Part shown: positions 1 through 64,000 of the stretch, one piece after another
Position numbering within the stretch: position 1 is the stretch's first letter
Layout: every line of letters begins with the position of its first letter
IMG/VR virus record: IMGVR_UViG_3300008107_010192
Location: 11,507 to 75,506 of that record
Strand: one strand, 5' to 3'
DNA from: a virus
Taxonomy: Duplodnaviria > Heunggongvirae > Uroviricota > Caudoviricetes
DNA length: 64,000 nt
Position numbers and translations under genes: made by a program
The notes under the pieces: generated by a model
What the model saw: only the letters and a program-made list of their open reading frames with translations
Databases searched by the model: none
Told to the model about the DNA's origin: nothing

Positions 1-676
1 ATTTCACACGTTTTTACATATTTGTGAACTTTTTTCATAGAGTTCCACATTTTTTCATTCCATTTTGTTGCATTTGTATGTAAATGGATTCGTTCTAAAT
101 TTGACCATTTTGACTTATCAAAGTTTCTTAAAAAATCTCTAAATCCAACAGAAACAAATGGATCACCACTACCAGTTATATACAGCGTTTTTGTTGTTTT
201 ACCGTATTCATTTTCAATATCCTCAATCGTTTTTTTAATCCTTTGTATTCCATCGGCACTTTCCACAATTAAATCAACCCTACAAGATGGACATTTAAGA
301 TTGCACGTTCTATCAAATGAAAATTGAATTATTGTTGGGGGTTCAGTGATCCCGTTATTAAATAAATCAATTCTTTCTTTTAATTTACTCGGCATCTCAT
401 TCTTATGATAAAGAGTATCAGTATTACCAATTTTTCCAAATGTTACTAATTGATGTAAAAACGGACACTGACCTTTATCACAATATTTATAAGAGCCATC
501 TAAAACGGATTTTCTGATTTCTATAGCCTCTTCGGATTCCCAGGAATTTTTTAATGTGGTGTTTTCTGGTAGATACTTTTTCAACCACGATGCACAACAA
601 AGAAACCTATTTTTATGTTGTATTTCAAGTGACACAAATGGAACAGCACACACATAATTTTTTAAATCGATACTCA
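1..676 (-). CDS. radical SAM protein, N-terminal part (gene continues beyond window start); paralog of the 19540-26531 radical SAM family
   Basis: Manual translation of the minus strand from ATG at 676. N-terminus has Cys pattern CAVPF...CCASW...CDKGQC as in the paralogs, then CNLKCPSC (CxxxCxxC). Not in the ORF track because it is truncated by the window edge. Confidence 0.5.
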
Positions 677-1351
677 TTAAATTATATTTTTAATTTGTCT
701 CTTGTTATTTAATATATCTATTAAAAATTCTGAAAATTCATAGTGGGAGTCCTCGCACCAATGACCATCGTCTACCTCTCCATTGGTTTCTTGTTTTATG
801 TTTCTATATTTTTTAGATAAAATAATCCCACATTTTGACAGGTCTGAACACCATGACCAATGAATTATTTTATTTTTAAGAGAAAAATTAATCAATTTCA
901 TCCAGTTACATATTTCTAGTACGTAAGGGAAATTCGATCTATTAATTAGTAATTCTTGTATTGTTTTTTCCGAGATAAACTCAAATGTCTCAATTTTTTT
1001 ATGTGCAAAAAATCCGTTTTCGTTACCTGGTTCAGGATTGAAATGTCCCCACTGATCTGACTTATTTACTAATCTAAACCTACTTTGATTAGTCCAACCA
1101 AAAATTAAAATATCCCCTTCCTTAATTTTATCAACAACTTTACAAAACTCCTCTAAAATATGCGAGTTATCAACACCTCCCAGTCCTAAATTTATTAAAT
1201 TTAAACCAAGTTTCTCAGCAATAATCTCACCATAAACTTTCGGGACATATCCCTTATATTCAATGTATTTTTGTCTCCAGTGTATTGTTGATCTTTCCGG
1301 GGGGTAAAAATAATCGGTAAACGAATCCCCAAAGGTCCACAGATTATTCAT
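677..1351 (-). CDS. SGNH/GDSL-like hydrolase (paralog family member 1)
   Basis: N-terminal WTFGDSFTD (GDS block I), GLGGVDNS (block II-like), C-terminal DDGHW (DxxH block V-like). Paralogous to 3417, 4558, 13734, 17125, 22025. Confidence 0.5.
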   Translation of the reverse strand: MNNLWTFGDSFTDYFYPPERSTIHWRQKYIEYKGYVPKVYGEIIAEKLGLNLINLGLGGVDNSHILEEFCKVVDKIKEGDILIFGWTNQSRFRLVNKSDQWGHFNPEPGNENGFFAHKKIETFEFISEKTIQELLINRSNFPYVLEICNWMKLINFSLKNKIIHWSWCSDLSKCGIILSKKYRNIKQETNGEVDDGHWCEDSHYEFSEFLIDILNNKRQIKNII

Positions 1352-1893
1352 CAGATCATTGTTTTATTTTTTTCTTGTCTTGTTGTTAATTTAATTGTTA
1401 CATCGGATATCTCGATAGTATGATCTAGCTCTATAATAAAGTTTAAAATTTTAAACAAATCCTCGAATTTGAGTTTATTAAAATTCGCACCAAACATTTT
1501 ATTATTCTCCATTGTACTTGGGTTAAAATTAATAACTCTAACTTTTTTATACGGATTGGCAATATTTAATGTCTGTGATAAATTTATTAGGTGTTTTTTA
1601 TTTGAGACATATAGAGGACTAAAACATCCGTCCTCGTGTACTGCGGACGTTCCAAAATTTATTATTGTTTTTTCTAAATCCTTCCATTTTTCGAATAGTT
1701 CAAAAAAAACCAAGGATTGCTTCACATCTTTACTATATGCATGATTTAAAAATACATCGCATGAAGCTACCTGCGATAATATAGTGTCAATTTCTTCTCT
1801 TAGATCTATTTTAATTATATCGTGGGTCTTTCCCCACATAAGCGAAGCGTAATTGCCAAAACCGTCTGAAGTACCTGATATTGCTATTTTCAT
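1351..1893 (-). CDS. short NAD(P)-binding Rossmann / SDR-like protein (tentative)
   Basis: N-terminal MKIAISGTSDGFGNY resembles the SDR glycine-rich TGxxxGxG motif. Only 180 aa and the catalytic YxxxK is unclear. Confidence 0.3.
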   Translation of the reverse strand: MKIAISGTSDGFGNYASLMWGKTHDIIKIDLREEIDTILSQVASCDVFLNHAYSKDVKQSLVFFELFEKWKDLEKTIINFGTSAVHEDGCFSPLYVSNKKHLINLSQTLNIANPYKKVRVINFNPSTMENNKMFGANFNKLKFEDLFKILNFIIELDHTIEISDVTIKLTTRQEKNKTMI

Positions 1894-2393
1894 ATTAATT
1901 TCGAATTTCCTATTTGTAAATCATTCTTATTTAAAAATAATATAAGGGACCATCTCTCACCTCCTAATATTTTTTTCACTTCATGGTCCCTATCACTTTT
2001 CATTGTATAAATTGTCCCAGTAACTTTAGGAAGTATTTCTAAAGGATTATATGCAATGAATTCTCCACCATCATAACTTTCATTTAAACAAACACCTATA
2101 TTTAAAATTTGATCAGGATGCGTTGTCGAATCATTATGTTTAGCAAATTCATTACCAGCCAAATAACGATGCAAATATATTTCTTGCATTTCATTTATTT
2201 TATTTTTTGAATATTCATCTAAAAGAAATTCTTTCAGTCGATCAAATATCCACTGGGTGTTACTATTTCTAAGTACAACATGATAATAGTAATTAAAATC
2301 ATTTCTTTTAAATAATGATGATGAGTGTTTAGGTTTAAAAGTATTTGATAGATTAATTATCTTATTACATTCTTCTATTGAAAATGAAATCAT
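1890..2393 (-). CDS. 2OG-Fe(II) oxygenase (prolyl-4-hydroxylase-like)
   Basis: HPD (HxD) ... RDHEV (distal His) ... RWS (RxS 2OG-binding) arrangement; DGGEF double-strand beta-helix signature. Confidence 0.6.
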   Translation of the reverse strand: MISFSIEECNKIINLSNTFKPKHSSSLFKRNDFNYYYHVVLRNSNTQWIFDRLKEFLLDEYSKNKINEMQEIYLHRYLAGNEFAKHNDSTTHPDQILNIGVCLNESYDGGEFIAYNPLEILPKVTGTIYTMKSDRDHEVKKILGGERWSLILFLNKNDLQIGNSKLI

Positions 2394-2881
2394 ATTAATT
2401 TTTTTTTATTCATTATGTCGGTTCTTAATCGTTCAGAACTATTCTCGTCAAATAGATCTTCATAATATTGAATTGGTATTTTTAATTTATCAGACAATTC
2501 CTGTAAATCTTGACCCATTTTTATTAAAAGTTCTCTTGATTTATCAATCGTTTCTACTGGTGGTGCGACATATTCATATGGGGTTCCGGAATGATACCCA
2601 TTTCGAATATTGTGATAAAGGTAAGAGTATGATTCGAGATGATTTTTAAAATTTTTTCGATTTAATAATATCACATCATCAAATTTTTTTGATAATTCAA
2701 AATTATTCTCGTGCTGATGTATTATTGTTTTAACAACAACGTTATTCATATCATCGTCATATAAAAAACGATCACTACCGTCAAACGGCTCAAAGATTGC
2801 TCTAAATTCTCTTTCTTTCGAAATTTTATGTAATAAAGATGTAGATCCCGTTCTGGGTAATGATATTATTAAAATTCTCAT
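2390..2881 (-). CDS. sulfotransferase-like protein (Stf0/Sulfotransfer_3-like, tentative)
   Basis: N-terminal ISLPRTGSTSL matches the 5'-phosphosulfate-binding loop PRSGTT. Downstream LNRKNFKNHLES fits the RxxxxxxxS 3'-phosphate-binding motif. Shorter than typical at 163 aa. Confidence 0.45.
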   Translation of the reverse strand: MRILIISLPRTGSTSLLHKISKEREFRAIFEPFDGSDRFLYDDDMNNVVVKTIIHQHENNFELSKKFDDVILLNRKNFKNHLESYSYLYHNIRNGYHSGTPYEYVAPPVETIDKSRELLIKMGQDLQELSDKLKIPIQYYEDLFDENSSERLRTDIMNKKKLI

Positions 2882-3420
2882 ATTAATCTTTTATTGTCAT
2901 ATAATTTAAGATATTTAAAATCTGTATTAGTCATCCAAACATTTAAAGCGCATCTAACCCCAGTCGTGACAGGCATAACCCCATGGTATATTTTACTTCC
3001 ATCAAAAGATATGGACTGTCCTATTTTTAACAAATGTTTTTGTGAATCGTTTATGTTTTTTGATTTTGATAATATAAATCTCCCATCTTCAAAATTTTCG
3101 CTTAAAACTATTACTGTAGTTAGCTGTGAGGTTGAATCCAAGTGTAAATCTAATCTTCTACTATCGTAATATTTGGTAATACTTATATTAAAATCTTCAA
3201 TTTTAAAATCTTTAAAATTAAACCACAATTTAAATTTTTCTTCTTCAAAATTTTTTATGAACCTGTCAAATATCAATTTATTAAATCCTAAATCGGAAAT
3301 TCTTTTACAATCCCAAACCTCGGATGGATTATAATTAAATTTTTTACCCACCCTATCTGCATATTCAATAATTGAATTACATTCCTCACCTCCAAAGAAA
3401 TTGTTTATCGAATAGTTCAT
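2878..3420 (-). CDS. 2OG-Fe(II) oxygenase
   Basis: HLD (HxD) ... IYHGV (distal His) ... VRCAL (Arg) in jelly-roll spacing; paralog of 1890 and 4052. Confidence 0.55.
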   Translation of the reverse strand: MNYSINNFFGGEECNSIIEYADRVGKKFNYNPSEVWDCKRISDLGFNKLIFDRFIKNFEEEKFKLWFNFKDFKIEDFNISITKYYDSRRLDLHLDSTSQLTTVIVLSENFEDGRFILSKSKNINDSQKHLLKIGQSISFDGSKIYHGVMPVTTGVRCALNVWMTNTDFKYLKLYDNKRLI

Positions 3421-4052
3421 AATATTTTTTTATCCTTTATATCCTCCACAAATTCTACAACGGGTTCTTCTATTTCTAATAATCCATGAATTATTTTATA
3501 CATTTCGTAACATCCTTTAGGTCCTGGATGAAAATCTATTTTTTCTCCAACTCCTTCTTCCCAATTGGAAGTTACCTTAATAAGTGTTACAAAGTCAGAG
3601 GTAGGAATGGCGAATTGTTCACTCCATGTAATAAACACTGGATTATATATTTTTAACCATTTTTGGAGATTTTTTAAAAATTTAATGTCATTTTCCCTAA
3701 CACCGTTTATCCAATTATTACCTTCAGTGAGTCTTAAATCATCTAATTTTTCGGCAAATTTACTATCCTTATAATATTGTGGCGATCTGTACTGGTTATT
3801 TAAATATAGTTCTTTTTTATCCCCATAATACCTTCCGGGTAACCTTCCAGGGTCAGTAAATACAATAACAATTCTATCTCCCTCCATATATTCATCTAAA
3901 TTACCTAATTGAAAAATTATTGAGGAGTTATCAGCCCCAAGTTTACCATGTTTATAAACTTCGTAGTGTTTTGATAAATAATATCTCCAATGGTATTTTG
4001 GTATGTGCCAATCAACAAAAGAATCCCCAAAGCAAAATAATCTCGGTTTCAT
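3417..4052 (-). CDS. SGNH/GDSL-like hydrolase (paralog 2)
   Basis: N-terminal LFCFGDSFVDW, GKLGADNSS block; same family as 677. Confidence 0.5.
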   Translation of the reverse strand: MKPRLFCFGDSFVDWHIPKYHWRYYLSKHYEVYKHGKLGADNSSIIFQLGNLDEYMEGDRIVIVFTDPGRLPGRYYGDKKELYLNNQYRSPQYYKDSKFAEKLDDLRLTEGNNWINGVRENDIKFLKNLQKWLKIYNPVFITWSEQFAIPTSDFVTLIKVTSNWEEGVGEKIDFHPGPKGCYEMYKIIHGLLEIEEPVVEFVEDIKDKKIL

Positions 4053-4555
4053 TAAATTAAAGACGTTCTTTTTTTATTAAACATTATAACTAAAACCCTC
4101 CTTTGTCCAGATTCTAACTGTGTAACTTGGTGAACCTGGTTGTTTCCCTCGAAATTAACATACTGTCCAATTTCTGTAAAATTTACATCCTCTCCATCAA
4201 TTATTAATCTTCCTCCCACAAATTCATTCGATAACAAAATTAACGTGGTCTGTAAAACAAAATACTTATCTCTGTGAGGTTTTGTTAAGTTTCCTTTATC
4301 ATATATTAATTCATAGAAAAAATCTATTTCATATTCAGGTTTGCCAAATTTTTCAACAATAAATGAATTAAACTTGCTATCGTGCATCCCATAATATTTC
4401 ATTGATGTCAGGATTAGTGCATCCTCGCCTTTGATAACTATATAGGGATGCTTATATTTTAAATTTTCATATTCTAAAGGATTCATTCCCCCATTTTCCG
4501 AAAGTGCTTGATTGATGTAATCGATCTCTTCGCTATTTAAACAACCAATATCCAT
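4052..4555 (-). CDS. 2OG-Fe(II) oxygenase
   Basis: HRD (HxD), GGRLII, VHQV (His), RRVLV (Arg). Confidence 0.55.
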   Translation of the reverse strand: MDIGCLNSEEIDYINQALSENGGMNPLEYENLKYKHPYIVIKGEDALILTSMKYYGMHDSKFNSFIVEKFGKPEYEIDFFYELIYDKGNLTKPHRDKYFVLQTTLILLSNEFVGGRLIIDGEDVNFTEIGQYVNFEGNNQVHQVTQLESGQRRVLVIMFNKKRTSLI

Positions 4556-4557
4556 AG

Positions 4558-5376
4558 TTATATCAAGATGTTAATTTTTCCTTTAGTCTTTTCCGATATG
4601 ATTTTATTTTCTCCAATAAAACGGTATATTTCATCGGAAATTAGTTCATATCCAAGCTTATTTGGATGTACACCAACAAGGTTAATTGGGTTTTTAAAAT
4701 TCTCCCAAATACTTTTTTTATCAAAACTGGTTAAAAAGTCCCTAAATGTTTCTTTGCGGAATCCCCAATAGTGCCTAGTGTCGATCAAATCGGTTTTATC
4801 AATTTCCCCTATAATATTTTTTGGCAACATCATATCGAATCCATCGCAAAACAAATATCTAATACCCAAATTTTTAAACATATATTGCAAATACAATAAA
4901 TAACCCTGGTTGACTATGTTATAATAATTTTCGTTGTATAAATTAACCGTGTACCATTCCTTATAGTCGATTTTTAATTTATTATAAATTTTATTTTCCC
5001 CATTTGAGCTCAGTATATGATCGTATATGTATTTTTTGTCTAGATGTCTTTTACTCCATGAATGCCATTCATTATCTGGCGGAAAAAATGGCAATTCTTC
5101 CCTTAAGGGGGAAGACCACATTATAATCACTAGATCATTCTCTTTAATCCTACCAGTATCTATACATTTACAAACGCAATTAAATATGAATCGATTATCT
5201 GATCCACCTACTCCGTAATTTTGGAGGTCTATTTTTAATTTTTCTGCTAATTGTTTTGGCCAAGAATATTTGCTCCGAATTTTTGTTTTTTCCTCTAAAC
5301 TACTTACCGCATTCTCTTCTGCTAAATCTCCACCAACACCCTCCGTCCAGCTATCCCCGAATGTATATAATTTCAT
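4558..5376 (-). CDS. SGNH/GDSL-like hydrolase (paralog 3)
   Basis: YTFGDSWTEGVGG (block I), YGVGGSDN (block II/III), GVHPNKLGYELI (block V HPN..G). Confidence 0.55.
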   Translation of the reverse strand: MKLYTFGDSWTEGVGGDLAEENAVSSLEEKTKIRSKYSWPKQLAEKLKIDLQNYGVGGSDNRFIFNCVCKCIDTGRIKENDLVIIMWSSPLREELPFFPPDNEWHSWSKRHLDKKYIYDHILSSNGENKIYNKLKIDYKEWYTVNLYNENYYNIVNQGYLLYLQYMFKNLGIRYLFCDGFDMMLPKNIIGEIDKTDLIDTRHYWGFRKETFRDFLTSFDKKSIWENFKNPINLVGVHPNKLGYELISDEIYRFIGENKIISEKTKGKINILI

Positions 5377-5975
5377 AACAGGTTTTTTTTAAACATCTTA
5401 TTGATTTCTCTTTCTCTTACCCAAATAACTAAAATATATTTTACACCATCCACAATTGGTAAACCAGCATGTAATGATTTTTTATTTAGTGTTCTATCCG
5501 GGTTTAAATTATTCCACACCAGCAAATCCCCCTGATTTCCTTTTATTTTAATTTTTTTCAAAGGAAATTCAGTTTCTCCCCCGATATAATCATCATTTAA
5601 ATAAAATATTCCGGTTATTAATCGATCACCGCTTTCCCCATTAGGTATATTCTTTGGGTCTCCGTAGCAGTCATAATGTGGCTTGTATTCTCCCCCAATT
5701 CCATATCTTATAAAGGATACCGGGGTTTCTTGCTGATTAATGGTTGTTTTTGTTTTTTCTGAGAATATTTTACGAACTTTTTTTAGTAATTCGGATTCAT
5801 TTCCATATACAGCAATTTCAGCTTTTCTATATTTTATATCTGATTCCACATCCCCATTAATTGTTCTCGCAGTTTTAAATTCGTTAAATTCTTTTATTAA
5901 TTTTTCACAATCCATTTTATCTAATACTTCTGCATGTAATTGATATAAAAGGTTATTATTTTCAAAGTATCTCAT
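5373..5975 (-). CDS. 2OG-Fe(II) oxygenase, prolyl 4-hydroxylase-like
   Basis: KPHYDCYGDP (HxD), GGETEF, LHAGLPIVDGVKYILVIW (distal His plus basic residue). Start moved to internal Met (MRYFENN), which gives an ATGA overlap with the stop of the upstream gene; the ORF-track start 6038 would overlap 67 nt. Confidence 0.55.
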   Translation of the reverse strand: MRYFENNNLLYQLHAEVLDKMDCEKLIKEFNEFKTARTINGDVESDIKYRKAEIAVYGNESELLKKVRKIFSEKTKTTINQQETPVSFIRYGIGGEYKPHYDCYGDPKNIPNGESGDRLITGIFYLNDDYIGGETEFPLKKIKIKGNQGDLLVWNNLNPDRTLNKKSLHAGLPIVDGVKYILVIWVREREINKMFKKNLL

Positions 5976-6463
5976 ATAATAGTTTTTAATTTTCCCCAGT
6001 TCTTTATGTCCCCGTATCTTATATAAAATAACGCACAATATCTAACCCCTCTTTTTACTTTTTTCACTTCGTGATATTCGCTTGATTTATAATGATATAT
6101 TTCACCCATCGGTTTCAAGTATGGTTTATCGTTTAAATAAAACTCCCCACCTTCATAATCATCATTTAATAATATATTAATATTATAAATAAAATCTCTA
6201 CTGAGTGAATTAGTGGCGGACCCCGAATCTATATGTTTTTGAATTAGGTCACCCTCAATGTATTTTAATATACCTACATTAATTGTACTAATGTCCAAAT
6301 TTAAATACTCACTACAATATTGAATAATTAAATTTTTAATTTCACCGTCTTCGACTTCAAATAAAGTGGAATAGTATGAACCACCAGTCTTCACCCTTTT
6401 CCATAAATTTTTTGATTCTGATAACTCAATCAAATACCTACAATGACTATTTGAGATTTTCAT
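5972..6463 (-). CDS. 2OG-Fe(II) oxygenase
   Basis: QKHIDSG (HxD), YEGGEFYL, YHEVKKVKRGVRY (His and Arg). Confidence 0.55.
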   Translation of the reverse strand: MKISNSHCRYLIELSESKNLWKRVKTGGSYYSTLFEVEDGEIKNLIIQYCSEYLNLDISTINVGILKYIEGDLIQKHIDSGSATNSLSRDFIYNINILLNDDYEGGEFYLNDKPYLKPMGEIYHYKSSEYHEVKKVKRGVRYCALFYIRYGDIKNWGKLKTII

Positions 6464-6466
6464 TAT

Positions 6467-6976
6467 TTAAATTAAATTTTTATAGATTTTAATCTGATCT
6501 ATTTCATTTGTCAATGATCCATAAATTCCAATTCTTTCTGGGGTTGAAAATTCGTCACATAAAAAATCCTCTGTTTTAAAAATTAATAGATCTCCGTCTT
6601 CCAATACTATTTCTTTTATTTCATTTTTTAATCTTAATGATATCTTACTTTTAAAGGATTTTATAAAAAGAATGAATGAATATTTTGATTTTGGATTTAT
6701 CCCTCTTTTTAACTGCTTATCGAATTTTATTTCTTGGTCCAATTCCTGTTCCTGTATATAAGCGAAGGTGTTTTTGACATATACTTGAAAATCCTCTAGA
6801 GTTTCTTTTTCTAGGTTTTGTAATATGATTTCAATTATTTTTAAAGTTGTGTCCGATTCTAACCACAGGATTCTCTTATTAAATTCGGATTTTACGTGAT
6901 GTGAATTCAGTATAATATCATATTTTAATAGTTCCAAATTAATTTTTGGCTTAACGATTTTATAAAACATGATCAA
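6467..6976 (-). CDS. hypothetical protein, degenerate paralog of the neighbouring oxygenase-like gene
   Basis: Shares the GDLLIFKTEDF segment with 6973..7686 (GDLIFKTEDE) but lacks the metal-binding His/Asp residues. Confidence 0.3.
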   Translation of the reverse strand: MIMFYKIVKPKINLELLKYDIILNSHHVKSEFNKRILWLESDTTLKIIEIILQNLEKETLEDFQVYVKNTFAYIQEQELDQEIKFDKQLKRGINPKSKYSFILFIKSFKSKISLRLKNEIKEIVLEDGDLLIFKTEDFLCDEFSTPERIGIYGSLTNEIDQIKIYKNLI

Positions 6977-7629
6977 GAATTTATATGATTTTTGAAGACG
7001 ATCCTTCTATTTGTTTCCCTAATAGAATTAAAATCATAATTAATATTCGTTGTGTATACTATTCTATCAGATTCTGAACCTAATGTAAGGGTTGGCATAT
7101 GTTGTAAATCACCAGGAAAAAATAGAATATCGCTTTCTTTTGGAGTGAATGAATGTAATTTTTCGTCTTCTGTTTTAAAAATAAGATCCCCTTCTCCATC
7201 TTTAAGATCCGAAGGAATTTGTATATAAAAAACATAGGTCCATTGCGTTTTCAAATTTGTTCTATTCGATGATTCTATCCAGTCATGGGTGTGCATCCAT
7301 TCCATTTTAAAACCCGGAACTTGTATGTATATCCAACTGGATTTTATAAATCTGTCTATTTTGCAAGACAATTTTTTCCTTAAAAAATCCAATGCCTGAT
7401 TATCTACAGATCTAAATTCATCGCATCCAATATGGACGTCCAATGAATTTTGTACCCTGTATGTCTCGTTTTGGTATAAGGATTCGTTTTGATATATTCT
7501 AGTTAAAAATTCTTTTTTCGAAAACTGATTATCGTACCTTGTCTTGTAGATTGTGTATTTTTCTGACAGCTTATATTGTTCTGAAAAGTTTATTTTTTTC
7601 ATATTTCCCATATTTAGTAAACAGTTCAT
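6973..7629 (-). CDS. cupin/2OG-oxygenase-like protein (divergent)
   Basis: HTHDW and LQHMP His-containing segments flank a beta-rich core. Start is uncertain: ORF-track start 7686 overlaps the upstream gene by 116 nt and internal Mets lie at 7629/7611/7602. Confidence 0.3.
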   Translation of the reverse strand: MNCLLNMGNMKKINFSEQYKLSEKYTIYKTRYDNQFSKKEFLTRIYQNESLYQNETYRVQNSLDVHIGCDEFRSVDNQALDFLRKKLSCKIDRFIKSSWIYIQVPGFKMEWMHTHDWIESSNRTNLKTQWTYVFYIQIPSDLKDGEGDLIFKTEDEKLHSFTPKESDILFFPGDLQHMPTLTLGSESDRIVYTTNINYDFNSIRETNRRIVFKNHINS

Positions 7630-8005
7630 TTCCACGATATATTTTTTTCGTGGCAATCGATAAATTTCTATCAATATTCGGTTCACTATCCCAAGAACAG
7701 CTGTTTACCCAGTGCATGGGTGTTTTAAATATCCAATGACAATTTTTTTCTAGATTGACATTAAACGTCCATTCGTCACCAATCTTAGAAAATTCGTACA
7801 TATCATAAACATGGATCTTAACGTTATAATCAAGGGAATTTAATTCTGATTCAGTTAATTGGTAAATCCCTGAATCCCCCTTCCAGTTAACGAATATTTC
7901 TTCCCCCTCATCGATATCTCTAAGAGCAAAAATACCTACTCCGTGTATATTGCTCGGCGACATTTTAACGTTCACATGATTTTTGATGTATTCATATGCA
8001 GTCAT
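7571..8005 (-). CDS. SET-domain protein (putative protein lysine methyltransferase)
   Basis: IHGVGIFALRDIDEGEEIF (GxG..FA..I..GE.I SET N-region), VNSCSWDSEPN (NHSC.PN-like), RGNELFTKYG (EEL..YG C-flank), ~140 aa like viral vSET. Confidence 0.5.
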   Translation of the reverse strand: MTAYEYIKNHVNVKMSPSNIHGVGIFALRDIDEGEEIFVNWKGDSGIYQLTESELNSLDYNVKIHVYDMYEFSKIGDEWTFNVNLEKNCHWIFKTPMHWVNSCSWDSEPNIDRNLSIATKKIYRGNELFTKYGKYEKNKLFRTI

Positions 8006-8478
8006 TATATGAAATTTTTTGGTGTGGTTCTGAATTGAGATCCATAGTTTCCTAATATCTCTTCACCTTCTTTTATCTTTCTAATTGCAACAGGTGCCAC
8101 ATTATTATTGCTATCCACGTTACAGTTTTTCAATCCACTGTTCATAAACATTTTTGGCCAAATGTATATCCAGTGATAACCTCGCTCTAAGGGGAAAAAT
8201 ATTTTTCCATATTCCTTAGGTATGATTTGTTCGACCCCATTTTTATCAACAAACCACATTTTATTGTCAAAGGTTTCGTATAAATTTTTTTGGAGCTTAT
8301 CAGGGAGTGTGAATAATTCTTCCTGTGTAATTGAATATATCCCACTCTCCCCATGCCAAAGATCAAAAACAGATTCACCTGCTTCAATATCTCTAATGGC
8401 AAAAAATCCAACGCCCTCTACAGAACTCGGCTTAAGTATTGCTGTGACCTTTTGCTGAAGATATTCTAAAGGAGTCAT
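8005..8478 (-). CDS. SET-domain protein (paralog of 7571..8005)
   Basis: VEGVGFFAIRDIEAGESVF, MNSGLKNCNV, IKEGEEILGNYG; directly tandem to the other SET gene. Confidence 0.55.
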   Translation of the reverse strand: MTPLEYLQQKVTAILKPSSVEGVGFFAIRDIEAGESVFDLWHGESGIYSITQEELFTLPDKLQKNLYETFDNKMWFVDKNGVEQIIPKEYGKIFFPLERGYHWIYIWPKMFMNSGLKNCNVDSNNNVAPVAIRKIKEGEEILGNYGSQFRTTPKNFI

Positions 8479-8642
8479 AAATATCCACAGAATTTAAGAA
8501 TGTTTTAACTTAATCAGTTCTACAAGTTTTGACAATATAGTGAAGGTTTTCTGTTTTTTATCCTCGCTGATCGATGAAGCTTGTCTTAATTTAAGATCAA
8601 CAGTATTAATTGACTTATATTTTGTTGGTTTTATCATGATCT

Positions 8643-10517
8643 TTATATTTTTGGTATTCCTCTGTTATGTGCTAAAATTCCATTAGCAAAAAAGTTATGA
8701 TTATTTTTAATATCCTGTAAATTATAAACTAGAGTGGTTTCTTCTATCATGTTTATGTTCACAATTTTTGAGCTCCCCTTTAATAACTTTAAACAGTCTC
8801 CAATCTCTATCTTACCGATTTTAGATTCTATAGTATACAGTTTATTAGATAGATTATTATCGAATGAAGACCATCCTTTATCTTCAACATATACTGGGTG
8901 ATCTATGGTACATTTTAAAAATTCACCATTCTCTAATTCATACTCAACAATTCGGTCCACTTTTTTACTATAAACAGCATTTACTGTATTGGCCTCAATA
9001 TTATTTGATAGCATGTTAAGTGTCAGTACAGAATCACCAGCAATAATATCCTCTATATTTTTTGTAACACCTTCCGAGATGGTTATTTTCGTGCCTGCAA
9101 CGAAACATGGTGCATTGTGTGTTACGAATGAATTGACAGGAGTTGATCCTGCTATTATGTAGGTGTCAGTATCCTCAACATCAATTTCAACTAAGCTGAA
9201 ATTGTTTTCATTAATTATTAATATTTCAGAATTTGTGACCTGCGCTAATGATCCATCATAATCTACTAAGTAATCTGTCGTTGTTTTTATGTTTACAGAT
9301 TGTTTCCATACGATCGAGTCCATTCCCTCGTCATAAACTAAGAAAGATTTATGAACCGACGTATAAATTGAATCCTCGTTATTATTTACTGTTATATTAG
9401 ATAATGTTTTATTCAACAATTCTTTACTATTTTTATATATAACAGTAGATGTCGTTAGATTAGATTCCGGTGGTAAGGTGTTTCCTGATATTTGCCAAGT
9501 TGGATATGTGAAGTCGTCTTCCGTTAAATCTGTTCCCCCTATATAATAAGATTTTATTTCTTCCCCGACAGAAATGTTCCCTATTTCTACCTCAGTATCA
9601 TCAGATTTAATTATTAAATGCGTGTTTAAAATGCCATCAATTATACCATCATATTTAATAAAATTTGTTGCAAACTCGTAATAATGTTTATTGTCTATCT
9701 TATTAATGTATTGGGCTTCATTATAAATTGATTCGACAGGTAATTCAAATGCCGCACTTTCCTGAAATTGTCCTACGTGAATTAGGGACAGATCACCTCC
9801 GTAAATAATCGAGAAAGTTCTCACTGTGGAAACTTTATTATCTGAAACGGTTTGTGAACTTATGTGATATTTTTGTATTACGTTATTTTCTGTTGCCTTT
9901 TCGCTGATGAATACTCCCCATCGGCTTTGGTCTGTATCTTCAGTGGATTCGCTGCCTATTTTATAAAAATCTATAAGGGAATGTTCCGCATCGCTTATGT
10001 TTTTTATTAAGCAATCTGGCAAATTTCCCGAATTAAAATCCCTAGAAATCGTATCGTATTGTCCGAGTGAGGATGAATGATAAAACTCCGCAACGCTATC
10101 CTGCTCATTATAATCACAGAATAGCCTAAGTGTGTTTAATGTTCCCTTAGCATACTCGCTATCAAAAATGGCTGATTCGTCATACGCCATTCTCAGAACG
10201 AATAAGTCTGAAGCATCCTCAACAGGAGTCGGGTATATTCTGTTTGATTGCTCTTTTATCTCCTTAAATTCTGTGATAAATGGAGCGTTCGATGTCAATG
10301 ATTCGGAAAGTTTATCGACTATATACTGATGTATGTTCGGCTTATGTACTACCGTTACTCTTGTGATGTTATTGCTCTCTAAAACCGAGATAAGGTCGTT
10401 AAAATCCAGATAGACTAAATTATTAGTCGAAATAGTTGTGTCTGTATTTACTTCCAATAGTCTTAAATTGCCAACGCTATCCTCAATAAAATCCGCGGAA
10501 AAAAAGGTTCCTTTCAT
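8643..10517 (-). CDS. large protein with C-terminal Hint (hedgehog/intein-like) autoprocessing domain
   Basis: C-terminal ~140 aa: CFVAGTKITISEG (Hint block A Cys) ... TIDHPVYV (block B TxxH) ... NHNFFANGILAHN (blocks F/G) then RGIPKI and stop. Hint-region coordinates about 8664..9091. Confidence 0.6.
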   Translation of the reverse strand: MKGTFFSADFIEDSVGNLRLLEVNTDTTISTNNLVYLDFNDLISVLESNNITRVTVVHKPNIHQYIVDKLSESLTSNAPFITEFKEIKEQSNRIYPTPVEDASDLFVLRMAYDESAIFDSEYAKGTLNTLRLFCDYNEQDSVAEFYHSSSLGQYDTISRDFNSGNLPDCLIKNISDAEHSLIDFYKIGSESTEDTDQSRWGVFISEKATENNVIQKYHISSQTVSDNKVSTVRTFSIIYGGDLSLIHVGQFQESAAFELPVESIYNEAQYINKIDNKHYYEFATNFIKYDGIIDGILNTHLIIKSDDTEVEIGNISVGEEIKSYYIGGTDLTEDDFTYPTWQISGNTLPPESNLTTSTVIYKNSKELLNKTLSNITVNNNEDSIYTSVHKSFLVYDEGMDSIVWKQSVNIKTTTDYLVDYDGSLAQVTNSEILIINENNFSLVEIDVEDTDTYIIAGSTPVNSFVTHNAPCFVAGTKITISEGVTKNIEDIIAGDSVLTLNMLSNNIEANTVNAVYSKKVDRIVEYELENGEFLKCTIDHPVYVEDKGWSSFDNNLSNKLYTIESKIGKIEIGDCLKLLKGSSKIVNINMIEETTLVYNLQDIKNNHNFFANGILAHNRGIPKI

Positions 10518-10557
10518 ACTTAATATTTTCTTTTATATCCCAATATAACAAAATGCA

Positions 10558-10767
10558 TCACTTTTTTAGACCATATTTTATATATCTATACCATACCCTC
10601 TCGTGTAAAAAATATAAGGCCATCTTGGTTATCACCTCAAAGCCGCCAATGGCGATTCCTATTTTTATATTACCTGTTATGGCCCAGCTTAAAATAATCG
10701 TATCTAATGTTCCGACTATTCTCCATGTTATAGTTTTAGCTATGTGTCTCTTTACCTGAGGCATCAA
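10558..10767 (-). CDS. DUF2061-like small membrane protein
   Basis: VKRHIAKTITWRIVGTLDT...KMALYFLHERVW resembles the DUF2061 consensus (ITWRI..T...LHER.W). Family recalled from memory as commonly found next to APS kinase genes. Confidence 0.45.
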   Translation of the reverse strand: MMPQVKRHIAKTITWRIVGTLDTIILSWAITGNIKIGIAIGGFEVITKMALYFLHERVWYRYIKYGLKK

Positions 10768-11107
10768 TTGTTCCCTCCCTTATTTTGGTACCGCTTATTA
10801 GCGCAATATTTTCTGGGGGCTCGTGGTAAATAACCTCATAACCTACCCCTCTCCCATAATTGATTGATTCAATGTCGGGAATTATCGAAAGAAGTATTCT
10901 GTCAGAATTTTTAACAAAAAACGATTCTTTGGAAAGATCTTCCAAAATTTGTTGTGCTTTTTTTGGATTATTGGCATCTTGATCTACGTCCCTGATAGCG
11001 ACCCAAATGTTTTTTCCCTTCTCTAACTGTTGATTAATAAGCCATTCGTGTCCTTTGTGCCAGTTCTGCCATCTACCTATATAGAGAGCATATTTTTTAC
11101 CTTCCAT
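10736..11107 (-). CDS. HxGH-motif nucleotidyltransferase (cytidylyltransferase-like)
   Basis: YALYIGRWQNWHKGHEWL matches the (T/H)xGH nucleotidyltransferase signature of the TagD/NMNAT/PPAT/ATP-sulfurylase fold; small (123 aa). Confidence 0.45.
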   Translation of the reverse strand: MEGKKYALYIGRWQNWHKGHEWLINQQLEKGKNIWVAIRDVDQDANNPKKAQQILEDLSKESFFVKNSDRILLSIIPDIESINYGRGVGYEVIYHEPPENIALISGTKIREGTIDASGKETHS

Positions 11108-11113
11108 TAATAT

Positions 11114-11542
11114 TTATACGCGCAGAAGGAGACAAAGTTCCACGAAAGATCTTTCTATGCTGGATCCGTTTCGAAAAATTAAAAAGTTTTCCTCAGGACC
11201 TTCAAAATTTTTAACGTGTAACTTTTCCTTCCCTCCGTAATCGTTCCTGGAAAATAAAACCTCTACAACATCGTTATTTTGCTTTAGATCTTCCCTTATA
11301 GCACGATAAGGACAAACCATACTTATCACCACGTTATGTCCTTTAACCGACATAAAACGAGCTATAGTGAAGGACCTTTCTATGTTCTTGATCCTGCCAG
11401 AATAAGAATAGTCAGTATTGGGGAATATTTCCCTCAGATCATCGCCATCTATCCATACAGTTCCCATTCCTAATCTTCTAACTAAGAGCTCTGCCATTGT
11501 AGTTTTACCCGATCCTGGCTGTCCTATTAATAGGTATATCAT
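11114..11542 (-). CDS. P-loop kinase, adenylylsulfate (APS) kinase-like
   Basis: LIGQPGSGKTT (Walker A), WIDGDDLREIF (compare CysC LDGDNVRHGL), RIKNIERSF...VVISMVCPYRAIRE (compare CysC RKENIRRV...VLTAFISPHRAER). Confidence 0.5.
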   Translation of the reverse strand: MIYLLIGQPGSGKTTMAELLVRRLGMGTVWIDGDDLREIFPNTDYSYSGRIKNIERSFTIARFMSVKGHNVVISMVCPYRAIREDLKQNNDVVEVLFSRNDYGGKEKLHVKNFEGPEENFLIFRNGSSIERSFVELCLLLRV

Positions 11543-11704
11543 AGTAAAGTAATATCTAGTGGTTATAAATAAATGGGTCTCTTTTTCTTAGTTCCTCCAG
11601 TTTTTTCTTAAATCTTTTTTTCCTTTTATAGTTGTCTATACTTTTCTTTATCCAACTGAAAAGAATCAATCCCCTTAAGAACACAAAGAATTTTCTAAAG
11701 TGCT

Positions 11705-12052
11705 TCATTTATAATTATTTTTAAATTCCTCTAATCCCATGGCTTTATCGTCGATTAGGTAGTCATAATGCAATTTTCCCATTATCAGTCCATGGTGATT
11801 TATTCCCCATTCTTTTAAACTATCCAGGGTAAGAACATAAAGACTGTTATAAACCTTAACCAGATCTCCATTGAACTGTCCCATTCCCCTAGCAGTGTAA
11901 ATGTAAATGGTGTGACCCTCATCATAAAGTTTATTCGATTTATCAATCATGTGCTTTATGGGTACACAATGTTTATATTTATCTGGGCCAAGGTGTTCCA
12001 GATTTTTATCCCGGGTACATAATGTATCGTCTAAATCAAATGCGTAAATCAT
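11705..12052 (-). CDS. HAD-superfamily phosphatase-like
   Basis: N-terminal MIYAFDLDDTLC (DxDxT motif I); small 115-aa HAD core. Confidence 0.5.
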   Translation of the reverse strand: MIYAFDLDDTLCTRDKNLEHLGPDKYKHCVPIKHMIDKSNKLYDEGHTIYIYTARGMGQFNGDLVKVYNSLYVLTLDSLKEWGINHHGLIMGKLHYDYLIDDKAMGLEEFKNNYK

Positions 12053-12153
12053 AGCGTTAGTTCTTTTAATATGTATTCTGATAATATAATATGGAATATC
12101 TCACCATAATGAAGATCTTCAACTTTTCCTTGGTGTCTCCAAAGACCCAAAGA

Positions 12154-13113
12154 TTATTGGACATAACTGAGCAGTCTTATTAATCTTTGCTTTATGTTAT
12201 TTTTAATCGTTTCATCCATAGAATAATCCATTTTAATAATATTATTTAATTTTTGATAGTTATAGTGACCGCAAACCATTATTAATTTTCTTTTATTCGA
12301 AAAATCAAAATTCAGATCTACCCACTTTTCCCATTTTTTAGAATCGTAGCATACCTCGTAAAACATGTCTATCTGATCCTTTTCCATAAAATCTATTATC
12401 GTTTCCGTTTCAATTTGTGCTATTTCTGGCCCAATATTCAAACTATTCAATCCTCTTTTAAATCTTACAACAATATCCGGCCAATCAAGATAATCGCCAT
12501 TATGTTCCTTTGATTTCTTTCCATATGATTTGCATATTCCGATCATAGATTCTAAATCTTCTATATTGAATTTTCCTATATTTTTTTTATTAGCTATATC
12601 TAAACCCACCCCCGATTGAATACACACATATTCTATTTTTTCAAATTCATCCCCGGTTAGACCAATTTGTAATTCTCTCAAAAAAAAATCCAGATCTTCA
12701 GTGGTAATTTTTTTGATTGCCTCTTCTGTCCCAACTTCAAATAAGATGTTTGAATTTAATTTGTGAATGAATTTAATGTTTTCGATTGTTTCTTTTGTCC
12801 CAGATTCGATATCTTGGTATTTTTTCCATGGATCTATGTGTACGATATCAAGATACTTGGAGTCATTAAAATAAGATTCATATTCGTCAGTGTCTCCTTG
12901 CCCTATTCCCCCATGATCCCTTTCTATTATTATTTCGGATCTTTCTTTGACATAATTCTTGAATGCTTCGGTTGTCCAATTATTAACATATCCTCCATTA
13001 AATTCTATCTGTCTTCTGCTTGGCAATAATCCTATCTTTTTAGAGCCCAATTCTATGACTGCATCCACTATGTTTTTAGACATTGGACATATGAAATAAT
13101 TTATTTCAGACAT
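12154..13113 (-). CDS. GatZ/KbaZ (tagatose-6-phosphate kinase/aldolase-subunit) family-like protein
   Basis: Aligns by eye to GatZ: ICPMSKNIVDAVIELG / ICSVCSAHPLVIEAAL; EFNGGYV / NQFGGYT; ERDHGGIG / GGDHLGPN; VHIDP / IHLDAS; EVGTEE / VIGTEV. Confidence 0.4.
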   Translation of the reverse strand: MSEINYFICPMSKNIVDAVIELGSKKIGLLPSRRQIEFNGGYVNNWTTEAFKNYVKERSEIIIERDHGGIGQGDTDEYESYFNDSKYLDIVHIDPWKKYQDIESGTKETIENIKFIHKLNSNILFEVGTEEAIKKITTEDLDFFLRELQIGLTGDEFEKIEYVCIQSGVGLDIANKKNIGKFNIEDLESMIGICKSYGKKSKEHNGDYLDWPDIVVRFKRGLNSLNIGPEIAQIETETIIDFMEKDQIDMFYEVCYDSKKWEKWVDLNFDFSNKRKLIMVCGHYNYQKLNNIIKMDYSMDETIKNNIKQRLIRLLSYVQ

Positions 13114-13762
13114 ATTCTATTCCCGTGTATATTTTAAACTGTTCGATAGCTTGATATCTTGACATTAATTTTCCGCTTTCGAATTCTGTTCTTGCTTCGA
13201 TAATCCGACCGTTTGTGCAAACGTCCACTGGAGTTGCATTAAAAATCCACCCATCCAAACTTTCAATTTTGCTCCAGTTTTTCCTTTCTATTATTTCATA
13301 CTCTATTCCCCGAATTCTACACACATATTGGACTGCTAGACTAAAACCTCCATTTCCCAGTATGGCTATTTTTTTAACTTCCCTTGGTAAATATTTATCT
13401 ATGCCAATCCAGTCTGTGTTGTAACCGAGTAATTTGTTATCAACTATTTTAACAGTATTACACGAACCAATATCTGCGACGGAAGAATCACACCAATCTA
13501 AATAATCTAATATTTGCACTTTATACGGCATGCTAATTGCAAATCCACCAAATTTTAAGTTCTTAGCGGATTCTACCGATAATTCTATATCGTCGCTATA
13601 AAATGATTTATAAATTGCATCAACTGAATACTTCTGAAAAGCACTATTGAAAAAATGACATCCATTATTTCCTGGGTTCTTTGAAAAAGATCCGAATATC
13701 TTAGTATCCTTGTTTATCAACACCTGCGACATTTTATAGTGATAATAATATATTTTCAGCAA
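13106..13762 (-). CDS. shikimate/quinate dehydrogenase-like (AroE family), C-terminally short
   Basis: KIFGSFSKNPGNNGCHFFNSAF (AroE substrate domain), GGFAISMPYK (catalytic Lys), SCNTV, LLGYNTDWIG (NTD motif), IAILGNGGFSLAV (Rossmann GxGG). Confidence 0.6.
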   Translation of the reverse strand: MLKIYYYHYKMSQVLINKDTKIFGSFSKNPGNNGCHFFNSAFQKYSVDAIYKSFYSDDIELSVESAKNLKFGGFAISMPYKVQILDYLDWCDSSVADIGSCNTVKIVDNKLLGYNTDWIGIDKYLPREVKKIAILGNGGFSLAVQYVCRIRGIEYEIIERKNWSKIESLDGWIFNATPVDVCTNGRIIEARTEFESGKLMSRYQAIEQFKIYTGIEYV

Positions 13763-14519
13763 TTATATACTGTCCAGTTTCGTTTGGGTGATGATCGTTA
13801 ACTAATTCTTCCCAAAATTTTGTATCATAATTTTTATATCTGTCAGAATATCTTAAGCATTCATTTGATGTAAACCTCTGAGCGTCGATATTAAATTCAT
13901 CATCATCTAGCGGAAAGTAAATAATTCTGCTTGGATGAGTAATTGTTTTAATGACATTTTCTTTCCTTTTTTGCGTGGAATTTACATCTTTAGGATGTAT
14001 AGGGTTTAAAAACCAATATTTAACTGTCGCACCTATTTTATTTTCCAAATAATCAAAAACAGGAAGTACGTTTTTAAATCCAAGAATTAATAATTCAATT
14101 CTAAAATCTAAAACGAAATCTACGTATTTTTTCATTTTTTCTTCATCATAAAATTTTTCACTCCTGAAATAATCAATCTGATGCCAATCAAAATCTATCA
14201 ATACGTCATTTATTTCAAATATGTCTTTACTAGACCACGATTCTCTTACGTGGTTTTCGTTAACAAAAGGTACAGGGAACCTATCTGGGTATGTAAACTC
14301 GAAAACCACTAAATCCCCCTTCTTTATTTTTTCCATCTGCCTGAACAGCTTTACCGTAGATTCAAAATTGGATTGACCACTAAACCCGTTATTTACAAAA
14401 TTGAATCCAATTTTTTCGGCTAATATTTCTGGCCAAAATTTCAAGCCGTATTCTTTTTCGTGATGTGGAGAATGAGTCCAACTACATCCGTAAGCCCATA
14501 GTGTGTTTTTTGTAATCAT
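13734..14519 (-). CDS. SGNH-like hydrolase paralog (GCS variant)
   Basis: LWAYGCSWTHSP in place of GDS block I, NGFSGQSN, NDHHPNETGQYIIA (block V). Confidence 0.45.
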   Translation of the reverse strand: MITKNTLWAYGCSWTHSPHHEKEYGLKFWPEILAEKIGFNFVNNGFSGQSNFESTVKLFRQMEKIKKGDLVVFEFTYPDRFPVPFVNENHVRESWSSKDIFEINDVLIDFDWHQIDYFRSEKFYDEEKMKKYVDFVLDFRIELLILGFKNVLPVFDYLENKIGATVKYWFLNPIHPKDVNSTQKRKENVIKTITHPSRIIYFPLDDDEFNIDAQRFTSNECLRYSDRYKNYDTKFWEELVNDHHPNETGQYIIAENILLSL

Positions 14520-16413
14520 CTAGAATTTCTATAGATTTGAACCATAACATTTTACCAAATTTTCCATCGTGTAATGGAGACATATTTAGAAATATCAGGC
14601 CTGTTATAAATTTAATCTTATCGAGATCGAATCCGTTTTTCCTGATCCATCCCTCATATTCAGATCTAAACTTAATTAGATTCTTTGAGATATGATATTC
14701 ATATTTAATAGAATAAGATCCTTCAAAGTATGTGATATTACTGTCATCTTTCATTAAATTGTATGGGATTATTAATCCGCCATAAAACTTAGAAAGATCG
14801 TAATAAATGTCTCCAGATTCTACATTTTCTCCAAAGCAGTCTCTCCAGTCTATGTAATAGTATTCGCCATCTTCCGATAATATCATATTATCAAAGTGGA
14901 GATCACCATGAAAATTAGAATAGAAAGGATTCTCGTAAAGACAGTCAAATATTTTTTCATCAGATAATATAAGATCCAAAGATGGTCTTTTAATTTCGTT
15001 TATTTCATGATCAGAAACAAAATAACTTTCTCCATATTTAGCAAGAAATGATTCTAGTCTTTTATGGGTTTTGTCGACATAAAACTTTTTAAGATCTTCT
15101 ATGTTTGCAGGGATTGTCTCCTTGGTGAGGAATTCCAGCTTTGTCAAAAACCTACTAAAATCCCCCAGTTCCCCGCGATCGTATAAAGTTTTACCTTCTA
15201 TCCAATCGTAATAAAGAAAATTCCCAGCAACATTGAAATTTGGGGGAACCAAGCCTCTTAAAATTTCTCCTCTAATTTTCCTTCTTTCTAGCAGATCTCT
15301 ATCTTGTGTAAACTTTAAAAATTTACCCCCGTCCTTATAGGTTATTTCTCCTATGTCTTTTTTCAAAGATAGCGGTTTATCATTAAAGTACTGTCTAGCT
15401 TTATCTAGATCGTCTAGATTTCCGGTATCTAGCCATTTTAACTTTTTTGCCTTTAGACTTGTATAGACTTGAGGTGATTCAAATGCAGAAACTAATTCAC
15501 CGCTTTTAATATTTTCTTTAAGCTCTTTCCAGAAAGTGGAGTAATCTGATATTCCTCCGAAACCAACAAATGCTAGATCGTATCCGTCAGTACTTTTGTT
15601 AACGAAAGATGTTATATTTTCTTTATCGTCCATCTTCACCGTGGAGTATTTTTCTGGATATGATGTTGAATGAACCCCTAACCAGTTACCGTTTATTCCA
15701 GGGATCGGAGAATCTATGATACAATCTCCCATTATAAAATAAAAAGGTCTTTGAAGATGCTCGGAGCACAACAGAGCGCTTGTACCTGGCCCAGTTTGCG
15801 AAGGATCATAATTCTCGACATTTACGAATGTAAATTTGTGATCTGGATAAACTAGATTACAATACTCTTTGACGGAATCTCCCTTGTATCCAATAGCTAT
15901 GATAAAGTCATATTCCTTAGGGAATTTTTCTATTATGTAGGATATGATAGCCCGATTGTTTACCGGCAATAAAGTTTTATTTATGTTGTCTGTTAATTTT
16001 TTTAGACGGCTACCTAAGCCTGCACATAATATTAAAACCGCGGGAGTTTTATGCTCGCTTTCGATCTTTCCATCAGGTCTATTTGTATCATCCTCCACTC
16101 GTATTACATCGTCGACCTCCGGGGTAGAAACTTCTTGCATTATCAGGTCGGTCAAAGCAATTACCCTGTGTTTTTTAGGAGGAATTACGTTATAGTATTG
16201 ACCTGGGCCGTACACCTCCTTAACAATTTCACCTTGATCATTCTCCAGCCAAATTTCTGCTTGTCCCGATATGATATAGTTAGTTTCTTTTTTAAAGTTG
16301 TGATACTGTAAAGATGTTTTATATCCCTCGTTTATATAGATTCTTTTATAACAATAAGAATCATTAAGTTCTATCCATTCTTCTTTACCCCACGGTTTAT
16401 AAATTGTTTTCAT
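14482..16413 (-). CDS. tri-domain fusion: cupin (mannose-6-P isomerase type-II-like) + sugar-1-phosphate nucleotidyltransferase + APH/choline-kinase-fold kinase
   Basis: N-term YKPWGKEEWIELND...SLQYHNFKKETNYIISGQA (cupin); middle VLILCAGLGSRLKKLT...KTLLPV (NTase G-x-G-x-R-L motif); C-term FHGDLHFDNMIL...YYIDWRD (Brenner HGDxxxxN and D of DFG). Confidence 0.6.
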   Translation of the reverse strand: MKTIYKPWGKEEWIELNDSYCYKRIYINEGYKTSLQYHNFKKETNYIISGQAEIWLENDQGEIVKEVYGPGQYYNVIPPKKHRVIALTDLIMQEVSTPEVDDVIRVEDDTNRPDGKIESEHKTPAVLILCAGLGSRLKKLTDNINKTLLPVNNRAIISYIIEKFPKEYDFIIAIGYKGDSVKEYCNLVYPDHKFTFVNVENYDPSQTGPGTSALLCSEHLQRPFYFIMGDCIIDSPIPGINGNWLGVHSTSYPEKYSTVKMDDKENITSFVNKSTDGYDLAFVGFGGISDYSTFWKELKENIKSGELVSAFESPQVYTSLKAKKLKWLDTGNLDDLDKARQYFNDKPLSLKKDIGEITYKDGGKFLKFTQDRDLLERRKIRGEILRGLVPPNFNVAGNFLYYDWIEGKTLYDRGELGDFSRFLTKLEFLTKETIPANIEDLKKFYVDKTHKRLESFLAKYGESYFVSDHEINEIKRPSLDLILSDEKIFDCLYENPFYSNFHGDLHFDNMILSEDGEYYYIDWRDCFGENVESGDIYYDLSKFYGGLIIPYNLMKDDSNITYFEGSYSIKYEYHISKNLIKFRSEYEGWIRKNGFDLDKIKFITGLIFLNMSPLHDGKFGKMLWFKSIEILDDYKKHTMGLRM

Positions 16414-17128
16414 GATATTGATCTTGATTATTTCCCCAATCCATCGTTTTTTGGAATATCGTATTTATAGATATCTCTTCTTTATTTAACTGTCTAGAGT
16501 TAGCCCTTACAGTAACGACAGATGTTCTTGGAATTTTTTTAATTTTTATTTCACTTAGTAAAATGTGTTTGGCTAAGTGATGATGCATGGAGCCGTTACA
16601 TTCGTTTCCGTCTAATCTTTCCGGTATATTATCAATTAATTTTTCGATTAGATCATATTTACCAAAGAAAAAAATATCCTGTATGAATAATTCTTCCCCG
16701 TTATTTCTAATCTCTTCTAACCCGTATACAGATCCCTCTCTTAAATCCTCATCCGAATTTATATTCTCAAAATCGAAATTAAAATCAAAATAATTATCAG
16801 GTCTTGTTAGCATGATATAATCATATTTTATACCGCTTTTTTTGATCATTTTAAGCCCGGATTTCCAGTGGAATATCATCTTTTCTGGATTGGTTAATTC
16901 AGAAAACACATCATCTAATATTAAAACATTTGCGTCTTTAATATGATCTAATATTCTTTTTTCTGTGACTTCCTCGTCGATTATGATGTCTAGTTTTTTA
17001 TTTTTTTGCTTGGATCTAGACCATGTTGAAAAATAAACCTCGCAATCAAACTTGCTTAAAAAATTCCAAGAAGTAACAGCAATATCAAATTCCCTATACA
17101 TCCCATAAACCAAAATTGCAATTTTCAT
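16397..17128 (-). CDS. GT-A-like putative glycosyltransferase (MKIAI family paralog)
   Basis: MKIAILVYGMYREFD...YFSTW and HWKSGLKMIKKSGIKYDYIMLTRPD resemble the W.K......YDYI.(D/R)xD core of GT34/nucleotide-diphospho-sugar transferases. Confidence 0.3.
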   Translation of the reverse strand: MKIAILVYGMYREFDIAVTSWNFLSKFDCEVYFSTWSRSKQKNKKLDIIIDEEVTEKRILDHIKDANVLILDDVFSELTNPEKMIFHWKSGLKMIKKSGIKYDYIMLTRPDNYFDFNFDFENINSDEDLREGSVYGLEEIRNNGEELFIQDIFFFGKYDLIEKLIDNIPERLDGNECNGSMHHHLAKHILLSEIKIKKIPRTSVVTVRANSRQLNKEEISINTIFQKTMDWGNNQDQYHENNL

Positions 17129-17784
17129 ATGATTTTTACCTTTGATTTTATTTCATTTTCTATGTATTGGCAAAAATCCCTATGACCCTTGAATGACCAG
17201 TGATGGTTTACTATTTCTCCCTTTGTTGCATTGACTATTAATTCAAATTTTTCCCAGAGACTTTCTACATCCCAGATATAGCAGAGATTTACTCCTCTAT
17301 CTTTTAGTAGTCTTTCTCTCAAAAAATTCAGTCTAAAATCGTGTCTGATAGAATAAGCTTTCTGTGTTGCAAATTCTATTGAAAACATTTTTATGGTCTC
17401 TATCTGCTCGTTGGTAAATAATCCAACGGTTGCATCTTCAAACCATTTTTGTACGTCTTTTTCCCCTCCCCTATAAACTATAGATTTGACTTCCGGTGAA
17501 TCATTTTCTTTCGGAAAGTCAAATCTGTGTGACCAGGTTTTACCTATTATTACTATATCGTCCTTAGAAATATCCTCCCAGTTTTTTATTATAGTATCAA
17601 TAATAGTATCGTTAGACACCCCAGGTAAACCTTTATTTTGTAGAGCATAGTTTATTTTTCTGGATAATAATTTATTCCAAGAAAGGTCATCATCTTTTAA
17701 CCTATATCTTTGATAATATAGATCATGATCTAATGTGCCGTCTCCGTATGTAAAAGAACATCCAAATGTCCAGATTTTATTCAT
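17125..17784 (-). CDS. SGNH-like hydrolase paralog (GCS variant)
   Basis: IWTFGCSFTYGDG, KGLPGVSNDTI, NHHWSFKGH. Confidence 0.45.
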   Translation of the reverse strand: MNKIWTFGCSFTYGDGTLDHDLYYQRYRLKDDDLSWNKLLSRKINYALQNKGLPGVSNDTIIDTIIKNWEDISKDDIVIIGKTWSHRFDFPKENDSPEVKSIVYRGGEKDVQKWFEDATVGLFTNEQIETIKMFSIEFATQKAYSIRHDFRLNFLRERLLKDRGVNLCYIWDVESLWEKFELIVNATKGEIVNHHWSFKGHRDFCQYIENEIKSKVKII

Positions 17785-19562
17785 ATTAATATTTTATCTA
17801 TGACCTCTGTTTCACCTCCGGGGAACACCGCTATATCTTCGAACAGAACCTCATTGTCCCCAAGTCCCCCTAATTTTAATTGTTTTTTGAGAGTTATAAA
17901 ATTCCTAAATTTGCATATCTGAAAATTAAGAGGGGTAGTTTGATTCTTTACTCCAATCTCTTTTAAATAGTGATAAAAAACTAACTCAGGTATCAGGTGG
18001 TTTCTGCTTTCTTCAAACGTTCTAATGTCTATACTTGGTAGGTGCCTATAAAAATCGCAAATTTTATCGAACGTTAAAGAATCTGAAAACCAAAACACAT
18101 CACCAATTGCAAAATGAGGGTAAACATCAATTTTTCTATTATGTATAGAAAATATAGTATTTGGTTTAACAGTTGATAAAATTTCGATTAAATCAAAAAC
18201 CTGTCCCCATGGAACATATTGATCGTACCGTAATCTGATACAAACATCATATTCGAAATTATTTTCTATCTCGTATTGTCTTTTCAATTCGCACGATCTC
18301 ATCACTGCATAAAACTGGTTTGCACACCAAGTAATGGGCGGACCTTCATTTTCTGGATATCTCTCCTCTGCAATGTCAATAACATCCTGGTTTACTCTTT
18401 GATTTTTTTCAAAATCCTCAATTAGATATTTTTTCGGTTTGTATATTTTAATTATTTCATTTAATTTATCATCGTCGTACGGAGTTACTCTATTATTGGC
18501 GGTTACATCCAATATTGGTCTGGATTCGCTTTCAAAATTCCAAGCATGGCAGAAAAAGTCGACAGTGCTATTAGGATCACTTTCAACTTTATTTTTTAGC
18601 TTTATTATGTTGTGGTAGCATTTTTCATAAGTTCTGAATTGACCACTTAAGCAGATAGCAATTTTCATAGTTCTTAATTTTTTTAACACATTGGGTGAAA
18701 ACCCGGTCTTTTCAAAAATTTCTTTTTTGAATTTCAAAAGTAGATTGTATCCGATGTGTTTGACGTTTGATAATTTTTGAAACTCGTGATTATATAATAT
18801 TCTATTGATTTCAACACACTCCCTAAAATTATCCACTGGATGATAACCCAGGGAGAATTCTCTAAAGATTGTCCACTTATACTCCATTTCATTTAGAAAC
18901 TCTATAGATTCTATATTATTTTCCTTGAGATAATCATCAAAAAACACGTGATAAAGATCTTTGCTTTTATCTGTTGTGATAATATAGTTATGAAACAATG
19001 AAGCCTTATCCATAACTGAGGAATTTGACATAAATACCACATCATGCAGCATTCTGCTTGAAGGATTCTCAAATTCTGTTATTGTGTCGACTAAAAAAAT
19101 ACCATTTTTGATAAAAGAAATGTTGTCGTGAATTATATTTTTTAATTTAATCGACGGATCATATATGCAATCCATTCTCATTTTTATTACAACGTCGTAT
19201 TGAAAATTGTTTTCCTCTTCGTATTTCTTTTTTAAATTAACACTTTCATACCAGCTGTACCACATCGGGGAATTTGATGTCCCCTTTTTTAGAGACAAAT
19301 CGTAATAGTCCTCGTAAATATCAACCTTAGTTTTTTTTGGTTTGTATATGTTATTAATTTTTATGTAATCATTTAGTTCTACCTTCTTGATATGGGTATA
19401 TTCATGTTCGGGTCTTTCGTCCCCAAAAAATCTTTTACCGTCATTAATATCCCACGTGTGTATAAAATAGTCGGCCTCACATCCCTCAATAAAATTGAGT
19501 ATGTTGATGGAAGAATCAACTGCCCTTCTTATTTGACCACTAAAGCAAATCGCAATTTTCAT
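17781..19562 (-). CDS. protein with two tandem copies of the MKIAI GT-A-like domain
   Basis: MKIAICFSGQIRR...YFIHTWDI and again at residue ~300 MKIAICLSGQFRT...FFCHAWNF; each half ends in YDVVIKMRMD / YDVCIRLRYD. Confidence 0.3.
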   Translation of the reverse strand: MKIAICFSGQIRRAVDSSINILNFIEGCEADYFIHTWDINDGKRFFGDERPEHEYTHIKKVELNDYIKINNIYKPKKTKVDIYEDYYDLSLKKGTSNSPMWYSWYESVNLKKKYEEENNFQYDVVIKMRMDCIYDPSIKLKNIIHDNISFIKNGIFLVDTITEFENPSSRMLHDVVFMSNSSVMDKASLFHNYIITTDKSKDLYHVFFDDYLKENNIESIEFLNEMEYKWTIFREFSLGYHPVDNFRECVEINRILYNHEFQKLSNVKHIGYNLLLKFKKEIFEKTGFSPNVLKKLRTMKIAICLSGQFRTYEKCYHNIIKLKNKVESDPNSTVDFFCHAWNFESESRPILDVTANNRVTPYDDDKLNEIIKIYKPKKYLIEDFEKNQRVNQDVIDIAEERYPENEGPPITWCANQFYAVMRSCELKRQYEIENNFEYDVCIRLRYDQYVPWGQVFDLIEILSTVKPNTIFSIHNRKIDVYPHFAIGDVFWFSDSLTFDKICDFYRHLPSIDIRTFEESRNHLIPELVFYHYLKEIGVKNQTTPLNFQICKFRNFITLKKQLKLGGLGDNEVLFEDIAVFPGGETEVIDKILI

Positions 19563-20709
19563 ACTCTAATAAATAATCTCCAATGTCTAGATTTCTTATA
19601 GAATCCATCATTTTTAAAAAATTGGAAGATTTTTTTTCTAAATTCCCATCTTTTTTATTTTCTATCTCGTACATAAATCTATTTCTGTCGCCATCTCCCA
19701 ATTTGTAGATTTGCTCCATTGCAAGATCCTTCAGCTTTGGGTGTAAACAAGATATGTGTAAGTAATTGGGGCTATAGACAAAATTATATTCAATTTGTTC
19801 ACCGGAAAAAAACTCTCTAAAATTCCACACATTACAAACATTCAAAACACTTATTGTCTGGGTTATAGTAATTTGTAATTTTTCTTTTTTCAGTTTTAAA
19901 AAATTATCATACACAACTTCCCATTTTGAAGGATATCTTATATAATCATTCCTATTTCCAACGTCGTCTATAGAAAGCTGTAGTTTTACCTCCCGAAATT
20001 CTCTTAACAGCTCTAAAAACCTGTCTGGTAAATTTGTACAGTTTATGTTATATACCAGCTTTATATTTTTTGATTTGTCTAGAGAAATCAACTTCTCCAA
20101 AAAGTAAAAATGCTCCTTTATCAACGTTGGTTCTCCCCCGTTGATGTAAATTTCCTCCAATTCGCTAGAATGCTTTAATAATTCATCATACCATTCTTTG
20201 TTTTTAAACCAATCGCTTTTATAATCTTCATAGTTGTAATGATCGTCTCCGAACGTGGACGGAAATCTTTTAACATCTTCTATCCACTTGCTACTTGACA
20301 TCGGGTTGCATGTTAAACACTTTATGTTACAAACATTACCGAGTCTTAATTCGATAAACTTAAGATGTATATTTGGGAGTTTTTCGCTTATACTTATTTT
20401 ATTGAGATATTTAGCATTTTCTTCATCTCTTTTACTCTTGAATCCGTTTTCTTCTATCCTGTAACAACCTATACATTCGATAGGTTTCTCATTATTCATC
20501 ATCTTTCTTCTAATTTCTGTGAAAGAATCAGAATTCATAATGTCTTCTATGCTATCCTTACCTAGGGTTAATACTCTATTTTTAGTTTTGGAGAAACAAA
20601 CCCCATTTTCAAAATTAGCAATACAACAAGGTGACACCAGCCCGTTAGGATGAGTTGCTAAATGCGTAAACGGTAACGAACATATAGTTTTTAAATTTGT
20701 GTCCACCAT
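19540..20709 (-). CDS. radical SAM enzyme with N-terminal 4-Cys module
   Basis: CSLPF...SPCCIANF...ECIGCY (C...CC...CxxC), GNVCNIKCLTC (CxxxCxxC), IYINGGEPTL (GGE SAM-binding motif). Confidence 0.6.
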   Translation of the reverse strand: MVDTNLKTICSLPFTHLATHPNGLVSPCCIANFENGVCFSKTKNRVLTLGKDSIEDIMNSDSFTEIRRKMMNNEKPIECIGCYRIEENGFKSKRDEENAKYLNKISISEKLPNIHLKFIELRLGNVCNIKCLTCNPMSSSKWIEDVKRFPSTFGDDHYNYEDYKSDWFKNKEWYDELLKHSSELEEIYINGGEPTLIKEHFYFLEKLISLDKSKNIKLVYNINCTNLPDRFLELLREFREVKLQLSIDDVGNRNDYIRYPSKWEVVYDNFLKLKKEKLQITITQTISVLNVCNVWNFREFFSGEQIEYNFVYSPNYLHISCLHPKLKDLAMEQIYKLGDGDRNRFMYEIENKKDGNLEKKSSNFLKMMDSIRNLDIGDYLLEYENCDLL

Positions 20710-22028
20710 TCTAATAATTTTTTGTTTTGTCCTAGAATATTCTCAAATGTTAATGATCCATTTAAACCGTCCTTTCTGAACTCTGCTATTCTTATCATGT
20801 TTTCTTTCCCTCTCTTTCTGCCCTCTTTATAATCTGGATACGATTCTTCGAAAGTTTTTTTGGTTTTTAAATCTTCTAAAGCCTCCACATAAATTTGGGT
20901 TTTCGATGTAACCCTTGGCTTAATGTAATCTAGGGTATCGTCTATAATTTCTTCGAGGATGGACCTAGGTATTGACAATGGAGACATAAGAACAGAGGAA
21001 TCGAAAGAAAAAGTTGTTTTTATATAGGTTACTACATTTAATTCCACTGCACGATCGAATAATTCTTTTATAGACAGTAGGCCTGGAAGAGTTATTGTAA
21101 GATCAAAAACCATTCCATGATCGCCGTATAAATCGTTTAGAAAAAGACCTCCCTTAAAATTATCTAGCCACTTTTCCCACACTATTCCAGTTCTGATAAA
21201 TTCAACAATTTTTCCAGTTCCATCTATACTTGCACACAGATTTACCCTTTTAAAATGAGGCAGAAAATCATATAGATTCATTCCTTTATATGATACCCTG
21301 CTTAAATTTGTGTTGTATCTTATTATAACATTCTTGGATTGATTATTATCAACCAAATACTTCATGATATCCCAATGAATGTCCCACATCAATGGTTCAC
21401 CACCTACCCAATATATTTCTTCTATTCTATTCTCTTTCACTGCTTCCCAAAGTTCGTTTTCAGTAACTTCTTTCTGGAATTTTTTAAATTTTTCTTGATT
21501 TTCTTTTTTATAAAATGGCTCGGTTTCTAAATTAATGTTGCCCATTATTTTTCTTTCCGCCTCCCACTGTGAACTTAACAAGTCGCCACACATTCTACAT
21601 TTAAAATTACACAGATTACTTATCCGATAGTCATATGATATTGGTTTCATGTGAGTGTAACCATCATCTTCCGTTTTTTCGAATATCTCGTCTATTTTGT
21701 GGGGAAAAAGTGTATTGGTGAAATAACCTTTGTATGTGTAAAGATTTAGAATTTGATCGTTACAAACCTGACATTGTGGAATTGACTCTCCGGACATTAT
21801 TCTTTTTCTAATGTTTTTCATATAATCACTATTCCAATGATCCTCCAGCGAAACTGGTTTAAAATGTGAGTTATCGTCAGGATTTTCAGAATCTATGTAC
21901 TGTTTAATATAGTTTGCCTTTTCCCTACTTGCACAACATAATCTTCTTTCCCCCTGTGGGGAAAGATATGTGTGTGTCCACGGTGCTGTACAAAAAAATT
22001 CATTTCCATCCGAAGGTTTTATTCTCAT
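20691..22028 (-). CDS. radical SAM enzyme with N-terminal 4-Cys module (paralog)
   Basis: FFCTAPWTH...RRLCCASR...PQCQVCND, SNLCNFKCRMC, YWVGGEPLMW. Confidence 0.6.
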   Translation of the reverse strand: MRIKPSDGNEFFCTAPWTHTYLSPQGERRLCCASREKANYIKQYIDSENPDDNSHFKPVSLEDHWNSDYMKNIRKRIMSGESIPQCQVCNDQILNLYTYKGYFTNTLFPHKIDEIFEKTEDDGYTHMKPISYDYRISNLCNFKCRMCGDLLSSQWEAERKIMGNINLETEPFYKKENQEKFKKFQKEVTENELWEAVKENRIEEIYWVGGEPLMWDIHWDIMKYLVDNNQSKNVIIRYNTNLSRVSYKGMNLYDFLPHFKRVNLCASIDGTGKIVEFIRTGIVWEKWLDNFKGGLFLNDLYGDHGMVFDLTITLPGLLSIKELFDRAVELNVVTYIKTTFSFDSSVLMSPLSIPRSILEEIIDDTLDYIKPRVTSKTQIYVEALEDLKTKKTFEESYPDYKEGRKRGKENMIRIAEFRKDGLNGSLTFENILGQNKKLLEWWTQI

Positions 22029-22945
22029 ATTAATCTGCTAGATTTTATTATATTCTGCGTATAGAGATCACCCCTTCCGTTTGAAATCCATTCATACAAC
22101 AATTCTGCCCATAATTTGTGCGATTTGGGTGTTGGATGTACACCATATAATCTTTCCTCCAACGGTATCTGTTTTATATAATTTAAAAATGAATTTGATG
22201 GCTTGTCTTTCATCAGAAAATTGGATTCTGGTACATGGTCCCATTTTAATTTACTCATACGGTATAGATCCTCCCCCCAAATACCTTCAACATATTTGAA
22301 AGAATCTATCCATTTCATAATATTTAAGTCTATAAATTTTCTTTCCATTTTATAGATATGATGTTCCTCAGGTAAAGCATTGAACAAATAACATGGAATT
22401 CCGTACTTATCGCAAAACGTACGTATTTCAAAATTGTAGTTTATGAAATCGTACGCTCCTTCATAGTCATTTTGAACAACCGATAAATACCACTTAAAGA
22501 ATTCCCTCATTCCATATTCCTCTTTATTGAAATCTCCGTTACTGTTTAGAGTTTTTCGGTATATTTTATTATGAGTATTGAAAAAAAATTCCTTTCTAAC
22601 TATAGAGGTCCATCCAATGACTACAATGATGTCATCTGGAGTTTTATTAGGGACAATGTAGTTTTCAAGTAGCCAGTTTAAAAGTGTTTCAAAAATCCAT
22701 TTGTTACCTACTGCAGGCTTGGCTAAATTTATAACCTCTTTTGCCCCTATTAATTCTTTTAAATATGTTGGCCAAATTCTTTCAATCCTATATTGATCGT
22801 TTTTTGCGTCAGTATCTTCTTCTATTATCCCGTTAAATTTATTTATTTGGTGAGGCTTTGATGGAGCTTCCAAAAACTGTGGGTCCACAATTTCACTACC
22901 ATATGTAAAGCTATCTCCGCACACAACTAATTTCATTTCACTCAT
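22025..22945 (-). CDS. SGNH/GDSL-like hydrolase paralog
   Basis: KLVVCGDSFTYGSEI (GDS block), C-terminal YGVHPTPKSHKLWAEL (block V-like). Confidence 0.4.
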   Translation of the reverse strand: MSEMKLVVCGDSFTYGSEIVDPQFLEAPSKPHQINKFNGIIEEDTDAKNDQYRIERIWPTYLKELIGAKEVINLAKPAVGNKWIFETLLNWLLENYIVPNKTPDDIIVVIGWTSIVRKEFFFNTHNKIYRKTLNSNGDFNKEEYGMREFFKWYLSVVQNDYEGAYDFINYNFEIRTFCDKYGIPCYLFNALPEEHHIYKMERKFIDLNIMKWIDSFKYVEGIWGEDLYRMSKLKWDHVPESNFLMKDKPSNSFLNYIKQIPLEERLYGVHPTPKSHKLWAELLYEWISNGRGDLYTQNIIKSSRLI

Positions 22946-24497
22946 CTTTAATATATTTTAGCATTTCATCCTGGATATCGGGTTCGATGTAATCCTGAGA
23001 TCCTGGATTGCTATTTTGAGGATCTAATACCCATCCCTCTTTTTTTGCGGTTTCTATCACATCGTCGACATATTTATTAGATTTAGCATCGTCACCATCA
23101 ACCATTCCTATTTCAAGGGGCTCTATTTTTGTTTCAGGTATCGAATCGAACCATTCTGATAACATCGGGAATGATTCTTTAAAATTCCTATTTCTTCTTA
23201 TGTCATATTGAATATAAAAAGATTTAAAATCTCTTTCTCTAGATTCAATAGATGATGTAAATCTATGCCCAGTTTCAACTTCTCTTATGTAAGCAATCAT
23301 TCTGATTATTCCATCTCTCTCAATATCTAGTAAATCAGAAATATTCTTACTTAGCCATCCCTCTATATGATTTGCTCGTTCAATTCTTATGTCTTGCGGT
23401 AGTGTAACTATAGACTGAAAGCTTGGAAACCTTAATATATTAAAAGAACAAATCGGGAAATGCTTGCCAAATTTTTTCTTCATTTTAATTACCTCATCCA
23501 TAAATTCAGTAAGACTAAACAGACACAAAGAATTTATAGTCATCATTACGTTTAGGGATGCCAATTTACCTTCTTCACAAACCCTGTACATATTTTTAAG
23601 CCATTTTTCCCAGATTAATCCATATCTGATATACTCAGCTTGCTTCCCTGTTGCTTCGCATGATGTGTAGAGATGAAACGTTTTAAAGCTGTGTGTCGAC
23701 TTAATAAGTTCTTCCAAGAGTTCGTCTTTCTGTCCTAGATTGGAGTTAACTGCAAATTCCACACTACAATCCTTATTGGTTTCCCACCATTTCATCAGTT
23801 TCCAGAAATCTTGAGACATTGTTGGTTCACCTCCTGTTACTCTCAATTCTCTTAAAGAATATTGAAGCTCTCCCTCCCACCATTTCCAAAATGCTTCGAT
23901 GTATGGATTTCCGATATTTTTTTTACCGTATGGGAGAGAGTGCGAACCATCATGCTGGAAAGCAGCTGCACCATCACTTACTAAATTCTGATATGGGCCG
24001 AACTTTTTTATATCATTTTGCCAGGTTGTAGAAAATGAAGAATTGCAGTAAGAGCATGCAAAGTTACAATTGGGATCGAATGCAATTTCTAATGTTTTTA
24101 GATCCACGTCTTGCTGCCATCCGAGTTTGTTCTTGGCATCTTTTAGTTCTTCATCGGTGTAAATAACAGATTTATAAACCCGATCAGAAACTTTGTCGCT
24201 TCCCATGTCCTCTATTTTCCAGCAATACTCGCATTCTTTAGGTCTTTCTCCCTCCAGCATTTGTTTTCTGACCAATTTTTTATAGCTAGTGTTGTGTATT
24301 GCTTTATAACTTTGCGCAACTTCTGCGAGGGGTATTTTATGAGCTGGGGGGTGATGGCAACTAGCTGTAGTTCCGTTTCCTAACCAGATTGTTGCGTTAT
24401 ACCATTTAGCACCACAGAAGGAAGGGGAAACAGAGTTTATCGCTCTGTCCCTATATTCTTGGTAGCTCTCCTCTCCTTTTTTTGCAAATATTCCCAT
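22938..24497 (-). CDS. radical SAM enzyme with N-terminal Cys/His module (paralog)
   Basis: SFCGAKW...ASCHHPPAHKIP...ECEYCWKIED, DPNCNFACSYC, LRVTGGEPTM. Confidence 0.6.
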   Translation of the reverse strand: MGIFAKKGEESYQEYRDRAINSVSPSFCGAKWYNATIWLGNGTTASCHHPPAHKIPLAEVAQSYKAIHNTSYKKLVRKQMLEGERPKECEYCWKIEDMGSDKVSDRVYKSVIYTDEELKDAKNKLGWQQDVDLKTLEIAFDPNCNFACSYCNSSFSTTWQNDIKKFGPYQNLVSDGAAAFQHDGSHSLPYGKKNIGNPYIEAFWKWWEGELQYSLRELRVTGGEPTMSQDFWKLMKWWETNKDCSVEFAVNSNLGQKDELLEELIKSTHSFKTFHLYTSCEATGKQAEYIRYGLIWEKWLKNMYRVCEEGKLASLNVMMTINSLCLFSLTEFMDEVIKMKKKFGKHFPICSFNILRFPSFQSIVTLPQDIRIERANHIEGWLSKNISDLLDIERDGIIRMIAYIREVETGHRFTSSIESRERDFKSFYIQYDIRRNRNFKESFPMLSEWFDSIPETKIEPLEIGMVDGDDAKSNKYVDDVIETAKKEGWVLDPQNSNPGSQDYIEPDIQDEMLKYIKDE

Positions 24498-24498
24498 G

Positions 24499-25152
24499 TT
24501 AAATTATTTTGGCGCTAGGCGCTATTTTATTGAATTCGTTGATCGAATGGCTAGAGTATTCTGGATCTTCAAATATAATTCCATGATTTCCGTTCCCACT
24601 TTTATCGAATGTTTTAAATTTTGAATTTCTTTCAAAATCAAAAAACGAGTACAGCTTTTTTGATTTCTCGTCAAAGGAATCGACGATTTCATCGAAAACT
24701 GCAATTTTATAAATATCCCCTTTGAACCAGCATTCATAAGATCCACTGTATGGATTTATAGATCCTATAAAAATATTCTTGTCCGAATAAGATTCAATTG
24801 GACCGGTTTCTTTTTCACCTTTTAAAATTCCATCGATGTATATTTTAACAGAATCTGAAACTGTCACCATGACCTCCATTCTTTTATGTATATCATCAAC
24901 AGGTATCCAAATATCGTTATATTGATAGGGTTTAGTGTACCAAGAGAATTTAACACCATTTGGTTTCTGTAAAAATATTCCCATATGGTATCCTATCCTT
25001 CCTACAATCAACGACTCATCCTCTGCAAACTCAGAGAGTTGAAAATCCCCATAAAGAGAAAAATTCCCCTCCAGATTTTCAAAATTCTTTGTGTTCGTAT
25101 TATTTTTAGAATTGTTTGGGATGTAATATGCTTTCTTTTCGAATCTCATCAA
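24499..25152 (-). CDS. LamG/concanavalin-like domain protein (tentative)
   Basis: MVTVSDSVKIYIDGILKGE...IFIGSINPYSGSYECWFKGDIYKIAVFDE resembles the LamG_3/pentraxin-type beta-sandwich. Confidence 0.35.
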   Translation of the reverse strand: MMRFEKKAYYIPNNSKNNTNTKNFENLEGNFSLYGDFQLSEFAEDESLIVGRIGYHMGIFLQKPNGVKFSWYTKPYQYNDIWIPVDDIHKRMEVMVTVSDSVKIYIDGILKGEKETGPIESYSDKNIFIGSINPYSGSYECWFKGDIYKIAVFDEIVDSFDEKSKKLYSFFDFERNSKFKTFDKSGNGNHGIIFEDPEYSSHSINEFNKIAPSAKII

Positions 25153-26531
25153 ATTATTTTTTTATAAAATTCCTCAAATTCTGGAAAAACCTTCAAAAAA
25201 TTGGTGCCTCTTCTTTTATCGTGATTGTCTACAAAAATTCGGAAATCCCTCCTGTTCTGTAATAAGGTCTCTTCAGGTTCTTCCGTTACCATCCAATCAT
25301 GAATTCTATTTAACTTATTGATTTCGATGTCGGTATATCCAAATCCATCAAGACCAACTCTTATTTGTTCGTAGAAGTCCATTAGCTGAGCTTGCTCTTT
25401 TACTACTGCAGACCATTCCTTATCTAATATTTTCACTGTCTGGTGTGGAGGCCACCTTAAATAGGACGAGTCTAACATAATAGAGGAGCCATAGTATCTG
25501 TGAGGGTTGTGATATTCTTCCTTAAGCTTTATCACATTTTCTATTAGCTTTTTATAATTAGGAACGGAAAGTGCGTTATATGTGGACATTATTATTACGG
25601 TCAGAGGCTCAATTTCCTTCAATAGAAAATTAACTCTATCCCACCATTGGTTGAAGACCAAACCATGTCTAATGTATTCAGCTTGTTCTCCCCAGGTATC
25701 TGCACTGGTAAATAGTATCACCTCGTTTACCCTGTTCTCGTCTATCATTCTTTTTAATTTTTCTACCATTAGATTAAAAAGCTTATCTGGTGCTCCTAAA
25801 TTCGTATTGAGAGAAAAATTTAAATTTCTGTTTGGGTTTTTTTCATCCAGGATATAATCAAAAACCTTAAAAGTGTCTTTAGACAGAAGAGGTTCCCCTC
25901 CTGTTATTCTAAAAGTATGAAGATCTCTGTATAAATCAGGCCACCATTTCCAGAAAGCCTCAACGTATGGGTTCTCCTGATTATGCGGTCTTGGGATCAT
26001 GTTCAGATCCTTCAAATATTCTAAATTGTTAAATCTAAAGCTGGTAGGATATGGTCCATGCTGCTCTATTTCTTGAACCCATTGGGAAGAGAACGACGGT
26101 CCACAATACGAGCATTTAAAATTACAGTGATTACTAAAAGCTACCTCAACATACTTAGGATTGTAATTTTCTTTCCACCCTAAATCTTTTATTTCATTAA
26201 AATATGGGGCAGACCAGGGTTCAGAAGATTTATAAATTCTATCGGAAAATGCATTTGATGTATCTTCTATATTCCAGCAATAATCGCATTCATCTGGTCT
26301 TTTACCATGAAGCATTTTTCTTCTCTGCTGCTTTTTATAAACTGTATTATGTAGAGCAGATGGGTTTTTTTCTAACTCTGATAGTGGGATATGATGCGTG
26401 CCTGGATGGTGACACGAATGTGTTTGTCCCATTTGTAAATGAAGTGTTACTTGAGTCCATTTTGCTAAACAAAAGCCACATCCAACATCGTTTAATTTAT
26501 TTCTAGTTTTGTCGAAAAATTCGTTTAGCAT
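25149..26531 (-). CDS. radical SAM enzyme with N-terminal Cys/His module (paralog)
   Basis: GCGFCLAKW...HSCHHPGTHHIP...ECDYCWNIED, SNHCNFKCSYC, FRITGGEPLL; closest paralog of 22938. Confidence 0.6.
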   Translation of the reverse strand: MLNEFFDKTRNKLNDVGCGFCLAKWTQVTLHLQMGQTHSCHHPGTHHIPLSELEKNPSALHNTVYKKQQRRKMLHGKRPDECDYCWNIEDTSNAFSDRIYKSSEPWSAPYFNEIKDLGWKENYNPKYVEVAFSNHCNFKCSYCGPSFSSQWVQEIEQHGPYPTSFRFNNLEYLKDLNMIPRPHNQENPYVEAFWKWWPDLYRDLHTFRITGGEPLLSKDTFKVFDYILDEKNPNRNLNFSLNTNLGAPDKLFNLMVEKLKRMIDENRVNEVILFTSADTWGEQAEYIRHGLVFNQWWDRVNFLLKEIEPLTVIIMSTYNALSVPNYKKLIENVIKLKEEYHNPHRYYGSSIMLDSSYLRWPPHQTVKILDKEWSAVVKEQAQLMDFYEQIRVGLDGFGYTDIEINKLNRIHDWMVTEEPEETLLQNRRDFRIFVDNHDKRRGTNFLKVFPEFEEFYKKII

Positions 26532-27838
26532 TATAGTAATCTTTTTTTAATTATCGGATTGAGACTCTCCAAACAAATTAGATCGTTTGGTAAATTTCTG
26601 TGTTTTGAATTATTTGCAATCATTAAATCGTGTCTTTCTTTATGATTTACCCATGGATTATCTCCAAATAATCTTATATGTTCATTTATACTCGATATAA
26701 ATATCTTCGATTCAAAGTCGTCGTTATCTAAAATAAACTCTGGAAGATGATACGAATTAACAAACGGAACAATGTAATCATAATTTCGCCTGAGAATTGA
26801 TTCAAAGCTATTTTTTATATTCGCTCCGTCAAGTAATATACATCCATTCTTGACGTAGAATATTATATTCTTTTTACTATCCTTTAAAATATTTAAAATT
26901 ATTTGGGATTCTAAATCTTCCGATGATGTGTCCAAGAAAACATATTCATATTCAAAATGATCAGTAATCATGCTTCTGAGCGTCTCCTTGCTGTTTTTTT
27001 CGATCACAAAATATCTAAGATTTTTAAATTTATTTTTATAAAAGTTTAGGGTAGTTTCCAAAACCCCTCCATAATTTTCTTCAGTTCCATCTACCGAAAC
27101 AAAAGCACAGACCTCAGTAGAGATGCACGGTATGTCTTCATATGGTGGATAATGATTGTCTCTAAAATTTACTAGCTGTTTATAAAGAGAATTTGATATG
27201 GTTGAAGGAAATTCGCAGTTTGATAACGCAAGGCCAAAAACAGCTCCCTCTCCTCTTAAATCATCATCAGCCTCCTTCGCTACCTTTTTTCTAAGCATCG
27301 AATAAAATTCATAGGTTTCAAACAATTTGTCTATCTTTTCTTCGTCAATACCCTCGAAATTAAAATACATTAAATCTTCCCATGGAGTAACTGTATTTCT
27401 AAATTCAACATTATTTTTTATCAGCTCATCTTTAAATTTTCCAAGTTTTGGATTCGTTTCTAATAAGGCTTTGAAATGTATGCTTGTAAATCTGTTGTAT
27501 GAAAATCCTGGATTAAAATTCTTAGAAATAATATCATTTATGAATTCTTCAGAATTTATCAATATCAGATCAGAATCCATATAAAGTATTTTATTATACC
27601 CTCTTTTTCTTACCTGGTTAATGAATATAAATTTGCTATGAAAATCAAAGGTTGTGGAAAAATCGTGCTTTATTGTTTCAACCCCTTCCATGTCTTTGAA
27701 TTCTGACACATTATCAGTGTAAACAAATATTTTAAAAGATCCACTATCAGTGAAATTCTTTATTAAAAATTTGCAGCAGGTATAATAATACTCAGTATTA
27801 GAAGCAATTGTCGCTATTGCTATTTTATTTTCCATCAT
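26531..27838 (-). CDS. hypothetical protein (possible glycosyltransferase-like)
   Basis: 435-aa ORF in the gene string; no confident motif. N-terminal KIAIATIASNTEYYYTCCKF. Confidence 0.3.
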   Translation of the reverse strand: MMENKIAIATIASNTEYYYTCCKFLIKNFTDSGSFKIFVYTDNVSEFKDMEGVETIKHDFSTTFDFHSKFIFINQVRKRGYNKILYMDSDLILINSEEFINDIISKNFNPGFSYNRFTSIHFKALLETNPKLGKFKDELIKNNVEFRNTVTPWEDLMYFNFEGIDEEKIDKLFETYEFYSMLRKKVAKEADDDLRGEGAVFGLALSNCEFPSTISNSLYKQLVNFRDNHYPPYEDIPCISTEVCAFVSVDGTEENYGGVLETTLNFYKNKFKNLRYFVIEKNSKETLRSMITDHFEYEYVFLDTSSEDLESQIILNILKDSKKNIIFYVKNGCILLDGANIKNSFESILRRNYDYIVPFVNSYHLPEFILDNDDFESKIFISSINEHIRLFGDNPWVNHKERHDLMIANNSKHRNLPNDLICLESLNPIIKKRLL

Positions 27839-29281
27839 TTATGCTTTGCAATTAATCAGAAGGGTATTGTTGAATACCTCTTTAGTAGAGACTAACTCGT
27901 ACTTCATACTGTTGAATCCCTCACTTTTATAGTTTATACATTTCCTTTGCATTTCGGTTACGAACCTTTTTTCATTTCTTGCTGTTGTTTCCCCCTTTGC
28001 CCACTTATTATTTACTAGCCCTTCGTCAATGTGTGGTAAACACTCGAAAGATCCTTCTCTCCTATAAGGAATTGGCATGTCGCTAACCTCGATGGAATCT
28101 TCAACGATTTCTAAATTATAAGCCTTAGCTTTAATTCCACTCATTACGTCTTCGATTTCTCCATTTTCTATCAAATCAAATTTAAAATGCAGAACTGGCT
28201 TATGTTTTAAATCGTGAAATTTAGTAACATCTCCTGGAATTTTTACTGCCTTATCAAAAATCATTAATTCTGCAATTTCACCTCTAAAAAATAATGGATT
28301 TTCCTCGTCGCCGTTATATCCCACGATAGATTTTTCTTTATCCCTATACTGAAATAAATCATTATTTATTATTGTAGATTTATTTTCTTTGATTCCTTTT
28401 TCGTTAGATCTTGCTAGTTCGTCATTTAGAAAAAAATTAAAGTGACCACTTGAAGAATCATAAGATGTTGTTACCCAGGACCAAACACCATCATCCCTCT
28501 TGATCCAATTATAGATCTGGGATGATGAAAAATCTGAAATCATGCTAGTAACAGCTCTGGAGTTGTTAAAAGATATGCAGTACGGACTATATGATTGCTT
28601 TCGGAAAACCGGAAATTCTATGAATTTTTTGTCATCCGTTCCTATTAGCCAATCTTTATATTTTTCAGGTTGTTGTTCTGCTTTAAATAGAGCACATACC
28701 GTATGATCTGATCCCAGTATTTTGTTTATGGATTTTATCCATGGGATTTCAACATATGAGTTGTTTCCATTAAATCTTGAAAATTTTCTTTTTTTATATT
28801 TTTTATAAATCCTTTTTTCAACATATCCTTCGAAATAACATCGATAAAAAAGGTCGTCATCTTCCATACCCCAATCCCAATAATCATTAGAATATCCGTT
28901 AGTTTTTATAACTTGATCCTTAGTAAATAGAATTACCCCACCGAAGTATTGTTCATAATTTAGTTTGAAATCGTACTTCGAAAGTTTTGTTGCTATATGA
29001 ATTGGATATTTTTCCGGATATGAATAGTCACAATCATCGGAGAATGGCACCATATCAACGTCATGCCATGCAATATAATCACATCCATCATCGAAGGCAA
29101 ACTTGGCTGCTATGTTTTTCATTAGTCCCCTATTAAACAGCTTATTATCCACCTGATGGGCCACATAAAATTTATGATCTATTCCACGATTTTTTAGATA
29201 CTCCCCCAGGTCTTCAGTTAGCTTCTGTAAGTGATCGAATCTATTTCTGTAAGGTATGCAAATTCCCAGTTTATGACTCAT
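27839..29281 (-). CDS. GT7-family (beta-1,4-galactosyltransferase-like) glycosyltransferase with C-terminal LamG-like extension
   Basis: LGICIPYRNRFDHL (PFRxRxxHL), FNRGLMKNIAAKFAF (FNRxxLxNxGF), YIAWHDVDMVPF (HDVDxxP); C-terminal FFRGEIAELMIFDKAV resembles a LamG end. Confidence 0.55.
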   Translation of the reverse strand: MSHKLGICIPYRNRFDHLQKLTEDLGEYLKNRGIDHKFYVAHQVDNKLFNRGLMKNIAAKFAFDDGCDYIAWHDVDMVPFSDDCDYSYPEKYPIHIATKLSKYDFKLNYEQYFGGVILFTKDQVIKTNGYSNDYWDWGMEDDDLFYRCYFEGYVEKRIYKKYKKRKFSRFNGNNSYVEIPWIKSINKILGSDHTVCALFKAEQQPEKYKDWLIGTDDKKFIEFPVFRKQSYSPYCISFNNSRAVTSMISDFSSSQIYNWIKRDDGVWSWVTTSYDSSSGHFNFFLNDELARSNEKGIKENKSTIINNDLFQYRDKEKSIVGYNGDEENPLFFRGEIAELMIFDKAVKIPGDVTKFHDLKHKPVLHFKFDLIENGEIEDVMSGIKAKAYNLEIVEDSIEVSDMPIPYRREGSFECLPHIDEGLVNNKWAKGETTARNEKRFVTEMQRKCINYKSEGFNSMKYELVSTKEVFNNTLLINCKA

Positions 29282-30684
29282 ATTCCTACGTTAATTTCTG
29301 TTATATTTCCCTCTCTTTTTCTTCCGTGATCTGTGTACTTTAGATCCGATAATCCGTCTCCAAATAAAAGATTGCTGTTATTTCTTACCTCGTTATAGAA
29401 TCTTAATTGATTCCATCTAGTTGCTTTATCCTTCCATCTATTTTCGAAGAAACCATTTTGCTCATGTTTCATGGATTTAAAGATAGAATCCCTTCTGATC
29501 GGAAGGTCTATTTTTTTAAACCAAGGACCTTCCATATCAACAATTTCACATTTGAAAATACTAGCATCGTTTCCGTTTCCTGAAAGATCTACTAACTTAT
29601 AATTTTCTATGTGCTCTGCATCATAGTGACAAAGAATGGATCCGGATTTTTTATATTCCGAAAAGTCGTTTGTTGCTGAAACAGATTTAACTTCATTTTC
29701 ACTTAAAATTCCTTCTAAGACTACCAAAGAATCTATGTACCCCTTGAAAAAATTAGGATCTCCATTTCTTTTAGGATTTCCTGCACCGATAAAGAAATAC
29801 TTTTCGTCTGAATAATCCTTTAATTCTCCCTCCCAATTTGTTTTTCCTATATGTTCTCCGTCTTGATAGAAATTTATTTCTCTCAACGATTGATTTAATG
29901 TGATACAAATATTTGTTTGATAATTAGTAGTTATTTCTGTGTTTATGTATGATGCTTTTTCTTCGGAGTTGAATGTAACAAAATTGTATCTCTTGAATGA
30001 ATTATAGGAAATTGCAGTGTCATACCCCGGAATGCTAAAAACCGTATAAACGTCAAGATCCTTCGTTGAATCATAAACCAATTCATCGGGGAAAAAAGAT
30101 GCAAATAATGTTAGATCCTTGTCTATGCAAAAATTATTTTTTGCTCTCACAAAAGAATCCTGTCCGTTAAATTTTAGTGATTTATGGAAATTTCTTGTTT
30201 TTTTGATGTAATAAGGCTCTGTGCCTATGCTCTTGTTTTTGCATCTTAGGAAAAGGTCATCATCTTCAAATCCCCATCCCCAATACTTATTTGAATATCC
30301 GTTTATCTTTTTGAAATCTTTAATCGGAAACATAGTGACCCCGCCGAAGTATTCGTCGAATGGCTTTGATCTTTCCCCCGAGTCCTCGTCCTCTATTAGA
30401 GTTGCAAGATGAACTGGATGATCACAGTAAGAATAATCAACATCCAATGGCAGCAAATCAACATCATGAAAAACCACATAATCACATCTTAAGTTTCTGG
30501 CACACTTAAATCCTATATTTAATAGCATCCCTCGATTAAATTGCTTACCGTCGTCTTGATTTACGATGATAATTTCATGTGGTATTTTTTCCTCGTTTAG
30601 ATATTTTACTATCTCCTTGAGAAAAAAATAAAGATGTTCCCCTCTGTGGCGGAAAGGAACTATGACTCCTAGTTTTTTATCCAT
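29278..30684 (-). CDS. GT7-family (beta-1,4-galactosyltransferase-like) glycosyltransferase with C-terminal extension (paralog)
   Basis: LGVIVPFRHRGEHL, QFNRGMLLNIGFKCA, YVVFHDVDLLPL: textbook beta4GalT motifs. Confidence 0.6.
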   Translation of the reverse strand: MDKKLGVIVPFRHRGEHLYFFLKEIVKYLNEEKIPHEIIIVNQDDGKQFNRGMLLNIGFKCARNLRCDYVVFHDVDLLPLDVDYSYCDHPVHLATLIEDEDSGERSKPFDEYFGGVTMFPIKDFKKINGYSNKYWGWGFEDDDLFLRCKNKSIGTEPYYIKKTRNFHKSLKFNGQDSFVRAKNNFCIDKDLTLFASFFPDELVYDSTKDLDVYTVFSIPGYDTAISYNSFKRYNFVTFNSEEKASYINTEITTNYQTNICITLNQSLREINFYQDGEHIGKTNWEGELKDYSDEKYFFIGAGNPKRNGDPNFFKGYIDSLVVLEGILSENEVKSVSATNDFSEYKKSGSILCHYDAEHIENYKLVDLSGNGNDASIFKCEIVDMEGPWFKKIDLPIRRDSIFKSMKHEQNGFFENRWKDKATRWNQLRFYNEVRNNSNLLFGDGLSDLKYTDHGRKREGNITEINVGI

Positions 30685-30886
30685 CTATTGTAGGGTCCTT
30701 TGGTTTTATCGATTTATGAAATTCCGTCAGATAGTACTGAATCCTGTTGCTCCAATCATCCTTATCAATATCTTCTATCCAAGCTGAAATGTCATCGAGG
30801 GAATCTGAGATTCTTTCGAGTGCTTTTACTTTTCTAAGTTCCAATTCTAAAAATTGATCCTCGTTTGATTTTTTAGCTGTTGCCAT
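30677..30886 (-). CDS. small acidic hypothetical protein
   Basis: 69-aa ORF filling the gap between flanking genes; predicted helical and acidic. Confidence 0.25.
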   Translation of the reverse strand: MATAKKSNEDQFLELELRKVKALERISDSLDDISAWIEDIDKDDWSNRIQYYLTEFHKSIKPKDPTIDG

Positions 30887-30887
30887 A

Positions 30888-31736
30888 TTAGATTGATATT
30901 ATTTTTTTAATTAAAGAGCTCCATTCTTTATAATCTTCAAAATAGACGCATCCATATTCAAACATAAAATCAGAATTACTGAGGTCTATCCTAGATTTAT
31001 TTCTCTTTATAGCATCATACATCACTTTATATTCGTCAGAATATGAATAATCCTGATTAATATCTGCGACATTTTTGATCCTTTCTAAGCATGTTGAATC
31101 CCATTTAAAATGGTGGACCTGGACGGAATATTTTTCTACTGGTGCAATTAGTGGATGGCTCCATCCTTGCCACCTCCAGGTAGTCTGCCCATTTATTTTT
31201 GCATAATGCTGCCCAGAAGTTATTTCAATTCCTCCTTTAACCAAGCAGATTTTGTTAGGGCATGCGTTACTCATGGGGTATCTGAAAAATCCGGCTATGG
31301 GAAACTGGTCAAAGATTGGTACATCTTCAAGTATCTTACAGAACTCCCCGTTGTTTCCTATCCTGTCTAGAAATCCTCCCCTAATTAATTCCCACCCCTG
31401 ACTTTCACAATCACTAACCATATAATTAGGTGACTCAGGATAAACGTGAAATTCGTCTATATCAGCAATCATGTACCAGTTGCTTCTTGATTTTTTTATT
31501 TGTTCATTATATAGATCAGTAACCCTGTTCCAATCAAAGATCCTATCATAAACAGTTTTAACTATTTTTACTTTTTCCTTACCTCGGATAGATCTTCTTA
31601 CCTCTCTCTTTAAATCTGGATGCAGATCAGATTCATAGACCACAAAATTTATTTCATCTACCATGTTATAATAATGATTGATGAAGTGTGGTATTAGAGG
31701 AACCCCATGACCTATTATAGATATTAATTTTATCAA
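30888..31736 (-). CDS. hypothetical protein
   Basis: 282-aa ORF, no confident motif. Confidence 0.3.
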   Translation of the reverse strand: MIKLISIIGHGVPLIPHFINHYYNMVDEINFVVYESDLHPDLKREVRRSIRGKEKVKIVKTVYDRIFDWNRVTDLYNEQIKKSRSNWYMIADIDEFHVYPESPNYMVSDCESQGWELIRGGFLDRIGNNGEFCKILEDVPIFDQFPIAGFFRYPMSNACPNKICLVKGGIEITSGQHYAKINGQTTWRWQGWSHPLIAPVEKYSVQVHHFKWDSTCLERIKNVADINQDYSYSDEYKVMYDAIKRNKSRIDLSNSDFMFEYGCVYFEDYKEWSSLIKKIISI

Positions 31737-32461
31737 ATCTCTTTTCTTTTAAATAGGGTTATTCCTGATGACGAAGGTTTATCTTTTAATGATCCGTAAT
31801 TAAATAGACTGAATTTTTCCCATTCAGAGTCGTCAAAATCTTTTACAAATTGGGATGGACCAGAGAAATCGTGGAAATCTTTTTTCTGATCTTCAGATAC
31901 TATGAAGCTGGAAGAAAATTTAGGATCTGTGTCATGGATTGCTATGATGCCCTGATCGTTCAAAATGTTTTTGTATAACTTAAAATCCTTGTCTACTCCT
32001 TCATATGAATGATCTCCATCTATAAAAAGAAAGTCTATTTTAATATCTTGTAAAACGAAAAAATCATAATATGCTCTTTCTGAAGTTTCTTTAACAAATC
32101 TTGGATGGAATGTTTTTCTGTAAAAACTTTCTTCATCACACATATTAGATTGTCCCCCTACACCATTACACGGATCTACCACATAAGTTGCTCCGATATT
32201 CCCCCAATTATAATCGGGATTTCCCGAGAAAGTTCCTATTGAATGCAGATCTATTCGGGCTTGTGTTAGAATTCGCGGAATATATCCTCCTCCGCTTCCT
32301 ATGCAAACACAATTTTTAAATCTGAAAAATTGCACTAGAGAATAGATCAGAAGTCCATCCCCCATATCCAGATCAGTCGCTCCGTGGGAGTATCTGAACG
32401 GGACAGGATTGTCCAAATCGTTGGTTATTCTTTGTTTTATGTAATCAGTATTCAGAATCAT
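31733..32461 (-). CDS. class I SAM-dependent methyltransferase-like (TylF/MycF-type fold)
   Basis: CVCIGSGGGYIP (glycine-rich motif I-like), FLFIDGDHSYEGVDKD and GIIAIHDTD typical of TylF/cephalosporin-hydroxylase-like methyltransferases. Paralogous motif in 37237 (YIDANHTYEHVKND). Confidence 0.45.
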   Translation of the reverse strand: MILNTDYIKQRITNDLDNPVPFRYSHGATDLDMGDGLLIYSLVQFFRFKNCVCIGSGGGYIPRILTQARIDLHSIGTFSGNPDYNWGNIGATYVVDPCNGVGGQSNMCDEESFYRKTFHPRFVKETSERAYYDFFVLQDIKIDFLFIDGDHSYEGVDKDFKLYKNILNDQGIIAIHDTDPKFSSSFIVSEDQKKDFHDFSGPSQFVKDFDDSEWEKFSLFNYGSLKDKPSSSGITLFKRKEI

Positions 32462-32569
32462 CCTTACATTTTACCCTATTTTCTATGAAAATTTCATGCA
32501 AAGATTGTCTATGAAATAGACAAGGTTGCATTTTATTTAACCGGGGATTATTTTTACATTTACGACATC

Positions 32570-33358
32570 ATGGAAAAGAAGCAAAAAATATTGACTATAG
32601 GGGACATTCACGGGAGGGATTACTGGAAATTCATTACCCATGGTAGTAGTTACGAATTTGAGCAGTGGGTAACCATGGTGAATGCTGGGGCTAATCCCAT
32701 GGACGATTTGTTTAAAGAGGATTATCCTTATTTTTCCGCAGACAAGATAGTTTTTGTTGGTGATTACGTTGACAGTTTCACAATTAGTAATGTTGAGATC
32801 AAGAAAAATCTTGAGGATATCATTTTCTTTAAAAAGACACTACCAAATAAGGTAGTGCTTCTCTGGGGAAATCACGATGTTCAGTATTTTATTCCCAATC
32901 AAATCTGTAGCGGATATCGTCCAGAGGCAAGATGGGATCTACAGATTCTTTTTGAGAGCAATAAAGATCTTTTCCAGATGGCATATCACGAGGGTGATTA
33001 TCTTTGGACTCATGCTGGTTTATTAAAGCCAGTATTAAGTGATCTTTTAAAACATCATCCGGATCTAAAGGAACTTGGTAATGAGGCAGCTATTTTAAAC
33101 GAGGCATTTAAAATGGAACTCCCCCAAATTTTTCAGGTGGACGGTGCCAGTGGGGGATGGAGCATGTACGGGGGACCGCTCTGGGTTAGGCCAAATCAGC
33201 TTCAAGAATATGGAGTAGACCTGCATCAGATAGTAGGACACACCCCGGTTTCAGAATTGAAGAATTTAAAAAATAAAAGAGACTATAACATCTGGCTCAC
33301 AGATTATTTAGAATATAGCTTGGGCGAAGGACTTGATCCCTTAACTTTAGAAATATGA
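32570..33358 (+). CDS. calcineurin-like metallophosphoesterase (Ser/Thr phosphatase / ApaH-like)
   Basis: ILTIGDIHGR (GDxHG), VFVGDYVDS (GDxxDRG-like), LLWGNHD (GNH[DE]), later WTHAG. Confidence 0.7.
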   Translation: MEKKQKILTIGDIHGRDYWKFITHGSSYEFEQWVTMVNAGANPMDDLFKEDYPYFSADKIVFVGDYVDSFTISNVEIKKNLEDIIFFKKTLPNKVVLLWGNHDVQYFIPNQICSGYRPEARWDLQILFESNKDLFQMAYHEGDYLWTHAGLLKPVLSDLLKHHPDLKELGNEAAILNEAFKMELPQIFQVDGASGGWSMYGGPLWVRPNQLQEYGVDLHQIVGHTPVSELKNLKNKRDYNIWLTDYLEYSLGEGLDPLTLEI

Positions 33359-33639
33359 TATCGAAAAAAACGAAAGAAAGGGCAAAACAAATTATGAATG
33401 GAACATATGTACCTCCAGAGCCAGAAAAGATAGCGGTTACTTTTGAGGTCACTGAAAAACAATATAAAAAATACAAAAGGTGGAGAAATGCTAAGAAGAA
33501 AAAAGAAGGGGAGCTTTACGTCGGAGCAATCGGAGGAGCATACACTTTTTGTTTTACTGCAACAGGAATAGGTGAAATAGTAACTGTGAAAGCAGCAGAC
33601 GGAGATGAGTTAGATTTAACAGATTATAATACTTGGTAA
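33355..33639 (+). CDS. small hypothetical protein
   Basis: 94-aa ORF, overlaps the upstream stop (ATGA), lysine-rich. Confidence 0.35.
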   Translation: MISKKTKERAKQIMNGTYVPPEPEKIAVTFEVTEKQYKKYKRWRNAKKKKEGELYVGAIGGAYTFCFTATGIGEIVTVKAADGDELDLTDYNTW

Positions 33640-33640
33640 T

Positions 33641-34246
33641 ATGAAAGTGATATTTTTAGACAATGACGGAGTAATTTGCCTTTCCAATAATTGGGGATCA
33701 CGACACAAGAAGCAAAAAAAATGGGGTGGTAGGAAACTATCTATGACTACTCGTGAAATGCCCCTTGAATATAGATTTGATAATTTTGATAAAAAAGCAA
33801 TTAAAATCTTAAATGAAATTCTAGAACAAACTGGAGCTGAAATTGTAGTGAGCTCCGATTGGAGATTGTATGCGGATTTAGAGGAGTTGGGGAAATACTA
33901 CACATCCCAGGGTATTATCAAAAATCCTATAGGAGTAACTGAAATATTTCACCATAAAAATTGGGTAGAAGAAGGTAGAATACCCCCAGATTTTGATTGG
34001 TACAGAATCGAAGATAGGGAGCAAGAAAGGCACTTCGAAATTCTGGAATGGCTAAAGAAGAATCCGGAGGTTACTCAATGGGTAGCTGTGGATGATTTAC
34101 ACATGGGGATTCACGTCGAAGCAAGTTCTTATGGAGCATTCGATAGAGATTGGGGATTGAAAAATTTTGTATGGACTCCCAGAGCCTGGGAAGGAATTAA
34201 ACAGTCAGGAATCAAAAAAAAGATTTTAAAATTTTTAAACAACTAA
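33641..34246 (+). CDS. HAD-like hydrolase (tentative)
   Basis: MKVIFLDNDGVIC resembles HAD motif I (DxDG[TV]); rest is unassigned. Confidence 0.35.
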   Translation: MKVIFLDNDGVICLSNNWGSRHKKQKKWGGRKLSMTTREMPLEYRFDNFDKKAIKILNEILEQTGAEIVVSSDWRLYADLEELGKYYTSQGIIKNPIGVTEIFHHKNWVEEGRIPPDFDWYRIEDREQERHFEILEWLKKNPEVTQWVAVDDLHMGIHVEASSYGAFDRDWGLKNFVWTPRAWEGIKQSGIKKKILKFLNN

Positions 34247-34249
34247 AAA

Positions 34250-34459
34250 ATGGAATACGTAATCGCAATTGGAATAAGCTTCGGACTTGCTGCTATCATA
34301 GCATTTTTCTGGGTAAGAGGAATTGATAATATGCAGAAGAATTATCCAGACTATAAAGGGGAAGACTTCCTAAATTGGAACGAGAAGGAAATAGACGATG
34401 AATTTAGCAGACAATCCAAACAAAATAACAAAAAACAAAATCATGAAGGAGATCTTTAG
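34250..34459 (+). CDS. small membrane protein
   Basis: One predicted TM helix (IAIGISFGLAAIIAFFWV). Confidence 0.3.
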   Translation: MEYVIAIGISFGLAAIIAFFWVRGIDNMQKNYPDYKGEDFLNWNEKEIDDEFSRQSKQNNKKQNHEGDL

Positions 34460-34790
34460 AAAAGCATTTAGTGTTAAATCATTAGAACCTTTTGTTGTGG
34501 GTATTAGTGTAATTCTATTATTAGAATTTGCAATTTTTCCCGCTCTTACAATTGCCAACACTTTTTTGAATCTATTAGGAGGAGGATTAGGTGTGGGACT
34601 TGTGATATTTCTTTACGAATATGTAAAGAAAAAAATTCATAATGTTATACCTGATGAACTGCCAGAAGGGGAAACTGAATTGGATTATGTCAACCCAGAG
34701 GAACTAAAGCCTAAGAGAAAAAGAAATCCTAAGCAGTTTCCCGAGGTAAAAAGCGAAGGACCTTTTATAAAAACTAGAAAAAATAAATAA
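34443..34790 (+). CDS. small membrane protein
   Basis: Internal Met (MKEIF) of ORF 34398..34790 chosen to limit overlap; two hydrophobic helices and a basic C-terminus. Confidence 0.3.
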   Translation: MKEIFRKAFSVKSLEPFVVGISVILLLEFAIFPALTIANTFLNLLGGGLGVGLVIFLYEYVKKKIHNVIPDELPEGETELDYVNPEELKPKRKRNPKQFPEVKSEGPFIKTRKNK

Positions 34791-34791
34791 T

Positions 34792-35703
34792 ATGGGACTT
34801 TATGATAACGATTATCAGGCTCTAAGACAAAAAGAGCGTGAAGAAGAAAAATTAAAACAACAATTAAAAATTAAAAAAATGATTAAAACAATCGGAGTTG
34901 CAGTTGCAGGATTTTTTCTGCTAGTATTTTTATTCATGTCTTGCGAAAGAATTGATGCTGGACATGTTGGGGTGAAAGTTAATCTTTACGGAGACAATAA
35001 AGGGGTAGATGATGTTGTGGAAGTTACTGGGATGGTTTTTTATAATCCATTAACCCACAACATTTACGAATTTCCTACATACGTCCAGCACAAAGAATAC
35101 GTTGGGGATAATTCATTTATAGTTAACTCTAAAGATGGTTCAGAATTTCACGTGAGCCCGATTATTAACTATTCAGTTAAAAGAGAGATGGTACCAAAGA
35201 TTTTTTCTAAGTATAGAAGAAATCTAGAAAGTATCGAAGAAGGATTTTTGAAGACCGCAGTATTTGATGCCTTTAGATTAGCAACAAACGTATACACTGC
35301 AGATGAGTTAATAGGCAACAGACAGAAATTTGAAGTAGAGGTCAGAAGAATTCTCGAAGATCAACTAAATAAAGAGGGATTCTACATTCAGCAATTTACG
35401 TCAAACCTAGTTTATCCTGAAACATTCAAGAAAGCTATCGAGGCAAAGAACAATGCTGTTCAATCAGCTTTAATGGCAGAAAATAAAGTTAAACAAGCTG
35501 AAGCAGAGGCTAAAATCAAAGTAGCTACTGCGGACGGTAACGCTCAAGCGATGTTAACATCAGCTAAAGCTGAAGCTGAAGCCAATAGACTGAAGCAGCA
35601 AACAATCACCCCGATGTTATTACAATTGGAATGGATTAATAAGTGGGACGGAAAGCTACCAGTATATGGACAAGCACCTATGCTTTATAAACCAGTACAA
35701 TAA
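34792..35703 (+). CDS. SPFH/band-7 (prohibitin-like) domain protein
   Basis: N-terminal TM helix, then central beta/alpha domain and Ala/Glu/Lys-rich coiled region (KQAEAEAKIKVATADGNAQAMLTSAKAEAEANRLKQQ) typical of SPFH proteins. Confidence 0.45.
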   Translation: MGLYDNDYQALRQKEREEEKLKQQLKIKKMIKTIGVAVAGFFLLVFLFMSCERIDAGHVGVKVNLYGDNKGVDDVVEVTGMVFYNPLTHNIYEFPTYVQHKEYVGDNSFIVNSKDGSEFHVSPIINYSVKREMVPKIFSKYRRNLESIEEGFLKTAVFDAFRLATNVYTADELIGNRQKFEVEVRRILEDQLNKEGFYIQQFTSNLVYPETFKKAIEAKNNAVQSALMAENKVKQAEAEAKIKVATADGNAQAMLTSAKAEAEANRLKQQTITPMLLQLEWINKWDGKLPVYGQAPMLYKPVQ

Positions 35704-35717
35704 ACTAAAATAAAAAA

Positions 35718-36788
35718 ATGAGTATCGCCTTAACTTATGATGACATCCAATTAGTTCCTGCTTACTCTGAAGTTGTTTCCAGGAGTACAATCAATCTTAA
35801 CACTTTGGTGACACGAAGATACGGATTAATTAGACCCCTGGTGGCTTCTCCGATGGATACGGTGTGTGAACTTGACATGGCCTATAGAATTTTTCTATTC
35901 GGAGGAGTTGGATGTATCCATCGTTTCATGCCTATTGAAAATCAATCCCGGATGATTGAGATGCTAAGATATAAAATATATGGAGACGGATTTGGTGGTC
36001 CTTTCGAGGATTGGGGAATCATGTATGACGATTGGCATTCTGAGATCAAGCAGATACCTATTATGGCAGCTGTTGGAGCTAATGGCGATTATTTGGATAG
36101 AGCAAAAAGTCTAATAAAGAATGGAGCAAATATCATCCTCATAGACGTAGCTCATGGACATCATAAAAATGTCAAAGATGCAATCGAATCTATAAAATCT
36201 ATTAGTCCCGAAATTGATGTGATAGCAGGAAATATTGCAACACCAGAAGCTGCTCAAGATTTAGAATCGTGGGGAGCGGACGGATTAAGAGTTGGTATTG
36301 GAGGTGGATCCCTTTGTACAACTAGAGTTAAAACTGGATTTGGTATTCCTAACGTAACTTGTATAGAAGAGATATCAAAAATTGCCACAGTTCCTGTTAT
36401 GGCAGATGGAGGTATTCGAACTAGTGGAGATATTGCTAAGGCTTTAGCACTTGGGGCAAGCAGTGTGATGCTAGGATCATTGCTTGCAGGGACAGAAGAA
36501 TCCCCTGGACAGATAGTTGAAAAATCAACGGGTCTATATAAAAGATACAGGGGTGCAGCATCATTAGAAACCAAAACGGTTCACGGACAAGCACAGAGAA
36601 ATGTAGAGGGGGAATCTACAATTATTCCATATAAAGGAGGAGCTAAATTTGTTTTAGAGGGATTACTTGACGGGGTTAAATCTGCTCTTTCATATGCAGG
36701 TGCGGTTTGTTTGAAAACATATCACCCAAAATATGTTCAAATTACCAACGCTGGTATGAACGAAGCAAAGCCGCATCTGATAAATTAA
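35718..36788 (+). CDS. guaC: GMP reductase / IMP dehydrogenase family (CBS-less, GuaC-like)
   Basis: LTYDDIQLVP (TFDDVLLVP-like), GIGGGSLCTTRVKTGFGIP (catalytic Cys loop GIGPGSICTTR), ADGGIRTSGDIAKALALGA (DGGI..GD..KA.A.GA); 356 aa without CBS insert. Confidence 0.7.
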   Translation: MSIALTYDDIQLVPAYSEVVSRSTINLNTLVTRRYGLIRPLVASPMDTVCELDMAYRIFLFGGVGCIHRFMPIENQSRMIEMLRYKIYGDGFGGPFEDWGIMYDDWHSEIKQIPIMAAVGANGDYLDRAKSLIKNGANIILIDVAHGHHKNVKDAIESIKSISPEIDVIAGNIATPEAAQDLESWGADGLRVGIGGGSLCTTRVKTGFGIPNVTCIEEISKIATVPVMADGGIRTSGDIAKALALGASSVMLGSLLAGTEESPGQIVEKSTGLYKRYRGAASLETKTVHGQAQRNVEGESTIIPYKGGAKFVLEGLLDGVKSALSYAGAVCLKTYHPKYVQITNAGMNEAKPHLIN

Positions 36789-36838
36789 TTCGGTTCGCAC
36801 GAAACAAACTTCTTAAAAGATATATAAATTTCATCATT

Positions 36839-37220
36839 GGGGGTGTATTTGGCACTTGACAGACATTGGTAGTTCTTTGAGATGATGCAGGCCGAGTTAG
36901 TATTGGAAACTCGTTAATCACCTATGCAAACAATAAACGACGTAGAATTATCTACAATGACCTTCGAAGACGCTATGTCTTTCGTTGGTGCTGATTACGC
37001 AATAGCTGCCTAATCCCTCCCGCACACATCGTGGGGCTTAAAATAGAATGTGAACCCAGGTGGAATATGACTGAACCCGAAATCGAGTCATCTGAATTTG
37101 GTAGTTTAATCAGCCAACTATAAACTACATATTTTGTTTGTAAAGAAAAACAAGCTAAGCCTGTGAATGAGTTTCTTTTAACAGATGGACTGGACACCGG
37201 TTCGATTCCGGTCACCTCCA
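36839..37220 (+). ncRNA. ssrA: tmRNA (SsrA-like transfer-messenger RNA)
   Basis: 5' GGGGGTG pairs with 3' CACCTCC, giving a 7-bp acceptor with a G3:U70 wobble (Ala identity). T-arm ACCGG-TTCGATT-CCGGT precedes it; discriminator A then CA. Internal reading frame ends ...GADYAIAA-TAA (a YALAA-type degradation tag). About 380 nt. Confidence 0.65.
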
Positions 37221-37236
37221 CAAAAATTAATTTAAT

Positions 37237-37869
37237 ATGCAAGACAGAAAAGAATTCCCGTCGTTATTGAAATCGATGGGATTGACCAACAAGGGAGTTG
37301 AGGTTGGATCTTTTAAGGGTGACTTTGCTAAAGAAATTCTTGAGCAGTGGCCAGGAATATTATATTTAGTGGATCCTTGGCGAGAAATGAAGGAAGAGGA
37401 GTATGACGATATTTCAAACATGAAACACCAGGGAAAAGTTTATGAAAAAACTTTTGAAAACCTAACAGGATTTGAAGAGCGAGCATTAATGATGAGAATG
37501 ACATCAGATCAGGCTGCTGAATTATTTCCCGACAGGTCTTTGGATTTTGTTTATATTGACGCAAACCACACTTATGAGCATGTGAAAAATGATATCATGC
37601 TTTGGTATCCCAAAGTTAAAATAGGAGGAATTCTTGCAGGACATGATTTTTTAAAACTAGAATGCTTCAACAAAGAATCTTACGCTAATGGACAAAAGAA
37701 CCACCCGATTTGGATGTGGTTAGATGGGGATTACAATAATAGATTCTATGCTGGAATGTTTGGAGTGAATCCAGCAGTGGAAGAATTTTTGGAATATAAT
37801 GGTTACGATCTTCATGTCACTAATGAGTTCACAGGAACTTGGTGGATAGTCAAAAAAAGCAATCTATGA
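37237..37869 (+). CDS. class I SAM-dependent methyltransferase-like (TylF/MycF-type)
   Basis: VEVGSFKGDFAKEI (motif I region), LYLVDPW, FVYIDANHTYEHVKNDI; paralogous to 31733..32461. Confidence 0.45.
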   Translation: MQDRKEFPSLLKSMGLTNKGVEVGSFKGDFAKEILEQWPGILYLVDPWREMKEEEYDDISNMKHQGKVYEKTFENLTGFEERALMMRMTSDQAAELFPDRSLDFVYIDANHTYEHVKNDIMLWYPKVKIGGILAGHDFLKLECFNKESYANGQKNHPIWMWLDGDYNNRFYAGMFGVNPAVEEFLEYNGYDLHVTNEFTGTWWIVKKSNL

Positions 37870-38807
37870 AAACCGCCTTTCTAAATCTCAGAAATCACAG
37901 GAAGGCTTATCTTATTTGTTCAGTTGGTCAAAGGTATATTGATATGGTTGAAGAACTGGTCCGCCAGTTAGACAAATATTCATCATTTCCTGTTTTTTTA
38001 TACTATTCGGATGGCCAGGTTAATTTTGATTTTCCCAATCTAATAAAACAGAAGTTTGAAATTGATTCCTCGATAAAGTATGAAATCGAAGGAATAAATC
38101 CAGAGAGTGTTAAAACACTAATGCTTACCACAGTTAAACCCAGGGCTTGCAAGCTTTTATTGGAAAACTATGAGGTAGATGAATTTGTCTTTCTTGATTC
38201 CGATGTTTTGGTTACACCTGCTATAGATTCTGTTTTTCTAAACTATGGCGATTCTATTTCTAACTTTCCTATTTTTCTAAGATATTCATGGGACTGGGTA
38301 ACCACCAACGGAAAGCAGCATGTTGCAGATATTATCTTAGAGAGAATTGGAATTTCTAGGGCTCCAACAGTAACCTCACTTTGTACCTGTCTTTTTATTG
38401 CAAACAGAAATTGTAAATCTTTCTTATCTGATTGGGAAAAATATTGTTCAGATCCTGAAATAATTAAGTTTGCTTTAAGTCCGGAGGGATACGGAGGATT
38501 TACCGATGAATCTGTTGCTAACGCAGTCGCTTGGCTTTATAGATGTAATATTTCCATTCCAACTAATCTTTGTTGGGCTTGGAAATATGAACCAGTGAAA
38601 TATGTCTTTGATTTTTATGACGGGATAATTTCAGATCTAGAAAGACACACTTCACAGCCGACCCATTATAAATTGAGTGGAGAAAATGAAGTACCTTTTG
38701 GTCTTTCTGTTATTCCCGAAAGAAAAAATAATTTTTTAGGATTTCATTTCATCAAAGATCTAGAGACAATTAAAAAAGTTGCAGAAGAAATAGAAAAAAG
38801 GTTCTAA
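37866..38807 (+). CDS. GT-A fold glycosyltransferase-like (DxD)
   Basis: CKLLLENYEVDEFVFLDSDVLV fits the nucleotide-diphospho-sugar transferase W/K....YD.v.f.DsD core. Start set to Met10, giving an ATGA overlap with the upstream stop. Confidence 0.4.
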   Translation: MKTAFLNLRNHRKAYLICSVGQRYIDMVEELVRQLDKYSSFPVFLYYSDGQVNFDFPNLIKQKFEIDSSIKYEIEGINPESVKTLMLTTVKPRACKLLLENYEVDEFVFLDSDVLVTPAIDSVFLNYGDSISNFPIFLRYSWDWVTTNGKQHVADIILERIGISRAPTVTSLCTCLFIANRNCKSFLSDWEKYCSDPEIIKFALSPEGYGGFTDESVANAVAWLYRCNISIPTNLCWAWKYEPVKYVFDFYDGIISDLERHTSQPTHYKLSGENEVPFGLSVIPERKNNFLGFHFIKDLETIKKVAEEIEKRF

Positions 38808-38884
38808 TTTCTGAAAATTTTTCTTTTTATCTTCTATAATCTAAAACAAAAGGAATATATAAAAATTCCTAGATCTTTAAACAT

Positions 38885-38959
38885 TGCGGGGTAGAGCAGT
38901 GGTAGCTCGCTGGGCTCATAACCCAGAAGTCGTGGGTTCGAATCCCACCCCCGCTACCA
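38885..38959 (+). tRNA. tRNA-Met, initiator type (anticodon CAT)
   Basis: Cloverleaf TGCGGGG-TA-GAGC..GCTC-G-CTGGG-CTCATAA-CCCAG-AAGTC-GTGGG-TTCGAAT-CCCAC-CCCCGCT-A-CCA: 1x72 mismatch and three G:C pairs in the anticodon stem as in bacterial tRNA-fMet; CCA encoded. Confidence 0.8.
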
Positions 38960-38969
38960 AAAAGAAGTT

Positions 38970-39075
38970 GGTAGCAAACTTGTGTATGATACGTTCCGGC
39001 TTCGATTGATAATCGAAGGTATCAAAAAGGAAGACGTCTCCGAGGTCTAATTCCCGCAAGTCCCTGCTACCTTTT
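38970..39075 (+). other. structured tRNA-like element bounded by a perfect 7-bp inverted repeat (GGTAGCA...TGCTACC), followed by a T-run
   Basis: The 106-nt span begins GGTAGCA and ends TGCTACC-TTTTTT. It contains an internal 8-bp hairpin, CTTCGATT-GATA-AATCGAAG, but no canonical D/T arms. Could be an intron-containing or degenerate tRNA, a small RNA, or an extended terminator. Confidence 0.2.
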
Positions 39076-39113
39076 TTATTGTAACCATTTCGTTATTCAA
39101 TCGTATAATATGC

Positions 39114-39887
39114 ATGAGCAAAAATTTGGTAATTTATTTAAATGTCTTTGATGACATATCAAAGACAGCACAAAGTGTAGAATCGATTAGAAGAGCATGT
39201 CATCGATGGGGTGCTAATTTTTACGAGGTGACAAACGTTCAGTATCCAAATGCACCTTATCCCTTTCTCTGGGAAACCCTTGCAGCTTTTGAAGAGTTCA
39301 ATCACTATGATAAAATTTTAAATTTGGATCATGATATCATCATAAATTCTAATGCTCCAAACATATTTGAGGAATTAACAGATGAATATGATTTTTGTGC
39401 TGTTAGAGACGGGAATCCGGGAGGAAGATTTCCTCATAATGATGGATTTCTAAGAGATTCTATTATAAAAACAATTAGTCACGATCAAAATTGCTTTGAT
39501 CTTTTTCATAGTGTTTTAAAGAATTTTAATTATGAAAAATACTGGCAAAATTATTTTAATTTAGGTGTCTATCTATTTAACCCCAAAAAATACAATCGAT
39601 TGATTAAAGAAATCAAGCAATTGGCTTTTGATGACAAAAGAGTTTATCAAATGCTTATGGGACAGGGATTTCCTTGGCACGCATTACAGAATTTTTTTAA
39701 TGCTTACATATCTTCCTCCGATCTTAAAATTAAATTAATTGACAATACTTGGAATTGGATTATGCCAGATATATCCGAGGAATATCACGATGATTTTTAT
39801 CTGGGAAAAATGAAACCAAACATCTATCATTTCTGTGGAACCCCAACATCAAAGGAGGACCTTCCTTTTTATGACAGATGGAAATAA
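39114..39887 (+). CDS. GT-A fold glycosyltransferase-like (GT8-like DxD)
   Basis: WETLAAFEEFNHYDKILNLDHDIII (W..l......YDkil.lD.D), C-terminal HFCG. Confidence 0.4.
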   Translation: MSKNLVIYLNVFDDISKTAQSVESIRRACHRWGANFYEVTNVQYPNAPYPFLWETLAAFEEFNHYDKILNLDHDIIINSNAPNIFEELTDEYDFCAVRDGNPGGRFPHNDGFLRDSIIKTISHDQNCFDLFHSVLKNFNYEKYWQNYFNLGVYLFNPKKYNRLIKEIKQLAFDDKRVYQMLMGQGFPWHALQNFFNAYISSSDLKIKLIDNTWNWIMPDISEEYHDDFYLGKMKPNIYHFCGTPTSKEDLPFYDRWK

Positions 39888-39902
39888 TTAAAATGAATCG
39901 AT

Positions 39903-40550
39903 ATGGCAAATGGAGTATACAAAATTACAGAAGAATTTGAAAAATCACTCGAAAGCTATACAGGAGCTCCACATGTTGTAACTTTAGACAATCAGAGTAA
40001 CGGACTTTTTCTTTCCCTATATTATGAAAATTACGTTAAAAAGAGCATAGAAAAAGGAAGTATAAAAATTCCAAGTCGAACTTATCCTTCAGTTCCTTGC
40101 GAGATTATTCATGCTGGCCTTAAAGTAGAGTTTGAGCATGTGAAAGGTAAGACGATTAAAGGTGCATACCAACTAAAAGGGAGCAAGGTTTGGGATTCTG
40201 CATTGTGTTTTACCTATAATATGTATAAGAAAAATACCCATATGTGCGTTTCTTTTACTGGACCATTTAAGCATTTTAAGTTGTCTAAAGGTGGAGCAAT
40301 ATTAACAGATGATCATGAAGCATATCTTTGGTTTAAAAGAGCTAGATATAGTGGCAGAAGAGAATGTTCTTATCATGACGATCACTTTGATATGCTGGGA
40401 TGGAATTTTTATATGATGCCAGAATTAGCAGCAAGGGGTTTACTCATGATGGGACAATTTTATGATCCTACAACGGGAAAACCTAAAAACAATCCAGATC
40501 TGGAACTACCATATCCAGATTTATCAAAATTTGATATTTATAAAAAATGA
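39903..40550 (+). CDS. hypothetical protein (weak similarity to DegT/DnrJ N-terminal region)
   Basis: EEFEKSLESYTGAPHVVTLDNQSNGLFLSL resembles the fE..f..y.G..h.v...SGT.AL.lal opening of sugar aminotransferases but is only 215 aa. Confidence 0.2.
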   Translation: MANGVYKITEEFEKSLESYTGAPHVVTLDNQSNGLFLSLYYENYVKKSIEKGSIKIPSRTYPSVPCEIIHAGLKVEFEHVKGKTIKGAYQLKGSKVWDSALCFTYNMYKKNTHMCVSFTGPFKHFKLSKGGAILTDDHEAYLWFKRARYSGRRECSYHDDHFDMLGWNFYMMPELAARGLLMMGQFYDPTTGKPKNNPDLELPYPDLSKFDIYKK

Positions 40551-42730
40551 GTAAAAAATTATCTATAATAATTCCCTCACTAAACAGGGAAAAATTACTT
40601 ATAAGTTCTATCAATAGCATAGTAGAAATTTTTAATTCATTCAACTTTCAAGATTATGATGTACATGCTATAGTAAATGGGTCAAACAAAAATACAACAG
40701 AAAAAATTAGAGAGAATATTTTTTTACATCATCATGAAAAAAAATTGAATCCTGGAATAGCGAGAAATATAGGAATTGAAAAAAGCGACTCTGAGTGGAT
40801 TTGGTTTATTGACGACGACGATGAAATAGTAGGTGAAAACATATCAAAAGTAATAGATTTTTTATACGACAAAAATGGTAATCATGGATTCGATTTAATA
40901 GCTCATTCTTTAAAAAATAAATACATTCCGGAAGATAATAAGAGATCTCTATTGGAAAATGTTTGTTTTTTTAAAGAAAAACAGGAGGCATTCAATTACA
41001 TTTTCAAAAGAGATTTAATAAAAAAGCATAATATATTATTTTCCGACGGATTACACGAGGATATCAGATACGTAACAGAACTGATAATAAATTCCTCCAT
41101 CATTAAAATATTTGATTTTTTCCTGTATAAAAAAATTAACCGGGATGATTCGATAACTAAAAATCTCAATCCATCTAGAATAGATGGATATTTACTAGCA
41201 ATCAGCGAGATTCAATCACTAGATAGCGATGAAATTTCTTCGATGTCTAATGGAATAGTGACACAGTGTCTAGGAACTATCCTATATCTAATAAACAAAT
41301 CCCAAAATAAGTTGGAGCTACTAGAATATCTGGACAGCAAATTCACATTTTATCTAAGATCAAAAATAACCGAAACGTATAGTGAAAAAGATACTAATTT
41401 CAAATACGCTGTTTCTCTTTACATTAATAAGAAAGACAATCTAGTATTTCTTGAAAGATTAAACGAATGCTTTTCTAGCTATCTCTCTTGTAGAGATCTA
41501 AAAAACTCAATATTTCTTGGTCCGAAAGAAATAATAGGATGCTGTAAAAGATTCTTTTATAATGGTAAGATGAAGGGTGACATCGTTTTAATGTCGGAAT
41601 CAATAGATGTTAATTTAGATTCTATACTTAAAAGAAAGGCTGAGGTTGAAGATGGGATAAATTCACAGACATATGAACCTTGTGAGGGGTGCCCTTATAT
41701 AGAAAGATATAGTAGATTAGAAAATAAAAAAATAAACTACATAAGCTTAGAAAATTTCACTTATTGCAACATGCGTTGTACTTATTGTTCTCCTAAATAT
41801 TATGGGGGTAAAGAAGCAGTATACAACACTCATGATATAATTAGTCAATTAATAGATGGTGAATATCTTGACGATAAAGTACACGTTGTTTGGGGAGGGG
41901 GAGAGCCAACATTACAAAGGGAATTTGGGGAAATAACAGAGAAACTAATAAACATAGAAAATGTCTATAAGATAAGAGTTCTTACAAACAGTCTAAGATT
42001 TTCAAACGATCTTTATAACCTAGCATCGAATGATAAAATAAGGATAGTTACTAGTATAGATGCAGGAACTCAAGATGTATTTAAAAATATCAGGGGAAAA
42101 GGAGAAATTTTAACAGTTTTAGAGAACCTAAAAAAATATACAGAGCAAACCAAGGATCCAGAGAATCTAACTTTAAAATACATTCTAACTGAACAAAACT
42201 ATCATTCCAATCAGTTAGAACAATTTGTAAAAACTATAAAAGAATTTGGATTTGAAAACAATTTTGTCCAAATAAGTTGTAATTTTTTATATGATCATCT
42301 GGGTGATGAGATAATATTTTCAATATACGAATTAGCAGCTAGACTATTAAATAATGGATTTAAGTTTGTTTATTTTGATGATTTAATCCGTGACAGATTA
42401 GCTATAAGTGAGGATATTGCGGATAAAGTAATCAATTATTTGTCGGAAAAATACCTCTATCACGATGATATAATTTCTTATAAGAGTAATAAACGGGTAG
42501 TTCTTTGGGGAGATGGATACCAATCTAGATGGATAAAAAACAGCACAACCTTTGGAAAATCTAATAAAATAAGGGGAATCGTTTCCGATATAAATGGATT
42601 TAACAATTTGAATTTAAATGTGGGTTTTACAGTATCCCCTGCCGCAATCCAACAATTACCAGACATATTTAAGGAAATTAAGAAGGAAAAAGATGTCTAT
42701 AATAAATTGAAATTCCACATATTTCTATAA
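40547..42730 (+). CDS. fusion protein: N-terminal GT2 (GT-A) glycosyltransferase + C-terminal radical SAM domain
   Basis: N-term LSIIIPSLNREKLL...GIARNIGIEKS...WIWFIDDDDE (GT2 motifs incl. DxD). C-terminal half has FTYCNMRCTYC (CxxxCxxC) and VVWGGGEPTL (GGE motif). Confidence 0.65.
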   Translation: MSKKLSIIIPSLNREKLLISSINSIVEIFNSFNFQDYDVHAIVNGSNKNTTEKIRENIFLHHHEKKLNPGIARNIGIEKSDSEWIWFIDDDDEIVGENISKVIDFLYDKNGNHGFDLIAHSLKNKYIPEDNKRSLLENVCFFKEKQEAFNYIFKRDLIKKHNILFSDGLHEDIRYVTELIINSSIIKIFDFFLYKKINRDDSITKNLNPSRIDGYLLAISEIQSLDSDEISSMSNGIVTQCLGTILYLINKSQNKLELLEYLDSKFTFYLRSKITETYSEKDTNFKYAVSLYINKKDNLVFLERLNECFSSYLSCRDLKNSIFLGPKEIIGCCKRFFYNGKMKGDIVLMSESIDVNLDSILKRKAEVEDGINSQTYEPCEGCPYIERYSRLENKKINYISLENFTYCNMRCTYCSPKYYGGKEAVYNTHDIISQLIDGEYLDDKVHVVWGGGEPTLQREFGEITEKLINIENVYKIRVLTNSLRFSNDLYNLASNDKIRIVTSIDAGTQDVFKNIRGKGEILTVLENLKKYTEQTKDPENLTLKYILTEQNYHSNQLEQFVKTIKEFGFENNFVQISCNFLYDHLGDEIIFSIYELAARLLNNGFKFVYFDDLIRDRLAISEDIADKVINYLSEKYLYHDDIISYKSNKRVVLWGDGYQSRWIKNSTTFGKSNKIRGIVSDINGFNNLNLNVGFTVSPAAIQQLPDIFKEIKKEKDVYNKLKFHIFL

Positions 42731-42756
42731 TAGAATATTTTTAAAGAGAATTATAA

Positions 42757-43857
42757 ATGAAAAATAAAAAATTAAAAGTTTCTGTCATAGGAGGGGGTAT
42801 AAATTCTGCAGTGGGATACGCACACTATTCTGCTATTAAGCTTTCAAACAAGTTCGAGATAACCTGCGGAAATTTTAGCAGAAATTCAAAGACTAATAGG
42901 GAAAGCGCTGAAATATATGGAGTGAATAAAGTTTATAGCGACTATAGGACTATGCTGTTGGAAGAAAAAAATAATATAGATGCAGTTGTAATATTAACCC
43001 CTACGGATCAGCATTATGATCAGTTAGACCTTGCAATAAGCTTAGGAATCCCTATTGTTTGTGAGAAATGCTTGATCGCTAATAATTTGGAATTAGAAAA
43101 ACTGAAGGAGAAACAATCTAATAATTTCATAGCAGTTGTTTTCAATTATCTCTGTTATCCTATGTTGAAGGAATTAAAAAGCATAATTGATTCGGGTGGA
43201 ATTGGAAAAATTTTACAGATTCAAATCGAGATGCCGCAAGAAGGATTTCTTAGGCACATGAACGGATTACCACTTAAACCACAAAAATGGAGATTAGTGG
43301 ATGGAAGAGTTCCCACCCTTTCTCTTGATCTAGCAACGCACACATATTCTATAGTAAGATTTTTAACATCACAAAATCCTTTAGAGGTTATTGCAGTCGA
43401 AAGTAGTTTTGGAAATTTTCCTGGAATAGTTGATGATATAAATTGCATAATTAAATACACGAATGATATAATTTGTAATATGTGGTATAGTAAAACCGCA
43501 TTAGGGAATAGAAATGGATTAAGGGTTAGAATATTTGGGTCTGATGGAAGTGCAGAATGGTACCAATTAGAACCAGAAGTAATTCACATGTCAGATAAAA
43601 GTGGAAAGATATCTTTGCTAGATAGGGGATCTGAAGGATTATTAACAGCTAATGAATTCAAATATAATAGATTCAAAGTTGGGCATCCTGTAGGATTTAT
43701 TGAATCCCTCGCTAATTTTTATGAGGACGTCTATGATGATTTTAAAAAAAGTCATGATGATCGCGTTACATATGGTCTAGAGCAATCAGAGGAGTGTATT
43801 AAACTGCTAGAGGCAATATCTAAGTCATCCGAAGAAAAATCTTGGCAATCCTTATGA
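42757..43857 (+). CDS. Gfo/Idh/MocA-family NAD(P)-dependent oxidoreductase
   Basis: LKVSVIGGGINSAVGYAH (Rossmann GxGxxG), AVVILTPTDQHYDQLDLAISLGIPIVCEK (V...tP...H......al.aGk.v.cEKP consensus). Confidence 0.6.
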   Translation: MKNKKLKVSVIGGGINSAVGYAHYSAIKLSNKFEITCGNFSRNSKTNRESAEIYGVNKVYSDYRTMLLEEKNNIDAVVILTPTDQHYDQLDLAISLGIPIVCEKCLIANNLELEKLKEKQSNNFIAVVFNYLCYPMLKELKSIIDSGGIGKILQIQIEMPQEGFLRHMNGLPLKPQKWRLVDGRVPTLSLDLATHTYSIVRFLTSQNPLEVIAVESSFGNFPGIVDDINCIIKYTNDIICNMWYSKTALGNRNGLRVRIFGSDGSAEWYQLEPEVIHMSDKSGKISLLDRGSEGLLTANEFKYNRFKVGHPVGFIESLANFYEDVYDDFKKSHDDRVTYGLEQSEECIKLLEAISKSSEEKSWQSL

Positions 43858-45017
43858 AAAAAATTTTACTGCTCGATACTAACGTTTCATCGTTTCCTAT
43901 TTATAATTTTTTGGTTAACGAGGGATATGAAGTTTATGTTGCTGGATCAAAAGAAAATGATTGTCTGGCAAAATGCTCTACTAATTATATTTTTTTAGAC
44001 TATTCCAGAATAGAAGAATTAAACAAAATAATTGAAGATTATAAATTTGATTATATTGTTCCAGGGTGTAACGACATGTCTTATGCTTGTGTTACTAAAA
44101 TAAATAAATCTAGAAAATTTCCTGGATTAGATCCGACTGAAATTTGCGAAACTATTAATAATAAATCGATGTTTAGAGATTTTGCAATTTCGAATGGATT
44201 AAATGTTCCCAAGGTTTATTCTTTAAAAGATGCTTATTGTGTTAATGTTCCACTAATAATAAAACCAGTTGATGCTTATAGCGGGAGAGGGATTTCTATA
44301 GTAAACGAACCAAACAAGATGTTACTAGATTTGGCTGTTGAAAATGCTATAAAATTTTCAAAAGACAAAAAATATGTAATAGAAGAATACAAAACAGGTC
44401 AGCTATACAGTCATTCTGCATTTATAGAAAACAAAAAGATAGTAAAAGATTTTATAGTTGTAGAAAATTGTACTGCCAATCCTTTTACTGTGGATTCTAG
44501 TTATGTTGTACATGATGACTTTCCTGTTAATTTGCTAGAATCAATAAGGAAAGATATAGAGATAATAGCAAAAATTTTAAAATTAGAGGATGGTCTTATT
44601 CATACGCAATTTATAAGGTCTGGAGATTCTTTTTATATAATAGAGGTTACCAGAAGATGTCCGGGGGATTTGTATAGCTTGCTGATTGAAAAATCTACAA
44701 ATTTTAAATATTCACAAAATTATGTTAGACCTTTTATTGGGAAAAAAATAATACAATCCACATCAGAAGAAATTAAAAAATACATTTTTAGACACACTAT
44801 ATCTAGCGATGCAGACCTTTTTTCGATTGGAATTGAATTTAAAAACGAATTGGATATAGATTTATACATTTCTCTTTCTGTTACTGGGGATGAAATGAAA
44901 AAATCACCATTCAGTAGATTTGGTCTGGTCTTCATTAAATGTAACGATCAGAAGGATCTTGAGAATAAATACGGCCTAGCTTTGAGGAGAGAACTATATT
45001 ATTATAAGAGTATATAG
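43842..45017 (+). CDS. ATP-grasp domain enzyme (carboxylate-amine ligase-like)
   Basis: Pre-ATP-grasp N-domain, then LIIKPVDAYSGRGISIV (KP..g..GkG) and EEYKTGQLYSHSAFI; overall ATP-grasp architecture. Confidence 0.55.
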   Translation: MAILMKKILLLDTNVSSFPIYNFLVNEGYEVYVAGSKENDCLAKCSTNYIFLDYSRIEELNKIIEDYKFDYIVPGCNDMSYACVTKINKSRKFPGLDPTEICETINNKSMFRDFAISNGLNVPKVYSLKDAYCVNVPLIIKPVDAYSGRGISIVNEPNKMLLDLAVENAIKFSKDKKYVIEEYKTGQLYSHSAFIENKKIVKDFIVVENCTANPFTVDSSYVVHDDFPVNLLESIRKDIEIIAKILKLEDGLIHTQFIRSGDSFYIIEVTRRCPGDLYSLLIEKSTNFKYSQNYVRPFIGKKIIQSTSEEIKKYIFRHTISSDADLFSIGIEFKNELDIDLYISLSVTGDEMKKSPFSRFGLVFIKCNDQKDLENKYGLALRRELYYYKSI

Positions 45018-45033
45018 AGATATTTTTATAGAA

Positions 45034-45357
45034 ATGATTACAGTAACTGAAAAAGCAGCACAAAGAATTAAATACCTAATAGAAGAAGCAGAAGATTCTA
45101 AGTTTTATCTAAGAGTATCTGTTAAAGGGGGAGGATGTAGCGGACTTTCATATGATTTATCATTTGATGACGAGATGAACGAAAAAGACACTCTTTATGA
45201 AGATAAAGCAGTTAAAATATTAGTGGATAATAAATCCATTCTTTATCTGTTTGGAACTGAACTAGACTTCTCTGACGGACTTAACGGTAAGGGATTTCAG
45301 TTCGTAAATCCTAATGCCTCCCGCACATGTGGATGTGGAGAAAGCTTTGCTGTGTAG
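45034..45357 (+). CDS. A-type Fe-S cluster carrier (IscA/SufA/ErpA, HesB family)
   Basis: ITVTEKAAQRIKYL...YLRVSVKGGGCSGLSYDLSFDD...VDNKSILYLFGTELDFSDGLNGKGFQFVNPNASRTCGCGESF: the HesB signature (GGCSG ... C-G-C-G-E-S-F) is complete. Confidence 0.8.
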   Translation: MITVTEKAAQRIKYLIEEAEDSKFYLRVSVKGGGCSGLSYDLSFDDEMNEKDTLYEDKAVKILVDNKSILYLFGTELDFSDGLNGKGFQFVNPNASRTCGCGESFAV

Positions 45358-45373
45358 CTTGATATATAGCTAC

Positions 45374-46066
45374 ATGATAAAGGGGTTTTCTGAATACATT
45401 AACGAAGCTTATAGCAATCCTAAAAATTATACGGATTTAAAATACGGAAATCCACAAAAGTGGCAAAAAGAAGCCATGGACAGAGGATCTAACCTTTTAA
45501 AATCTGTCAAAGAATCAAATCTTTGGGAAAAATGGACTTCTAGTTTACCTCCCAATCAAGATTCAGAGGAGGTAAAATCCGATTTACAAAATTTAATTCT
45601 CATGGGAAATTCTTTAACCGAGGAGGAAAAAGAGTTTGTAAAGGATTCAGAAAATGATATGCTAGGAATCTTTGAGAAATTTTTAAAGTTAAATGGGGTT
45701 GATTCTATTAAGAAAGAAGATTTGGAATCGGTAACAGATGAATTGGATCCGATCACTTTTATTTTAAAATATCAGTTTAACTATCCTAGACCACTTCAAC
45801 TGGCTCTTGTCCACGACATACCCCTTTATCCAGAGCAGCCAACTAACGCTTGCAGTCCCGCTTATCCTTCCGGACACTCAATAGATGCTTTTGTGATTGC
45901 TGGATTGATTGCTAAAAAATACCCTCAACTTGCCGATGATGTTTCTAAGCTTTCTGAAAGAGTTTCTATGACTAGAAACCTGGGAGGAATACATTTCACG
46001 TTTGATTCATCCTTTGGTAAAGAAATAGCAGAAGATATACTTTCTTTGGATCTTTTATCCCTTTAG
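45374..46066 (+). CDS. PAP2-superfamily phosphatase-like protein
   Basis: KYQFNYPRP (KxxxxxxRP), AYPSGHS (PSGH), SMTRNLGGIHFTFD (SRxxxxxHxxxD): all three PAP2 motifs present. Start set to internal Met to avoid overlapping iscA. Confidence 0.55.
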   Translation: MIKGFSEYINEAYSNPKNYTDLKYGNPQKWQKEAMDRGSNLLKSVKESNLWEKWTSSLPPNQDSEEVKSDLQNLILMGNSLTEEEKEFVKDSENDMLGIFEKFLKLNGVDSIKKEDLESVTDELDPITFILKYQFNYPRPLQLALVHDIPLYPEQPTNACSPAYPSGHSIDAFVIAGLIAKKYPQLADDVSKLSERVSMTRNLGGIHFTFDSSFGKEIAEDILSLDLLSL

Positions 46067-46183
46067 AAAAATAGTTTAACCGATTAAACTTTCCCGTTTG
46101 TTTTATTGAATATATAAATTGGGCTTGATAAAAGGATATCTCATTGATACACTAATCATGCTGGAGAAATTGTATGAATTATT

Positions 46184-49100
46184 ATGGCAAATTATAGAAT
46201 TTTAGGACAAGAAACTGTTAACAATTCGGTAAGTCCGGGACCTACCCTTGTAACACTTTATACGGTTCCTCAAAATGCTTCCATTCTAATCAATGCAATA
46301 ACCGGATATAATGAGGGATTTAATAGTGGATATCTTACCGTTGCAGTAAAAAGGAACGGGGACGAGGACTATTCTCCAGATCAAATTGTTATAAATACTC
46401 CCTTAGCACCCGGTGCTTCAATACAAATTTCTCCTCAATTTTCTCCTGTTGGTTTAACTGCCGGCGACGTAATACTTTTAGTTGGTAATTATTCTCCTGC
46501 CCCTACAACAGTAGCGGTAACCTTATTCGGTGAAGACGGGGCTTCTAGCGGTGGATCCGGCAATGCAGGAACATCCGGAACTTCAGGAAACAGTGGGGGC
46601 TCAAGTACTTCAGGAAGTAATGGTACTAGCGGGACTTCGGGAACTAATGGATCTACAGGAACTGGTGGTACTAGTGGTACCTCTGGAATGAACGGATCTA
46701 TCGGAACTAATGGTACGAGTGGAACCTCAGGTGAAACCTTCGGAACTAGTGGAACGTCAGGGGCAGCTGGTGCTCCTGGAGCAGCGGGATCTTCTGGAAC
46801 ATCTGGGGTTTCCGGAGCATCTGGTTCTTCTGGAACCTCTGGGGTTTCCGGAGCATCCGGTTCTTCCGGAACATCGGGAAATTCAGGTTCTTCTGGAACA
46901 TCTGGGATTTCCGGGGCATCTGGTTCTTCCGGAACATCAGGAAATTCGGGATCCTCTGGTACATCAGGAAATTCGGGAACCTCTGGTACTTCGGGAGAAT
47001 CTGGTTCTGCTGGTACATCCGGATCATCTGGAACATCAGGAAACTCCGGGTCATCCGGTACATCAGGAAACTCCGGGTCCTCCGGTACATCAGGAAATTC
47101 GGGAACCTCTGGTACTTCTGGGGAATCTGGCTCTTCTGGAACATCAGGATTCTCTGGGTCCTCCGGAACATCAGGAAACTCCGGGTCATCCGGTACATCA
47201 GGATCCTCTGGAGAACCCGGTTCTGCCGGAACATCGGGATCCTCAGGTACATCTGGTACATCAGGAAACTCCGGGTCATCCGGTACATCAGGGTCATCCG
47301 GTACATCAGGGTCCTCTGGTACATCTGGTGCTGATGGTACATCCGGTTCTTCCGGAACCTCGGGAAACCCTGGATCATCAGGGACCTCTGGAACATCAGG
47401 AAACTCTGGATCATCGGGGACATCCGGATCCGCTGGAACTTCTGGTTTAAGCGGAATATCTGCAGGACAGATTTATTATTTTAACCAATCTCAGTCTTCT
47501 GACATTTCTCCATATAAAGTCCTTAGTGTTTACCCATCAGGAGCTGCTGAACAAACAGTTCCTATGGTATTAACGGGCGGGCAATTGAATGTTCTGGTAA
47601 GTCAATTCCTGACCCCCGAATTGGGATTTGCTGTAATTCCACCAGGCACTCAGAGATTTCATCTGCATTTTTTAAAACAACAGTTTAATGATGACATAGA
47701 TGGCTATGTTACCATAGAACTTGCAAATTCGTCAGGTGTAGGATATGGCACTATTATTCAATCAAACAAAGCTTTAATTGGATGGGTGAGTGTTTCTCAA
47801 TCTTATGAGCTGTTGGTTGATATTGTTTTACCTTCAGTATACATAAACACCACAGACAGAATGATTGTCAAGGTTTACGTTGACAATAATGAAGCAACCG
47901 TCAGAAATTTAACTTGGTACACAGAGGGGGCTCAAAACTATTCATATGTAATCACATCGGTTGGAGCAATTGTAGCAAGCTCTGGAACGTCAGGGAGTTC
48001 TGGAACTAGTGGATCAAGCGGAACTTCGGGATCCGGGGGTTCATCAGGAACTAGCGGATCTAGTGGATCGGAGGGAACTTCAGGTAGCTCTGGTACTTCC
48101 GGCAGTTCTGGAACCTCTGGAGAAGATGGAACTTCAGGTAGCTCTGGTACTTCCGGCAGTTCTGGAACCTCTGGAGAAGATGGAACTTCGGGATCTGGGG
48201 GTTCATCAGGAACTAGCGGATCTAGTGGATCGGAGGGAACTTCAGGTAGCTCTGGTACTTCGGGAACCTCTGGAGAAGATGGAACTTCAGGTAGCTCTGG
48301 TACTTCGGGAACCTCTGGAGAAGATGGAACTAGTGGATCTTCAGGTACATCAGGAACCTCGGGGGTGTGCGAGTGTCCACACAGCTACACTATCACGGCT
48401 CCAACGGATATCACGTGTTACTCTTTAACAAATGACGGAGATCCCGACAACGTAAATAGTACAAACTATCTCGATTGTAACGGGAATCCTGCGGTCATTT
48501 ACAATAAAATTTTTCTCACACCAGCTACTTATTTCTGTGCTCAGACCGGATCTGTTACAACTGATTCGGGGCTCACTGTAATATCAGTACCTGATGATCC
48601 TGGATCTTGCGACGGATGTTGCGATGGATATGCTTATTCTTATACCGACGAAACAGATACTATCATAAGTGGAATCATATATGACGGAGAATCTCTAACT
48701 TTCTGTGCGATCCCAGGATCTGTAGTTTGGTCCCATACAATAGTAGACAATGGGCATTGTGTAGGAAGTTCAGGTACTTCCGGCAGTTCTGGTTCGAATG
48801 GTACGTCAGGTAGCTCTGGTACTTCCGGCAGTTCTGGTTCGAATGGTACGTCAGGTAGCTCTGGTACTTCCGGCAGTTCTGGATCTTCTGGGACATCAGG
48901 AACTGATGGTTCCTCCGGTAGTACAGGTACTTCTGGTTCTTCCGGCAGTTCTGGATCTTCTGGGACATCAGGAACTGATGGTTCCTCCGGTAGTACAGGT
49001 ACTTCTGGATCCTCAGGGTCATCTGGAACTTCCGGAACTGATGGATCTTCAGGTACATCAGGTAACTCTGGTTCTTCTGGAACCTCAGGATCAGCAGGTA

Positions 49101-49315
49101 CATCAGGAAATGAGGGTCCCCCTGGATCTTCGGGAACGTCAGGAATTGATGGAACCAACGGATCGACAGGTTCTTCTGGAACCTCAGGAAACTCTGGTTC
49201 TTCAGGTACTTCAGGTACTTCAGGTAGTTCTGGTTCAACTGGTACTTCAGGTAGTTCTGGTTCTTCTGGAACCTCTGGTTCTTCTGGTTCAACTGGTACT
49301 TCAGGTACTTCGTAG
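46184..49315 (+). CDS. collagen-like repeat fibre protein (tail-fibre/tailspike candidate), N-terminal reading frame ending at a frameshift
   Basis: Hundreds of Gly-X-Y triplets (GTSGSSGTSGNSG...) interrupted by two globular inserts, one Cys-rich (VCECPH...CDGCCDGY). Frame ends at TAG 49313-49315 inside the repeat, where ggtacttcAGgtagttctgg appears as ggtacttc--gtagttctgg. Confidence 0.55.
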   Translation: MANYRILGQETVNNSVSPGPTLVTLYTVPQNASILINAITGYNEGFNSGYLTVAVKRNGDEDYSPDQIVINTPLAPGASIQISPQFSPVGLTAGDVILLVGNYSPAPTTVAVTLFGEDGASSGGSGNAGTSGTSGNSGGSSTSGSNGTSGTSGTNGSTGTGGTSGTSGMNGSIGTNGTSGTSGETFGTSGTSGAAGAPGAAGSSGTSGVSGASGSSGTSGVSGASGSSGTSGNSGSSGTSGISGASGSSGTSGNSGSSGTSGNSGTSGTSGESGSAGTSGSSGTSGNSGSSGTSGNSGSSGTSGNSGTSGTSGESGSSGTSGFSGSSGTSGNSGSSGTSGSSGEPGSAGTSGSSGTSGTSGNSGSSGTSGSSGTSGSSGTSGADGTSGSSGTSGNPGSSGTSGTSGNSGSSGTSGSAGTSGLSGISAGQIYYFNQSQSSDISPYKVLSVYPSGAAEQTVPMVLTGGQLNVLVSQFLTPELGFAVIPPGTQRFHLHFLKQQFNDDIDGYVTIELANSSGVGYGTIIQSNKALIGWVSVSQSYELLVDIVLPSVYINTTDRMIVKVYVDNNEATVRNLTWYTEGAQNYSYVITSVGAIVASSGTSGSSGTSGSSGTSGSGGSSGTSGSSGSEGTSGSSGTSGSSGTSGEDGTSGSSGTSGSSGTSGEDGTSGSGGSSGTSGSSGSEGTSGSSGTSGTSGEDGTSGSSGTSGTSGEDGTSGSSGTSGTSGVCECPHSYTITAPTDITCYSLTNDGDPDNVNSTNYLDCNGNPAVIYNKIFLTPATYFCAQTGSVTTDSGLTVISVPDDPGSCDGCCDGYAYSYTDETDTIISGIIYDGESLTFCAIPGSVVWSHTIVDNGHCVGSSGTSGSSGSNGTSGSSGTSGSSGSNGTSGSSGTSGSSGSSGTSGTDGSSGSTGTSGSSGSSGSSGTSGTDGSSGSTGTSGSSGSSGTSGTDGSSGTSGNSGSSGTSGSAGTSGNEGPPGSSGTSGIDGTNGSTGSSGTSGNSGSSGTSGTSGSSGSTGTSGSSGSSGTSGSSGSTGTSGTS

Positions 49316-50822
49316 TTCTGGTTCTTCTGGAACCTCAGGAAACTCTGGATCTTCTGGAACCTCTGGAGCATCAGGATCTTCTGGAACCTCAGGAAACTCT
49401 GGTTCTTCTGGAACCTCTGGAGCATCAGGTAGTTCTGGTTCTTCTGGAACCTCTGGAGCATCAGGATCTTCTGGAACCTCAGGAAACTCTGGATCTTCTG
49501 GAACCTCAGGAAACTCTGGATCTTCTGGAACCTCTGGAGCATCAGGATCTTCTGGAACCTCAGGAAACTCTGGATCTTCTGGAACCTCTGGAGCATCAGG
49601 ATCTTCTGGAACCTCTGGAGCATCGGGAGCTAATGGATCTTCTGGAACCTCTGGAGCATCAGGATCTTCTGGAACCTCTGGAGCATCAGGAGCTAATGGA
49701 TCTTCTGGAACCTCTGGAGCATCAGGAGCTAATGGATCTTCTGGAACCTCAGGAAACTCTGGTTCTTCTGGAACCTCTGGAGCATCAGGAGCTAATGGAT
49801 CTTCTGGAACCTCAGGATCTTCTGGAACCCGAGGTTCCTCAGGAACTTCAGGAGCTTCCGGTGGAAACGGAACATCCGGAACTTCAGGAGCTTCCGGGGG
49901 AAGCGGAACATCCGGAACTTCGGGAGCTTCTAGTTCAGCAATATCTAGTAATAACATCGACAACTATGTTGTTACCATGACTGGAAACAATTCCACGCCT
50001 TTCCAAGGGGAGCCTAACTTAACATTCGATAATACGAGACTTTTTGTAACTGGGAAAGTAAGGGTTTATCAAAATCCATTAAGCATAAGTTCAGGAAGTC
50101 TTTCTTGGCCTTTAAGATCTGGAGCAAATGCAACAGTTACTTTAAATCAAAATGTAACTACGTTTACACTTAGCGAATTTGAAGCTGGAGATACTGGGGT
50201 ATTAATAGTAAAACAAGATGCTACTGGAGGTAGAACAATGGTACTTCCCTCTAGTTCACAAGTAGTTGGAGGAGGATCTTATACCCCAACATCCGCTGCA
50301 AACTCACAAGACGTTCTTGGAGTTTACTACGACGGAACAACATATTTCTGGACCATTGGGCTCGCTAGTGTTACAGGTAACTTACTTACAATAAACAATA
50401 ATGCAGATCACAGAATATTGACTGCAACTGGTAGTGCTACTTCGATAGACGGAGAAACAGGATTGACTTATAACAGCAGTACATTAGCAGTAACTGGAGC
50501 AATCACAGCAACAGGAGATATCACTGCTTATTCATCTTCGGATGAAAGATTAAAGGATAATATTTCGGTTATTCAGGATGCTTTGGAAAAGGTCTCTAGC
50601 ATAAGAGGAGTGGAATTTGATTGGAACGACAAGGCTCATGAAGTTAATAGAGGTCACGATCTTGGAGTAATTGCTCAAGAGCTGATTAAAGTTCTTCCTG
50701 ATGCAGTTAAAGAAAGAGAAGATGGATATTATGGGGTAAGATATGACAGAATTATACCTCTTCTCATAGAGGCTATAAAAGACTTAAGAAAAGAAATAGA
50801 AGAACTTAAAAGAGAAAAATAA
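49314..50822 (+). CDS. collagen-like fibre protein, C-terminal part in the shifted frame, ending in an intramolecular-chaperone (peptidase S74-like) domain
   Basis: Continues the GSSGTSG repeats, then a beta-rich domain and C-terminal SSDERLKDNISVIQDALEKV...DLGVIAQELIKVLPDAV...YDRIIPLLIEAIKDLRKEIEELK (S74/CIMCD consensus with the Ser-Lys dyad). ORF-track 48798..50822 covers this frame. Confidence 0.55.
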   Translation, partial: SSGSSGTSGNSGSSGTSGASGSSGTSGNSGSSGTSGASGSSGSSGTSGASGSSGTSGNSGSSGTSGNSGSSGTSGASGSSGTSGNSGSSGTSGASGSSGTSGASGANGSSGTSGASGSSGTSGASGANGSSGTSGASGANGSSGTSGNSGSSGTSGASGANGSSGTSGSSGTRGSSGTSGASGGNGTSGTSGASGGSGTSGTSGASSSAISSNNIDNYVVTMTGNNSTPFQGEPNLTFDNTRLFVTGKVRVYQNPLSISSGSLSWPLRSGANATVTLNQNVTTFTLSEFEAGDTGVLIVKQDATGGRTMVLPSSSQVVGGGSYTPTSAANSQDVLGVYYDGTTYFWTIGLASVTGNLLTINNNADHRILTATGSATSIDGETGLTYNSSTLAVTGAITATGDITAYSSSDERLKDNISVIQDALEKVSSIRGVEFDWNDKAHEVNRGHDLGVIAQELIKVLPDAVKEREDGYYGVRYDRIIPLLIEAIKDLRKEIEELKREK

Positions 50823-51175
50823 TGACACATTTAGAGCCAGTAATAGTTCAAAATGAAATACCTCCATACTTTGATATTTACTTTGAAAACACCCTTCCAG
50901 AAGGTGAGGATGAATTTTCTTTTTCTTTTGGACCCCAACCGGGATACGATACTTGGGAGATAGAATTCGCTGAAGGATCAACTGATTGGGAGGTTAAACC
51001 TGATGGCTGGGTACAGATTGAAATAGGATGGGGTCAAGAAACATATTTAACCCCTTTCCATCATTTGAACCAAATAATACATTTAGAATTTAATAGAATC
51101 CATGTGATGAAACCCGGAACTCTAAAAACATTAAAATTAAGAGGTAGAAGAATAGCATTGAAAGATAAATCATGA
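50822..51175 (+). CDS. hypothetical protein (fibre-associated?)
   Basis: 117-aa ORF starting at the fibre-gene stop (ATGA-type overlap). Confidence 0.35.
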   Translation: MTHLEPVIVQNEIPPYFDIYFENTLPEGEDEFSFSFGPQPGYDTWEIEFAEGSTDWEVKPDGWVQIEIGWGQETYLTPFHHLNQIIHLEFNRIHVMKPGTLKTLKLRGRRIALKDKS

Positions 51176-51876
51176 GCCAGAGATATTACATGACCAGCTT
51201 AGGAAGAAGGCCTACTGGACCATCTACTGCTATCATCGGTAGTGATGCCGATGTTCTGATGTTCAGATATGTTTGGCCAGGAACTTTGAATGGAGGTGAT
51301 GCTGATACATTCACTGGCATTGAACCAGGAACTGGTACATCCTATGATGGTATAAAAAATGCTAGCGGGGCACCAACCCGTTATGTTGGATATGCTCCAG
51401 GGGGAGGAATGACATCTACTGTGGGCTCGACGACAGGCATAAATACCTCAACAACACTCATTTATTGGGCTGGTGATAATACCTCAACTGCTGGACAGGA
51501 AGTTGTTTTAGTTAGACCCAAATCAATAGCTGCATTAGACACCTCTATAACAAGATGGAAAATCGGAATATATCTCAATTGGTATGATACAGTAGGGGTT
51601 GGGTGTATGGACTTTATAATCAGGTGCTACAGTGGTTCAACTTTCTCGGATACCGGTACAGACATCAGTGCATCAGGGGGAACGCTTTTAAGAACTTACC
51701 TGTTTAATGCTAATACAAACAACCAAAATAATCCCTCTGGGACTGGATACCCATCGAATGGTATCAATGGATATGCTCAAATCGGTATTTTTGAATTTTT
51801 TTCCAGTGGAGATGGGTTTTTTAGATATAATCTAACCTCTATCGGGAGCTGCAGTACTGAGAATGATATGGCTTAA
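51172..51876 (+). CDS. hypothetical Gly/Thr/Ser-rich beta protein (possible fibre or receptor-binding accessory)
   Basis: 234-aa ORF, Gly/Thr/Ser-rich, follows the fibre genes. Confidence 0.35.
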   Translation: MSQRYYMTSLGRRPTGPSTAIIGSDADVLMFRYVWPGTLNGGDADTFTGIEPGTGTSYDGIKNASGAPTRYVGYAPGGGMTSTVGSTTGINTSTTLIYWAGDNTSTAGQEVVLVRPKSIAALDTSITRWKIGIYLNWYDTVGVGCMDFIIRCYSGSTFSDTGTDISASGGTLLRTYLFNANTNNQNNPSGTGYPSNGINGYAQIGIFEFFSSGDGFFRYNLTSIGSCSTENDMA

Positions 51877-52060
51877 TTTTTTTGTAACTTTTTTGTATAT
51901 TTGTATAAAATAGATATTCAAACGATATATAGATCAATTAACATGAAAAAAGGTTTCAACATATTGCCCCTTCATAGTTCGTTATCATCTTCAACAAGAA
52001 GACCGATAACCCCTGTGGAGAATCTGGGCAATTAAGAAACTTAAATTCATTTTAGTTCTA

Positions 52061-52098
52061 AAAAACCCAGATCTCCTTCAAAAGAGGTCTGGGTTTTT
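52061..52098. terminator. bidirectional rho-independent terminator hairpin
   Basis: AAAAACCCAGATCTC-CTTCAAAA-GAGGTCTGGGTTTTT: 15-bp stem (one G.U) flanked by A5 and T5. The same core recurs at 58825. Confidence 0.5.
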
Positions 52099-52130
52099 AT
52101 TTAGGGTTCTTTGACATTGTGGAAAATAAC

Positions 52131-52217
52131 GGAGGCTTGGCAGAGCGGTCGAATGCGGCAGTCTTGAAAACTGCTTTACGGGTAACTGTAACCGGGGTTC
52201 GAATCCCTGAGCCTCCG
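52131..52217 (+). tRNA. tRNA-Ser (anticodon TGA)
   Basis: GGAGGCT/AGCCTCC acceptor, anticodon arm GCAGT-CTTGAAA-ACTGC, long variable arm, T-loop TTCGAAT. Confidence 0.8.
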
Positions 52218-52222
52218 CAATT

Positions 52223-52295
52223 GCCTCCTTAGCTCAGCTGGTAGAGCGACGCACTTGTAATGCGTAGGTCATTGGTTCGATCCCGATAGGAGGCT
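52223..52295 (+). tRNA. tRNA-Thr (anticodon TGT)
   Basis: GCCTCCT/AGGAGGC acceptor, D-arm TAGCTCAGCTGGTAGAGC, anticodon arm ACGCA-CTTGTAA-TGCGT, T-loop TTCGATC. Confidence 0.8.
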
Positions 52296-52366
52296 CGATA
52301 CTAACGTAAAACTTGTACACTAACATAATCCTTGTTAGCGTACAAAAAGTTCGTTAGCAGTCAAAT

Positions 52367-52453
52367 AGAGAGGTGTCCGAGAGGCTGATGGAGCACGCTT
52401 GGAAAGCGTGTTTACGAGCGATCGTAACAAGGGTTCGAATCCCTTTCTCTCTG
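52367..52453 (+). tRNA. tRNA-Ser (anticodon GGA)
   Basis: AGAGAGG/TCTCTCT acceptor, TG-TCCGAGAGGCTGA D-arm, anticodon arm CACGC-TTGGAAA-GCGTG, long variable arm, T-arm AAGGG-TTCGAAT-CCCTT. Confidence 0.7.
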
Positions 52454-52458
52454 CACAT

Positions 52459-52562
52459 GCCGGTGTGGCGGAATGATGACTTGGCCAGTCATAGACGTCC
52501 CTGATCTAGAGTGGGGGTGTAACCGAAAAGGACACCGTGAAGGTAAACAACCCTTCCACCGG
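52459..52562 (+). other. aberrant tRNA-like element (pseudo-tRNA or tRNA with inserted hairpin)
   Basis: Perfect acceptor pairing GCCGGTG...CACCGGC-A-CC; the Leu/Tyr-type D-arm start TG-GCGGAAT is interrupted by a 17-nt hairpin ATGACT-TGGCC-AGTCAT. No clean 7-nt anticodon loop, and T-loop TAAACAAC is non-canonical. Total ~104 nt. Confidence 0.3.
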
Positions 52563-52570
52563 CACCTTTT

Positions 52571-52656
52571 GCCTGGGTGTTGGAATAGGTAGACAAGACA
52601 GACTTAAAATCTGTTGGACTGCAAAGTCCGTGCGGGTTCGATTCCCGCCCCAGGTA
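52571..52656 (+). tRNA. tRNA-Leu (anticodon TAA)
   Basis: GCCTGGG/CCCAGGT acceptor (G1.U72), anticodon arm ACAGA-CTTAAAA-TCTGT, long variable arm, T-arm GCGGG-TTCGATT-CCCGC. Confidence 0.8.
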
Positions 52657-52753
52657 CAAACCAAAAACAGCGTCGAGCCACATTTTGCGTCGTTCTTGGT
52701 CTAGATCTTCTCAACGGGAGAGGTGGCCGCGACCCCGAGGAGATCACCAAATT

Positions 52754-52827
<74 letters not shown>

Positions 52828-52836
52828 CATTAAAAT

Positions 52837-52910
52837 GTTGGATGTAGCTCAGTTGGCAGAGCACTAGCTTGTGGCGCTAGATGTCGCCGGTTCGATCCCG
52901 GTCGTTCAAC
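52837..52910 (+). tRNA. tRNA-His (anticodon GTG) with encoded G-1
   Basis: G(-1)-TTGGATG ... anticodon arm CTAGC-TTGTGGC-GCTAG, T-arm GCCGG-TTCGATC-CCGGT, acceptor 3' CGTTCAA, discriminator C73 opposite G-1. Confidence 0.75.
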
Positions 52911-52916
52911 CATTAT

Positions 52917-52993
52917 CGAGTAGTTCGGGAGTCAGGTTACCCGGCTTGGTTTGGGACCAAGACAACTCGCAAGTTCGAATCTTGCCTACTCGA
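52917..52993 (+). tRNA. tRNA-Pro (anticodon TGG)
   Basis: Acceptor CGAGTAG/CTACTCG, D-stem CGGG/CCCG, anticodon arm CTTGG-TTTGGGA-CCAAG, T-arm GCAAG-TTCGAAT-CTTGC; variable loop appears 7 nt. Confidence 0.65.
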
Positions 52994-52999
52994 CAAAAA

Positions 53000-53090
53000 G
53001 GAGAGGTGCCTGAGTGGCCGAAAGGGCCGGTTTGCTAAACCGTTGTACGGACTTAAATCTGTACCGAGGGTTCGAATCCCTCCCTCTCCG
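53000..53090 (+). tRNA. tRNA-Ser (anticodon GCT)
   Basis: GGAGAGG/CCTCTCC acceptor, anticodon arm CCGGT-TTGCTAA-ACCG, long variable arm, T-arm GAGGG-TTCGAAT-CCCTC. Confidence 0.8.
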
Positions 53091-53150
53091 CGTAGATTCT
53101 AAGCTAATTTTCTTTCCAGTAGGATATATAAATGGACATAAAAATAGGAA

Positions 53151-53846
53151 ATGGAAATTATCACTAGATTTTTAGACTTCGTTAACGAGTCCATGATTTT
53201 AGAGTATCGCCCCAAGTCAGAACAAACCGGGGCTTACTCTATTTTTAAAATCACATTCTCCAATGGAGAAACACATTATGGACAACTAAGGGGTATTATC
53301 GACCCCGATGTTTATCTTAATACACTAAGATCCGGAGCTAAAAACGCAGCATCAAAAACGAGGTTGCAAGAAAGAATTCTTTTCGAAGAGCCAAATCCAG
53401 ACACAGAACTAGTCTTTTTTTCAAAAGACGAGGGTGAGGTTGTTGAAAAAATGAAAGATCTAGTTAAGAATGATCCTGACAGCATAAATACCCTGAATAT
53501 GATAGGGTTAAAAAGAAGACTCGGTGTCAAGAATAAAACCATTTCAGTTCCGATTGATAAAACATATCTTTCTTCCGATGATCAAATTTTCATAGAAATG
53601 GATTATGCTATGAACGATCCGGAATTAAAATTAAGAGTTGATCTAGGAAAGACAGCATATAATCCAATAAACAGGAAAAAGTATGTTAAATCGAAAAACA
53701 AGAATTATATTAAACTAATTTCATTGGAAAAACCCACAGAATTTTCTGGCGAAACTGACTATCCCTATAAAGAATTAATACCCACAGAGGAAATGACAGC
53801 GGATTATATCAAGCAGTACTTTGGATTGGGTAAATACTCGAGATAA
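53151..53846 (+). CDS. hypothetical protein
   Basis: 231-aa ORF between tRNA arrays; no motif recognised. Confidence 0.35.
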   Translation: MEIITRFLDFVNESMILEYRPKSEQTGAYSIFKITFSNGETHYGQLRGIIDPDVYLNTLRSGAKNAASKTRLQERILFEEPNPDTELVFFSKDEGEVVEKMKDLVKNDPDSINTLNMIGLKRRLGVKNKTISVPIDKTYLSSDDQIFIEMDYAMNDPELKLRVDLGKTAYNPINRKKYVKSKNKNYIKLISLEKPTEFSGETDYPYKELIPTEEMTADYIKQYFGLGKYSR

Positions 53847-53886
53847 GTCCCTTAAATCACGCAACTTCTTAAAATTTAATAATATT

Positions 53887-53960
53887 GGACCTGTAGCTCA
53901 GTTGGTTAGAGCACCTGACTCATAATCAGTAGGTCCCTGGTTCGAGCCCAGGCTGGTCCA
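53887..53960 (+). tRNA. tRNA-Met/Ile2 (anticodon CAT, elongator type)
   Basis: GGACCTG acceptor, TAGCTCAGTTGGTTAGAGC D-arm, anticodon loop CTCATAA, T-arm CCTGG-TTCGAGC-CCAGG. Lacks initiator features, so elongator Met or lysidine-Ile. Confidence 0.7.
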
Positions 53961-53968
53961 CGATATTT

Positions 53969-54907
53969 TTGTTATGTATGAAAACTATTTGGGTTTTAGA
54001 GGACATAAAAAAAGATGGAGAATTTTTCCTTCATGAGGTTGAGCTCGTTTGTCTGATTGCATCAGTTTCGAATTGGAAGGTGTTATATCCGGAATGTGAA
54101 ACTGTAATTTATGTGTGTCCCTCAGTTTACAATTATCTAGAAAAAATTGGAATTTTAAATTTATGGGACAGTGTAGAAACTAATCCTTTATCAAAAAGTG
54201 ATAATATTAATAGAAGAGCTTTCTGGACTGCTTCCAAGCTGAAGTGTATGAAAAACATAGAAGCTCCTTTCATAATGATGGATTGTGATTTATATTTCAA
54301 AAGAAAAACATTTGAAATCAAGGACTTATCCAAATACGATATAATAGTTAATCAGATCGAAGAAGGAGTAAAGGTTTATCCCAGCATCAAAGACAAAATA
54401 CTAAATCAGATAGTAAATGAATATCCGATTAAATTCGGATGGAAAAACACACATTCAACCAACGTTTCATTCCTTTATATAAATAATGAAGATTTTAGAA
54501 TGGAATATGCTAACATCTCATTGGAATGGATGGAAATCCTTTCGCAAAGATTTTGGGACGATCCTGATTTGAACGGAAAATATATGGTTTTTTGTGAACA
54601 GAAGATTTTAAAAGAGCTTGGGGATTTAAGAGTTCAAAAGATAGCAGCTCTTTCTCCACAATTCTTTTTCGGAGAAGAAAATACAATTCTGAATATCCCT
54701 GATGAATATGGAACTTTTTCAATGAATGACAGTCTAGATTATTCTCATCTCCATGCGAATAAAAGATTTGTTCTCAAGGACAGGAGTCTTTTTTTAGATA
54801 TAAGAAGCGATATTATAGAATCCATGGTAAATCTAAATAGTTTTACTATGAAACTTTTGCATCAGATATTACTTAAAAATAAAGAAATAATTGGCCCAGT
54901 GGCGTAA
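53969..54907 (+). CDS. GT-A-like putative glycosyltransferase
   Basis: AFWTASKLKCMKNIEAPFIMMDCDLYF fits the W..K........y..i.lD.D core of GT-A enzymes. Last 15 nt overlap the 5' end of the following tRNA-Leu. Confidence 0.35.
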   Translation: MLCMKTIWVLEDIKKDGEFFLHEVELVCLIASVSNWKVLYPECETVIYVCPSVYNYLEKIGILNLWDSVETNPLSKSDNINRRAFWTASKLKCMKNIEAPFIMMDCDLYFKRKTFEIKDLSKYDIIVNQIEEGVKVYPSIKDKILNQIVNEYPIKFGWKNTHSTNVSFLYINNEDFRMEYANISLEWMEILSQRFWDDPDLNGKYMVFCEQKILKELGDLRVQKIAALSPQFFFGEENTILNIPDEYGTFSMNDSLDYSHLHANKRFVLKDRSLFLDIRSDIIESMVNLNSFTMKLLHQILLKNKEIIGPVA

Positions 54908-54974
54908 TTGGTAGCCGCACTAGACTTAGGATCTAGTGTCGAAAGACGTGGGGGTTCGAGTCCCTCCTGGGTCA
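54893..54974 (+). tRNA. tRNA-Leu (anticodon TAG)
   Basis: GGCCCAG/CTGGGTC acceptor, TG-GCG-TAATTGGTAG-CCGC D-arm, anticodon arm CTAGA-CTTAGGA-TCTAG, long variable arm, T-arm GGGGG-TTCGAGT-CCCTC. Confidence 0.75.
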
Positions 54975-54982
54975 CACAGAAA

Positions 54983-55600
54983 ATGATAGTTCACTTTATT
55001 TGGGTTGGGGATCGAAAAATTCCTCAGCATTTTTTGTCTAATCTGGAAAAGTTTAAATCCTTAAATCCCTCTGAAGAAATTCTGGAGTGGGACGATGAGC
55101 ATTTAATCCCATTAATTAAATCTTACGGCAGGGAAGAACTTTATTTTTCTTCTGGTATTTTCCACAAGTTACAAATTGCTAGATACACTGTTTTAGATTA
55201 CTATGGAGGAATTTACATAGACTATGATCTGAATTGGAAAGTCTCAGTCAAAGAAGGACTAGGATTAAGAACAGAAAGGGATCTGTGTTTAATTAAAAGA
55301 AGATCCCTATATTTCTACAAGAAAGAAGAATCAATCTTAAAGATTGATCTATTAGACGATTATGTAATTTTTGCTAAGCCTGGAATTACAAACGGGTTTA
55401 TAGATTATAGCCTGAACAGGTTCCTAGATAAATCTAGAATCAAAGAATGCCAAACTGAACCTTTCAGCGTGTATTCTTTGACTGAATGGGTTCACGATTC
55501 ACAATTCGATTTTGATTGTTTCGATCATACTGAGATATATGACAGCGGGGAATGTAAGCTAGCATATCATGATAACAAAAAAACCTGGGAGGGAAAATAA
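54983..55600 (+). CDS. GT32-like glycosyltransferase (sugar-binding region with DXD motif family)
   Basis: Start at Met26 of ORF 54908 (the upstream part is the tRNA). MIVHFIWVGDRKIPQ matches the IP.iIHqiWiG opening of the GT32/OCH1-type domain; GGIYIDYDLNW carries the D.D motif. Confidence 0.5.
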   Translation: MIVHFIWVGDRKIPQHFLSNLEKFKSLNPSEEILEWDDEHLIPLIKSYGREELYFSSGIFHKLQIARYTVLDYYGGIYIDYDLNWKVSVKEGLGLRTERDLCLIKRRSLYFYKKEESILKIDLLDDYVIFAKPGITNGFIDYSLNRFLDKSRIKECQTEPFSVYSLTEWVHDSQFDFDCFDHTEIYDSGECKLAYHDNKKTWEGK

Positions 55601-55602
55601 GA

Positions 55603-55914
55603 ATGCCGACTAAAAAAATAAAAGAGATAGTTAAAGAGTATAAGGATGCAACCGCCTTTGAGATTTTTGAGGGAGTTAGAGATAATTTTCTCTTTGGATT
55701 TATTGGAGCAACTTTGGTAGTTTTCATTTCGACCCGGTTAGATATAGGAGTTTTATTGGGTTATATTACATATTACTATTTTATGGGAAGAATTGTAAAT
55801 CGTCCTAAATACGTGACCTCCTTAGGAAAATTAATAGTTTTCCCCATTCCCTCTGCACTTGGGGCTTTTGCAGGATACAAGTTAGCTTATTATCTACATC
55901 TGATAATTCAATAA
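55603..55914 (+). CDS. small membrane protein
   Basis: 103 aa with three hydrophobic helices; ends 2 nt before the next tRNA. Confidence 0.35.
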   Translation: MPTKKIKEIVKEYKDATAFEIFEGVRDNFLFGFIGATLVVFISTRLDIGVLLGYITYYYFMGRIVNRPKYVTSLGKLIVFPIPSALGAFAGYKLAYYLHLIIQ

Positions 55915-55916
55915 CT

Positions 55917-55989
55917 ACACCCGTAGTTCAATGGATTAGAACACTTGACTACGGATCAAGAAATGTGGGTTCGACCCCTACCGGGTGTA
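55917..55989 (+). tRNA. tRNA-Arg (anticodon ACG)
   Basis: ACACCCG/CGGGTGT acceptor, TA-GTTC-AATGGATTA-GAAC D-arm, anticodon arm CTTGA-CTACGGA-TCAAG, T-arm GTGGG-TTCGACC-CCTAC. Confidence 0.7.
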
Positions 55990-56041
55990 CATTTTTTATT
56001 TTTAAAAAATCCTCGTAAATTTGATCCTAAATTAAAAAGCA

Positions 56042-56302
56042 ATGAAAAAGATTCTTCTATTCTTATTAGTTCTAGGATTTAGCTATTCCGTATTTGCTCA
56101 GGAACCTAAAACTGTTGAAGTTACAATTCAAAAATTTAGGGAAATTAAAAAAGATTTGGAAAAGAGGAAAATTGCCTACTATATAGATGCTGGCATTATC
56201 CACACAGAAAACTTCGGTAAAGAACCTAAAGAGATCTTGATTTATGTTTCCAAGGATGAAAACGGACTGAAACAGGTTTTAACTACTGGAAGTAGACCTT
56301 AA
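56042..56302 (+). CDS. small secreted protein
   Basis: Signal peptide MKKILLFLLVLGFSYSVFAQ, then an 86-aa product. Confidence 0.4.
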   Translation: MKKILLFLLVLGFSYSVFAQEPKTVEVTIQKFREIKKDLEKRKIAYYIDAGIIHTENFGKEPKEILIYVSKDENGLKQVLTTGSRP

Positions 56303-57504
56303 TTATCAACCTTACCAGATCCATGGGTGATTCCCCCCGTTCCTATTCCTCCTGTGGACTGTACAGCGGAACCTACCTCAACATTTGCAATCGCACTATT
56401 GTATGTTTTTGGCATTTCTCTTAAGATTCTATTTACTATTGCGTTAGAAAGCACGTTCCAGTATTTGGGTAAAAATTCATCAAATTCTGGGTAGTCCTTA
56501 AGTGTTTTTGGCTGGTAGATCTTTAGCATCTCCATGATTTGGGTTTTTATAGAGGTGGGATCGAAACTTTTGATGTCATTTGGCTGTGCACTTACAATTT
56601 TTTCAGCATATGGTTGGAGATCCACCTTATAAATTTTACTTAAATCCATCGGATAAAAATCCGATAAACCAGCAAGACAATATTGAAAAACAACAGCTAA
56701 ATAGTACGCCGGCGGTTCTTTTGCGAAAACCTTCTTCATCTCGCTAAATCCGAAAAACGAGCTAAATTTAGAATTCCATTTAGCATTATTTCTTAAGAAA
56801 TGAGCTGCTTTAATTCCATCAGCGATACTATCTCCTGAAACTACTATTTGATCATTAGAGCTAGTTTGAATTTCGTCTGGTTTTTGATCTTGTGATAAAG
56901 CTTCTTTGAGTTGATTCTCGAATCTTTTCACAAGATCGGCATATCCAGTTGAGATCCTAACTCCATTTGCTTGATCATATTTTCCATTAACACTTAGACC
57001 CATTCCTTTTCTAGTGACCTCTCCAATTTTGATCATCATGATTCCCTCAAATGGAAACTTATAATCAAACGAATTTTTAGTAACTGCAACATTCAAATAA
57101 TGCAAAGCTCTTAATAAAGCTAATAATCCATTTCCCGAACCCTCGACTTCCAAAACTGTGGAATTATTGAACGGAATCTTGACGGAACCGGTTTCTGTCA
57201 TTGTGTATTTTTTGCCATCAGCAGTTATTGTTAAATAATCCATTCCTGCTTTGACTTTTTTCCCGCTCGTTACACTCTCGAATTTTTTTGCAGCCCCTAT
57301 CTTTATCATCTCTTCTACTCCGCTTATTTTAAGCGAGGTTGTGGTATCCTGTTGAATACCTATAGGATTTGCAGCTCCCGCAAAAAGATTGTCAGTGTCT
57401 GTGGATCCTATAACGGCTATAAAACCTTTATCTGTTCCTTCCTGCTCTAAGATTGCATAGCTGTTTCTTTTTAAGAATTGATCGAACGTTTCTAGTATTT
57501 TCAT
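56299..57504 (-). CDS. hypothetical protein (possible virion/structural protein)
   Basis: 401-aa minus-strand ORF with Gly-rich C-terminus (GGIGTGGITHGSG); convergent with upstream genes. Confidence 0.35.
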   Translation of the reverse strand: MKILETFDQFLKRNSYAILEQEGTDKGFIAVIGSTDTDNLFAGAANPIGIQQDTTTSLKISGVEEMIKIGAAKKFESVTSGKKVKAGMDYLTITADGKKYTMTETGSVKIPFNNSTVLEVEGSGNGLLALLRALHYLNVAVTKNSFDYKFPFEGIMMIKIGEVTRKGMGLSVNGKYDQANGVRISTGYADLVKRFENQLKEALSQDQKPDEIQTSSNDQIVVSGDSIADGIKAAHFLRNNAKWNSKFSSFFGFSEMKKVFAKEPPAYYLAVVFQYCLAGLSDFYPMDLSKIYKVDLQPYAEKIVSAQPNDIKSFDPTSIKTQIMEMLKIYQPKTLKDYPEFDEFLPKYWNVLSNAIVNRILREMPKTYNSAIANVEVGSAVQSTGGIGTGGITHGSGKVDN

Positions 57505-57535
57505 AAAGATATATATCTTGTAAATATTCGTTTAT

Positions 57536-58330
57536 ATGAGAAAAATACAGTCATTTTCACAATTTGTCAGCGAAGCTCAATTTGCTATAAGTGATCCCTC
57601 AACAGCAGGAGAGAAATTAGCAGGTGTCCTAGTAGCTAATAAAGACGCAAAAGAAGAACCAAAGGGAAGTAATAAAGGACCGGAAGTAGACAAATATCTA
57701 CAATCAGTAGGATTAGGCCCAGGTTTACCCTGGTGTGCAGCCTTTGTTTATTATATTTTTGACCAGCTTTCCAAGCAACTTGGAACTTCAAACCCACTTC
57801 CTAAGACTGGAGGGGTAATGAATCACTGGAATAAATCAGACCAGGATGCAAAGATTACCATAGATCAAGCTAGGATCAATCCAAATTTAGTTAGGCCAGG
57901 ACAAGTATTTATAATGACCAGACCAGGTAAAGGATTGGGACATACTGGTATAATAGTATCAGTAGATCCACAAAAGAAAACCATGACAACTATGGAGGGT
58001 AACACCAACGATCAGCTTTCTGGTGAAGGTAACAGAGTCGGAACTAATGTGAGAAAATTGGATCAAGGAACCCTAGTAGGATTCTTGGATTATTTTAAAA
58101 CAAGTAGAACACCAGAATTTGAAGCAGATCTTTCTAAAGCAATAACAGGTCAAGCCACAGCATTACCTCCTCTTTCAGCTGACGATGTTCCAGGAGACGA
58201 TGTAGTAGGTCCGGTTAAAACCGATGCTGGAGGACAATTAATGGCTCAAGCTCTTGGTAATGTTGCAGCGGCAACTGCAAATATGGAAGCTCCTAGAACA
58301 CCAGAAGAAGTTCCGGTGGAACTTAGATAA
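57536..58330 (+). CDS. CHAP-domain peptidase (peptidoglycan hydrolase / endolysin-like)
   Basis: GPGLPWCAAFVYYIF (catalytic Cys in W.CaaFv context) and GKGLGHTGIIVSVD (catalytic His) in CHAP spacing. Confidence 0.55.
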   Translation: MRKIQSFSQFVSEAQFAISDPSTAGEKLAGVLVANKDAKEEPKGSNKGPEVDKYLQSVGLGPGLPWCAAFVYYIFDQLSKQLGTSNPLPKTGGVMNHWNKSDQDAKITIDQARINPNLVRPGQVFIMTRPGKGLGHTGIIVSVDPQKKTMTTMEGNTNDQLSGEGNRVGTNVRKLDQGTLVGFLDYFKTSRTPEFEADLSKAITGQATALPPLSADDVPGDDVVGPVKTDAGGQLMAQALGNVAAATANMEAPRTPEEVPVELR

Positions 58331-58365
58331 ATAGATTATTAAATACAAAAATATAATAAGTAGAT

Positions 58366-58662
58366 ATGAAACATCTTAAAGGATATAACGAAATAAGCGA
58401 AAGTTTTTTCGATTTTAATTTTGGAAGGCCTACCGCTACAAAGGCAGCTAAAGACAGTCTAAGAGGAACTGGGGTTTCTGGATATTCAAGGGGAGATCAA
58501 AATTACGGAGAAGCTCCAGATCCTAAGAAAGAGGTAGTAATTTTTCAAGGAAGGGAATTCACGCAGGATCAAATAGAATATGCTGGTTATAACGATCTTG
58601 GAGAAATTCCAAGAATTGAAGGAGATAAATTAATTATTGCAAATCCTGTTTGGGAAATGTAA
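58366..58662 (+). CDS. hypothetical protein
   Basis: 98-aa ORF. Confidence 0.3.
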   Translation: MKHLKGYNEISESFFDFNFGRPTATKAAKDSLRGTGVSGYSRGDQNYGEAPDPKKEVVIFQGREFTQDQIEYAGYNDLGEIPRIEGDKLIIANPVWEM

Positions 58663-58824
58663 TTTTTTTCTTAAATTTACACGAAACAAAAAATAACGTT
58701 TGATATATAACAAACATCTCATGAAGACTCAGTTCACATATAATTGCAACCAAATGCCTGAACAAGGTAATAAGGGGGATTATATGGATACGGATCTGGG
58801 TTAACATGTCTAAAATATAAATTG

Positions 58825-58855
58825 AAAAACCCAGATCCAAAAGGTCTGGGTTTTT
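58825..58855. terminator. rho-independent terminator hairpin (copy 2 of the AAAAACCCAGATC...GGTCTGGGTTTTT motif)
   Basis: AAAAACCCAGATC-CAAAAG-GTCTGGGTTTTT immediately upstream of the second tRNA array; same arms as 52061. Confidence 0.5.
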
Positions 58856-58863
58856 CTTTTGAT

Positions 58864-58935
58864 GGCGATTTGGCCGAGTGGTTCAGGCAGGGGTCTGCAA
58901 AACCTCTTACTCCAGTTCGACTCTGGAAATCGCCT
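58864..58935 (+). tRNA. tRNA-Cys (anticodon GCA)
   Basis: GGCGATT/AATCGCC acceptor, anticodon arm GGGGT-CTGCAAA-ACCTC, T-arm TCCAG-TTCGACT-CTGGA. Confidence 0.75.
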
Positions 58936-58943
58936 CAGAAATT

Positions 58944-59015
58944 GGGGATATAGCTCAGCGGTAGAGCAAGCGACTGTTAATCGCTAGGTCATAGGTTCGA
59001 ATCCTTTTATCCCCG
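58944..59015 (+). tRNA. tRNA-Asn (anticodon GTT)
   Basis: GGGGATA/TATCCCC acceptor, TAGCTCAGCGGTAGAGC D-arm, anticodon arm AGCGA-CTGTTAA-TCGCT, T-loop TTCGAAT. Confidence 0.8.
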
Positions 59016-59045
59016 CAGATGGTTCTTTGACATATTGGAAAACTT

Positions 59046-59117
59046 GGCCCCGTCGTCTAATGGTTAGGACGCCTCCCTTTCACGGAGGAAATTTCGGTTC
59101 GACTCCGTGCGGGGCTA
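59046..59117 (+). tRNA. tRNA-Glu (anticodon TTC)
   Basis: GGCCCCG/CGGGGCT acceptor, TC-GTCT-AATGGTTA-GGAC D-arm as in bacterial tRNA-Glu, anticodon arm CCTCC-CTTTCAC-GGAGG, T-loop TTCGACT. Confidence 0.75.
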
Positions 59118-59125
59118 CATTCGAG

Positions 59126-59198
59126 GATCTCTTAGCTCAATCGGTAGAGCACTACACTTTTAATGTAGGGGTTTTGGGTTCGAGTCCCAAAGGGATCA
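59126..59198 (+). tRNA. tRNA-Lys (anticodon TTT)
   Basis: GATCTCT/AGGGATC acceptor, TAGCTCAATCGGTAGAGC D-arm, anticodon arm CTACA-CTTTTAA-TGTAG, T-arm TTGGG-TTCGAGT-CCCAA. Confidence 0.75.
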
Positions 59199-59287
59199 CA
59201 TAATACCTTATTATAAGCTCATAGCTGAACTCTAATTTTTAATCAGATTTAGATACTATAAGCTAAAATAATCTCTTTAAACAAAGC

Positions 59288-59369
59288 GGGAGCATCGCAT
59301 AGCGGCAATTGCAAGGGACTGTAAATCCCTCCTCTTACGAGTTCGGTGGTTCGAGTCCACCTGCTCCCA
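59288..59369 (+). tRNA. tRNA-Tyr (anticodon GTA), bacterial type with long variable arm
   Basis: GGGAGCA/TGCTCCC acceptor, anticodon arm AGGGA-CTGTAAA-TCCCT, long variable arm, T-arm GGTGG-TTCGAGT-CCACC. Confidence 0.8.
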
Positions 59370-59453
59370 CAAATCAGAAGCGGTAAGAAGCGTTACTTCA
59401 TCAAAATTGGATTTGACAACAACACACGCTGATTAAATATTCTCTGATTTTAT

Positions 59454-59524
59454 TGCCCGATGGTGTAATGGCAGCACAAGTGGTTTTGGTCCACTTAGTC
59501 TAGGTTCGAATCCTAGTCGGGCAT
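59454..59524 (+). tRNA. tRNA-Gln (anticodon TTG)
   Basis: TGCCCGA/TCGGGCA acceptor (U1-A72 as in bacterial tRNA-Gln), anticodon arm AGTGG-TTTTGGT-CCACT, T-arm CTAGG-TTCGAAT-CCTAG. Confidence 0.7.
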
Positions 59525-59529
59525 CATTA

Positions 59530-60186
59530 TTACCAATAATAGGATTCCCATTTAAATTTTTCAATCGGAGTAAATACTGGTTCTTTTGTTCCGTATGATG
59601 CACGCTTCTCCACATCATCTTTAGGATTTTGAAGAATTTGGAGTGCATAATCTACAATTCTGGGTCCATGAGGTAAAACGTGAGTAACTTTATATCGGGA
59701 TGCAAATTCTTTCACCCTGTTTATTATTTCAGGTAATATCTCATAGTATTTTTCACTGTATCTTGATCCCCATGTTCTTTCAATTTTAAGATAATTTTCT
59801 GAATCCCATGATGCTCCGGGGGCGTAAACCTTTATAGGGGAGAATTGATAAACAGTATCTATATACATAGGATGATAATAGGAGATAAGACACTCAAGTT
59901 CTTCCAGCTTATTTCCTATGAACCCCTTTATATTTTTTTCCGCATGTTCTGCTCTTTTGATCTCGTCATTATTTAAGGTGAATCCCCCCCTCCACCCAAG
60001 ATAACATGCATCAATTAATTTGGACTGATTTCTCTCGCTGAAAAGTTCCTCTATCTTTTCCTCGTTATAAATTGGCCCAGTTATTACTGTTCTATTATGG
60101 AGGATTTTTTTAAATTCCATCCCGAATAGATCTCTTCCTTTCTGAGAGATACCATAAAAACTCTCGTAAATTGTTAGATGTCTCAC
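59530..60186 (-). CDS. hypothetical protein
   Basis: 218-aa minus-strand ORF; no motif recognised. Confidence 0.35.
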   Translation of the reverse strand: MRHLTIYESFYGISQKGRDLFGMEFKKILHNRTVITGPIYNEEKIEELFSERNQSKLIDACYLGWRGGFTLNNDEIKRAEHAEKNIKGFIGNKLEELECLISYYHPMYIDTVYQFSPIKVYAPGASWDSENYLKIERTWGSRYSEKYYEILPEIINRVKEFASRYKVTHVLPHGPRIVDYALQILQNPKDDVEKRASYGTKEPVFTPIEKFKWESYYW

Positions 60187-60259
60187 AAATCTATATATTC
60201 CGCATTTTTTATTAATAATCCTCTTTATTAAATTTGGGATAGATAGGAAACACTTTTAT

Positions 60260-60754
60260 ATGAAAACGAAAAAAATATTAGTGCTAATTTTTCTTTTTTT
60301 AATTCCAGCTTGGGAATTTCAAAAAGAACCAGATTTTAAATTCTTCAAAATAATTCCGGAGGAGGTAGAAAAAATTTCTCATCAAAATCTTTATAATGAA
60401 ATTATTGAAAGCGGAATAAAATTCCCCGAAATAGCTTTCGTACAGGCAATTATAGAATCCGGGAATTTTACATCCGGGCTTTTTAAAAAGCATAACAATC
60501 TTTTTGGAATGAGATTTCCAGGAAGGAGAGAAACAACTTCTATAGGTAGAAACAAAAGGGGATATGCAAGATACGAAGATTGGGACGATAGCGTAAAGGA
60601 TTATTTTCATTGGCAATCCTTTTTTATGAGAAGGAGAGACATCAACACCAAAGAAGAGTATCTAGATCTTTTAGATGATGTGTATGCTGAAGATAAATCT
60701 TATGTTACTGTTATTAGAAAGAATATAAAGCAATACAAACACATTTTTGATTAA
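60260..60754 (+). CDS. GH73-family N-acetylglucosaminidase (FlgJ-type glucosaminidase domain) with signal peptide
   Basis: Signal peptide MKTKKILVLIFLFLIPAWE; EIAFVQAIIESGNFTSGLFKKHNNLFGMRF matches the glucosaminidase (PF01832) A..ESg.g.S.l....NN.FGik core. Confidence 0.65.
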   Translation: MKTKKILVLIFLFLIPAWEFQKEPDFKFFKIIPEEVEKISHQNLYNEIIESGIKFPEIAFVQAIIESGNFTSGLFKKHNNLFGMRFPGRRETTSIGRNKRGYARYEDWDDSVKDYFHWQSFFMRRRDINTKEEYLDLLDDVYAEDKSYVTVIRKNIKQYKHIFD

Positions 60755-60755
60755 T

Positions 60756-60829
60756 GGACCGGTAGTTCAGCTGGTTAGAATGCCGCCCTGTCACGGCGGA
60801 GGTCGCGGGTTCGAGTCCCGTCCGGTCCG
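60756..60829 (+). tRNA. tRNA-Asp (anticodon GTC)
   Basis: GGACCGG/CCGGTCC acceptor, TAGTTCAGCTGGTTAGAAT D-arm, anticodon arm GCCGC-CTGTCAC-GCGGA, T-arm GCGGG-TTCGAGT-CCCGT. Confidence 0.8.
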
Positions 60830-60830
60830 C

Positions 60831-60874
60831 AAATGGTCAAAATTTGAGTAGTAAAACGGTCAAAATTTGAGTAG
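60831..60874. repeat. tandem direct repeat 2 x AAA(T/C)GGTCAAAATTTGAGTAG (period 23 nt)
   Basis: aaatGGTCAAAATTTGAGTAGtaaaacGGTCAAAATTTGAGTAG between tRNA-Asp and tRNA-Gly; candidate protein-binding or promoter element. Confidence 0.5.
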
Positions 60875-60927
60875 CAAATAATTACTAGGAACTTTTAAAA
60901 TTTTTTAGCATATAATTTCGGATACTA

Positions 60928-61000
60928 GCAGCGGTGGTGTTCAATGGTAGCACGCCAGCCTTCCAAGCTGGACGAGAGGGTTCGAATCCCTTTCGCTGCT
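60928..61000 (+). tRNA. tRNA-Gly (anticodon TCC)
   Basis: GCAGCGG/TCGCTGC acceptor, anticodon arm CCAGC-CTTCCAA-GCTGG, T-arm GAGGG-TTCGAAT-CCCTT. Confidence 0.75.
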
Positions 61001-61009
61001 CAATATAAT

Positions 61010-61043
61010 AAACCAGATTCTGTCTAATAATCACATCTGGTTT
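61010..61043 (+). terminator. rho-independent terminator-like hairpin
   Basis: AAACCAGAT-(16 nt loop)-ATCTGGTTT followed by ATTTAGT; sits between the two tRNA-Gly genes. Confidence 0.35.
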
Positions 61044-61067
61044 ATTTAGTAAAAACAGGTTTAGTAA

Positions 61068-61140
<73 letters not shown>

Positions 61141-61175
61141 CAAAATATAAAAACAAGTATTTTTATAAATAGAAC

Positions 61176-62264
61176 ATGACTGATTATCTAATAGTTGGAG
61201 CTGGACTTTACGGATCTATTGTTGCAAACGAATTAAAAAAATCAGGTAAGTCAGTTATTGTAATAGATCAGAGAGATCATATTGGAGGAAACTGTTTCAC
61301 ACAAAGCATAGATGGTATTAATGTTCATAAATATGGGCCCCATATATTTCACACAGATAATCTAAGTGTTTGGAATTACATTCAAAAATTCTGCGATTTT
61401 AATCATTTTAGCTACAGACCAAGGGTTAACTATAAAGGAAAAATATATTCCTTTCCGATCAACTTACTAACTTTTCAACAAGTATATGGTATCAGTTCTC
61501 CTGCTGAAGTCCAGAAATTACTGGAAGAGATAAGGATTTTTCACGAGGATCCAAAAAACATGGAAGAATGGATGCTAGATCAAATTGGACCAGATCTTTA
61601 TAAAATTTTTATAGAAGGGTATACTACAAAACAGTGGGGAAGATCTCCGAAGGAACTTCCTGCTTCCATAGTAAAAAGAATTCCAATACGTCTAACTTTT
61701 GATGATAATTACTATAATCATCCATACCAAGGAATCCCAGTTGGCGGGTACACACAGATTTTTGAAAAACTTCTTAATGGTATAGACGTCAGATTAAATC
61801 ACAATTATTTTGATAATAAAGAATTTTTTGACTCTCTAGCAAAGAATGTAATTTACACCGGTCCGATAGACAGATTCTATAATTATGAATTTGGAAAATT
61901 AGAATATAGATCCTTAGATTTTAAAACAGAACTTTTAGATATTCCGGATTTTCAGGGGGTAGCTGGGGTTAATTATACAGATTTAGATGTACCATATACA
62001 AGAATAGTAGAACACAAACATTTTGAATTTGGAAAACAAAACCACACGATCATCACAAAAGAATATTCAAAATCGTTAGGTGATCCCTACTATCCAATAA
62101 ATGACGGAAGAAATCAAAAGATTTATGAAGTGTATAGATCCAAGTCCGTGGAAAATCCGAAGTTTAATTTTGGCGGAAGATTAGCAGAGTATAAGTATTA
62201 TGACATGCATCAAATAATCTCGCAAGCCCTTGATTTCTCTTCGAAAATTAGAATCAAAAATTAA
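61176..62264 (+). CDS. glf: UDP-galactopyranose mutase
   Basis: DYLIVGAGLYGSIVANEL (FAD Rossmann GxGxxG), VIDQRDHIGGNCFT, VHKYGPHIFHT: hallmark Glf motifs; 362 aa. Confidence 0.85.
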   Translation: MTDYLIVGAGLYGSIVANELKKSGKSVIVIDQRDHIGGNCFTQSIDGINVHKYGPHIFHTDNLSVWNYIQKFCDFNHFSYRPRVNYKGKIYSFPINLLTFQQVYGISSPAEVQKLLEEIRIFHEDPKNMEEWMLDQIGPDLYKIFIEGYTTKQWGRSPKELPASIVKRIPIRLTFDDNYYNHPYQGIPVGGYTQIFEKLLNGIDVRLNHNYFDNKEFFDSLAKNVIYTGPIDRFYNYEFGKLEYRSLDFKTELLDIPDFQGVAGVNYTDLDVPYTRIVEHKHFEFGKQNHTIITKEYSKSLGDPYYPINDGRNQKIYEVYRSKSVENPKFNFGGRLAEYKYYDMHQIISQALDFSSKIRIKN

Positions 62265-62866
62265 TTTTTGTGATCCTTGTCTTCGCAAAGCATTTCTAAT
62301 TGTTCCCAGCTAAATTTTGGCTTTTCATTTAAAAAAACAAAGCATCTCCACTTTTTTTGAGACTCAAAGTAGATATGCTTTTGTAGGTGGGAGGGAATGG
62401 CAGCATTTGTCTCAACTCTTTTAACGGGATTGTCAAAAAATATTTTAATTAATACAGTGATATTTTCTTTATCGTCCCATTTTCTGATCTGCTCCTCCAA
62501 TAATCTCCATTCACCCCTATTCAGATACTGATTTTGCATAATGCAATTAAGGTAAGAAAATGTTTGCTTTAGGTTTTCCATGTTGTCAGAAAATGTAGCA
62601 GCAGGTGCTCCATGTCCTTTATCATACACATTTTTTACATAATCATCAGCATCCGAAGTTTTGACTGATTTTTCTGTGTAAAAATCCATTGATCCCCTAT
62701 TAACATTAGTAGGTCTGTTGGTTGATCTATATTTGATCCATAAAGGCTGCTCTAATTTCTGCGAATATAAAACTTCAAACACTTGATTTTTAATTCTTAC
62801 TGTGTCTTGGGCTTTTAATACTACTGATAGTGATAAAAATAGAAGTACTGATAAAATTCTTTTCAT
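62261..62866 (-). CDS. secreted DNA/RNA non-specific endonuclease (Endonuclease_NS / NucA-like)
   Basis: Signal peptide MKRILSVLLFLSLSVVLKAQ; YDKGHGAPAATF matches the D-R-G-H...PAA active-site motif of Serratia-type nucleases. Confidence 0.6.
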   Translation of the reverse strand: MKRILSVLLFLSLSVVLKAQDTVRIKNQVFEVLYSQKLEQPLWIKYRSTNRPTNVNRGSMDFYTEKSVKTSDADDYVKNVYDKGHGAPAATFSDNMENLKQTFSYLNCIMQNQYLNRGEWRLLEEQIRKWDDKENITVLIKIFFDNPVKRVETNAAIPSHLQKHIYFESQKKWRCFVFLNEKPKFSWEQLEMLCEDKDHKN

Positions 62867-62868
62867 GT

Positions 62869-63687
62869 TTATTTTTTTCTTTTTAACTCTTTCATCGGAA
62901 CATTTACATGTTTACCGAACGGCATTTGTTTACTGCTTATCATTGCCCAAATAATTTTTTTGTGCCATTTTGGTTTTTCAGGGTCGTGAGCACCACCGTC
63001 AGTAAAGTATATGAGGCAGGCAAGATCTTTTCCTTTTTTTAGAATGTTATCTTCTGCCCATTTTATAGGCGGGTCAAATCCAAGTTCGTTACCACCCGTA
63101 GATCCCTGTTTAGAAGGATCTAATTTTTGAGTTGGGTATTTTAAATAATCTATACCATCTATGTCATCACTGCAATAGATTATCCAAATTTCTTCAGGAG
63201 AAAAAGCTTTAAGTATACTTCTAGCTTCTGTCAAGAAAGTATTATATTCTTCGGATCCTATACTTCCGGAGGTATCAACTGCAATTACAACTGATCCAAA
63301 TCCCTCTTCCTTTCCTCTTAGACCAGGAAGGTAAATGCCTTGACTAGCATATCTTCTGTTTGGTATTTTATACATTGTAGGTTCCTCGTTGGCAGTCGAA
63401 ACGTATCTTTGTAATATTTTTCTCCAATTAATCTGTGGATTAGCTAATCTTTCAACGAATTTTCTAAGAGCCCCTGATCCTCCTCCACTGCCCATTCCTC
63501 TGTTTGCAGCATTGTTTACTATTTCTTTTACCTTGTCTTTTACAGATTTTCTTTCCTTCTGTATTGGTTTTTCTTTCTGTGGATTCCAATCCCCCTTCTC
63601 TTGATCTGGCTTATCTGGATCCCCATCTTTCCATTCGCTTTCTTTTTCGTCAGAAATGATTTTGTATTTTCCTTTTTGTACGTACAT
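62869..63687 (-). CDS. von Willebrand factor A (vWA) domain protein with lysine-rich N-terminus
   Basis: VVIAVDTSGSIGSEEY (MIDAS DxSxS), later ACLIYFTDGGAHDP (TDG metal-site motif). Confidence 0.55.
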   Translation of the reverse strand: MYVQKGKYKIISDEKESEWKDGDPDKPDQEKGDWNPQKEKPIQKERKSVKDKVKEIVNNAANRGMGSGGGSGALRKFVERLANPQINWRKILQRYVSTANEEPTMYKIPNRRYASQGIYLPGLRGKEEGFGSVVIAVDTSGSIGSEEYNTFLTEARSILKAFSPEEIWIIYCSDDIDGIDYLKYPTQKLDPSKQGSTGGNELGFDPPIKWAEDNILKKGKDLACLIYFTDGGAHDPEKPKWHKKIIWAMISSKQMPFGKHVNVPMKELKRKK

Positions 63688-63753
63688 ATTAAACTTCTAT
63701 ATCTCCGTTTTTATAAACCTTCTTTATAGTTTTAATAGCTCCGCTATCTAATC

Positions 63754-63993
63754 TTACTTTTTGTCCGGTTTTAGGTAACTCCAATTCTCCGGATCCTCCC
63801 TCGGCATTTCCTGATCCTCCTTCACCTTCACCTTCTCCTTCACCTTCACCTTCTCCCTCGCCTTCTCCTTCACCTTCACCTTCTCCTTCACCTTCACCTT
63901 CTCCCTCGCCTTCTCCTTCACCTTCTCCCTCGCCTTCTCCTTCACCTTCACCTTCACCCTCGCCTTCACCTTCTCCTTCACCTTCTCCTTCAC
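63754..63993 (-). CDS. lysine/glutamate-rich KEKV-repeat protein (may extend beyond window end)
   Basis: Translation is almost entirely (V/A)KEK(V/A)(K/R)EK repeats, encoded by tandem ccttcaccttctcc units that run to position 64000. Confidence 0.3.
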   Translation of the reverse strand: MKEKVKEKVKARVKVKVKEKAREKVKEKAREKVKVKEKVKVKEKAREKVKVKEKVKVKEDQEMPREDPENWSYLKPDKK

Positions 63994-64000
63994 CTTCTCC
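63795..64000. repeat. tandem short-period DNA repeat (6/12/18-nt units CCTTCA/CCTTCT/CCCTCG)
   Basis: Plus strand reads ccttcaccttcaccttctcc... continuously to the window edge. Confidence 0.6.

Follow-up and report, generated by a model that had tools for sequence, protein, structure and literature searches.

Organization of the locus

The gene occupies positions 8643..10517 on the minus strand of the window, which is the whole stretch of 64,000 nucleotides that was analysed, and it encodes 624 amino acids followed by a TAA stop codon. The protein and the reading frame that follows it feature the following elements.

8643..10517, minus strand: whole ORF, comprising an ATP-grasp-like domain, a degenerate Hint domain, a BIL-type Hint domain and a 6-residue tail
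9642..10517, minus strand: predicted ATP-grasp fold, circularly permuted, of the GspS/eukaryotic GS/YgiC type (about residues 1-292, up to 296)
10437..10517, minus strand: putative Mg2+-binding beta-hairpin motif D-x12-E-x-N, MKGTFFSADFIEDSVGNLRLLEVNTDT (residues 1-27)
9114..9635, minus strand: degenerate Hint domain, aligned by hhalign with the active Hint domains of the family (residues about 293/295-468)
9108..9113, minus strand: linker Ala469-Pro470; Pro470 immediately precedes the active Hint domain (position -1), with the predicted scissile bond Pro470|Cys471
8664..9107, minus strand: motif-complete A-type BIL/mini-intein-like Hint domain with Cys471, Thr537-Ile-Asp-His540 and His617-Asn618, lacking a homing endonuclease (residues 471-618)
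8646..8663, minus strand: tail Arg619-Gly-Ile-Pro-Lys-Ile624, with Arg at +1, no Cys, Ser or Thr, and a conserved Lys near the end
8494..8637, minus strand: conserved 47-residue ORF that starts 5 nt past the stop codon in a different frame

The C-terminal 154 residues read APCFVAGTKI...KCTIDHPVYV...NNHNFFANGILAHN-RGIPKI and are followed by TAA. At least 23 contigs, which come from independent samples, encode an identical protein of 624 residues. The end of the ORF is genuine and the block motifs quoted in the initial annotation are real. That annotation described a 470-residue N-domain upstream of the Hint domain; a region of this extent is present, but it consists of two domains, an ATP-grasp domain and a degenerate Hint domain. 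Overlooked in it were the ATP-grasp fold, the degenerate Hint domain, which bears an invariant His-Asn pair as well, and the tandem Hint arrays of relatives. The best explanation of the whole is a cytoplasmic protein of three modules from a large uncultured marine myovirus-like phage.

The window is phage DNA and contains 21 tRNAs and a tmRNA, collagen-repeat fibre genes with an S74 chaperone, glycan-synthesis genes and 2OG-Fe(II) oxygenase paralogues, and two SET-like genes lie directly downstream of the gene. Related contigs of 240-326 kb encode Kyano_Gp96, peptide deformylase, HSP20, PhoH and UvdE, a gene set which points to T4-like marine cyanophage relatives. Searches with 25 kb and 8 kb of the window by megablast and blastn found no related phage. 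A tblastn search of 50,697 phage genomes with the whole protein and with a distant member returned intein matches to the Hint part and none for the N-domain. In PHROGs, the Hint region alone had a match, to phrog_21587, and a comparison of ten diverse members of the protein family with PHROGs yielded none for the N-domain. An exact-peptide scan of cellular genomes returned nothing, and of 185,579 species genomes a Cyanobium MAG alone gave a match, on a contig of 2.8 kb; the family is in effect viral.

The N-terminal ATP-grasp domain

The ATP-grasp region was modelled alone with a deeper alignment and reached a pLDDT of 93. The model has the circularly permuted arrangement of GspS and eukaryotic GS, and its structural relatives are the circularly permuted ATP-grasps followed by the classical LysX/ArgX, TTLL, RimK, GshB and TTL folds (6.3-5.0). 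Residues 1-27 (FSADFIEDSVGNLRLLEVNTDT) resemble the Mg2+-binding hairpin of D-Ala-D-Ala ligases and biotin carboxylases (ADFMLDADGNPYFLEVNT), a motif that lies near the C-terminus in classical ATP-grasp enzymes. A profile of the N-domain compared with PDB sequences gave eight matches, all eight of which are D-Ala-D-Ala ligases or biotin carboxylases aligned at the hairpin, with sub-threshold E values of 0.6-3. The residues invariant across the family in this domain are D9, E22, N24, T25, D119, Y122, K172 and R233, which include the putative Mg2+/ATP motif residues D9, E22, N24 and K172; the hairpin itself aligns only to Ddl and biotin carboxylase, below threshold.

Curated sequence models are blind to this domain, and its membership in the ATP-grasp group is based on fold and motif. 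The Pfam and NCBIfam ATP-grasp models did not match the native N-domain, and the curated ATP-grasp models did not match re-permuted versions of it, the best being RimK at E 0.11. An hhalign comparison with the ATP-grasp_4 protein encoded elsewhere in the window was negative, phmmer of the N-domain against the PDB found nothing, and Foldseek against the viral structures of BFVD gave nothing below E 0.18. The model is best explained as an ATP-grasp of the carboxylate-amine ligase class, which includes glutathionylspermidine synthetase, YgiC and eukaryotic glutathione synthetase. Since the putative Mg2+/ATP motif residues are intact, the domain is probably an active amidoligase.

The degenerate Hint domain and the linker

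The region between the ATP-grasp domain and the linker aligns end to end with the active Hint domains of the family (hhalign probability 98%, E 1.5e-13). Cys1 is replaced by Gly295 and the block-B His by Lys390, whereas block F/G and the pair H467-N468 are retained. Asn468 is invariant and His467 is nearly so throughout the family, including members that have no active Hint domain. Judged from these residues, the degenerate domain should be unable to form an N-terminal thioester, and it keeps a C-terminal His-Asn. The linker that joins it to the next Hint domain was compared in about 180 Hint-bearing homologues and is AP in 118 and SP in 20. In more distant members HN adjoins Cys without a linker, and about 17 cluster representatives have this canonical HN|C junction, in which the Cys is Cys1 of the next Hint domain. 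A class-2 intein reading of the degenerate domain, in which Cys1 is absent and a +1 Cys attacks directly, was considered and rejected as a general rule; HN|C occurs in some members only, the usual junction is HN-AP-C or HN-SP-C, and the Hint-less members have no nucleophile.

The C-terminal Hint domain

Residues 471-618 have the Hint fold and blocks A, B, F and G that define the HINT superfamily. The Pfam models Intein_splicing (E 1.1e-10), PT-HINT and Vint match residues ~470-621 above their gathering scores, and the NCBIfam models for the intein N-terminal and C-terminal splicing regions match as well. The Pfam model Hint (PF01079) falls below its gathering threshold (26.8 vs 29.7). The claim that a Hint domain with all catalytic blocks is present is supported by these matches and by the residues C471, T537-I-D-H540 and H617-N618.

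The same residues are those of class-1 inteins. The position after the terminal Asn, which is Cys, Ser or Thr in class-1 inteins, is occupied by Arg619, and the tail RGIPKI offers no nucleophilic hydroxyl or thiol; trans-esterification of the class-1 type is therefore impossible, as the initial annotation had concluded when it excluded classical splicing. Class-1 inteins are also insertions in a conserved host protein with two functional exteins, whereas the C-extein is 6 residues here and 1-9 residues in homologues. Hog domains have no terminal His-Asn and carry a sterol- or adduct-recognition region; in this protein just six residues follow the Hint domain and HN is invariant, so the hedgehog analogy that had been drawn is weak. 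Nor does a C-terminal toxin domain follow as in PT-HINT proteins, since nothing domain-like is found after the Hint domain.

The A-type BIL class is described by Hint motifs with a terminal His-Asn and no +1 nucleophile, by greater nearness to BILs than to inteins or Hog domains, and by location in a variable region with presence/absence polymorphism. The domain has each of these features, that is, all those of the class that can be tested computationally. A sequence search of the PDB placed BIL2 first (E 1e-11), with the near-identical motif VENNHNFFANGVLAH(N), and 2lwy next (E 2e-9). In the structural ranking BILs also came first, followed by the mini-inteins NpuDnaB (19.0) and gp41-1 (18.9), and the hedgehog Hint domain (1at0) scored 17.2. 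The BIL likeness noted initially therefore stands, and the domain is best termed A-type BIL/mini-intein-like because both rankings put BILs first. The polymorphism takes the form of 0-3 copies on N-domains that are ~65% identical.

All 305 Hint copies that were examined share the block-B residues Thr and His (T537 and H540). Cys1 and the His-Asn pair were part of the rule by which Hint copies were extracted and are 100% conserved by construction. Conservation of Thr and His in 305/305 copies, despite an identity of only ~40% within a protein, argues for selection on Hint activity as judged from sequence.

Copy number and tails across the family

A search of 5.8 billion proteins gave more than 1000 matches, of which the best 120 are full-length homologues of about 624, 770 or 905-928 residues. 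These length classes correspond to one, two and three tandem Hint domains, and a few members have a fourth. At 50% identity, the matches of a full HMMER scan with residues 1-470 fall into 246 clusters; in IMG/VR the family is present on 148 viral contigs, the longest of 326 kb. The Hint copies inside one protein share only ~40% identity, and the copy at a given position has orthologues of its own in other proteins, which indicates that the tandem arrays are old and maintained. Proteins with 0, 1, 2 and 3 Hint domains are interspersed in the similarity space of the N-domain at about 65% identity. Gains or losses of Hint domains have occurred repeatedly, and the core function does not require them.

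Complete Hint-less proteins are 460-490 residues long and stop 1-10 residues past the equivalent of Asn468. Examples are P0174 (...FHN-K) and P0121 (...IVHN-PAPPPKL); the latter is 65% identical to the window protein and is a complete ORF at a syntenic locus with the same downstream 47-residue gene. The 47-residue ORF accompanies both 3-Hint and Hint-less family members, and its distance from the stop codon varies (5, 11 or 4 nt). The Hint-less syntenic homologues, together with the members that have two or three Hint domains, make the domain look dispensable for N-domain function. Deletion of residues 471-618 in silico yields ...THN-AP-RGIPKI, which mirrors the ...VHN-PAPPPKL end of P0121.

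More than 200 homologues, which come from independent samples, close in the same way with HN, Arg or Lys, 0-8 further residues and a stop codon, the protein ends being HN-K, HN-KL or HN-R-x(1-6)-PK[LI]. The residue after the terminal His-Asn is Lys or Arg in 35/35 Hint-terminated cluster representatives. The junctions between Hint domains are ...HN-R[FY]-C... or ...HN-K-C...; Lys or Arg follows His-Asn in most of these linkers, and a few begin with F, Y, T or A. Additionally, the short tails contain Lys in 13/13 Hint-less proteins (chance about 3e-9) and in 35/35 Hint-terminated cluster representatives.

In distant members the His-Asn of the degenerate Hint domain is followed by Cys-rich peptides of 20-200 residues, by a second type of Hint domain ending in ...SGLGDNxxLNxKYxRQ or, in five members, by Peptidase_S74 intramolecular-chaperone domains. 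The last group suggested a virion-fibre protein; this reading does not fit the ATP-grasp enzyme fold and finds no support in the window protein.

Proposed mechanism and alternatives

The explanation that we favour with moderate confidence is that the Hint domain is a self-removing, dispensable BIL-type module on a phage amidoligase-like protein. The most likely chemical steps, as inferred from general Hint chemistry and the literature on BILs, are as follows. The BIL domain would act in cis and remove itself after translation. Cys471 would attack the carbonyl of Pro470, and this N-S acyl shift at Pro470|Cys471, assisted by Thr537 and His540, would form a thioester. Asn618 would then cyclise with the help of His617 and break the Asn618|Arg619 bond. 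The predicted products are a ~52-kDa protein consisting of the ATP-grasp and degenerate Hint domains, a free Hint domain of 148 residues and the tail peptide. The tail may be lost, or it may be re-joined to Pro470 through an amine, either its alpha-amine or that of Lys623, as for the C. thermocellum BIL and Tetrahymena BIL2. With either fate of the tail, the mature protein would resemble the natural Hint-less homologues (...HN-PAPPPKL), and the Hint domain, lying at the very C-terminus, would be either an intein-like passenger that the protein can do without or a switch for maturation.

The -1 residue of the Hint domain is an invariant Pro in the clade of the window protein. Pro at this position disfavours the N-S acyl shift of engineered inteins, and cleavage on the N-terminal side may therefore be slow or subject to regulation. 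BIL domains lack a +1 nucleophile and give mainly N- and C-cleavage products (PMC7664689), and BIL2 splices through the epsilon-amine of Lys to form an isopeptide (PMC8616854). The retention of two or three old tandem copies, ~40% identical and with position-specific orthologues, would be hard to account for if the Hint domains were mere selfish passengers. The tail Lys and the His-Asn of the degenerate Hint domain, which are kept in Hint-less members, point to a function beyond self-removal.

Instead of removing itself, the domain might serve as a conjugation device of the hedgehog or BUBL kind, where an external nucleophile, such as a small molecule or a Lys side chain on a second protein, would resolve the Pro470-Cys471 thioester, so that the N-terminal part is joined to a target with no need of ATP-dependent E1/E2-type enzymes. 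In essence, the initial annotation had the same idea when it proposed that the N-domain could be covalently attached to another molecule or released as an effector. The nearest solved relative, Tetrahymena BIL2, does conjugate ubiquitin-like domains through a Lys epsilon-amine (PMC8616854), the catalytic residues for thioester formation are all conserved, and the conserved Lys-bearing tail could be an internal acceptor. However, complete syntenic Hint-less homologues exist at 65% identity, others have 2-3 Hint domains and the number varies freely; attachment therefore cannot be essential to the function of the family, and a covalently attached effector is disfavoured. Moreover, no sterol- or adduct-recognition region follows the Hint domain, and the terminal His-Asn is conserved although hedgehog-type transfer has no need of it, so we regard conjugation as unlikely. 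Release of a C-terminal cargo is judged quite unlikely as well. Cyclisation of Asn468 by the degenerate Hint domain would free the C-terminal part, which is the BIL domain in this protein, possibly aiding through its downstream thioester, and elsewhere a short Lys peptide, a Cys-rich peptide of 20-200 residues or a Peptidase_S74 domain. The invariant Asn468 and nearly invariant His467, which persist in members with no active Hint domain, the highly variable extensions after this HN, including Cys-rich tails and S74 chaperone domains, and the canonical HN|C junction of about 17 cluster representatives are consistent with such release. Against this, the degenerate domain lacks both the block-B TxxH and Cys1, many tails of only 1-8 residues would be an odd cargo, and the thioester at Pro470 is two residues past Asn468, where direct cooperation is not obvious.

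A more elaborate and decidedly improbable scheme combines these elements into a protein-templated ligation-release system. The ATP-grasp domain would extend or modify the C-terminal Lys tail of its own protein, the His-Asn of the degenerate Hint domain would release the product through a succinimide, and the BIL domains, one to three and rarely more, would be thioester generators or timers that control this release; the neighbouring SET-like lysine methyltransferases and prolyl-hydroxylase-like 2OG oxygenases might be involved. Were this scheme correct, Hint chemistry would serve the production of small peptides or amino acids, or ATP-independent Lys-isopeptide conjugation in infection, and would not be that of a selfish element. 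That the Hint domains are inactive relics, acting as structural or oligomerisation modules without catalysis, is very improbable; Pro at -1, generally unfavourable for the acyl shift, and the presence of one clearly degenerate Hint domain in the family would suit such a loss, but Thr and His of TxxH are kept in 305/305 copies at ~40% identity, and it is the degenerate domain that has the look of relaxed selection. We give practically no credence to a classical intein that has lost its C-extein, or whose C-extein is encoded by the next ORF or masked by a sequencing error or recoding. The NCBIfam models for both intein ends match, but more than 200 homologues share this end, at least 23 contigs encode the identical protein and the stop codon is TAA. 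The downstream 47-residue ORF was rejected as a C-extein supplied in trans; it is in a different frame at a variable gap (5, 11 or 4 nt), starts with MIKP and has neither a nucleophile nor an intein half.

Significance and comparison with known systems

A purely environmental phage family that presents a natural series of BIL copy numbers on the same N-extein is an unusually clean test system. The series addresses whether BILs act by cleavage, amine splicing or conjugation, why Lys or Arg at +1 and the tail Lys are conserved, and how Hint domains decay. With its N-domain, the auxiliary genes of marine phages gain a circularly permuted ATP-grasp family that had gone unrecognised. Compact Hint domains of 148 residues, predicted to need no +1 nucleophile, also hold practical interest for protein engineers.

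The N-domain shares its circularly permuted fold with GspS (2io7), YgiC (7uka), eukaryotic GS (5oet, 2wyo and 1m0t) and the CP-ATP-grasp proteins 3n6x and 3k1t, but it is only 10-16% identical to them and far smaller (about 290 residues). To our knowledge, BIL domains have been recorded in bacteria and at one ciliate locus, and little is understood of what they do biologically. A-type BIL domains were reportedly described by Amitai et al. in 2003 and Dassa et al. in 2004, and 2lwy is the structure of the C. thermocellum domain. Unlike these, the Hint domain described here is encoded by a phage and not by a bacterium, is located at the extreme C-terminus with a C-extein of 1-9 residues, occurs in relatives as tandem arrays of 2-3 (rarely more), has nearly always Lys or Arg at +1, and is preceded by a degenerate Hint domain and a fused ATP-grasp domain. 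BIL2 of Tetrahymena thermophila BUBL1 (PDB 6tmm and 6y75) is flanked by ubiquitin-like domains and serves conjugation, whereas the window protein has the ATP-grasp-degenerate Hint region as its N-extein, a C-extein of six residues and no ubiquitin-like domain, and its Hint module is optional, as the Hint-less homologues show. The Hog domain (PDB 1at0) differs from this Hint domain, which has an invariant His-Asn and just six residues after it. PT-HINT domains of polymorphic toxins are Hint domains that release a C-terminal module; the likeness lies in the Pfam model, which scores above gathering, and in the Cys-rich C-terminal peptides of some distant members, but in the window protein no toxin domain follows, there are no upstream secretion or delivery domains, and the gene lies in a region of phage auxiliary genes. 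Literature searches on tandem Hint domains, cyanophages, intein-like domains and ATP-grasp with Hint did not turn up a description of this architecture, and no such fusion is apparent from the titles and abstracts of papers naming both ATP-grasp and Hint domains. What is new relative to the known systems is the setting, a phage family with tandem arrays of zero to three or more copies on one host protein, together with an adjacent fossil Hint domain that keeps only its Asn and the fusion to an unrecognised circularly permuted ATP-grasp domain.

Gene neighbourhood

The Hint gene is followed on the same strand by a conserved small ORF, a pair of SET-domain-like genes and an array of further genes.

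8494..8637 (-), conserved basic 47-aa ORF (MIKPTKYKSI...LIKLKHS), directly 3' of the Hint gene
8005..8478 and 7571..8005 (-), two SET-domain-like genes
677..7686 (-), array of about 165-270-aa genes following the SET-like pair

The 47-aa ORF is present in 16 of 80 IMG/VR loci as determined by phmmer, and it also lies directly downstream of the homologues with three Hint domains (L002) and with none (L003). The array includes several 2OG-FeII_Oxy_3 paralogues and one GDSL-lipase-like gene. Of the 80 IMG/VR loci, 49 have a 2OG oxygenase resembling the one at 5972..6463 alongside the family of Hint-gene homologues, and 18-20 have SET-like genes alongside it. This co-occurrence could be a sign of functional linkage, or it could simply reflect the cyanophage hyperplastic region.

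Other features of the window

40547..42730 (+), glycosyltransferase-2/radical-SAM fusion protein, 727 aa
43842..45017 (+), classical ATP-grasp_4 protein
14482..20709 (-), more radical SAM/SPASM genes and mannose-phosphate isomerase genes
46184..49315 and 48798..50822 (+), ORFs of collagen triple-helix repeats, in frames that overlap
36839..37223 (+), tmRNA gene (Rfam, 79.5 bits)
52131..53091, 58864..59525 and 60756..61141 (+), tRNA arrays

The fusion and ATP-grasp_4 genes both sit inside a sugar-modification cluster. The collagen-repeat ORFs form a GC-rich island (0.45-0.49 vs about 0.32 in the rest of the window) and are probably fibre genes, because the second ends in a Peptidase_S74 intramolecular chaperone. 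The tmRNA encodes the tag peptide DVELSTMTFEDAMSFVGADYAIAA, and the 21 tRNA genes are found in the three arrays and as single tRNAs elsewhere; the surrounding DNA is AT-rich, with about 30-35% GC. The phage is large and brings its own translation kit of a tmRNA and 21 tRNAs.

Distant homologues and similarity to AXH

Distant homologues outside the window (P0239, P0254, P0246, P0260, P0264, and P0238) feature varied sequence after the conserved His-Asn of Hint*, the degenerate Hint domain. Some carry Cys-rich peptides, e.g. HN-GCKSSVCRYESPCPNWNKVLCSTCTPQQCAAK, and others carry Cys/Trp/Gly-rich regions and a Peptidase_S74 domain. These C-terminal extensions look like releasable cargo.

The Pfam AXH model (Ataxin-1/HBP1 module, PF08517) matches residues 472-576, within the Hint domain at 8664..9107 (-), with 51.7 bits (gathering cut-off 33), and PDB AXH domains are among the phmmer matches of the Hint domain (E 5e-5 to 1e-3). 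This sequence similarity suggests an unappreciated relationship between AXH and Hint domains, or else a contaminated AXH model.

Follow-up and report, generated by a model that had tools for sequence, protein, structure and literature searches.

A conserved phage gene trio with an APS-kinase homologue that probably supports glycan sulfation and may include a new minimal sulfate-activating enzyme

A three-gene module within a glycan-modification island

The window analysed here, a 64,000-nucleotide stretch of a viral record from IMG/VR, contains an island with many unusual glycan-modifying enzymes. Embedded in it are three overlapping or abutting genes, running from position 11542 down to 10558, which encode in this order a P-loop kinase, a small nucleotidyltransferase and a DUF2061 protein. 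An earlier interpretation made from the letters alone (the sequence-only reading) had proposed that this trio forms a PAPS-supply module with a sulfotransferase-like gene nearby, and the four ORFs on which it drew were all found where it had placed them, each on the minus strand. The features considered below are the following, with the basis of each assignment in brackets.

11705..12052, minus strand: HAD-superfamily phosphatase (DxDxT), 115 aa, immediately upstream of the module (profile matches)
11556..11708, minus strand: small basic ORF, 50 aa, between phosphatase and kinase (copies in relatives)
11114..11542, minus strand: APS-kinase-family P-loop kinase of a short-lid subtype, 142 aa (Pfam APS_kinase, PDB matches, family motifs)
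10736..11107, minus strand: minimal HxGH nucleotidyltransferase of the NadM/archaeal NMNAT lineage, 123 aa (motifs and family profile)
10558..10767, minus strand: DUF2061 small membrane protein, 68-69 aa (Pfam PF09834)
2390..2881, minus strand: sulfotransferase-like protein with a minimal P-loop-like fold and without the kinase lysine, 163 aa (motifs, family profile, fold)

Kinase, nucleotidyltransferase and DUF2061 constitute a conserved module: their order is retained in relatives whose kinases share 95%, 70%, 50% and 45% identity with that of the window, amid unrelated flanks. In 79 of 80 related viral contigs the gene immediately after the nucleotidyltransferase encodes DUF2061. The kinase precedes the nucleotidyltransferase in 44 of 74 loci; the remaining 30 carry the nucleotidyltransferase-DUF2061 pair without kinase, and conservation is much stronger for this pair than for the kinase. 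The two ORFs upstream can only tentatively be counted as part of the module. The HAD gene, which matches TIGR01689 capsule phosphatase (4.5e-7), PNK3P (0.0036) and phrog_1238 (1e-26), was found in the closest relatives (L003 and L004) and was absent from the wider locus set; its product could remove the 3'-phosphate of PAP or belong to a neighbouring sugar pathway. Copies of the 50-aa ORF, 80% identical, occur just upstream of the kinase in four relatives (L034, L053, L057 and L065).

No phage hallmark gene was found in the window, and its designation as phage rests on its IMG/VR relatives and on the phage genes of related contigs. Megablast of positions 9500-14500 against cultured phages returned zero matches and tblastn distant relatives only, which indicates that this large phage belongs to an uncultured lineage. 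A giant eukaryotic virus, suggested by GT7, collagen, SET and P4H-like genes in the window, was considered as the origin and set aside, the relatives residing in IMG/VR phage contigs with sheath, terminase, UvdE, Hsp20 and peptide deformylase genes.

Family relationships of the encoded proteins

The kinase is homologous to APS kinases. In Pfam it matches APS_kinase best (3.9e-11; 43.7 bits, with the cutoff at 21.1; aligned to profile positions 6-97 of 152), its PDB sequence matches are APS kinases in 20 of 20 cases, these being its sole significant relatives there, and the profile of its family retrieves APS kinases at E=1.5e-15, the next family being Zeta toxin at 1e-4. The top NCBIfam models are likewise all adenylyl-sulfate kinases, yet they score under their cutoffs (TIGR00455, 44.5 against 138.7; PRK05541, 53.6 against 127). 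A better match to gluconate, shikimate or chloramphenicol kinase had been named in advance as an outcome that would speak against the proposal; instead APS kinase ranked first in Pfam, NCBIfam and PDB alike. The P-loop GQPGSGKTT fits the Walker A pattern GxxGxGK(S/T), with G7, G12, K13 and T14 invariant among 35 family members, and IDGDDLR, in which I31, D32, G33, D34 and R37 are invariant in the family alignment, corresponds to the DGDxxR motif and aligns to LDGDxxR of solved APS kinases. In APS kinase this motif supplies a Mg2+ ligand, the catalytic base and an APS-binding Arg. Taken over the family the invariant elements are GQPGxGKT, IDGDxxR, GR, N and (S/C)P(Y/F)..R, and the conservation shared with CysC (PF01583) comprises GxxGxGKT, DGDxxR, the Arg and Asn of (D/G)R..NI, and SP(Y/F)..R. 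The likeness to CysC noticed in the sequence-only reading is therefore upheld, but for a short-lid variant. The window kinase has 142 aa against about 175-200 in CysC, its P-loop reads GQP, and the mobile lid RDxKGLYKKARxGEIxxFTG is not intact, 18 residues including KKAR.GEI..FTG being deleted relative to canonical CysC, with only R(G/D)(K/R)E and (F/Y)ExP left as remnants. Because this segment with its FTG is absent and the NCBIfam cutoffs are not reached, the substrate could differ from APS; we propose that the kinase would phosphorylate the 3' position of APS to give PAPS.

The nucleotidyltransferase carries both signatures of the HIGH-motif superfamily (CTP_transf_like), namely HxGH (H17-K-G-H20, within GRWQNWHKGH) and ISxTxxR (I104-S-G-T-K-I-R110, containing ISGTKIR), with H17, H20, S105 and R110 invariant across the broad family, and its fold is Rossmann-like. 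Searches with the single sequence were weak (CTP_transf_like, E=0.04; NMNAT models, about 1e-4), whereas the family profile matched NMN adenylyltransferases at 2.6e-11, and the modelled structure, poor after residue 84 (the C-terminal third), is nearer to NMNAT and PPAT. ATP sulfurylase did not appear among the matches of the profile search. Neither the motifs QxRNPxHxxH and GRDHAG nor the PUA-like N-domain of Sat is present, PF01747 is unmatched, and the protein falls outside that family. By sequence and fold its nearest relatives are instead archaeal/NadM NMN adenylyltransferases, with which it shares GR(F/W)QP(F/W)HxGH, an NP motif after strand 2, IPDI, GYEV and ISGTxIR. It does not qualify as one of them, since it scores about 22 with NCBIfam models whose cutoffs are 127-409. 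It ends right after ISGTxIR, and about 30 residues of the NMN-binding region (DIxxNxxW and the following helix and strand) are replaced by a family-specific GRxVGY. The description of this ORF as a minimal HxGH nucleotidyltransferase stands, and what it shares with ATP sulfurylase is the common fold. The family comprises >750 sequence clusters and, in the loci examined, always accompanies APS kinase or DUF2061 and never NAD genes.

The identification of DUF2061 was confirmed by a PF09834 match at E=7.4e-23, which scored 81 bits where the cutoff is 23 and spanned profile positions 1-51 of 52. Translation probably begins at the ATG at 10764, with AGGGAGGG just before it, and the reading frame shares 29 nt with the 3' end of the nucleotidyltransferase gene. 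Bacteroidota DUF2061 proteins are 58-79% identical to it.

ORF 2390-2881 is located about 8 kb away from the trio. Searched on its own it has no Pfam, NCBIfam or PHROG match, Sulfotransfer_1/3 included; 7 of 19 relatives match Sulfotransfer_3 weakly (best 1.8e-4). Its assignment as sulfotransferase-like is supported by the family profile and, with less certainty, by the fold. The 5'-PSB loop PxxGS(T/S) without kinase Lys is present as LPRTGSTS, with P9, R10, T11, G12 and S13 invariant among 36 homologues, and can be aligned with the corresponding loops of NodH and CurM; the 3'-PB motif (Arg...Ser) is present as the invariant R75 and S84, aligned to ERENKLASYSS of NodH; and a YYED segment is common to the window protein and the Stf0/NodH/CurM sulfotransferases. 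In the structure model Stf0 is the best match, at a score barely above those of small P-loop kinases. Loop, R75/S84 and profile agree with the original reading of PRTGST, and a proposed check on the PAPS-binding residues, like that on the kinase, left the idea of a PAPS-supply module with a nearby sulfotransferase-like gene standing and, overall, supported. The protein is much shorter than Stf0, NodH and CurM (163 aa against 240-320), with acceptor-binding regions largely absent, and we regard it as a candidate user of PAPS. The same phage islands repeatedly contain sulfotransferase-like paralogues.

Genomic associations of the module's relatives

The statement in the sequence-only reading that DUF2061 typically accompanies cysC-like genes proved accurate: of 80 Bacteroidota loci, 75 have DUF2061 beside or fused to canonical cysC (11 being single-ORF fusions). 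The bacterial proteins precede or are fused to cysC, in the operon order DUF2061 / APS_kinase (3.5e-66) / CysD / CysN / CysQ-like, and in the window DUF2061 is the second gene after the kinase homologue. DUF2061 is also included in a Mesorhizobium nodPQ-nodH locus (bioRxiv 10.1101/2022.04.26.489235). The same small protein is coupled to APS kinase and sulfate activation in the Bacteroidota operons and the rhizobial nodPQ/nodH loci, but the bacterial operons include CysDN as sulfurylase, a canonical CysC and a PAP phosphatase, whereas the phage has the small transferase instead of CysDN and a short-lid kinase. From this context we propose that DUF2061 is a membrane partner or anchor of sulfate-activating enzymes.

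Fusions between members of the nucleotidyltransferase family and APS kinase domains recur in phages, bacteria and haloarchaea and come in both orders; the Natrinema 'cysC' (WP_226778284.1) is one natural example, and PHROG 10255 and the homologue in Xylella phage Salvo, gp32, also join kinase and nucleotidyltransferase. Many of the partner kinases are canonical, with all APS-kinase motifs, and some fusions contain full-length canonical domains (9.5e-69, 1.7e-61 and 4e-53); one fusion with a full-length APS kinase domain comes from a phage contig, where DUF2061 comes after it. The fusions are often directly beside sulfotransferase genes, Pfam-significant or annotated, in phage, bacterial and haloarchaeal loci, and in seven independent contexts relatives of the fusion or pair directly adjoin sulfotransferases and polysaccharide export genes. 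The individual contexts are as follows.

L175: fusion or pair adjoining Sulfotransfer_1, with Wzx
L177 (phage contig): fusion or pair adjoining Sulfotransfer_2
L184: gene order DUF2061-APSK-NTase-Sulfotransfer_1
L250: sulfotransferase directly adjacent to fusion or pair
L179: sulfotransferase directly adjacent to the fusion, with cysD/cysN also beside it
Two haloarchaeal megaplasmids: sulfotransferase directly adjacent to fusion or pair
L180 and L181: fusion with methyltransferase, B12 radical-SAM and sulfatase-family genes, no sulfotransferase

The arrangement recalls the bifunctional PAPS synthases (metazoan PAPSS, Aquifex Sat-CysC), in which an HxxH-type nucleotidyltransferase is coupled to APS kinase; as there, relatives of the window pair are true fusions, here in both orders and beside sulfotransferases. 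The window transferase differs in being about 120 aa long and NMNAT-derived, without PUA-like domain, QxRNPxHxxH or GRDHAG; its relation to Sat goes no further than the common fold, and its sulfurylase activity is putative. We also compared the occurrence of cysD or cysN near APS kinase, which was 1 in 10 for transferase-bearing loci and 41 in 75 for loci without transferase (Fisher p=0.015, on small numbers with phage contigs included), the latter being mainly plain cysC loci from a metagenome scan with the fusion alignment, which picked APS-kinase motifs. The contrast is in keeping with a displacement of CysDN by the transferase. In the sole transferase-bearing locus with cysDN nearby, His replaces the near-invariant Arg of GRxVGY. 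At L179, where cysD/cysN stand beside the fusion, a sulfurylase role of the fusion would not be needed.

A putative route to PAPS and its alternatives

Three associations outside the window, of DUF2061 with cysC, of the transferase with APS kinase in fusions, and of these with adjacent sulfotransferases, point to PAPS. The explanation that we favour, with somewhat better than even confidence, is that the trio is a phage sulfate-activation module feeding PAPS to the sulfotransferase-like enzymes of the island, such as that encoded at 2390-2881. The NMNAT-derived nucleotidyltransferase would adenylylate sulfate (ATP + sulfate -> APS + PPi) in place of CysDN or Sat, a role proposed from its genomic context, which would equally fit another partner function of APS kinase. 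The short-lid kinase would then phosphorylate the 3'-OH of APS to yield PAPS, a step that host CysC may perform for phages without the kinase. The DUF2061 protein, a two-helix protein whose bacterial counterparts are fused to CysC, would tether or organise the enzymes at the inner membrane. On this basis the phage probably sulfates glycans, with tyrosine as the other candidate target, and it may use a new minimal sulfate-activating enzyme.

A bolder generalisation, which we advance tentatively and hold at rather less than even confidence, is that the transferase of about 120 residues represents a third, minimal class of ATP sulfurylase, widespread in phages, bacterial polysaccharide loci and haloarchaeal megaplasmids, whether alone or joined to APS kinase, and forming compact cassettes with a DUF2061 membrane partner by which large aquatic phages would sulfate cell-surface or virion glycans. 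To our knowledge, two enzyme types, CysDN and Sat, account for sulfate activation. Our literature search found no description of the trio or its link to sulfotransferases, of the transferase-APS-kinase fusion, of a DUF2061 function or of a third type of ATP sulfurylase. If correct, an NMNAT-like sulfurylase of 120 residues would be a new and very compact solution to sulfate activation, of use for PAPS regeneration in biocatalysis, and a function would be assigned both to DUF2061 and to the whole nucleotidyltransferase family. The phage 'cysC' auxiliary genes, abundant and highly transcribed in lakes, would then serve glycan sulfation and not the provision of cysteine, which would bear on how phage and host recognise each other and on the influence of viruses on the sulfur cycle.

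Several other readings of the same genes have to be weighed. The pair could make a different 3'-phosphorylated nucleotide donor (NTP + X-P -> NDP-X, then 3'-phosphorylation) from which the sulfotransferase-fold proteins transfer X, by the logic of CoA synthesis, where PPAT is followed by dephospho-CoA kinase, or of the Campylobacter O-methyl-phosphoramidate cofactor, with Cj1416 and the CysC-like Cj1415. The NMNAT- and PPAT-like character of the transferase, resembling enzymes that act on phosphate esters, fits such a donor, as do the short-lid kinase without FTG, the wealth of unusual glycan-modifying enzymes in the island, and L180 and L181, whose neighbours include sulfatase/phosphotransferase-family genes in place of a sulfotransferase. 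We nevertheless consider it unlikely, given the many canonical full-length APS kinases with every motif among the fusion partners, the Pfam-significant Sulfotransfer_1 and Sulfotransfer_2 neighbours (families that are PAPS-dependent), the membership of DUF2061 in cysC-cysDN-cysQ operons, and the lack of any X-P-making enzyme conserved with the trio. CoA synthesis itself by a pair of PPAT and DPCK-like enzymes was set aside for the same reasons. Improbable too, in our judgement, is a conventional cysC auxiliary metabolic gene through which the phage would raise the host's assimilatory reduction of sulfate for cysteine during infection, with the transferase and DUF2061 as accessory or regulatory proteins and the sulfotransferase-like gene unrelated. 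Phage-encoded cysC has indeed been reported as widespread and highly transcribed in large-genome phages of freshwater and interpreted as assimilatory sulfate reduction (PMC10914622, whose text, when searched, mentioned neither the coupled nucleotidyltransferase nor DUF2061 nor sulfotransferases); DUF2061 is host-like and forms part of cysC-cysDN operons, and 8 kb separate the sulfotransferase-like gene from the trio. Against assimilation stand the location of the module in a glycan-modification island, the recurrence there of sulfotransferase-like paralogues, and the seven contexts with sulfotransferases and polysaccharide export genes; moreover, a CysD-derived profile of the PAPS-reductase superfamily is unmatched in the window, although a divergent cysH could escape it.

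The favoured PAPS module was further set against two readings that dispense with sulfur. A NadR-like NAD+ salvage pair (nicotinamide riboside kinase and NMN adenylyltransferase), with DUF2061 as an uptake component, could counter an NAD-depleting defence, but we give it very little credence: the kinase is specifically APS-kinase-like, NadR/Nrk kinases being unmatched, the NMN pocket of the archaeal NMNAT is replaced and the NMNAT scores fall far under cutoff, a NadV or Nudix partner is absent, and it is sulfotransferases and cysC operons that recur nearby, rather than NAD genes. A polynucleotide kinase-phosphatase-like end-healing set, composed of the P-loop kinase, the upstream HAD phosphatase and the nucleotidyltransferase, seems more improbable still. 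It accords with weak matches of the kinase to the polynucleotide kinase PHROG 505 (3.9e-7) and of the HAD protein to phrog_415 (1e-13) and PNK3P, and with tblastn matches to jumbo-phage RNA-repair kinases (3e-4); however, conservation of the trio does not extend to the HAD gene, the transferase belongs to neither the ligase nor the capping type of nucleotidyltransferase, and the matches of the kinase to APS kinases are far stronger, extending through the SPY..R region.

Gene organization and family of the kinase

The sequence-only reading had proposed a phage-encoded supply of PAPS (3'-phosphoadenosine 5'-phosphosulfate, the sulfate donor) with a sulfotransferase-like gene nearby. The four ORFs of interest are present where it had placed them, inside a minus-strand gene array that spans ~32461 down to 677 in the window:

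11114-11542, (-): APS-kinase-like kinase, 142 aa
10736-11107, (-): nucleotidyltransferase (hereafter transferase), 123 aa
10558-10767, (-): DUF2061 protein, 69 aa
2390-2881, (-): sulfotransferase-like protein, 163 aa

The kinase stop lies 6 bases away from the start of the next gene, and the DUF2061 gene shares the last 29 nt of the gene preceding it, its probable start being ATG 10764 behind the Shine-Dalgarno AGGGAGGG.

Assignment of the 142-aa protein to the CysC/APS kinase family was borne out in Pfam, NCBIfam and PDB searches. Its best Pfam family was APS_kinase (3.9e-11, above the gathering score), its top NCBIfam matches were adenylyl-sulfate kinase models with scores under their cutoffs, and the PDB sequences matched by the single sequence were APS kinases in 20 cases out of 20. 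A profile built from 35 members of the family matched 23 APS-kinase entries in the PDB (E=1.5e-15 to ~4e-6), the next kinase-like family being Zeta toxin (1e-4); the gluconate, shikimate and chloramphenicol kinases that the sequence-only reading had named as rivals were not among the matches of this profile search. The P-loop, IDGDxxR, G49-R50, N53, P78 and R83 are invariant in the family, from which 18 residues including KKAR.GEI..FTG are absent when aligned with canonical CysC. The family is thus of a 'short-lid' subtype, with the catalytic core intact and part of the nucleotide-substrate lid gone. A small basic 50-aa ORF (11556-11708, (-)) is placed between a HAD phosphatase gene and the kinase gene; copies 80% identical lie directly upstream of the kinase in the homologous loci L034, L053, L057 and L065.

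Conservation of the trio and the DUF2061-cysC association

The gene order kinase-transferase-DUF2061 was retained at 95%, 70%, 50% and 45% kinase identity, with different flanks between contigs. Scanning IMG/VR with the transferase yielded 80 loci, DUF2061 being directly downstream in 79 of them; of the 74 with enough flank to judge, 44 have the kinase immediately before the transferase. Because identities across these loci are higher for the transferase (~75-80%) and DUF2061 (~50-60%) than for the kinase (~40-50%), the transferase-DUF2061 pair is the conserved core and the kinase a frequent addition. In kinase-less loci the pair is flanked by a UvdE-like endonuclease and a peptide deformylase, and such phages would depend on host CysC. 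Xylella, Xanthomonas and Stenotrophomonas phages carry kinase and transferase as a single protein (PHROG 10255, Salvo gp32).

The 69-aa protein matches DUF2061 over its full length (PF09834, E=7.4e-23, Pfam). That DUF2061 typically accompanies cysC-like genes, as the sequence-only reading had put forward, was confirmed by scanning a single genome from each species. The 80 loci recovered, Bacteroidota throughout, encode DUF2061 proteins 58-79% identical to the phage protein, and 75 of them have a canonical-length APS kinase, mostly immediately downstream; in 11 loci the two form one ORF (two examples run through Pfam gave DUF2061::APS_kinase). These are PAPS-forming operons, with the order DUF2061, APS_kinase (3.5e-66), CysD, CysN and a CysQ-like inositol-monophosphatase-family protein (Pfam) in Aequorivita. 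A preprint (bioRxiv 10.1101/2022.04.26.489235) reports a DUF2061 gene alongside nodP, nodQ and nodH in a nod locus of Mesorhizobium. The phage protein would anchor or organise the enzymes at the membrane. The window itself has no phage hallmark gene; its assignment to a phage is based on its relatives in IMG/VR and on the phage genes that related contigs carry. The close resemblance of DUF2061 to Bacteroidota proteins and the G+C of 29-38% hint at a Bacteroidota host.

The transferase and its proposed role in sulfate activation

The 123-aa transferase carries the motifs GRWQNWHKGH and ISGTKIR and gave weak matches to cytidylyltransferase-like and NMN adenylyltransferase models (Pfam, NCBIfam). 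A profile of 43 diverse members matched MJ0541 and NadM at 2.6e-11 to 1e-9, PPAT at just 4e-3 and no ATP sulfurylase at E up to 10. The fold proposed to be common with ATP sulfurylase is indeed shared but the two have no specific relationship, and by sequence the family derives from archaeal/NadM NMN adenylyltransferases. In the latter, ~30 residues after DIxxN build the NMN pocket, whereas the transferase family has its own specific motif, GRxVGY, there instead.

A HMMER search run in full against 1.84 billion representatives returned 766 clusters of the transferase family, many matches being two-domain proteins with APS_kinase (Pfam) on either side of the transferase. The partner is full-length and canonical in the homologous proteins P0425 (9.5e-69), P0449 (1.7e-61) and P0393 (4.1e-53) and short-lid in P0378 and P0383. 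Another family member, P0402 (249 aa), is fused to DUF6717, not to APS kinase.

The gene for P0393 (transferase::APS kinase) is preceded by a Wzx-type flippase and followed by a Sulfotransfer_1 protein, and a Sulfotransfer_2 protein comes after P0449 (APS kinase::transferase) on a phage contig that also encodes a terminase. P0425 precedes DUF2061 on a contig that has a phage sheath gene. Locus L184 has the order DUF2061, APS kinase, transferase, Sulfotransfer_1, and in L250 a Sulfotransfer_1 gene is divergent from APS kinase and transferase, with a Wzi capsule gene alongside. Two haloarchaeal megaplasmids (L260, 7513-10615; L261, 7506-10616) share a cassette of sulfotransferase, annotated 'cysC' (an APS kinase::transferase fusion) and YqcI-YcgG family protein, conserved across two genera despite unrelated flanks. 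In L179 the fusion adjoins cysD and cysN, an ABC exporter and sulfotransferase-glycosyltransferase fusions. On the short contigs L180 and L181, the place of a sulfotransferase beside the transferase and canonical APS kinase is taken by genes for a methyltransferase, a B12-binding radical-SAM enzyme and a sulfatase-family protein, a context not readily explained by simple sulfation.

Among the loci sampled, cysD or cysN lay close to the APS kinase in 1 of 10 distinct loci with the transferase versus 41 of 75 without it (Fisher p=0.015; 0.09 when restricted to long flanks). The only transferase::APS-kinase fusion found beside cysD/cysN, P0399 (L179, 7300-8259), reads NYGHDVGY: the Arg that is near-invariant in GRxVGY is His here, perhaps a sign that the transferase domain is degenerate in the presence of CysDN. 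This rarity and the altered motif of the lone exception suggest, without proving it, that the small transferase substitutes for CysDN.

The kinase family, the conservation of the trio, the 'Rosetta-stone' links of APS kinase to both DUF2061 and transferase and the repeated sulfotransferase adjacency are established, and the best-supported reading is that the trio serves the phage as a sulfate-activation module, supplying sulfotransferase-like enzymes encoded in a large island for glycan modification. The transferase would adenylylate sulfate; that it represents a new minimal class of ATP sulfurylase is a serious possibility to which we give somewhat less than an even chance. The main rivals are that the transferase-kinase pair makes another 3'-phospho-nucleotide donor, or that the genes do no more than raise sulfate assimilation by the host, which is how phage cysC has been interpreted (PMC10914622). 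Against an NAD salvage system of the NadR type speak the APS-kinase specificity of the kinase and the remodelled NMN pocket of the transferase. Phage cysC being already known, the novelty of a sulfate-activation module is that of a variant PAPS-supply pathway; we found no description in the literature of the coupled NMNAT-like transferase or its APS-kinase fusions, nor of the phage DUF2061 link or a tie to sulfotransferases.

The sulfotransferase-like protein and the surrounding island

As a single sequence, the 163-aa protein had no match in Pfam, NCBIfam or PHROGs. The same phage islands repeatedly encode homologues of it, often in multiple copies and whether the locus has the kinase or not, with R10, G12, P32, R75, S84 and E141 invariant within PRxGST, EPF, LL.R......S and YYED. 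The top PDB match of the family profile was the NodH LPS sulfotransferase (0.007), whose alignment covers the PSB loop as well as the Arg/Ser stretch; CurM sulfotransferase scored 0.027, and 7 of 19 members weakly matched Sulfotransfer_3. An AF2 model from an alignment of database homologues was confident (pLDDT 86.8, pTM 0.82). Together, the fold, the lack of a lysine in the P-loop and the presence of both PAPS-binding motifs point to a putative minimal sulfotransferase, by a small margin over small kinases. The protein would use PAPS.

The island holds GT2, GT7 and GT8 glycosyltransferases, radical-SAM enzymes, 2OG-oxygenase-like proteins and a cupin/NTP-transferase/APH protein. The latter (14482-16413, (-), 643 aa) combines a mannose-6-P-isomerase-type cupin, NTP_transferase and an APH-type kinase, a LicA/LicC-like layout which suggests activation of a phospho-substituent or unusual sugar; it adjoins a truncated shikimate-dehydrogenase-like protein (13106-13762) and two proteins of unknown family. 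Two eukaryote-like GT7 (beta-1,4-galactosyltransferase family) proteins, each fused to Laminin_G_3 (27839-30684, (-)), a 1043-aa collagen-repeat protein (46184-49315, (+); Collagen 1.7e-77) and many P4H-like 2OG oxygenases together look like a collagen-like fibre glycosylation system.

A 624-aa protein (8643-10517, (-)) has a C-terminal Hint/intein-like domain (AXH 1.4e-13, Intein_splicing 1.1e-10), and many viral loci have distant relatives of it downstream of the trio. Near-identical relatives of two adjoining small proteins (7571-8478, (-)) show weak or faint SET-domain matches. Proteins encoded at 677-8478, 17125-19562, 22025-22945 and 24499-27838 (-) end in a basic residue and two aliphatics (KLI, RLI, NLL, KII and similar) across unrelated families (2OG-oxygenase-like, SGNH-like, sulfotransferase-like, radical SAM, DUF6071). 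Homologues on other phage contigs keep this C-terminus, which may be a sorting, docking or packaging tag or reflect a constraint from ATATGA stop-start overlaps.

Follow-up and report, generated by a model that had tools for sequence, protein, structure and literature searches.

The question raised by this locus is which molecule is activated, and from which precursor, by F, a 643-aa phage protein that carries a cupin, a nucleotidyltransferase (NT) and a kinase on one chain. F lies in the window (the whole stretch of DNA analysed, 64,000 nucleotides), which belongs to the genome of a large tailed (marine) phage with tail-fibre genes, 20 tRNAs and one tmRNA; the "island" of which an earlier note on this sequence spoke is therefore phage genome and not a bacterial island.

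F and its three domains

F and its domains map to the window as follows.

14482..16413, minus strand: F, tri-domain protein (cupin, nucleotidyltransferase, kinase), identified from the ORF, domain searches and the family
16051..16413, minus strand: F residues 1-121, type II PMI-type cupin with a conserved C-terminal tail (DDVIRVEDDTNRPDGKIESEH); PF01050
15376..16050, minus strand: F residues 122-346, sugar-1-phosphate nucleotidyltransferase (G132-x-G134-x-R136, K146, D230); PF00483
14494..15351, minus strand: F residues 355-640, APH/choline-kinase-fold kinase (K367, H502-G-D504-x4-N509, D522-W-R524); model and Foldseek

The single 643-aa reading frame described by the earlier note was confirmed: it runs uninterrupted from ATG to stop, and 45 blocks of public contigs contain the identical protein sequence. 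More than 120 homologs have a length of 632-643 aa (57-88% identity), so that a frameshift or internal stop, which would have pointed to three separate genes, can be dismissed. A model of the full-length protein (pLDDT 86.9, pTM 0.75) has separate domains at residues 1-104, 122-346 and 355-640, and the catalytic-type residues are invariant across 28-36 homologs. All three motif sets that had been noticed in the sequence were located: KPWG at residues 6-9, QYH at 36-38 and E43; LCAGLGSRL at 128-136, K146 and LPV at 149-151; HGDLHFDN at 502-509 and IDW at 521-523. Profiles, models and Foldseek bear out the assignment of a PMI-type cupin, a sugar-1-phosphate NT and an APH-fold kinase to one chain. 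The domain scan that had been proposed as a check assigned the cupin and the NT in Pfam and NCBIfam; the kinase stayed below the Pfam cutoff and was settled by structure.

The Pfam family MannoseP_isomer (PF01050) matched residues 2-107 of F over profile positions 10-115 of 116 (E=3.4e-8; 34.1 bits, cutoff 23.6), and TIGR01479 aligned with the cupin over positions 357-466 of 467. A profile of the F cupin found the PMI domain of E. coli CpsB with E=2e-11. In the alignment with CpsB, residues W8, G9, S34, H38, E43 and H82 are invariant and Q36 is common to the two proteins; S34, Q36, H38, E43 and H82 are all invariant in 36 family members. The PWG motif and the metal-ligand set Q-x-H-x4-E plus a distal His are thus present, and by sequence the cupin is a complete type II PMI domain of the phosphosugar isomerase type, with predicted isomerase activity. 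It is the most conserved of the three domains (84% column identity). The C-terminal tail is also seen in free-standing cupins. One free cupin, that of virus AG-345-E15, shares 47% identity with CpsB residues 370-478.

The NT domain was recognized by Pfam NTP_transferase (PF00483; 29.4 bits, cutoff 21.2) and by NCBIfam Arch_glmU (residues 126-277, E=5.5e-15), with HddC as the second-best NCBIfam match (E=1.4e-11). Foldseek returned RmlA, GalU, HddC and VTC1 at E ~1e-13, HddC 5xhw being among the top fold matches, and RB69 gp53 matched in structure with E=2.8e-9 and TMt 0.72. The NT of CpsB gave no match to that of F, which is nearer to RfbA and GalF.

The kinase was less readily assigned from sequence. 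Pfam APH covered residues 399-543 with 19.9 bits, under the cutoff of 23.2, and a kinase profile gave no match among PDB sequences. The AlphaFold model of residues 355-643 (pLDDT 92.3, pTM 0.91) resolves the weak call as an APH/choline-kinase fold: it is bilobal, with an HxDxxxxN loop and a Mg-binding Asp, and H502, D504, N509, D522 and K367 are invariant. Foldseek matched the model to choline/ethanolamine kinases (the best PDB matches), APH(9), APH(3'), MphH and FN3K with probability 1.0, E ~1e-4 and TM ~0.5. The best single-domain structural match was RB69 gp52 (E=1.6e-11, TMt 0.61), with which the F kinase has the motifs ID(W/P)R..FG and FY..K...R in common. Some members of the F family are annotated "choline kinase" by JGI.

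The operon and its relatives

The genes around F are the following.

17781..19562, minus strand: 593-aa protein with a second DUF7796/U-type domain as its C-terminal part (PF25072, E=1.3e-5)
16397..17128, minus strand: U, 243-aa DUF7796-family protein, candidate transferase, directly upstream of F and overlapping its start
13734..14519, minus strand: 261-aa SGNH/GDSL-like protein between F and S (weak Lipase_GDSL_3 match)
13106..13762, minus strand: S, SdhL-type shikimate-dehydrogenase-family oxidoreductase, ~208-218 aa (PF08501)
12154..13113, minus strand: A, GatZ/KbaZ-like class II aldolase-fold protein, candidate ketose-phosphate C4 epimerase or aldolase (profile)
11705..12052, minus strand: H, 115-aa minimal HAD phosphatase (DxDxT), RB69 gp51 homolog and AfhF analog (profile, hhalign)

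F, S, A and H form a co-directional operon in ~73 of 80 related loci. S-type genes are present in 77 and A-type genes in 76 of these, H is syntenic in 73, and the U family occurs in 48; DUF7796 matches 10 of 25 U-family members, and U is annotated as hypothetical in all sources. Jackhmmer searches with D and U matched the same ORFs in other loci. The SGNH/GDSL-like insert, found only in the close relatives L002, L003 and L011, is accessory and lies outside the conserved core.

The true start of S is probably a few codons inside the ORF. PF08501 matched with E=1.1e-11, and the S profile found HI0607 SdhL (1npy, E=2.4e-47) and 5-ketofructose reductase (7cok, E=1.6e-21); K71, D107 and G126-x-G-G (G126/G128/G129) are invariant, and the Rossmann domain is shorter by ~50-60 residues. 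For A, profile matches were obtained with GatZ (2fiq, E=8.5e-6), 3txv (E=1.8e-5) and KbaY (E=8e-4), and its invariant D66, H67, E130 and H204 align with D87, H88, E171 and H257, the proposed catalytic/metal residues of GatZ (PMC11907403). Pfam gave no match on the A protein of the window alone, and PF08013 matched weakly on P0299, in which A is fused to the NT-kinase. The H profile found 9iqw (E=3.9e-11) and 1xpj (E=4e-9); RB69 gp51 was matched by hhalign (97.6% probability, E=3.4e-12) and, in a tblastn search against the window, with 34.5% identity (E=2.9e-14). In RefSeq phage records, the small HAD phosphatases of this pathway commonly carry the wrong label "phosphoheptose isomerase".

Kinase and NT had been regarded as known only from separate proteins. 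In fact the two-domain NT-kinase is the usual form of the family (~120 of the top 150 representatives; 535 clusters at 50% identity and E<=1e-30), and one such protein, AfhE, has been characterised (PMC13326640), so that only the extra cupin of F is unusual. Another marine virus, a cellular polysaccharide locus and the dinoflagellate Amoebophrya have the parts unfused or in other fusions. The marine virus AG-345-E15 has the unfused order U, H, cupin, NT-kinase, A, with S missing from the module; locus L086 combines a free cupin with an NT-kinase-A fusion, an SDH and a HAD; and Amoebophrya has an A-cupin-NT-kinase fusion. A is fused to the NT-kinase in P0292 as well as P0299, and a U-type DUF7796 domain in P0373. 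In cyanomyovirus S-CAM1 a cupin homologous to that of F is paired with an H-type HAD.

The nearest described relatives of the NT-kinase body are the AfhE-type enzymes of phages (RB69 gp52:53), to which it is a remote relative and not a close member. AfhE phosphorylates Ara5P at C1 to Ara-1,5-P2 and subsequently forms UDP-Ara, while AfhF strips the 5-phosphate; the arabinosyl-5-hydroxycytosine phages include E. coli phage HY126, RB69 (gp52:53, gp51 and gp55) and Acinetobacter phage DLP3 (gp82, gp81 and gp83) (PMC13326640). With hhalign, the F kinase matched RB69 gp52 (74%, E=2.8e-5) and the F NT matched gp53 (77%, E=2e-5), in the motif and catalytic regions only and the motif regions only, respectively; tblastn with gp52 gave 27.7% identity (E=6e-5). 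Enterococcus phage 9183 gp047 aligned with the F NT-kinase end to end (99.3%, E=1e-20, 467 columns) and adjoins an H-type HAD (99.3%). RB69 gp55, the SIS-type arabinose-5-P isomerase, gave no tblastn match in the window or the 80+ loci, and RB69 gp48, gp46 and gp47 and the Enterococcus phage ThyA gave none in the window and in the ±10 kb flanks.

Proposed pathway and alternatives

SIS isomerases, phosphomannomutases and ManC-type NTs were found neither in the window nor in the 80 loci, which leaves the cupin and the kinase plus HAD pair as the only candidates for those steps. We favour, with some reserve, the reading that the F operon probably encodes a self-contained phage route from a host ketose-phosphate to a nucleotide-activated sugar that does without a phosphomutase. 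A (GatZ-like C4 epimerase/aldolase fold) and S (NAD(P) oxidoreductase) could first remodel a ketose-phosphate of central metabolism. The cupin would isomerise it to an aldose-phosphate, in the role that SIS isomerases (GmhA, KpsF-type) have in the heptose and arabinose pathways; the kinase would phosphorylate the anomeric C1 at the expense of ATP to give an aldose-1,n-bisphosphate; H would take off the distal phosphate; and the NT would join the resulting aldose-1-phosphate and an NTP to an NDP-sugar, to be used by the DUF7796 protein and/or the glycosyltransferases of the island. Here we infer the class of substrate, the order of steps, the C1 specificity and the bisphosphate intermediate; sugar phosphates and such an intermediate are favoured over free sugars by an operon with an AfhF-type H, a GatZ-like A, an SDH-family S and a phosphosugar cupin. 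Our leading guess for the sugar is a manno/talo-type hexose or a heptose.

The earlier note had likewise suggested that kinase and NT could make an NDP-activated donor for glycosyltransferases. This fits the AfhE-type homology and the glycan islands (with GT1, GT2, GT7, GT8, DegT and SDR enzymes) in which F-type operons sit, but the free-sugar or choline source suggested for it is not supported; the many glycosyltransferases mentioned lie within the window, though outside the immediate neighbourhood of F. The proposed route is moreover incomplete, since S and A, which equal H in conservation, have no task in a plain sequence of PMI, kinase, HAD and NT steps. The ketose on which the cupin acts may for the same reason differ from a simple ketose-6-phosphate, as the conserved GatZ-like partner A suggests in particular. 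Nor does the gene content single out a nucleotide: bona fide Gmd is present in only 7 and RfbB-like genes in 13 of the 80 loci, and the window contains neither of these. A tentative extension, for which the case is substantial but short of even, is that F, S, A, the HAD and the DUF7796 protein (a possible dedicated transferase) constitute an uncharacterised pathway to a rare sugar or polyol, for example a talo/galacto-hexose derived from tagatose-6-P, and not to a common donor such as GDP-mannose, UDP-arabinose or NDP-heptose. Large marine phages, giant viruses, bacteria and Amoebophrya would have this pathway in common, and its purpose in phages would be the decoration of virions, DNA or the host surface.

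S and A, otherwise without explanation, would find a place in a route to an NDP-alditol or NDP-cyclitol, on the model of CDP-ribitol, CDP-glucitol and CDP-inositol, which we consider unlikely. In such a route S would reduce a ketose-phosphate, maybe after epimerisation or cyclisation by A, kinase and HAD would move the phosphate, and a LicC/IPCT-like NT would form a CDP-polyol for phosphodiester decoration of a glycan. Cyclitols and keto-sugars are the substrates of the S family (SdhL, 5-ketofructose reductase), and L086 also carries an inositol-monophosphatase-family gene. The best sequence matches of the NT are cytidylyltransferases for non-anomeric phosphoalcohols (LicC, PntC, IPCT); near full-domain matches were obtained with LicC (E=3.3e-6, the top PDB match), PntC, G1P cytidylyltransferase and the inositol-1-P cytidylyltransferases 2xme and 4mnd. 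However, anomeric sugar-1-P NTs dominate the structure matches, and RB69 gp53 is likewise LicC-like yet makes UDP-arabinose (PMC13326640). A PMI-type aldose-ketose isomerase cupin has no obvious role in making a polyol, and the unfused AG-345-E15 module does without S.

It is improbable that the cupin acts downstream, that is, on an NDP-sugar already formed by kinase and NT, in the manner of RmlC-type 3,5-epimerases or FdtA-type ketoisomerases. Many cupins in sugar clusters do use NDP-4-keto sugars, and in many loci the operon has SDR dehydratase/reductase-like genes as its direct neighbours. But the F cupin did not match the RmlC and FdtA families, whereas PF01050 and the CpsB PMI domain match it over the whole length with all PMI metal ligands kept, and the window contains no SDR dehydratase.

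Salvage, in which the kinase would phosphorylate a free sugar at C1 (AmgK/NahK-like), the NT would activate the product, and H, S and A would be unrelated neighbours, has little probability. In its favour, there are APH-fold kinases that phosphorylate free sugars at the anomeric position, and the substrate pocket of the F kinase is unreadable from sequence. The HAD would nevertheless be redundant in spite of its synteny and AfhF homology. Independent lineages have joined the cupin and A, both of phosphosugar-enzyme type, to the NT-kinase, and in structure the kinase is closest to an enzyme whose substrate is a sugar phosphate. The partners (H, A, S) and the cupin point to sugar phosphates, which speaks against the salvage of free sugars or choline-like headgroups that had first been suggested. 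LicCA-like activation of choline, ethanolamine or a phosphonate precursor to a CDP/CMP derivative is scarcely credible. The best PDB hits of NT and kinase (LicC and choline/ethanolamine kinases) and the JGI label speak for it, but these hits are not diagnostic, since the arabinose-5-P enzyme RB69 gp52:53 is reported to give the same ones (PMC13326640). ChoK matches the kinase with a TM of only ~0.5 and RB69 gp52 matches it much better, and choline activation offers no task to a PMI cupin or to GatZ-like and sugar-bisphosphatase-type partners.

If the mutase-free route that we favour is correct, large marine phages own an ATP-driven, irreversible path from a central sugar phosphate to an activated donor, with the isomerase, kinase and nucleotidyltransferase steps welded into one protein. 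The AfhE/AfhF logic, known so far only for the arabinosylation of phage DNA, would widen to a larger and more diverse family that reaches from phages to a cellular polysaccharide locus and a eukaryote. Roles become testable for SdhL-type "shikimate dehydrogenase-like" proteins, for GatZ-like proteins outside galactitol catabolism and for DUF7796, and the identity of the sugar would reveal the glycosylation targets of these abundant ocean viruses.

Comparison with known systems

Like F, the AfhE/AfhF systems are phage-encoded and have an N-terminal NT and a C-terminal APH-fold kinase on one polypeptide, next to a minimal HAD of the same family (H ~ gp51); the proposed logic (isomerase, C1 kinase, distal dephosphorylation, NT) is also alike. 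The likeness of NT and kinase is remote in sequence (E ~1e-5). The isomerase is a fused PMI-type cupin in F, and a separate SIS-type arabinose-5-P isomerase, absent at the F locus, in the AfhE systems; the F operon has two extra obligatory partners, the SdhL-type dehydrogenase and the GatZ-like protein. Unlike in AfhE phages, no ThyA-like 5hoC synthase lies near F, which makes arabinose an improbable sugar and leaves room for an acceptor other than DNA.

The bacterial NDP-heptose pathway consists of the isomerase GmhA, the kinase HldE/HddA, the HAD phosphatase GmhB and the nucleotidyltransferase HldE/HddC. Its mutase-free logic, from ketose-P over aldose-P, 1,n-bisphosphate and aldose-1-P to NDP-sugar, is identical to that proposed for F, and the F NT resembles HddC in NCBIfam and fold matches. 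The pathways differ in the isomerase (SIS versus cupin), the kinase (ribokinase/GHMP versus APH fold) and the phosphatase (GmhB versus a minimal 115-aa HAD).

Type II PMI-GMP enzymes (ManC/CpsB, AlgA type; TIGR01479) likewise combine a PMI-type cupin with a nucleotidyltransferase in a single polypeptide, and their cupin is homologous to that of F over its full length, with the ligands S-x-Q-x-H-x4-E plus H. F has its domains in the opposite order, with the cupin in front, an NT of another subfamily and an additional kinase, and the phosphomannomutase partner is absent.

AmgK/MurU, NahK, LicA/LicC and the FKP-type kinase-pyrophosphorylases salvage free sugars or choline and require no phosphatase. 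As in F, a kinase paired with a nucleotidyltransferase activates a small molecule; the F kinase has the APH/ChoK fold and the N-terminal motif of the NT is LicC/MurU-like, the likeness to LicA/LicC being limited to generic fold and motif. In contrast to AmgK/MurU, NahK and LicA/LicC, F has conserved phosphosugar partners, which argue for a bisphosphate route.

Domain architecture and conservation of F

F combines a cupin (residues 1-121), a nucleotidyltransferase (NT, 122-346) and an APH-fold kinase (355-640) in one protein:

14482-16413, minus strand: F, a single reading frame of 643 codons

The exact protein is recorded in 45 blocks of public contigs, and a word-indexed search yielded 855 homologs, the best 120 of which are all 632-643 amino acids long (57-88% identity). 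The uniform length of these homologs and the 45 exact records exclude a frameshift or three separate genes, so F is one uninterrupted gene, as the earlier note had supposed. The three domains it had named were also recovered. In Pfam, the MannoseP_isomer cupin (residues 2-107) and NTP_transferase (starting at residue 127) score above cutoff, and the NT domain is backed by NCBIfam (Arch_glmU, 5.5e-15; HddC, 1.4e-11). The APH match (residues 399-543) is weak and below the Pfam cutoff, and the kinase sequence profile had no match in the PDB; the kinase fold was assigned via structure models. The full-length AlphaFold model (pLDDT 86.9, pTM 0.75) contains compact domains at residues 1-104, 122-346 and 355-640, linked by low-confidence segments. 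The NT-domain model resembles RmlA, GalU, HddC and VTC1. The C-terminal domain, modelled separately (pLDDT 92.3), resembles choline/ethanolamine kinases, APH enzymes, MphH and FN3K (TM around 0.5), and its predicted APH-type fold is confirmed at this level, though divergent.

In alignments of 28-36 F homologs, the residues expected to be catalytic were invariant: Q36, H38, E43 and H82 for the cupin; G132, G134, R136, K146 and D230 for the NT domain; and K367, H502, D504, N509 and D522 for the kinase. K448, R452, R524 and K542 of the kinase are likewise invariant and may be candidates for binding a distal phosphate. Column identity was highest for the cupin (84%); the NT domain reached 60% and the kinase 46%. 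In profile comparisons, the cupin matched the PMI domain of E. coli ManC/CpsB (2e-11); matches in the PDB were weak and to small cupins. A joint alignment of F cupins with CpsB showed W8-G9, K23, G30, S34, H38, E43, G50, H82, E94, D102 and R105 to be invariant, with Q36 of F also common to CpsB. Residues 105-121 are not a linker but a conserved C-terminal tail that is kept in free-standing cupins.

Gene partners and relatives

In about 73 of the 80 loci compared (iterative searches), F is followed by S, A and H, in this order, co-directional and often overlapping. S (~210 aa, shikimate-dehydrogenase family) is SdhL-like by profile comparison with solved structures (HI0607, 2.4e-47); 5-ketofructose reductase belongs to the same family. 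A (~320 aa, unannotated) is GatZ/KbaZ-like (2fiq, 8.5e-6; KbaY, 8e-4), and for H (~118 aa) the matches were minimal HADs (9iqw, 1xpj). GatZ and KbaZ are reported to be C4 epimerases of F6P/T6P with residues D87, H88, E171 and H257 (PMC11907403), with which the invariant D66, H67, E130 and H204 of A align. U (~250 aa), often found just upstream of F in the 80 loci, belongs to the DUF7796 family; searches with its profile turned up neither a PDB match nor a named homolog.

An exhaustive family search covered 1.84 billion representatives. Among the top 150, the two-domain NT-kinase is the common form (~120). A sub-branch with about 17 members bears the cupin, and the family as a whole comes to about 535 representative clusters. 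In the marine virus AG-345-E15 the parts of the module are separate genes, which run U, H, cupin (116 aa), NT-kinase (516 aa), A. The cupin ORF there overlaps the NT-kinase start, and its product shares 47% identity with CpsB residues 370-478. Other fusions were found as well. P0299 (locus L086, 2554-8483; contig GC 48%) is an NT-kinase-A fusion with a free cupin, full-length SDH, HAD, IMPase-family gene and Wzx flippase as neighbours, and P0373 joins DUF7796 to NT-kinase. P0344 has some 245 extra C-terminal residues beyond the NT-kinase, which by eye look GT2-like. In P0263, P0270 and P0275, the additional 120 aa at the N-terminus had no HAD match, ruling out a fused HAD; P0282 has a second cupin instead. 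The family also reaches Amoebophrya, a parasitic dinoflagellate. The protein from Amoebophrya sp. A120, P0292 (GCA_905178155.1; L087, 8001-13115), is an A-cupin-NT-kinase fusion of 1390 aa encoded by an intron-containing gene.

The described relatives come from a phage pathway to arabinosylated 5-hydroxycytosine DNA, in which Ara5P is made by a SIS isomerase (PMC13326640). The bifunctional AfhE (analogs RB69 gp52:53 and DLP3 gp82), in which the NT domain is N-terminal and the kinase C-terminal, converts Ara5P to Ara-1,5-P2. Once the HAD AfhF (RB69 gp51) has stripped the 5-phosphate, the NT domain yields UDP-arabinose (PMC13326640). By sequence comparison, H is clearly homologous to RB69 gp51 (hhalign 97.6%; 34.5% identity, E=2.9e-14). 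The sequence likeness of the F kinase and NT domain to gp52 and gp53 is remote. In a viral structure library, no other single-domain structure matched the F kinase as well as gp52 (E=1.6e-11, TMt 0.61), and all PDB kinases were far behind; gp53 matched the NT domain (TMt 0.72). Residues 125-618 of F are homologous end to end with gp047 of Enterococcus phage 9183 (99.3%). In that phage (L007, record 28004-35380), gp047 adjoins the H-type HAD gp046 amid genes for thymidylate kinase, thymidylate synthase, dUTPase, thymidine kinase and DNA polymerase, and this embedding suggests that the group has a sugar-based DNA modification that is as yet undescribed. Its gp048 and gp050 were rejected as homologs of A. 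In cyanomyovirus S-CAM1, a homologous cupin is paired with an H-type HAD; a 261-aa protein of this phage was rejected as the missing kinase. RefSeq labels RB69 gp51 (L083, 5709-6095), S-CAM1 SXBG_00218 (L006, 4682-5005) and gp046 (L007, 2646-2990) 'phosphoheptose isomerase'. As all three are homologous to H (hhalign 97.6-99.3%), the label on these small AfhF-type HAD phosphatases is judged to be a propagated misannotation.

Phage setting and surrounding glycan genes

Other features of the window are listed below.

677-8478, minus strand: fourteen short, tightly packed co-directional ORFs (144-272 aa)
8643-10517, minus strand: 624-aa protein, N-terminal part unannotated, Hint/intein-like domain at the C-terminal end (residues ~463-621)
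10736-11107 and 11114-11542, minus strand: APS-kinase-like P-loop protein (PF01583, 3.9e-11) and 123-aa HxGH nucleotidyltransferase-like protein (weak NMNAT-like match)
19540-26531, minus strand: four radical-SAM proteins in a run
27839-29281 and 29278-30684, minus strand: two tandem fusions of GT7 (animal beta-1,4-galactosyltransferase-type) and Laminin_G_3/ConA-like lectin
35718-36788, plus strand: IMP dehydrogenase/GMP reductase family protein (PF00478, 1.6e-97)
36839-37223, plus strand: tmRNA (Rfam, 79.5 bits)
38885-38956, 52131-53090, 53887-55989, 58864-59524 and 60756-61140: tRNA genes, 20 in all
40547-42730, plus strand: 727-aa fusion of GT2 glycosyltransferase and radical-SAM
46184-49315 and 48798-50822, plus strand: two long overlapping ORFs with collagen-like repeats and T4-type distal tail-fibre or baseplate-wedge domains
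61176-62264, plus strand: UDP-galactopyranose mutase (Glf), ~50% identical to glf of Streptococcus suis phages

The T4-type tail fibres, the tRNAs, the tmRNA, the exact F gene on viral contigs and the gene's presence on 75 distinct IMG/VR viral contigs (up to 299 kb) rule out a bacterial LPS/O-antigen island; the window (GC ~32%) is from a tailed phage, whose lineage includes contigs of 219-299 kb. To our knowledge, a phage-encoded tmRNA is uncommon. The glycosyltransferase island that the earlier note saw around F holds in part: glycan genes are abundant in the window, but the immediate neighbours of F are not glycosyltransferases. Besides the GT7-lectin fusions, a family we believe to be unusual in phages, the GT2-radical-SAM fusion and Glf, the window encodes a GT2-like gene, GT8, a DegT fragment, a GFO/IDH/MocA oxidoreductase, an ATP-grasp protein, PAP2 and a DXD glycosyltransferase, and also a methyltransferase.

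The overlapping fibre ORFs lie in a GC-rich patch (0.45-0.49 versus ~0.32), and from their overlap either a frameshift or a single, very long gene for the fibre seems likely. In two of the four radical-SAM proteins the SPASM domain is N-terminal to the core, and the run includes a DUF6071 protein (22025-22945) and a ConA-like lectin-domain protein. The APS-kinase-like/HxGH genes, directly downstream of the F operon, may form a sulfate- or nucleotide-activation pair. Some of the fourteen short ORFs have SET-domain or 2OG-Fe(II) oxygenase matches (precomputed Pfam on the identical contigs L002 and L003). The IMP dehydrogenase/GMP reductase family protein could influence guanine-nucleotide supply. 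Phages of Rhizobium and Aeromonas have Glf homologs too; Glf has been tied to galactofuranosylated DNA in phage RL38J1 (PMC13326640).

Proposed route and comparison with known systems

The F cupin would isomerise a ketose-phosphate that A and S may have remodelled; the F kinase would then phosphorylate C1, H would take off the distal phosphate, and the NT domain would make the NDP-sugar. This de novo, mutase-free route is the best-supported model and, in our estimate, narrowly the probable one. The folds, residues, homologies and gene linkage behind it are shown, whereas its substrates, step order and regiochemistry are proposals modelled on AfhE/AfhF and the NDP-heptose pathway. Neither the window nor the 80 loci yielded a SIS isomerase, a phosphomannomutase or a ManC-type NT.

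As for the sugar, a first census placed the PF16363 family in 47 of the 80 loci. When typed with NCBIfam and compared with Gmd, Fcl, RfbB and RfbD of E. coli, these SDRs proved to be a mixed set, with bona fide Gmd in 7 loci, RfbB-like genes in 13 and no Gmd in the window. The argument from an adjoining Gmd is thereby weakened, and GDP-mannose is downgraded to one candidate product; a simple mannose route would have no need of S or A.

A route to an NDP-alditol or NDP-cyclitol seems unlikely to us, and a cupin acting on the NDP-sugar itself a shade less likely still. The salvage of a free sugar, as read in the earlier note, is improbable, and its other option, choline activation, very improbable. 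DNA hypermodification, as in RB69 or as the context in Enterococcus phage 9183 would have it, is a possibility that stands unsupported, with no ThyA-like gene in the window or its flanks.

Under the de novo route, F differs from known systems in its isomerase and its partners. The premise of the earlier note that NT-kinase fusions are new was wrong, as such fusions with an AfhF-type HAD are already known. On the F architecture we found no literature beyond PMC13326640, and no description of the cupin fusion, the SdhL/GatZ-like partners or the DUF7796 link. What appears to be new is that SdhL-type and GatZ-like proteins are obligatory partners, that DUF7796 is associated with the system and that the family is so broad. 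The isomerase also appears to be new: whereas a SIS isomerase makes Ara5P in the AfhE pathway, the F system has a fused PMI-type cupin in its place.
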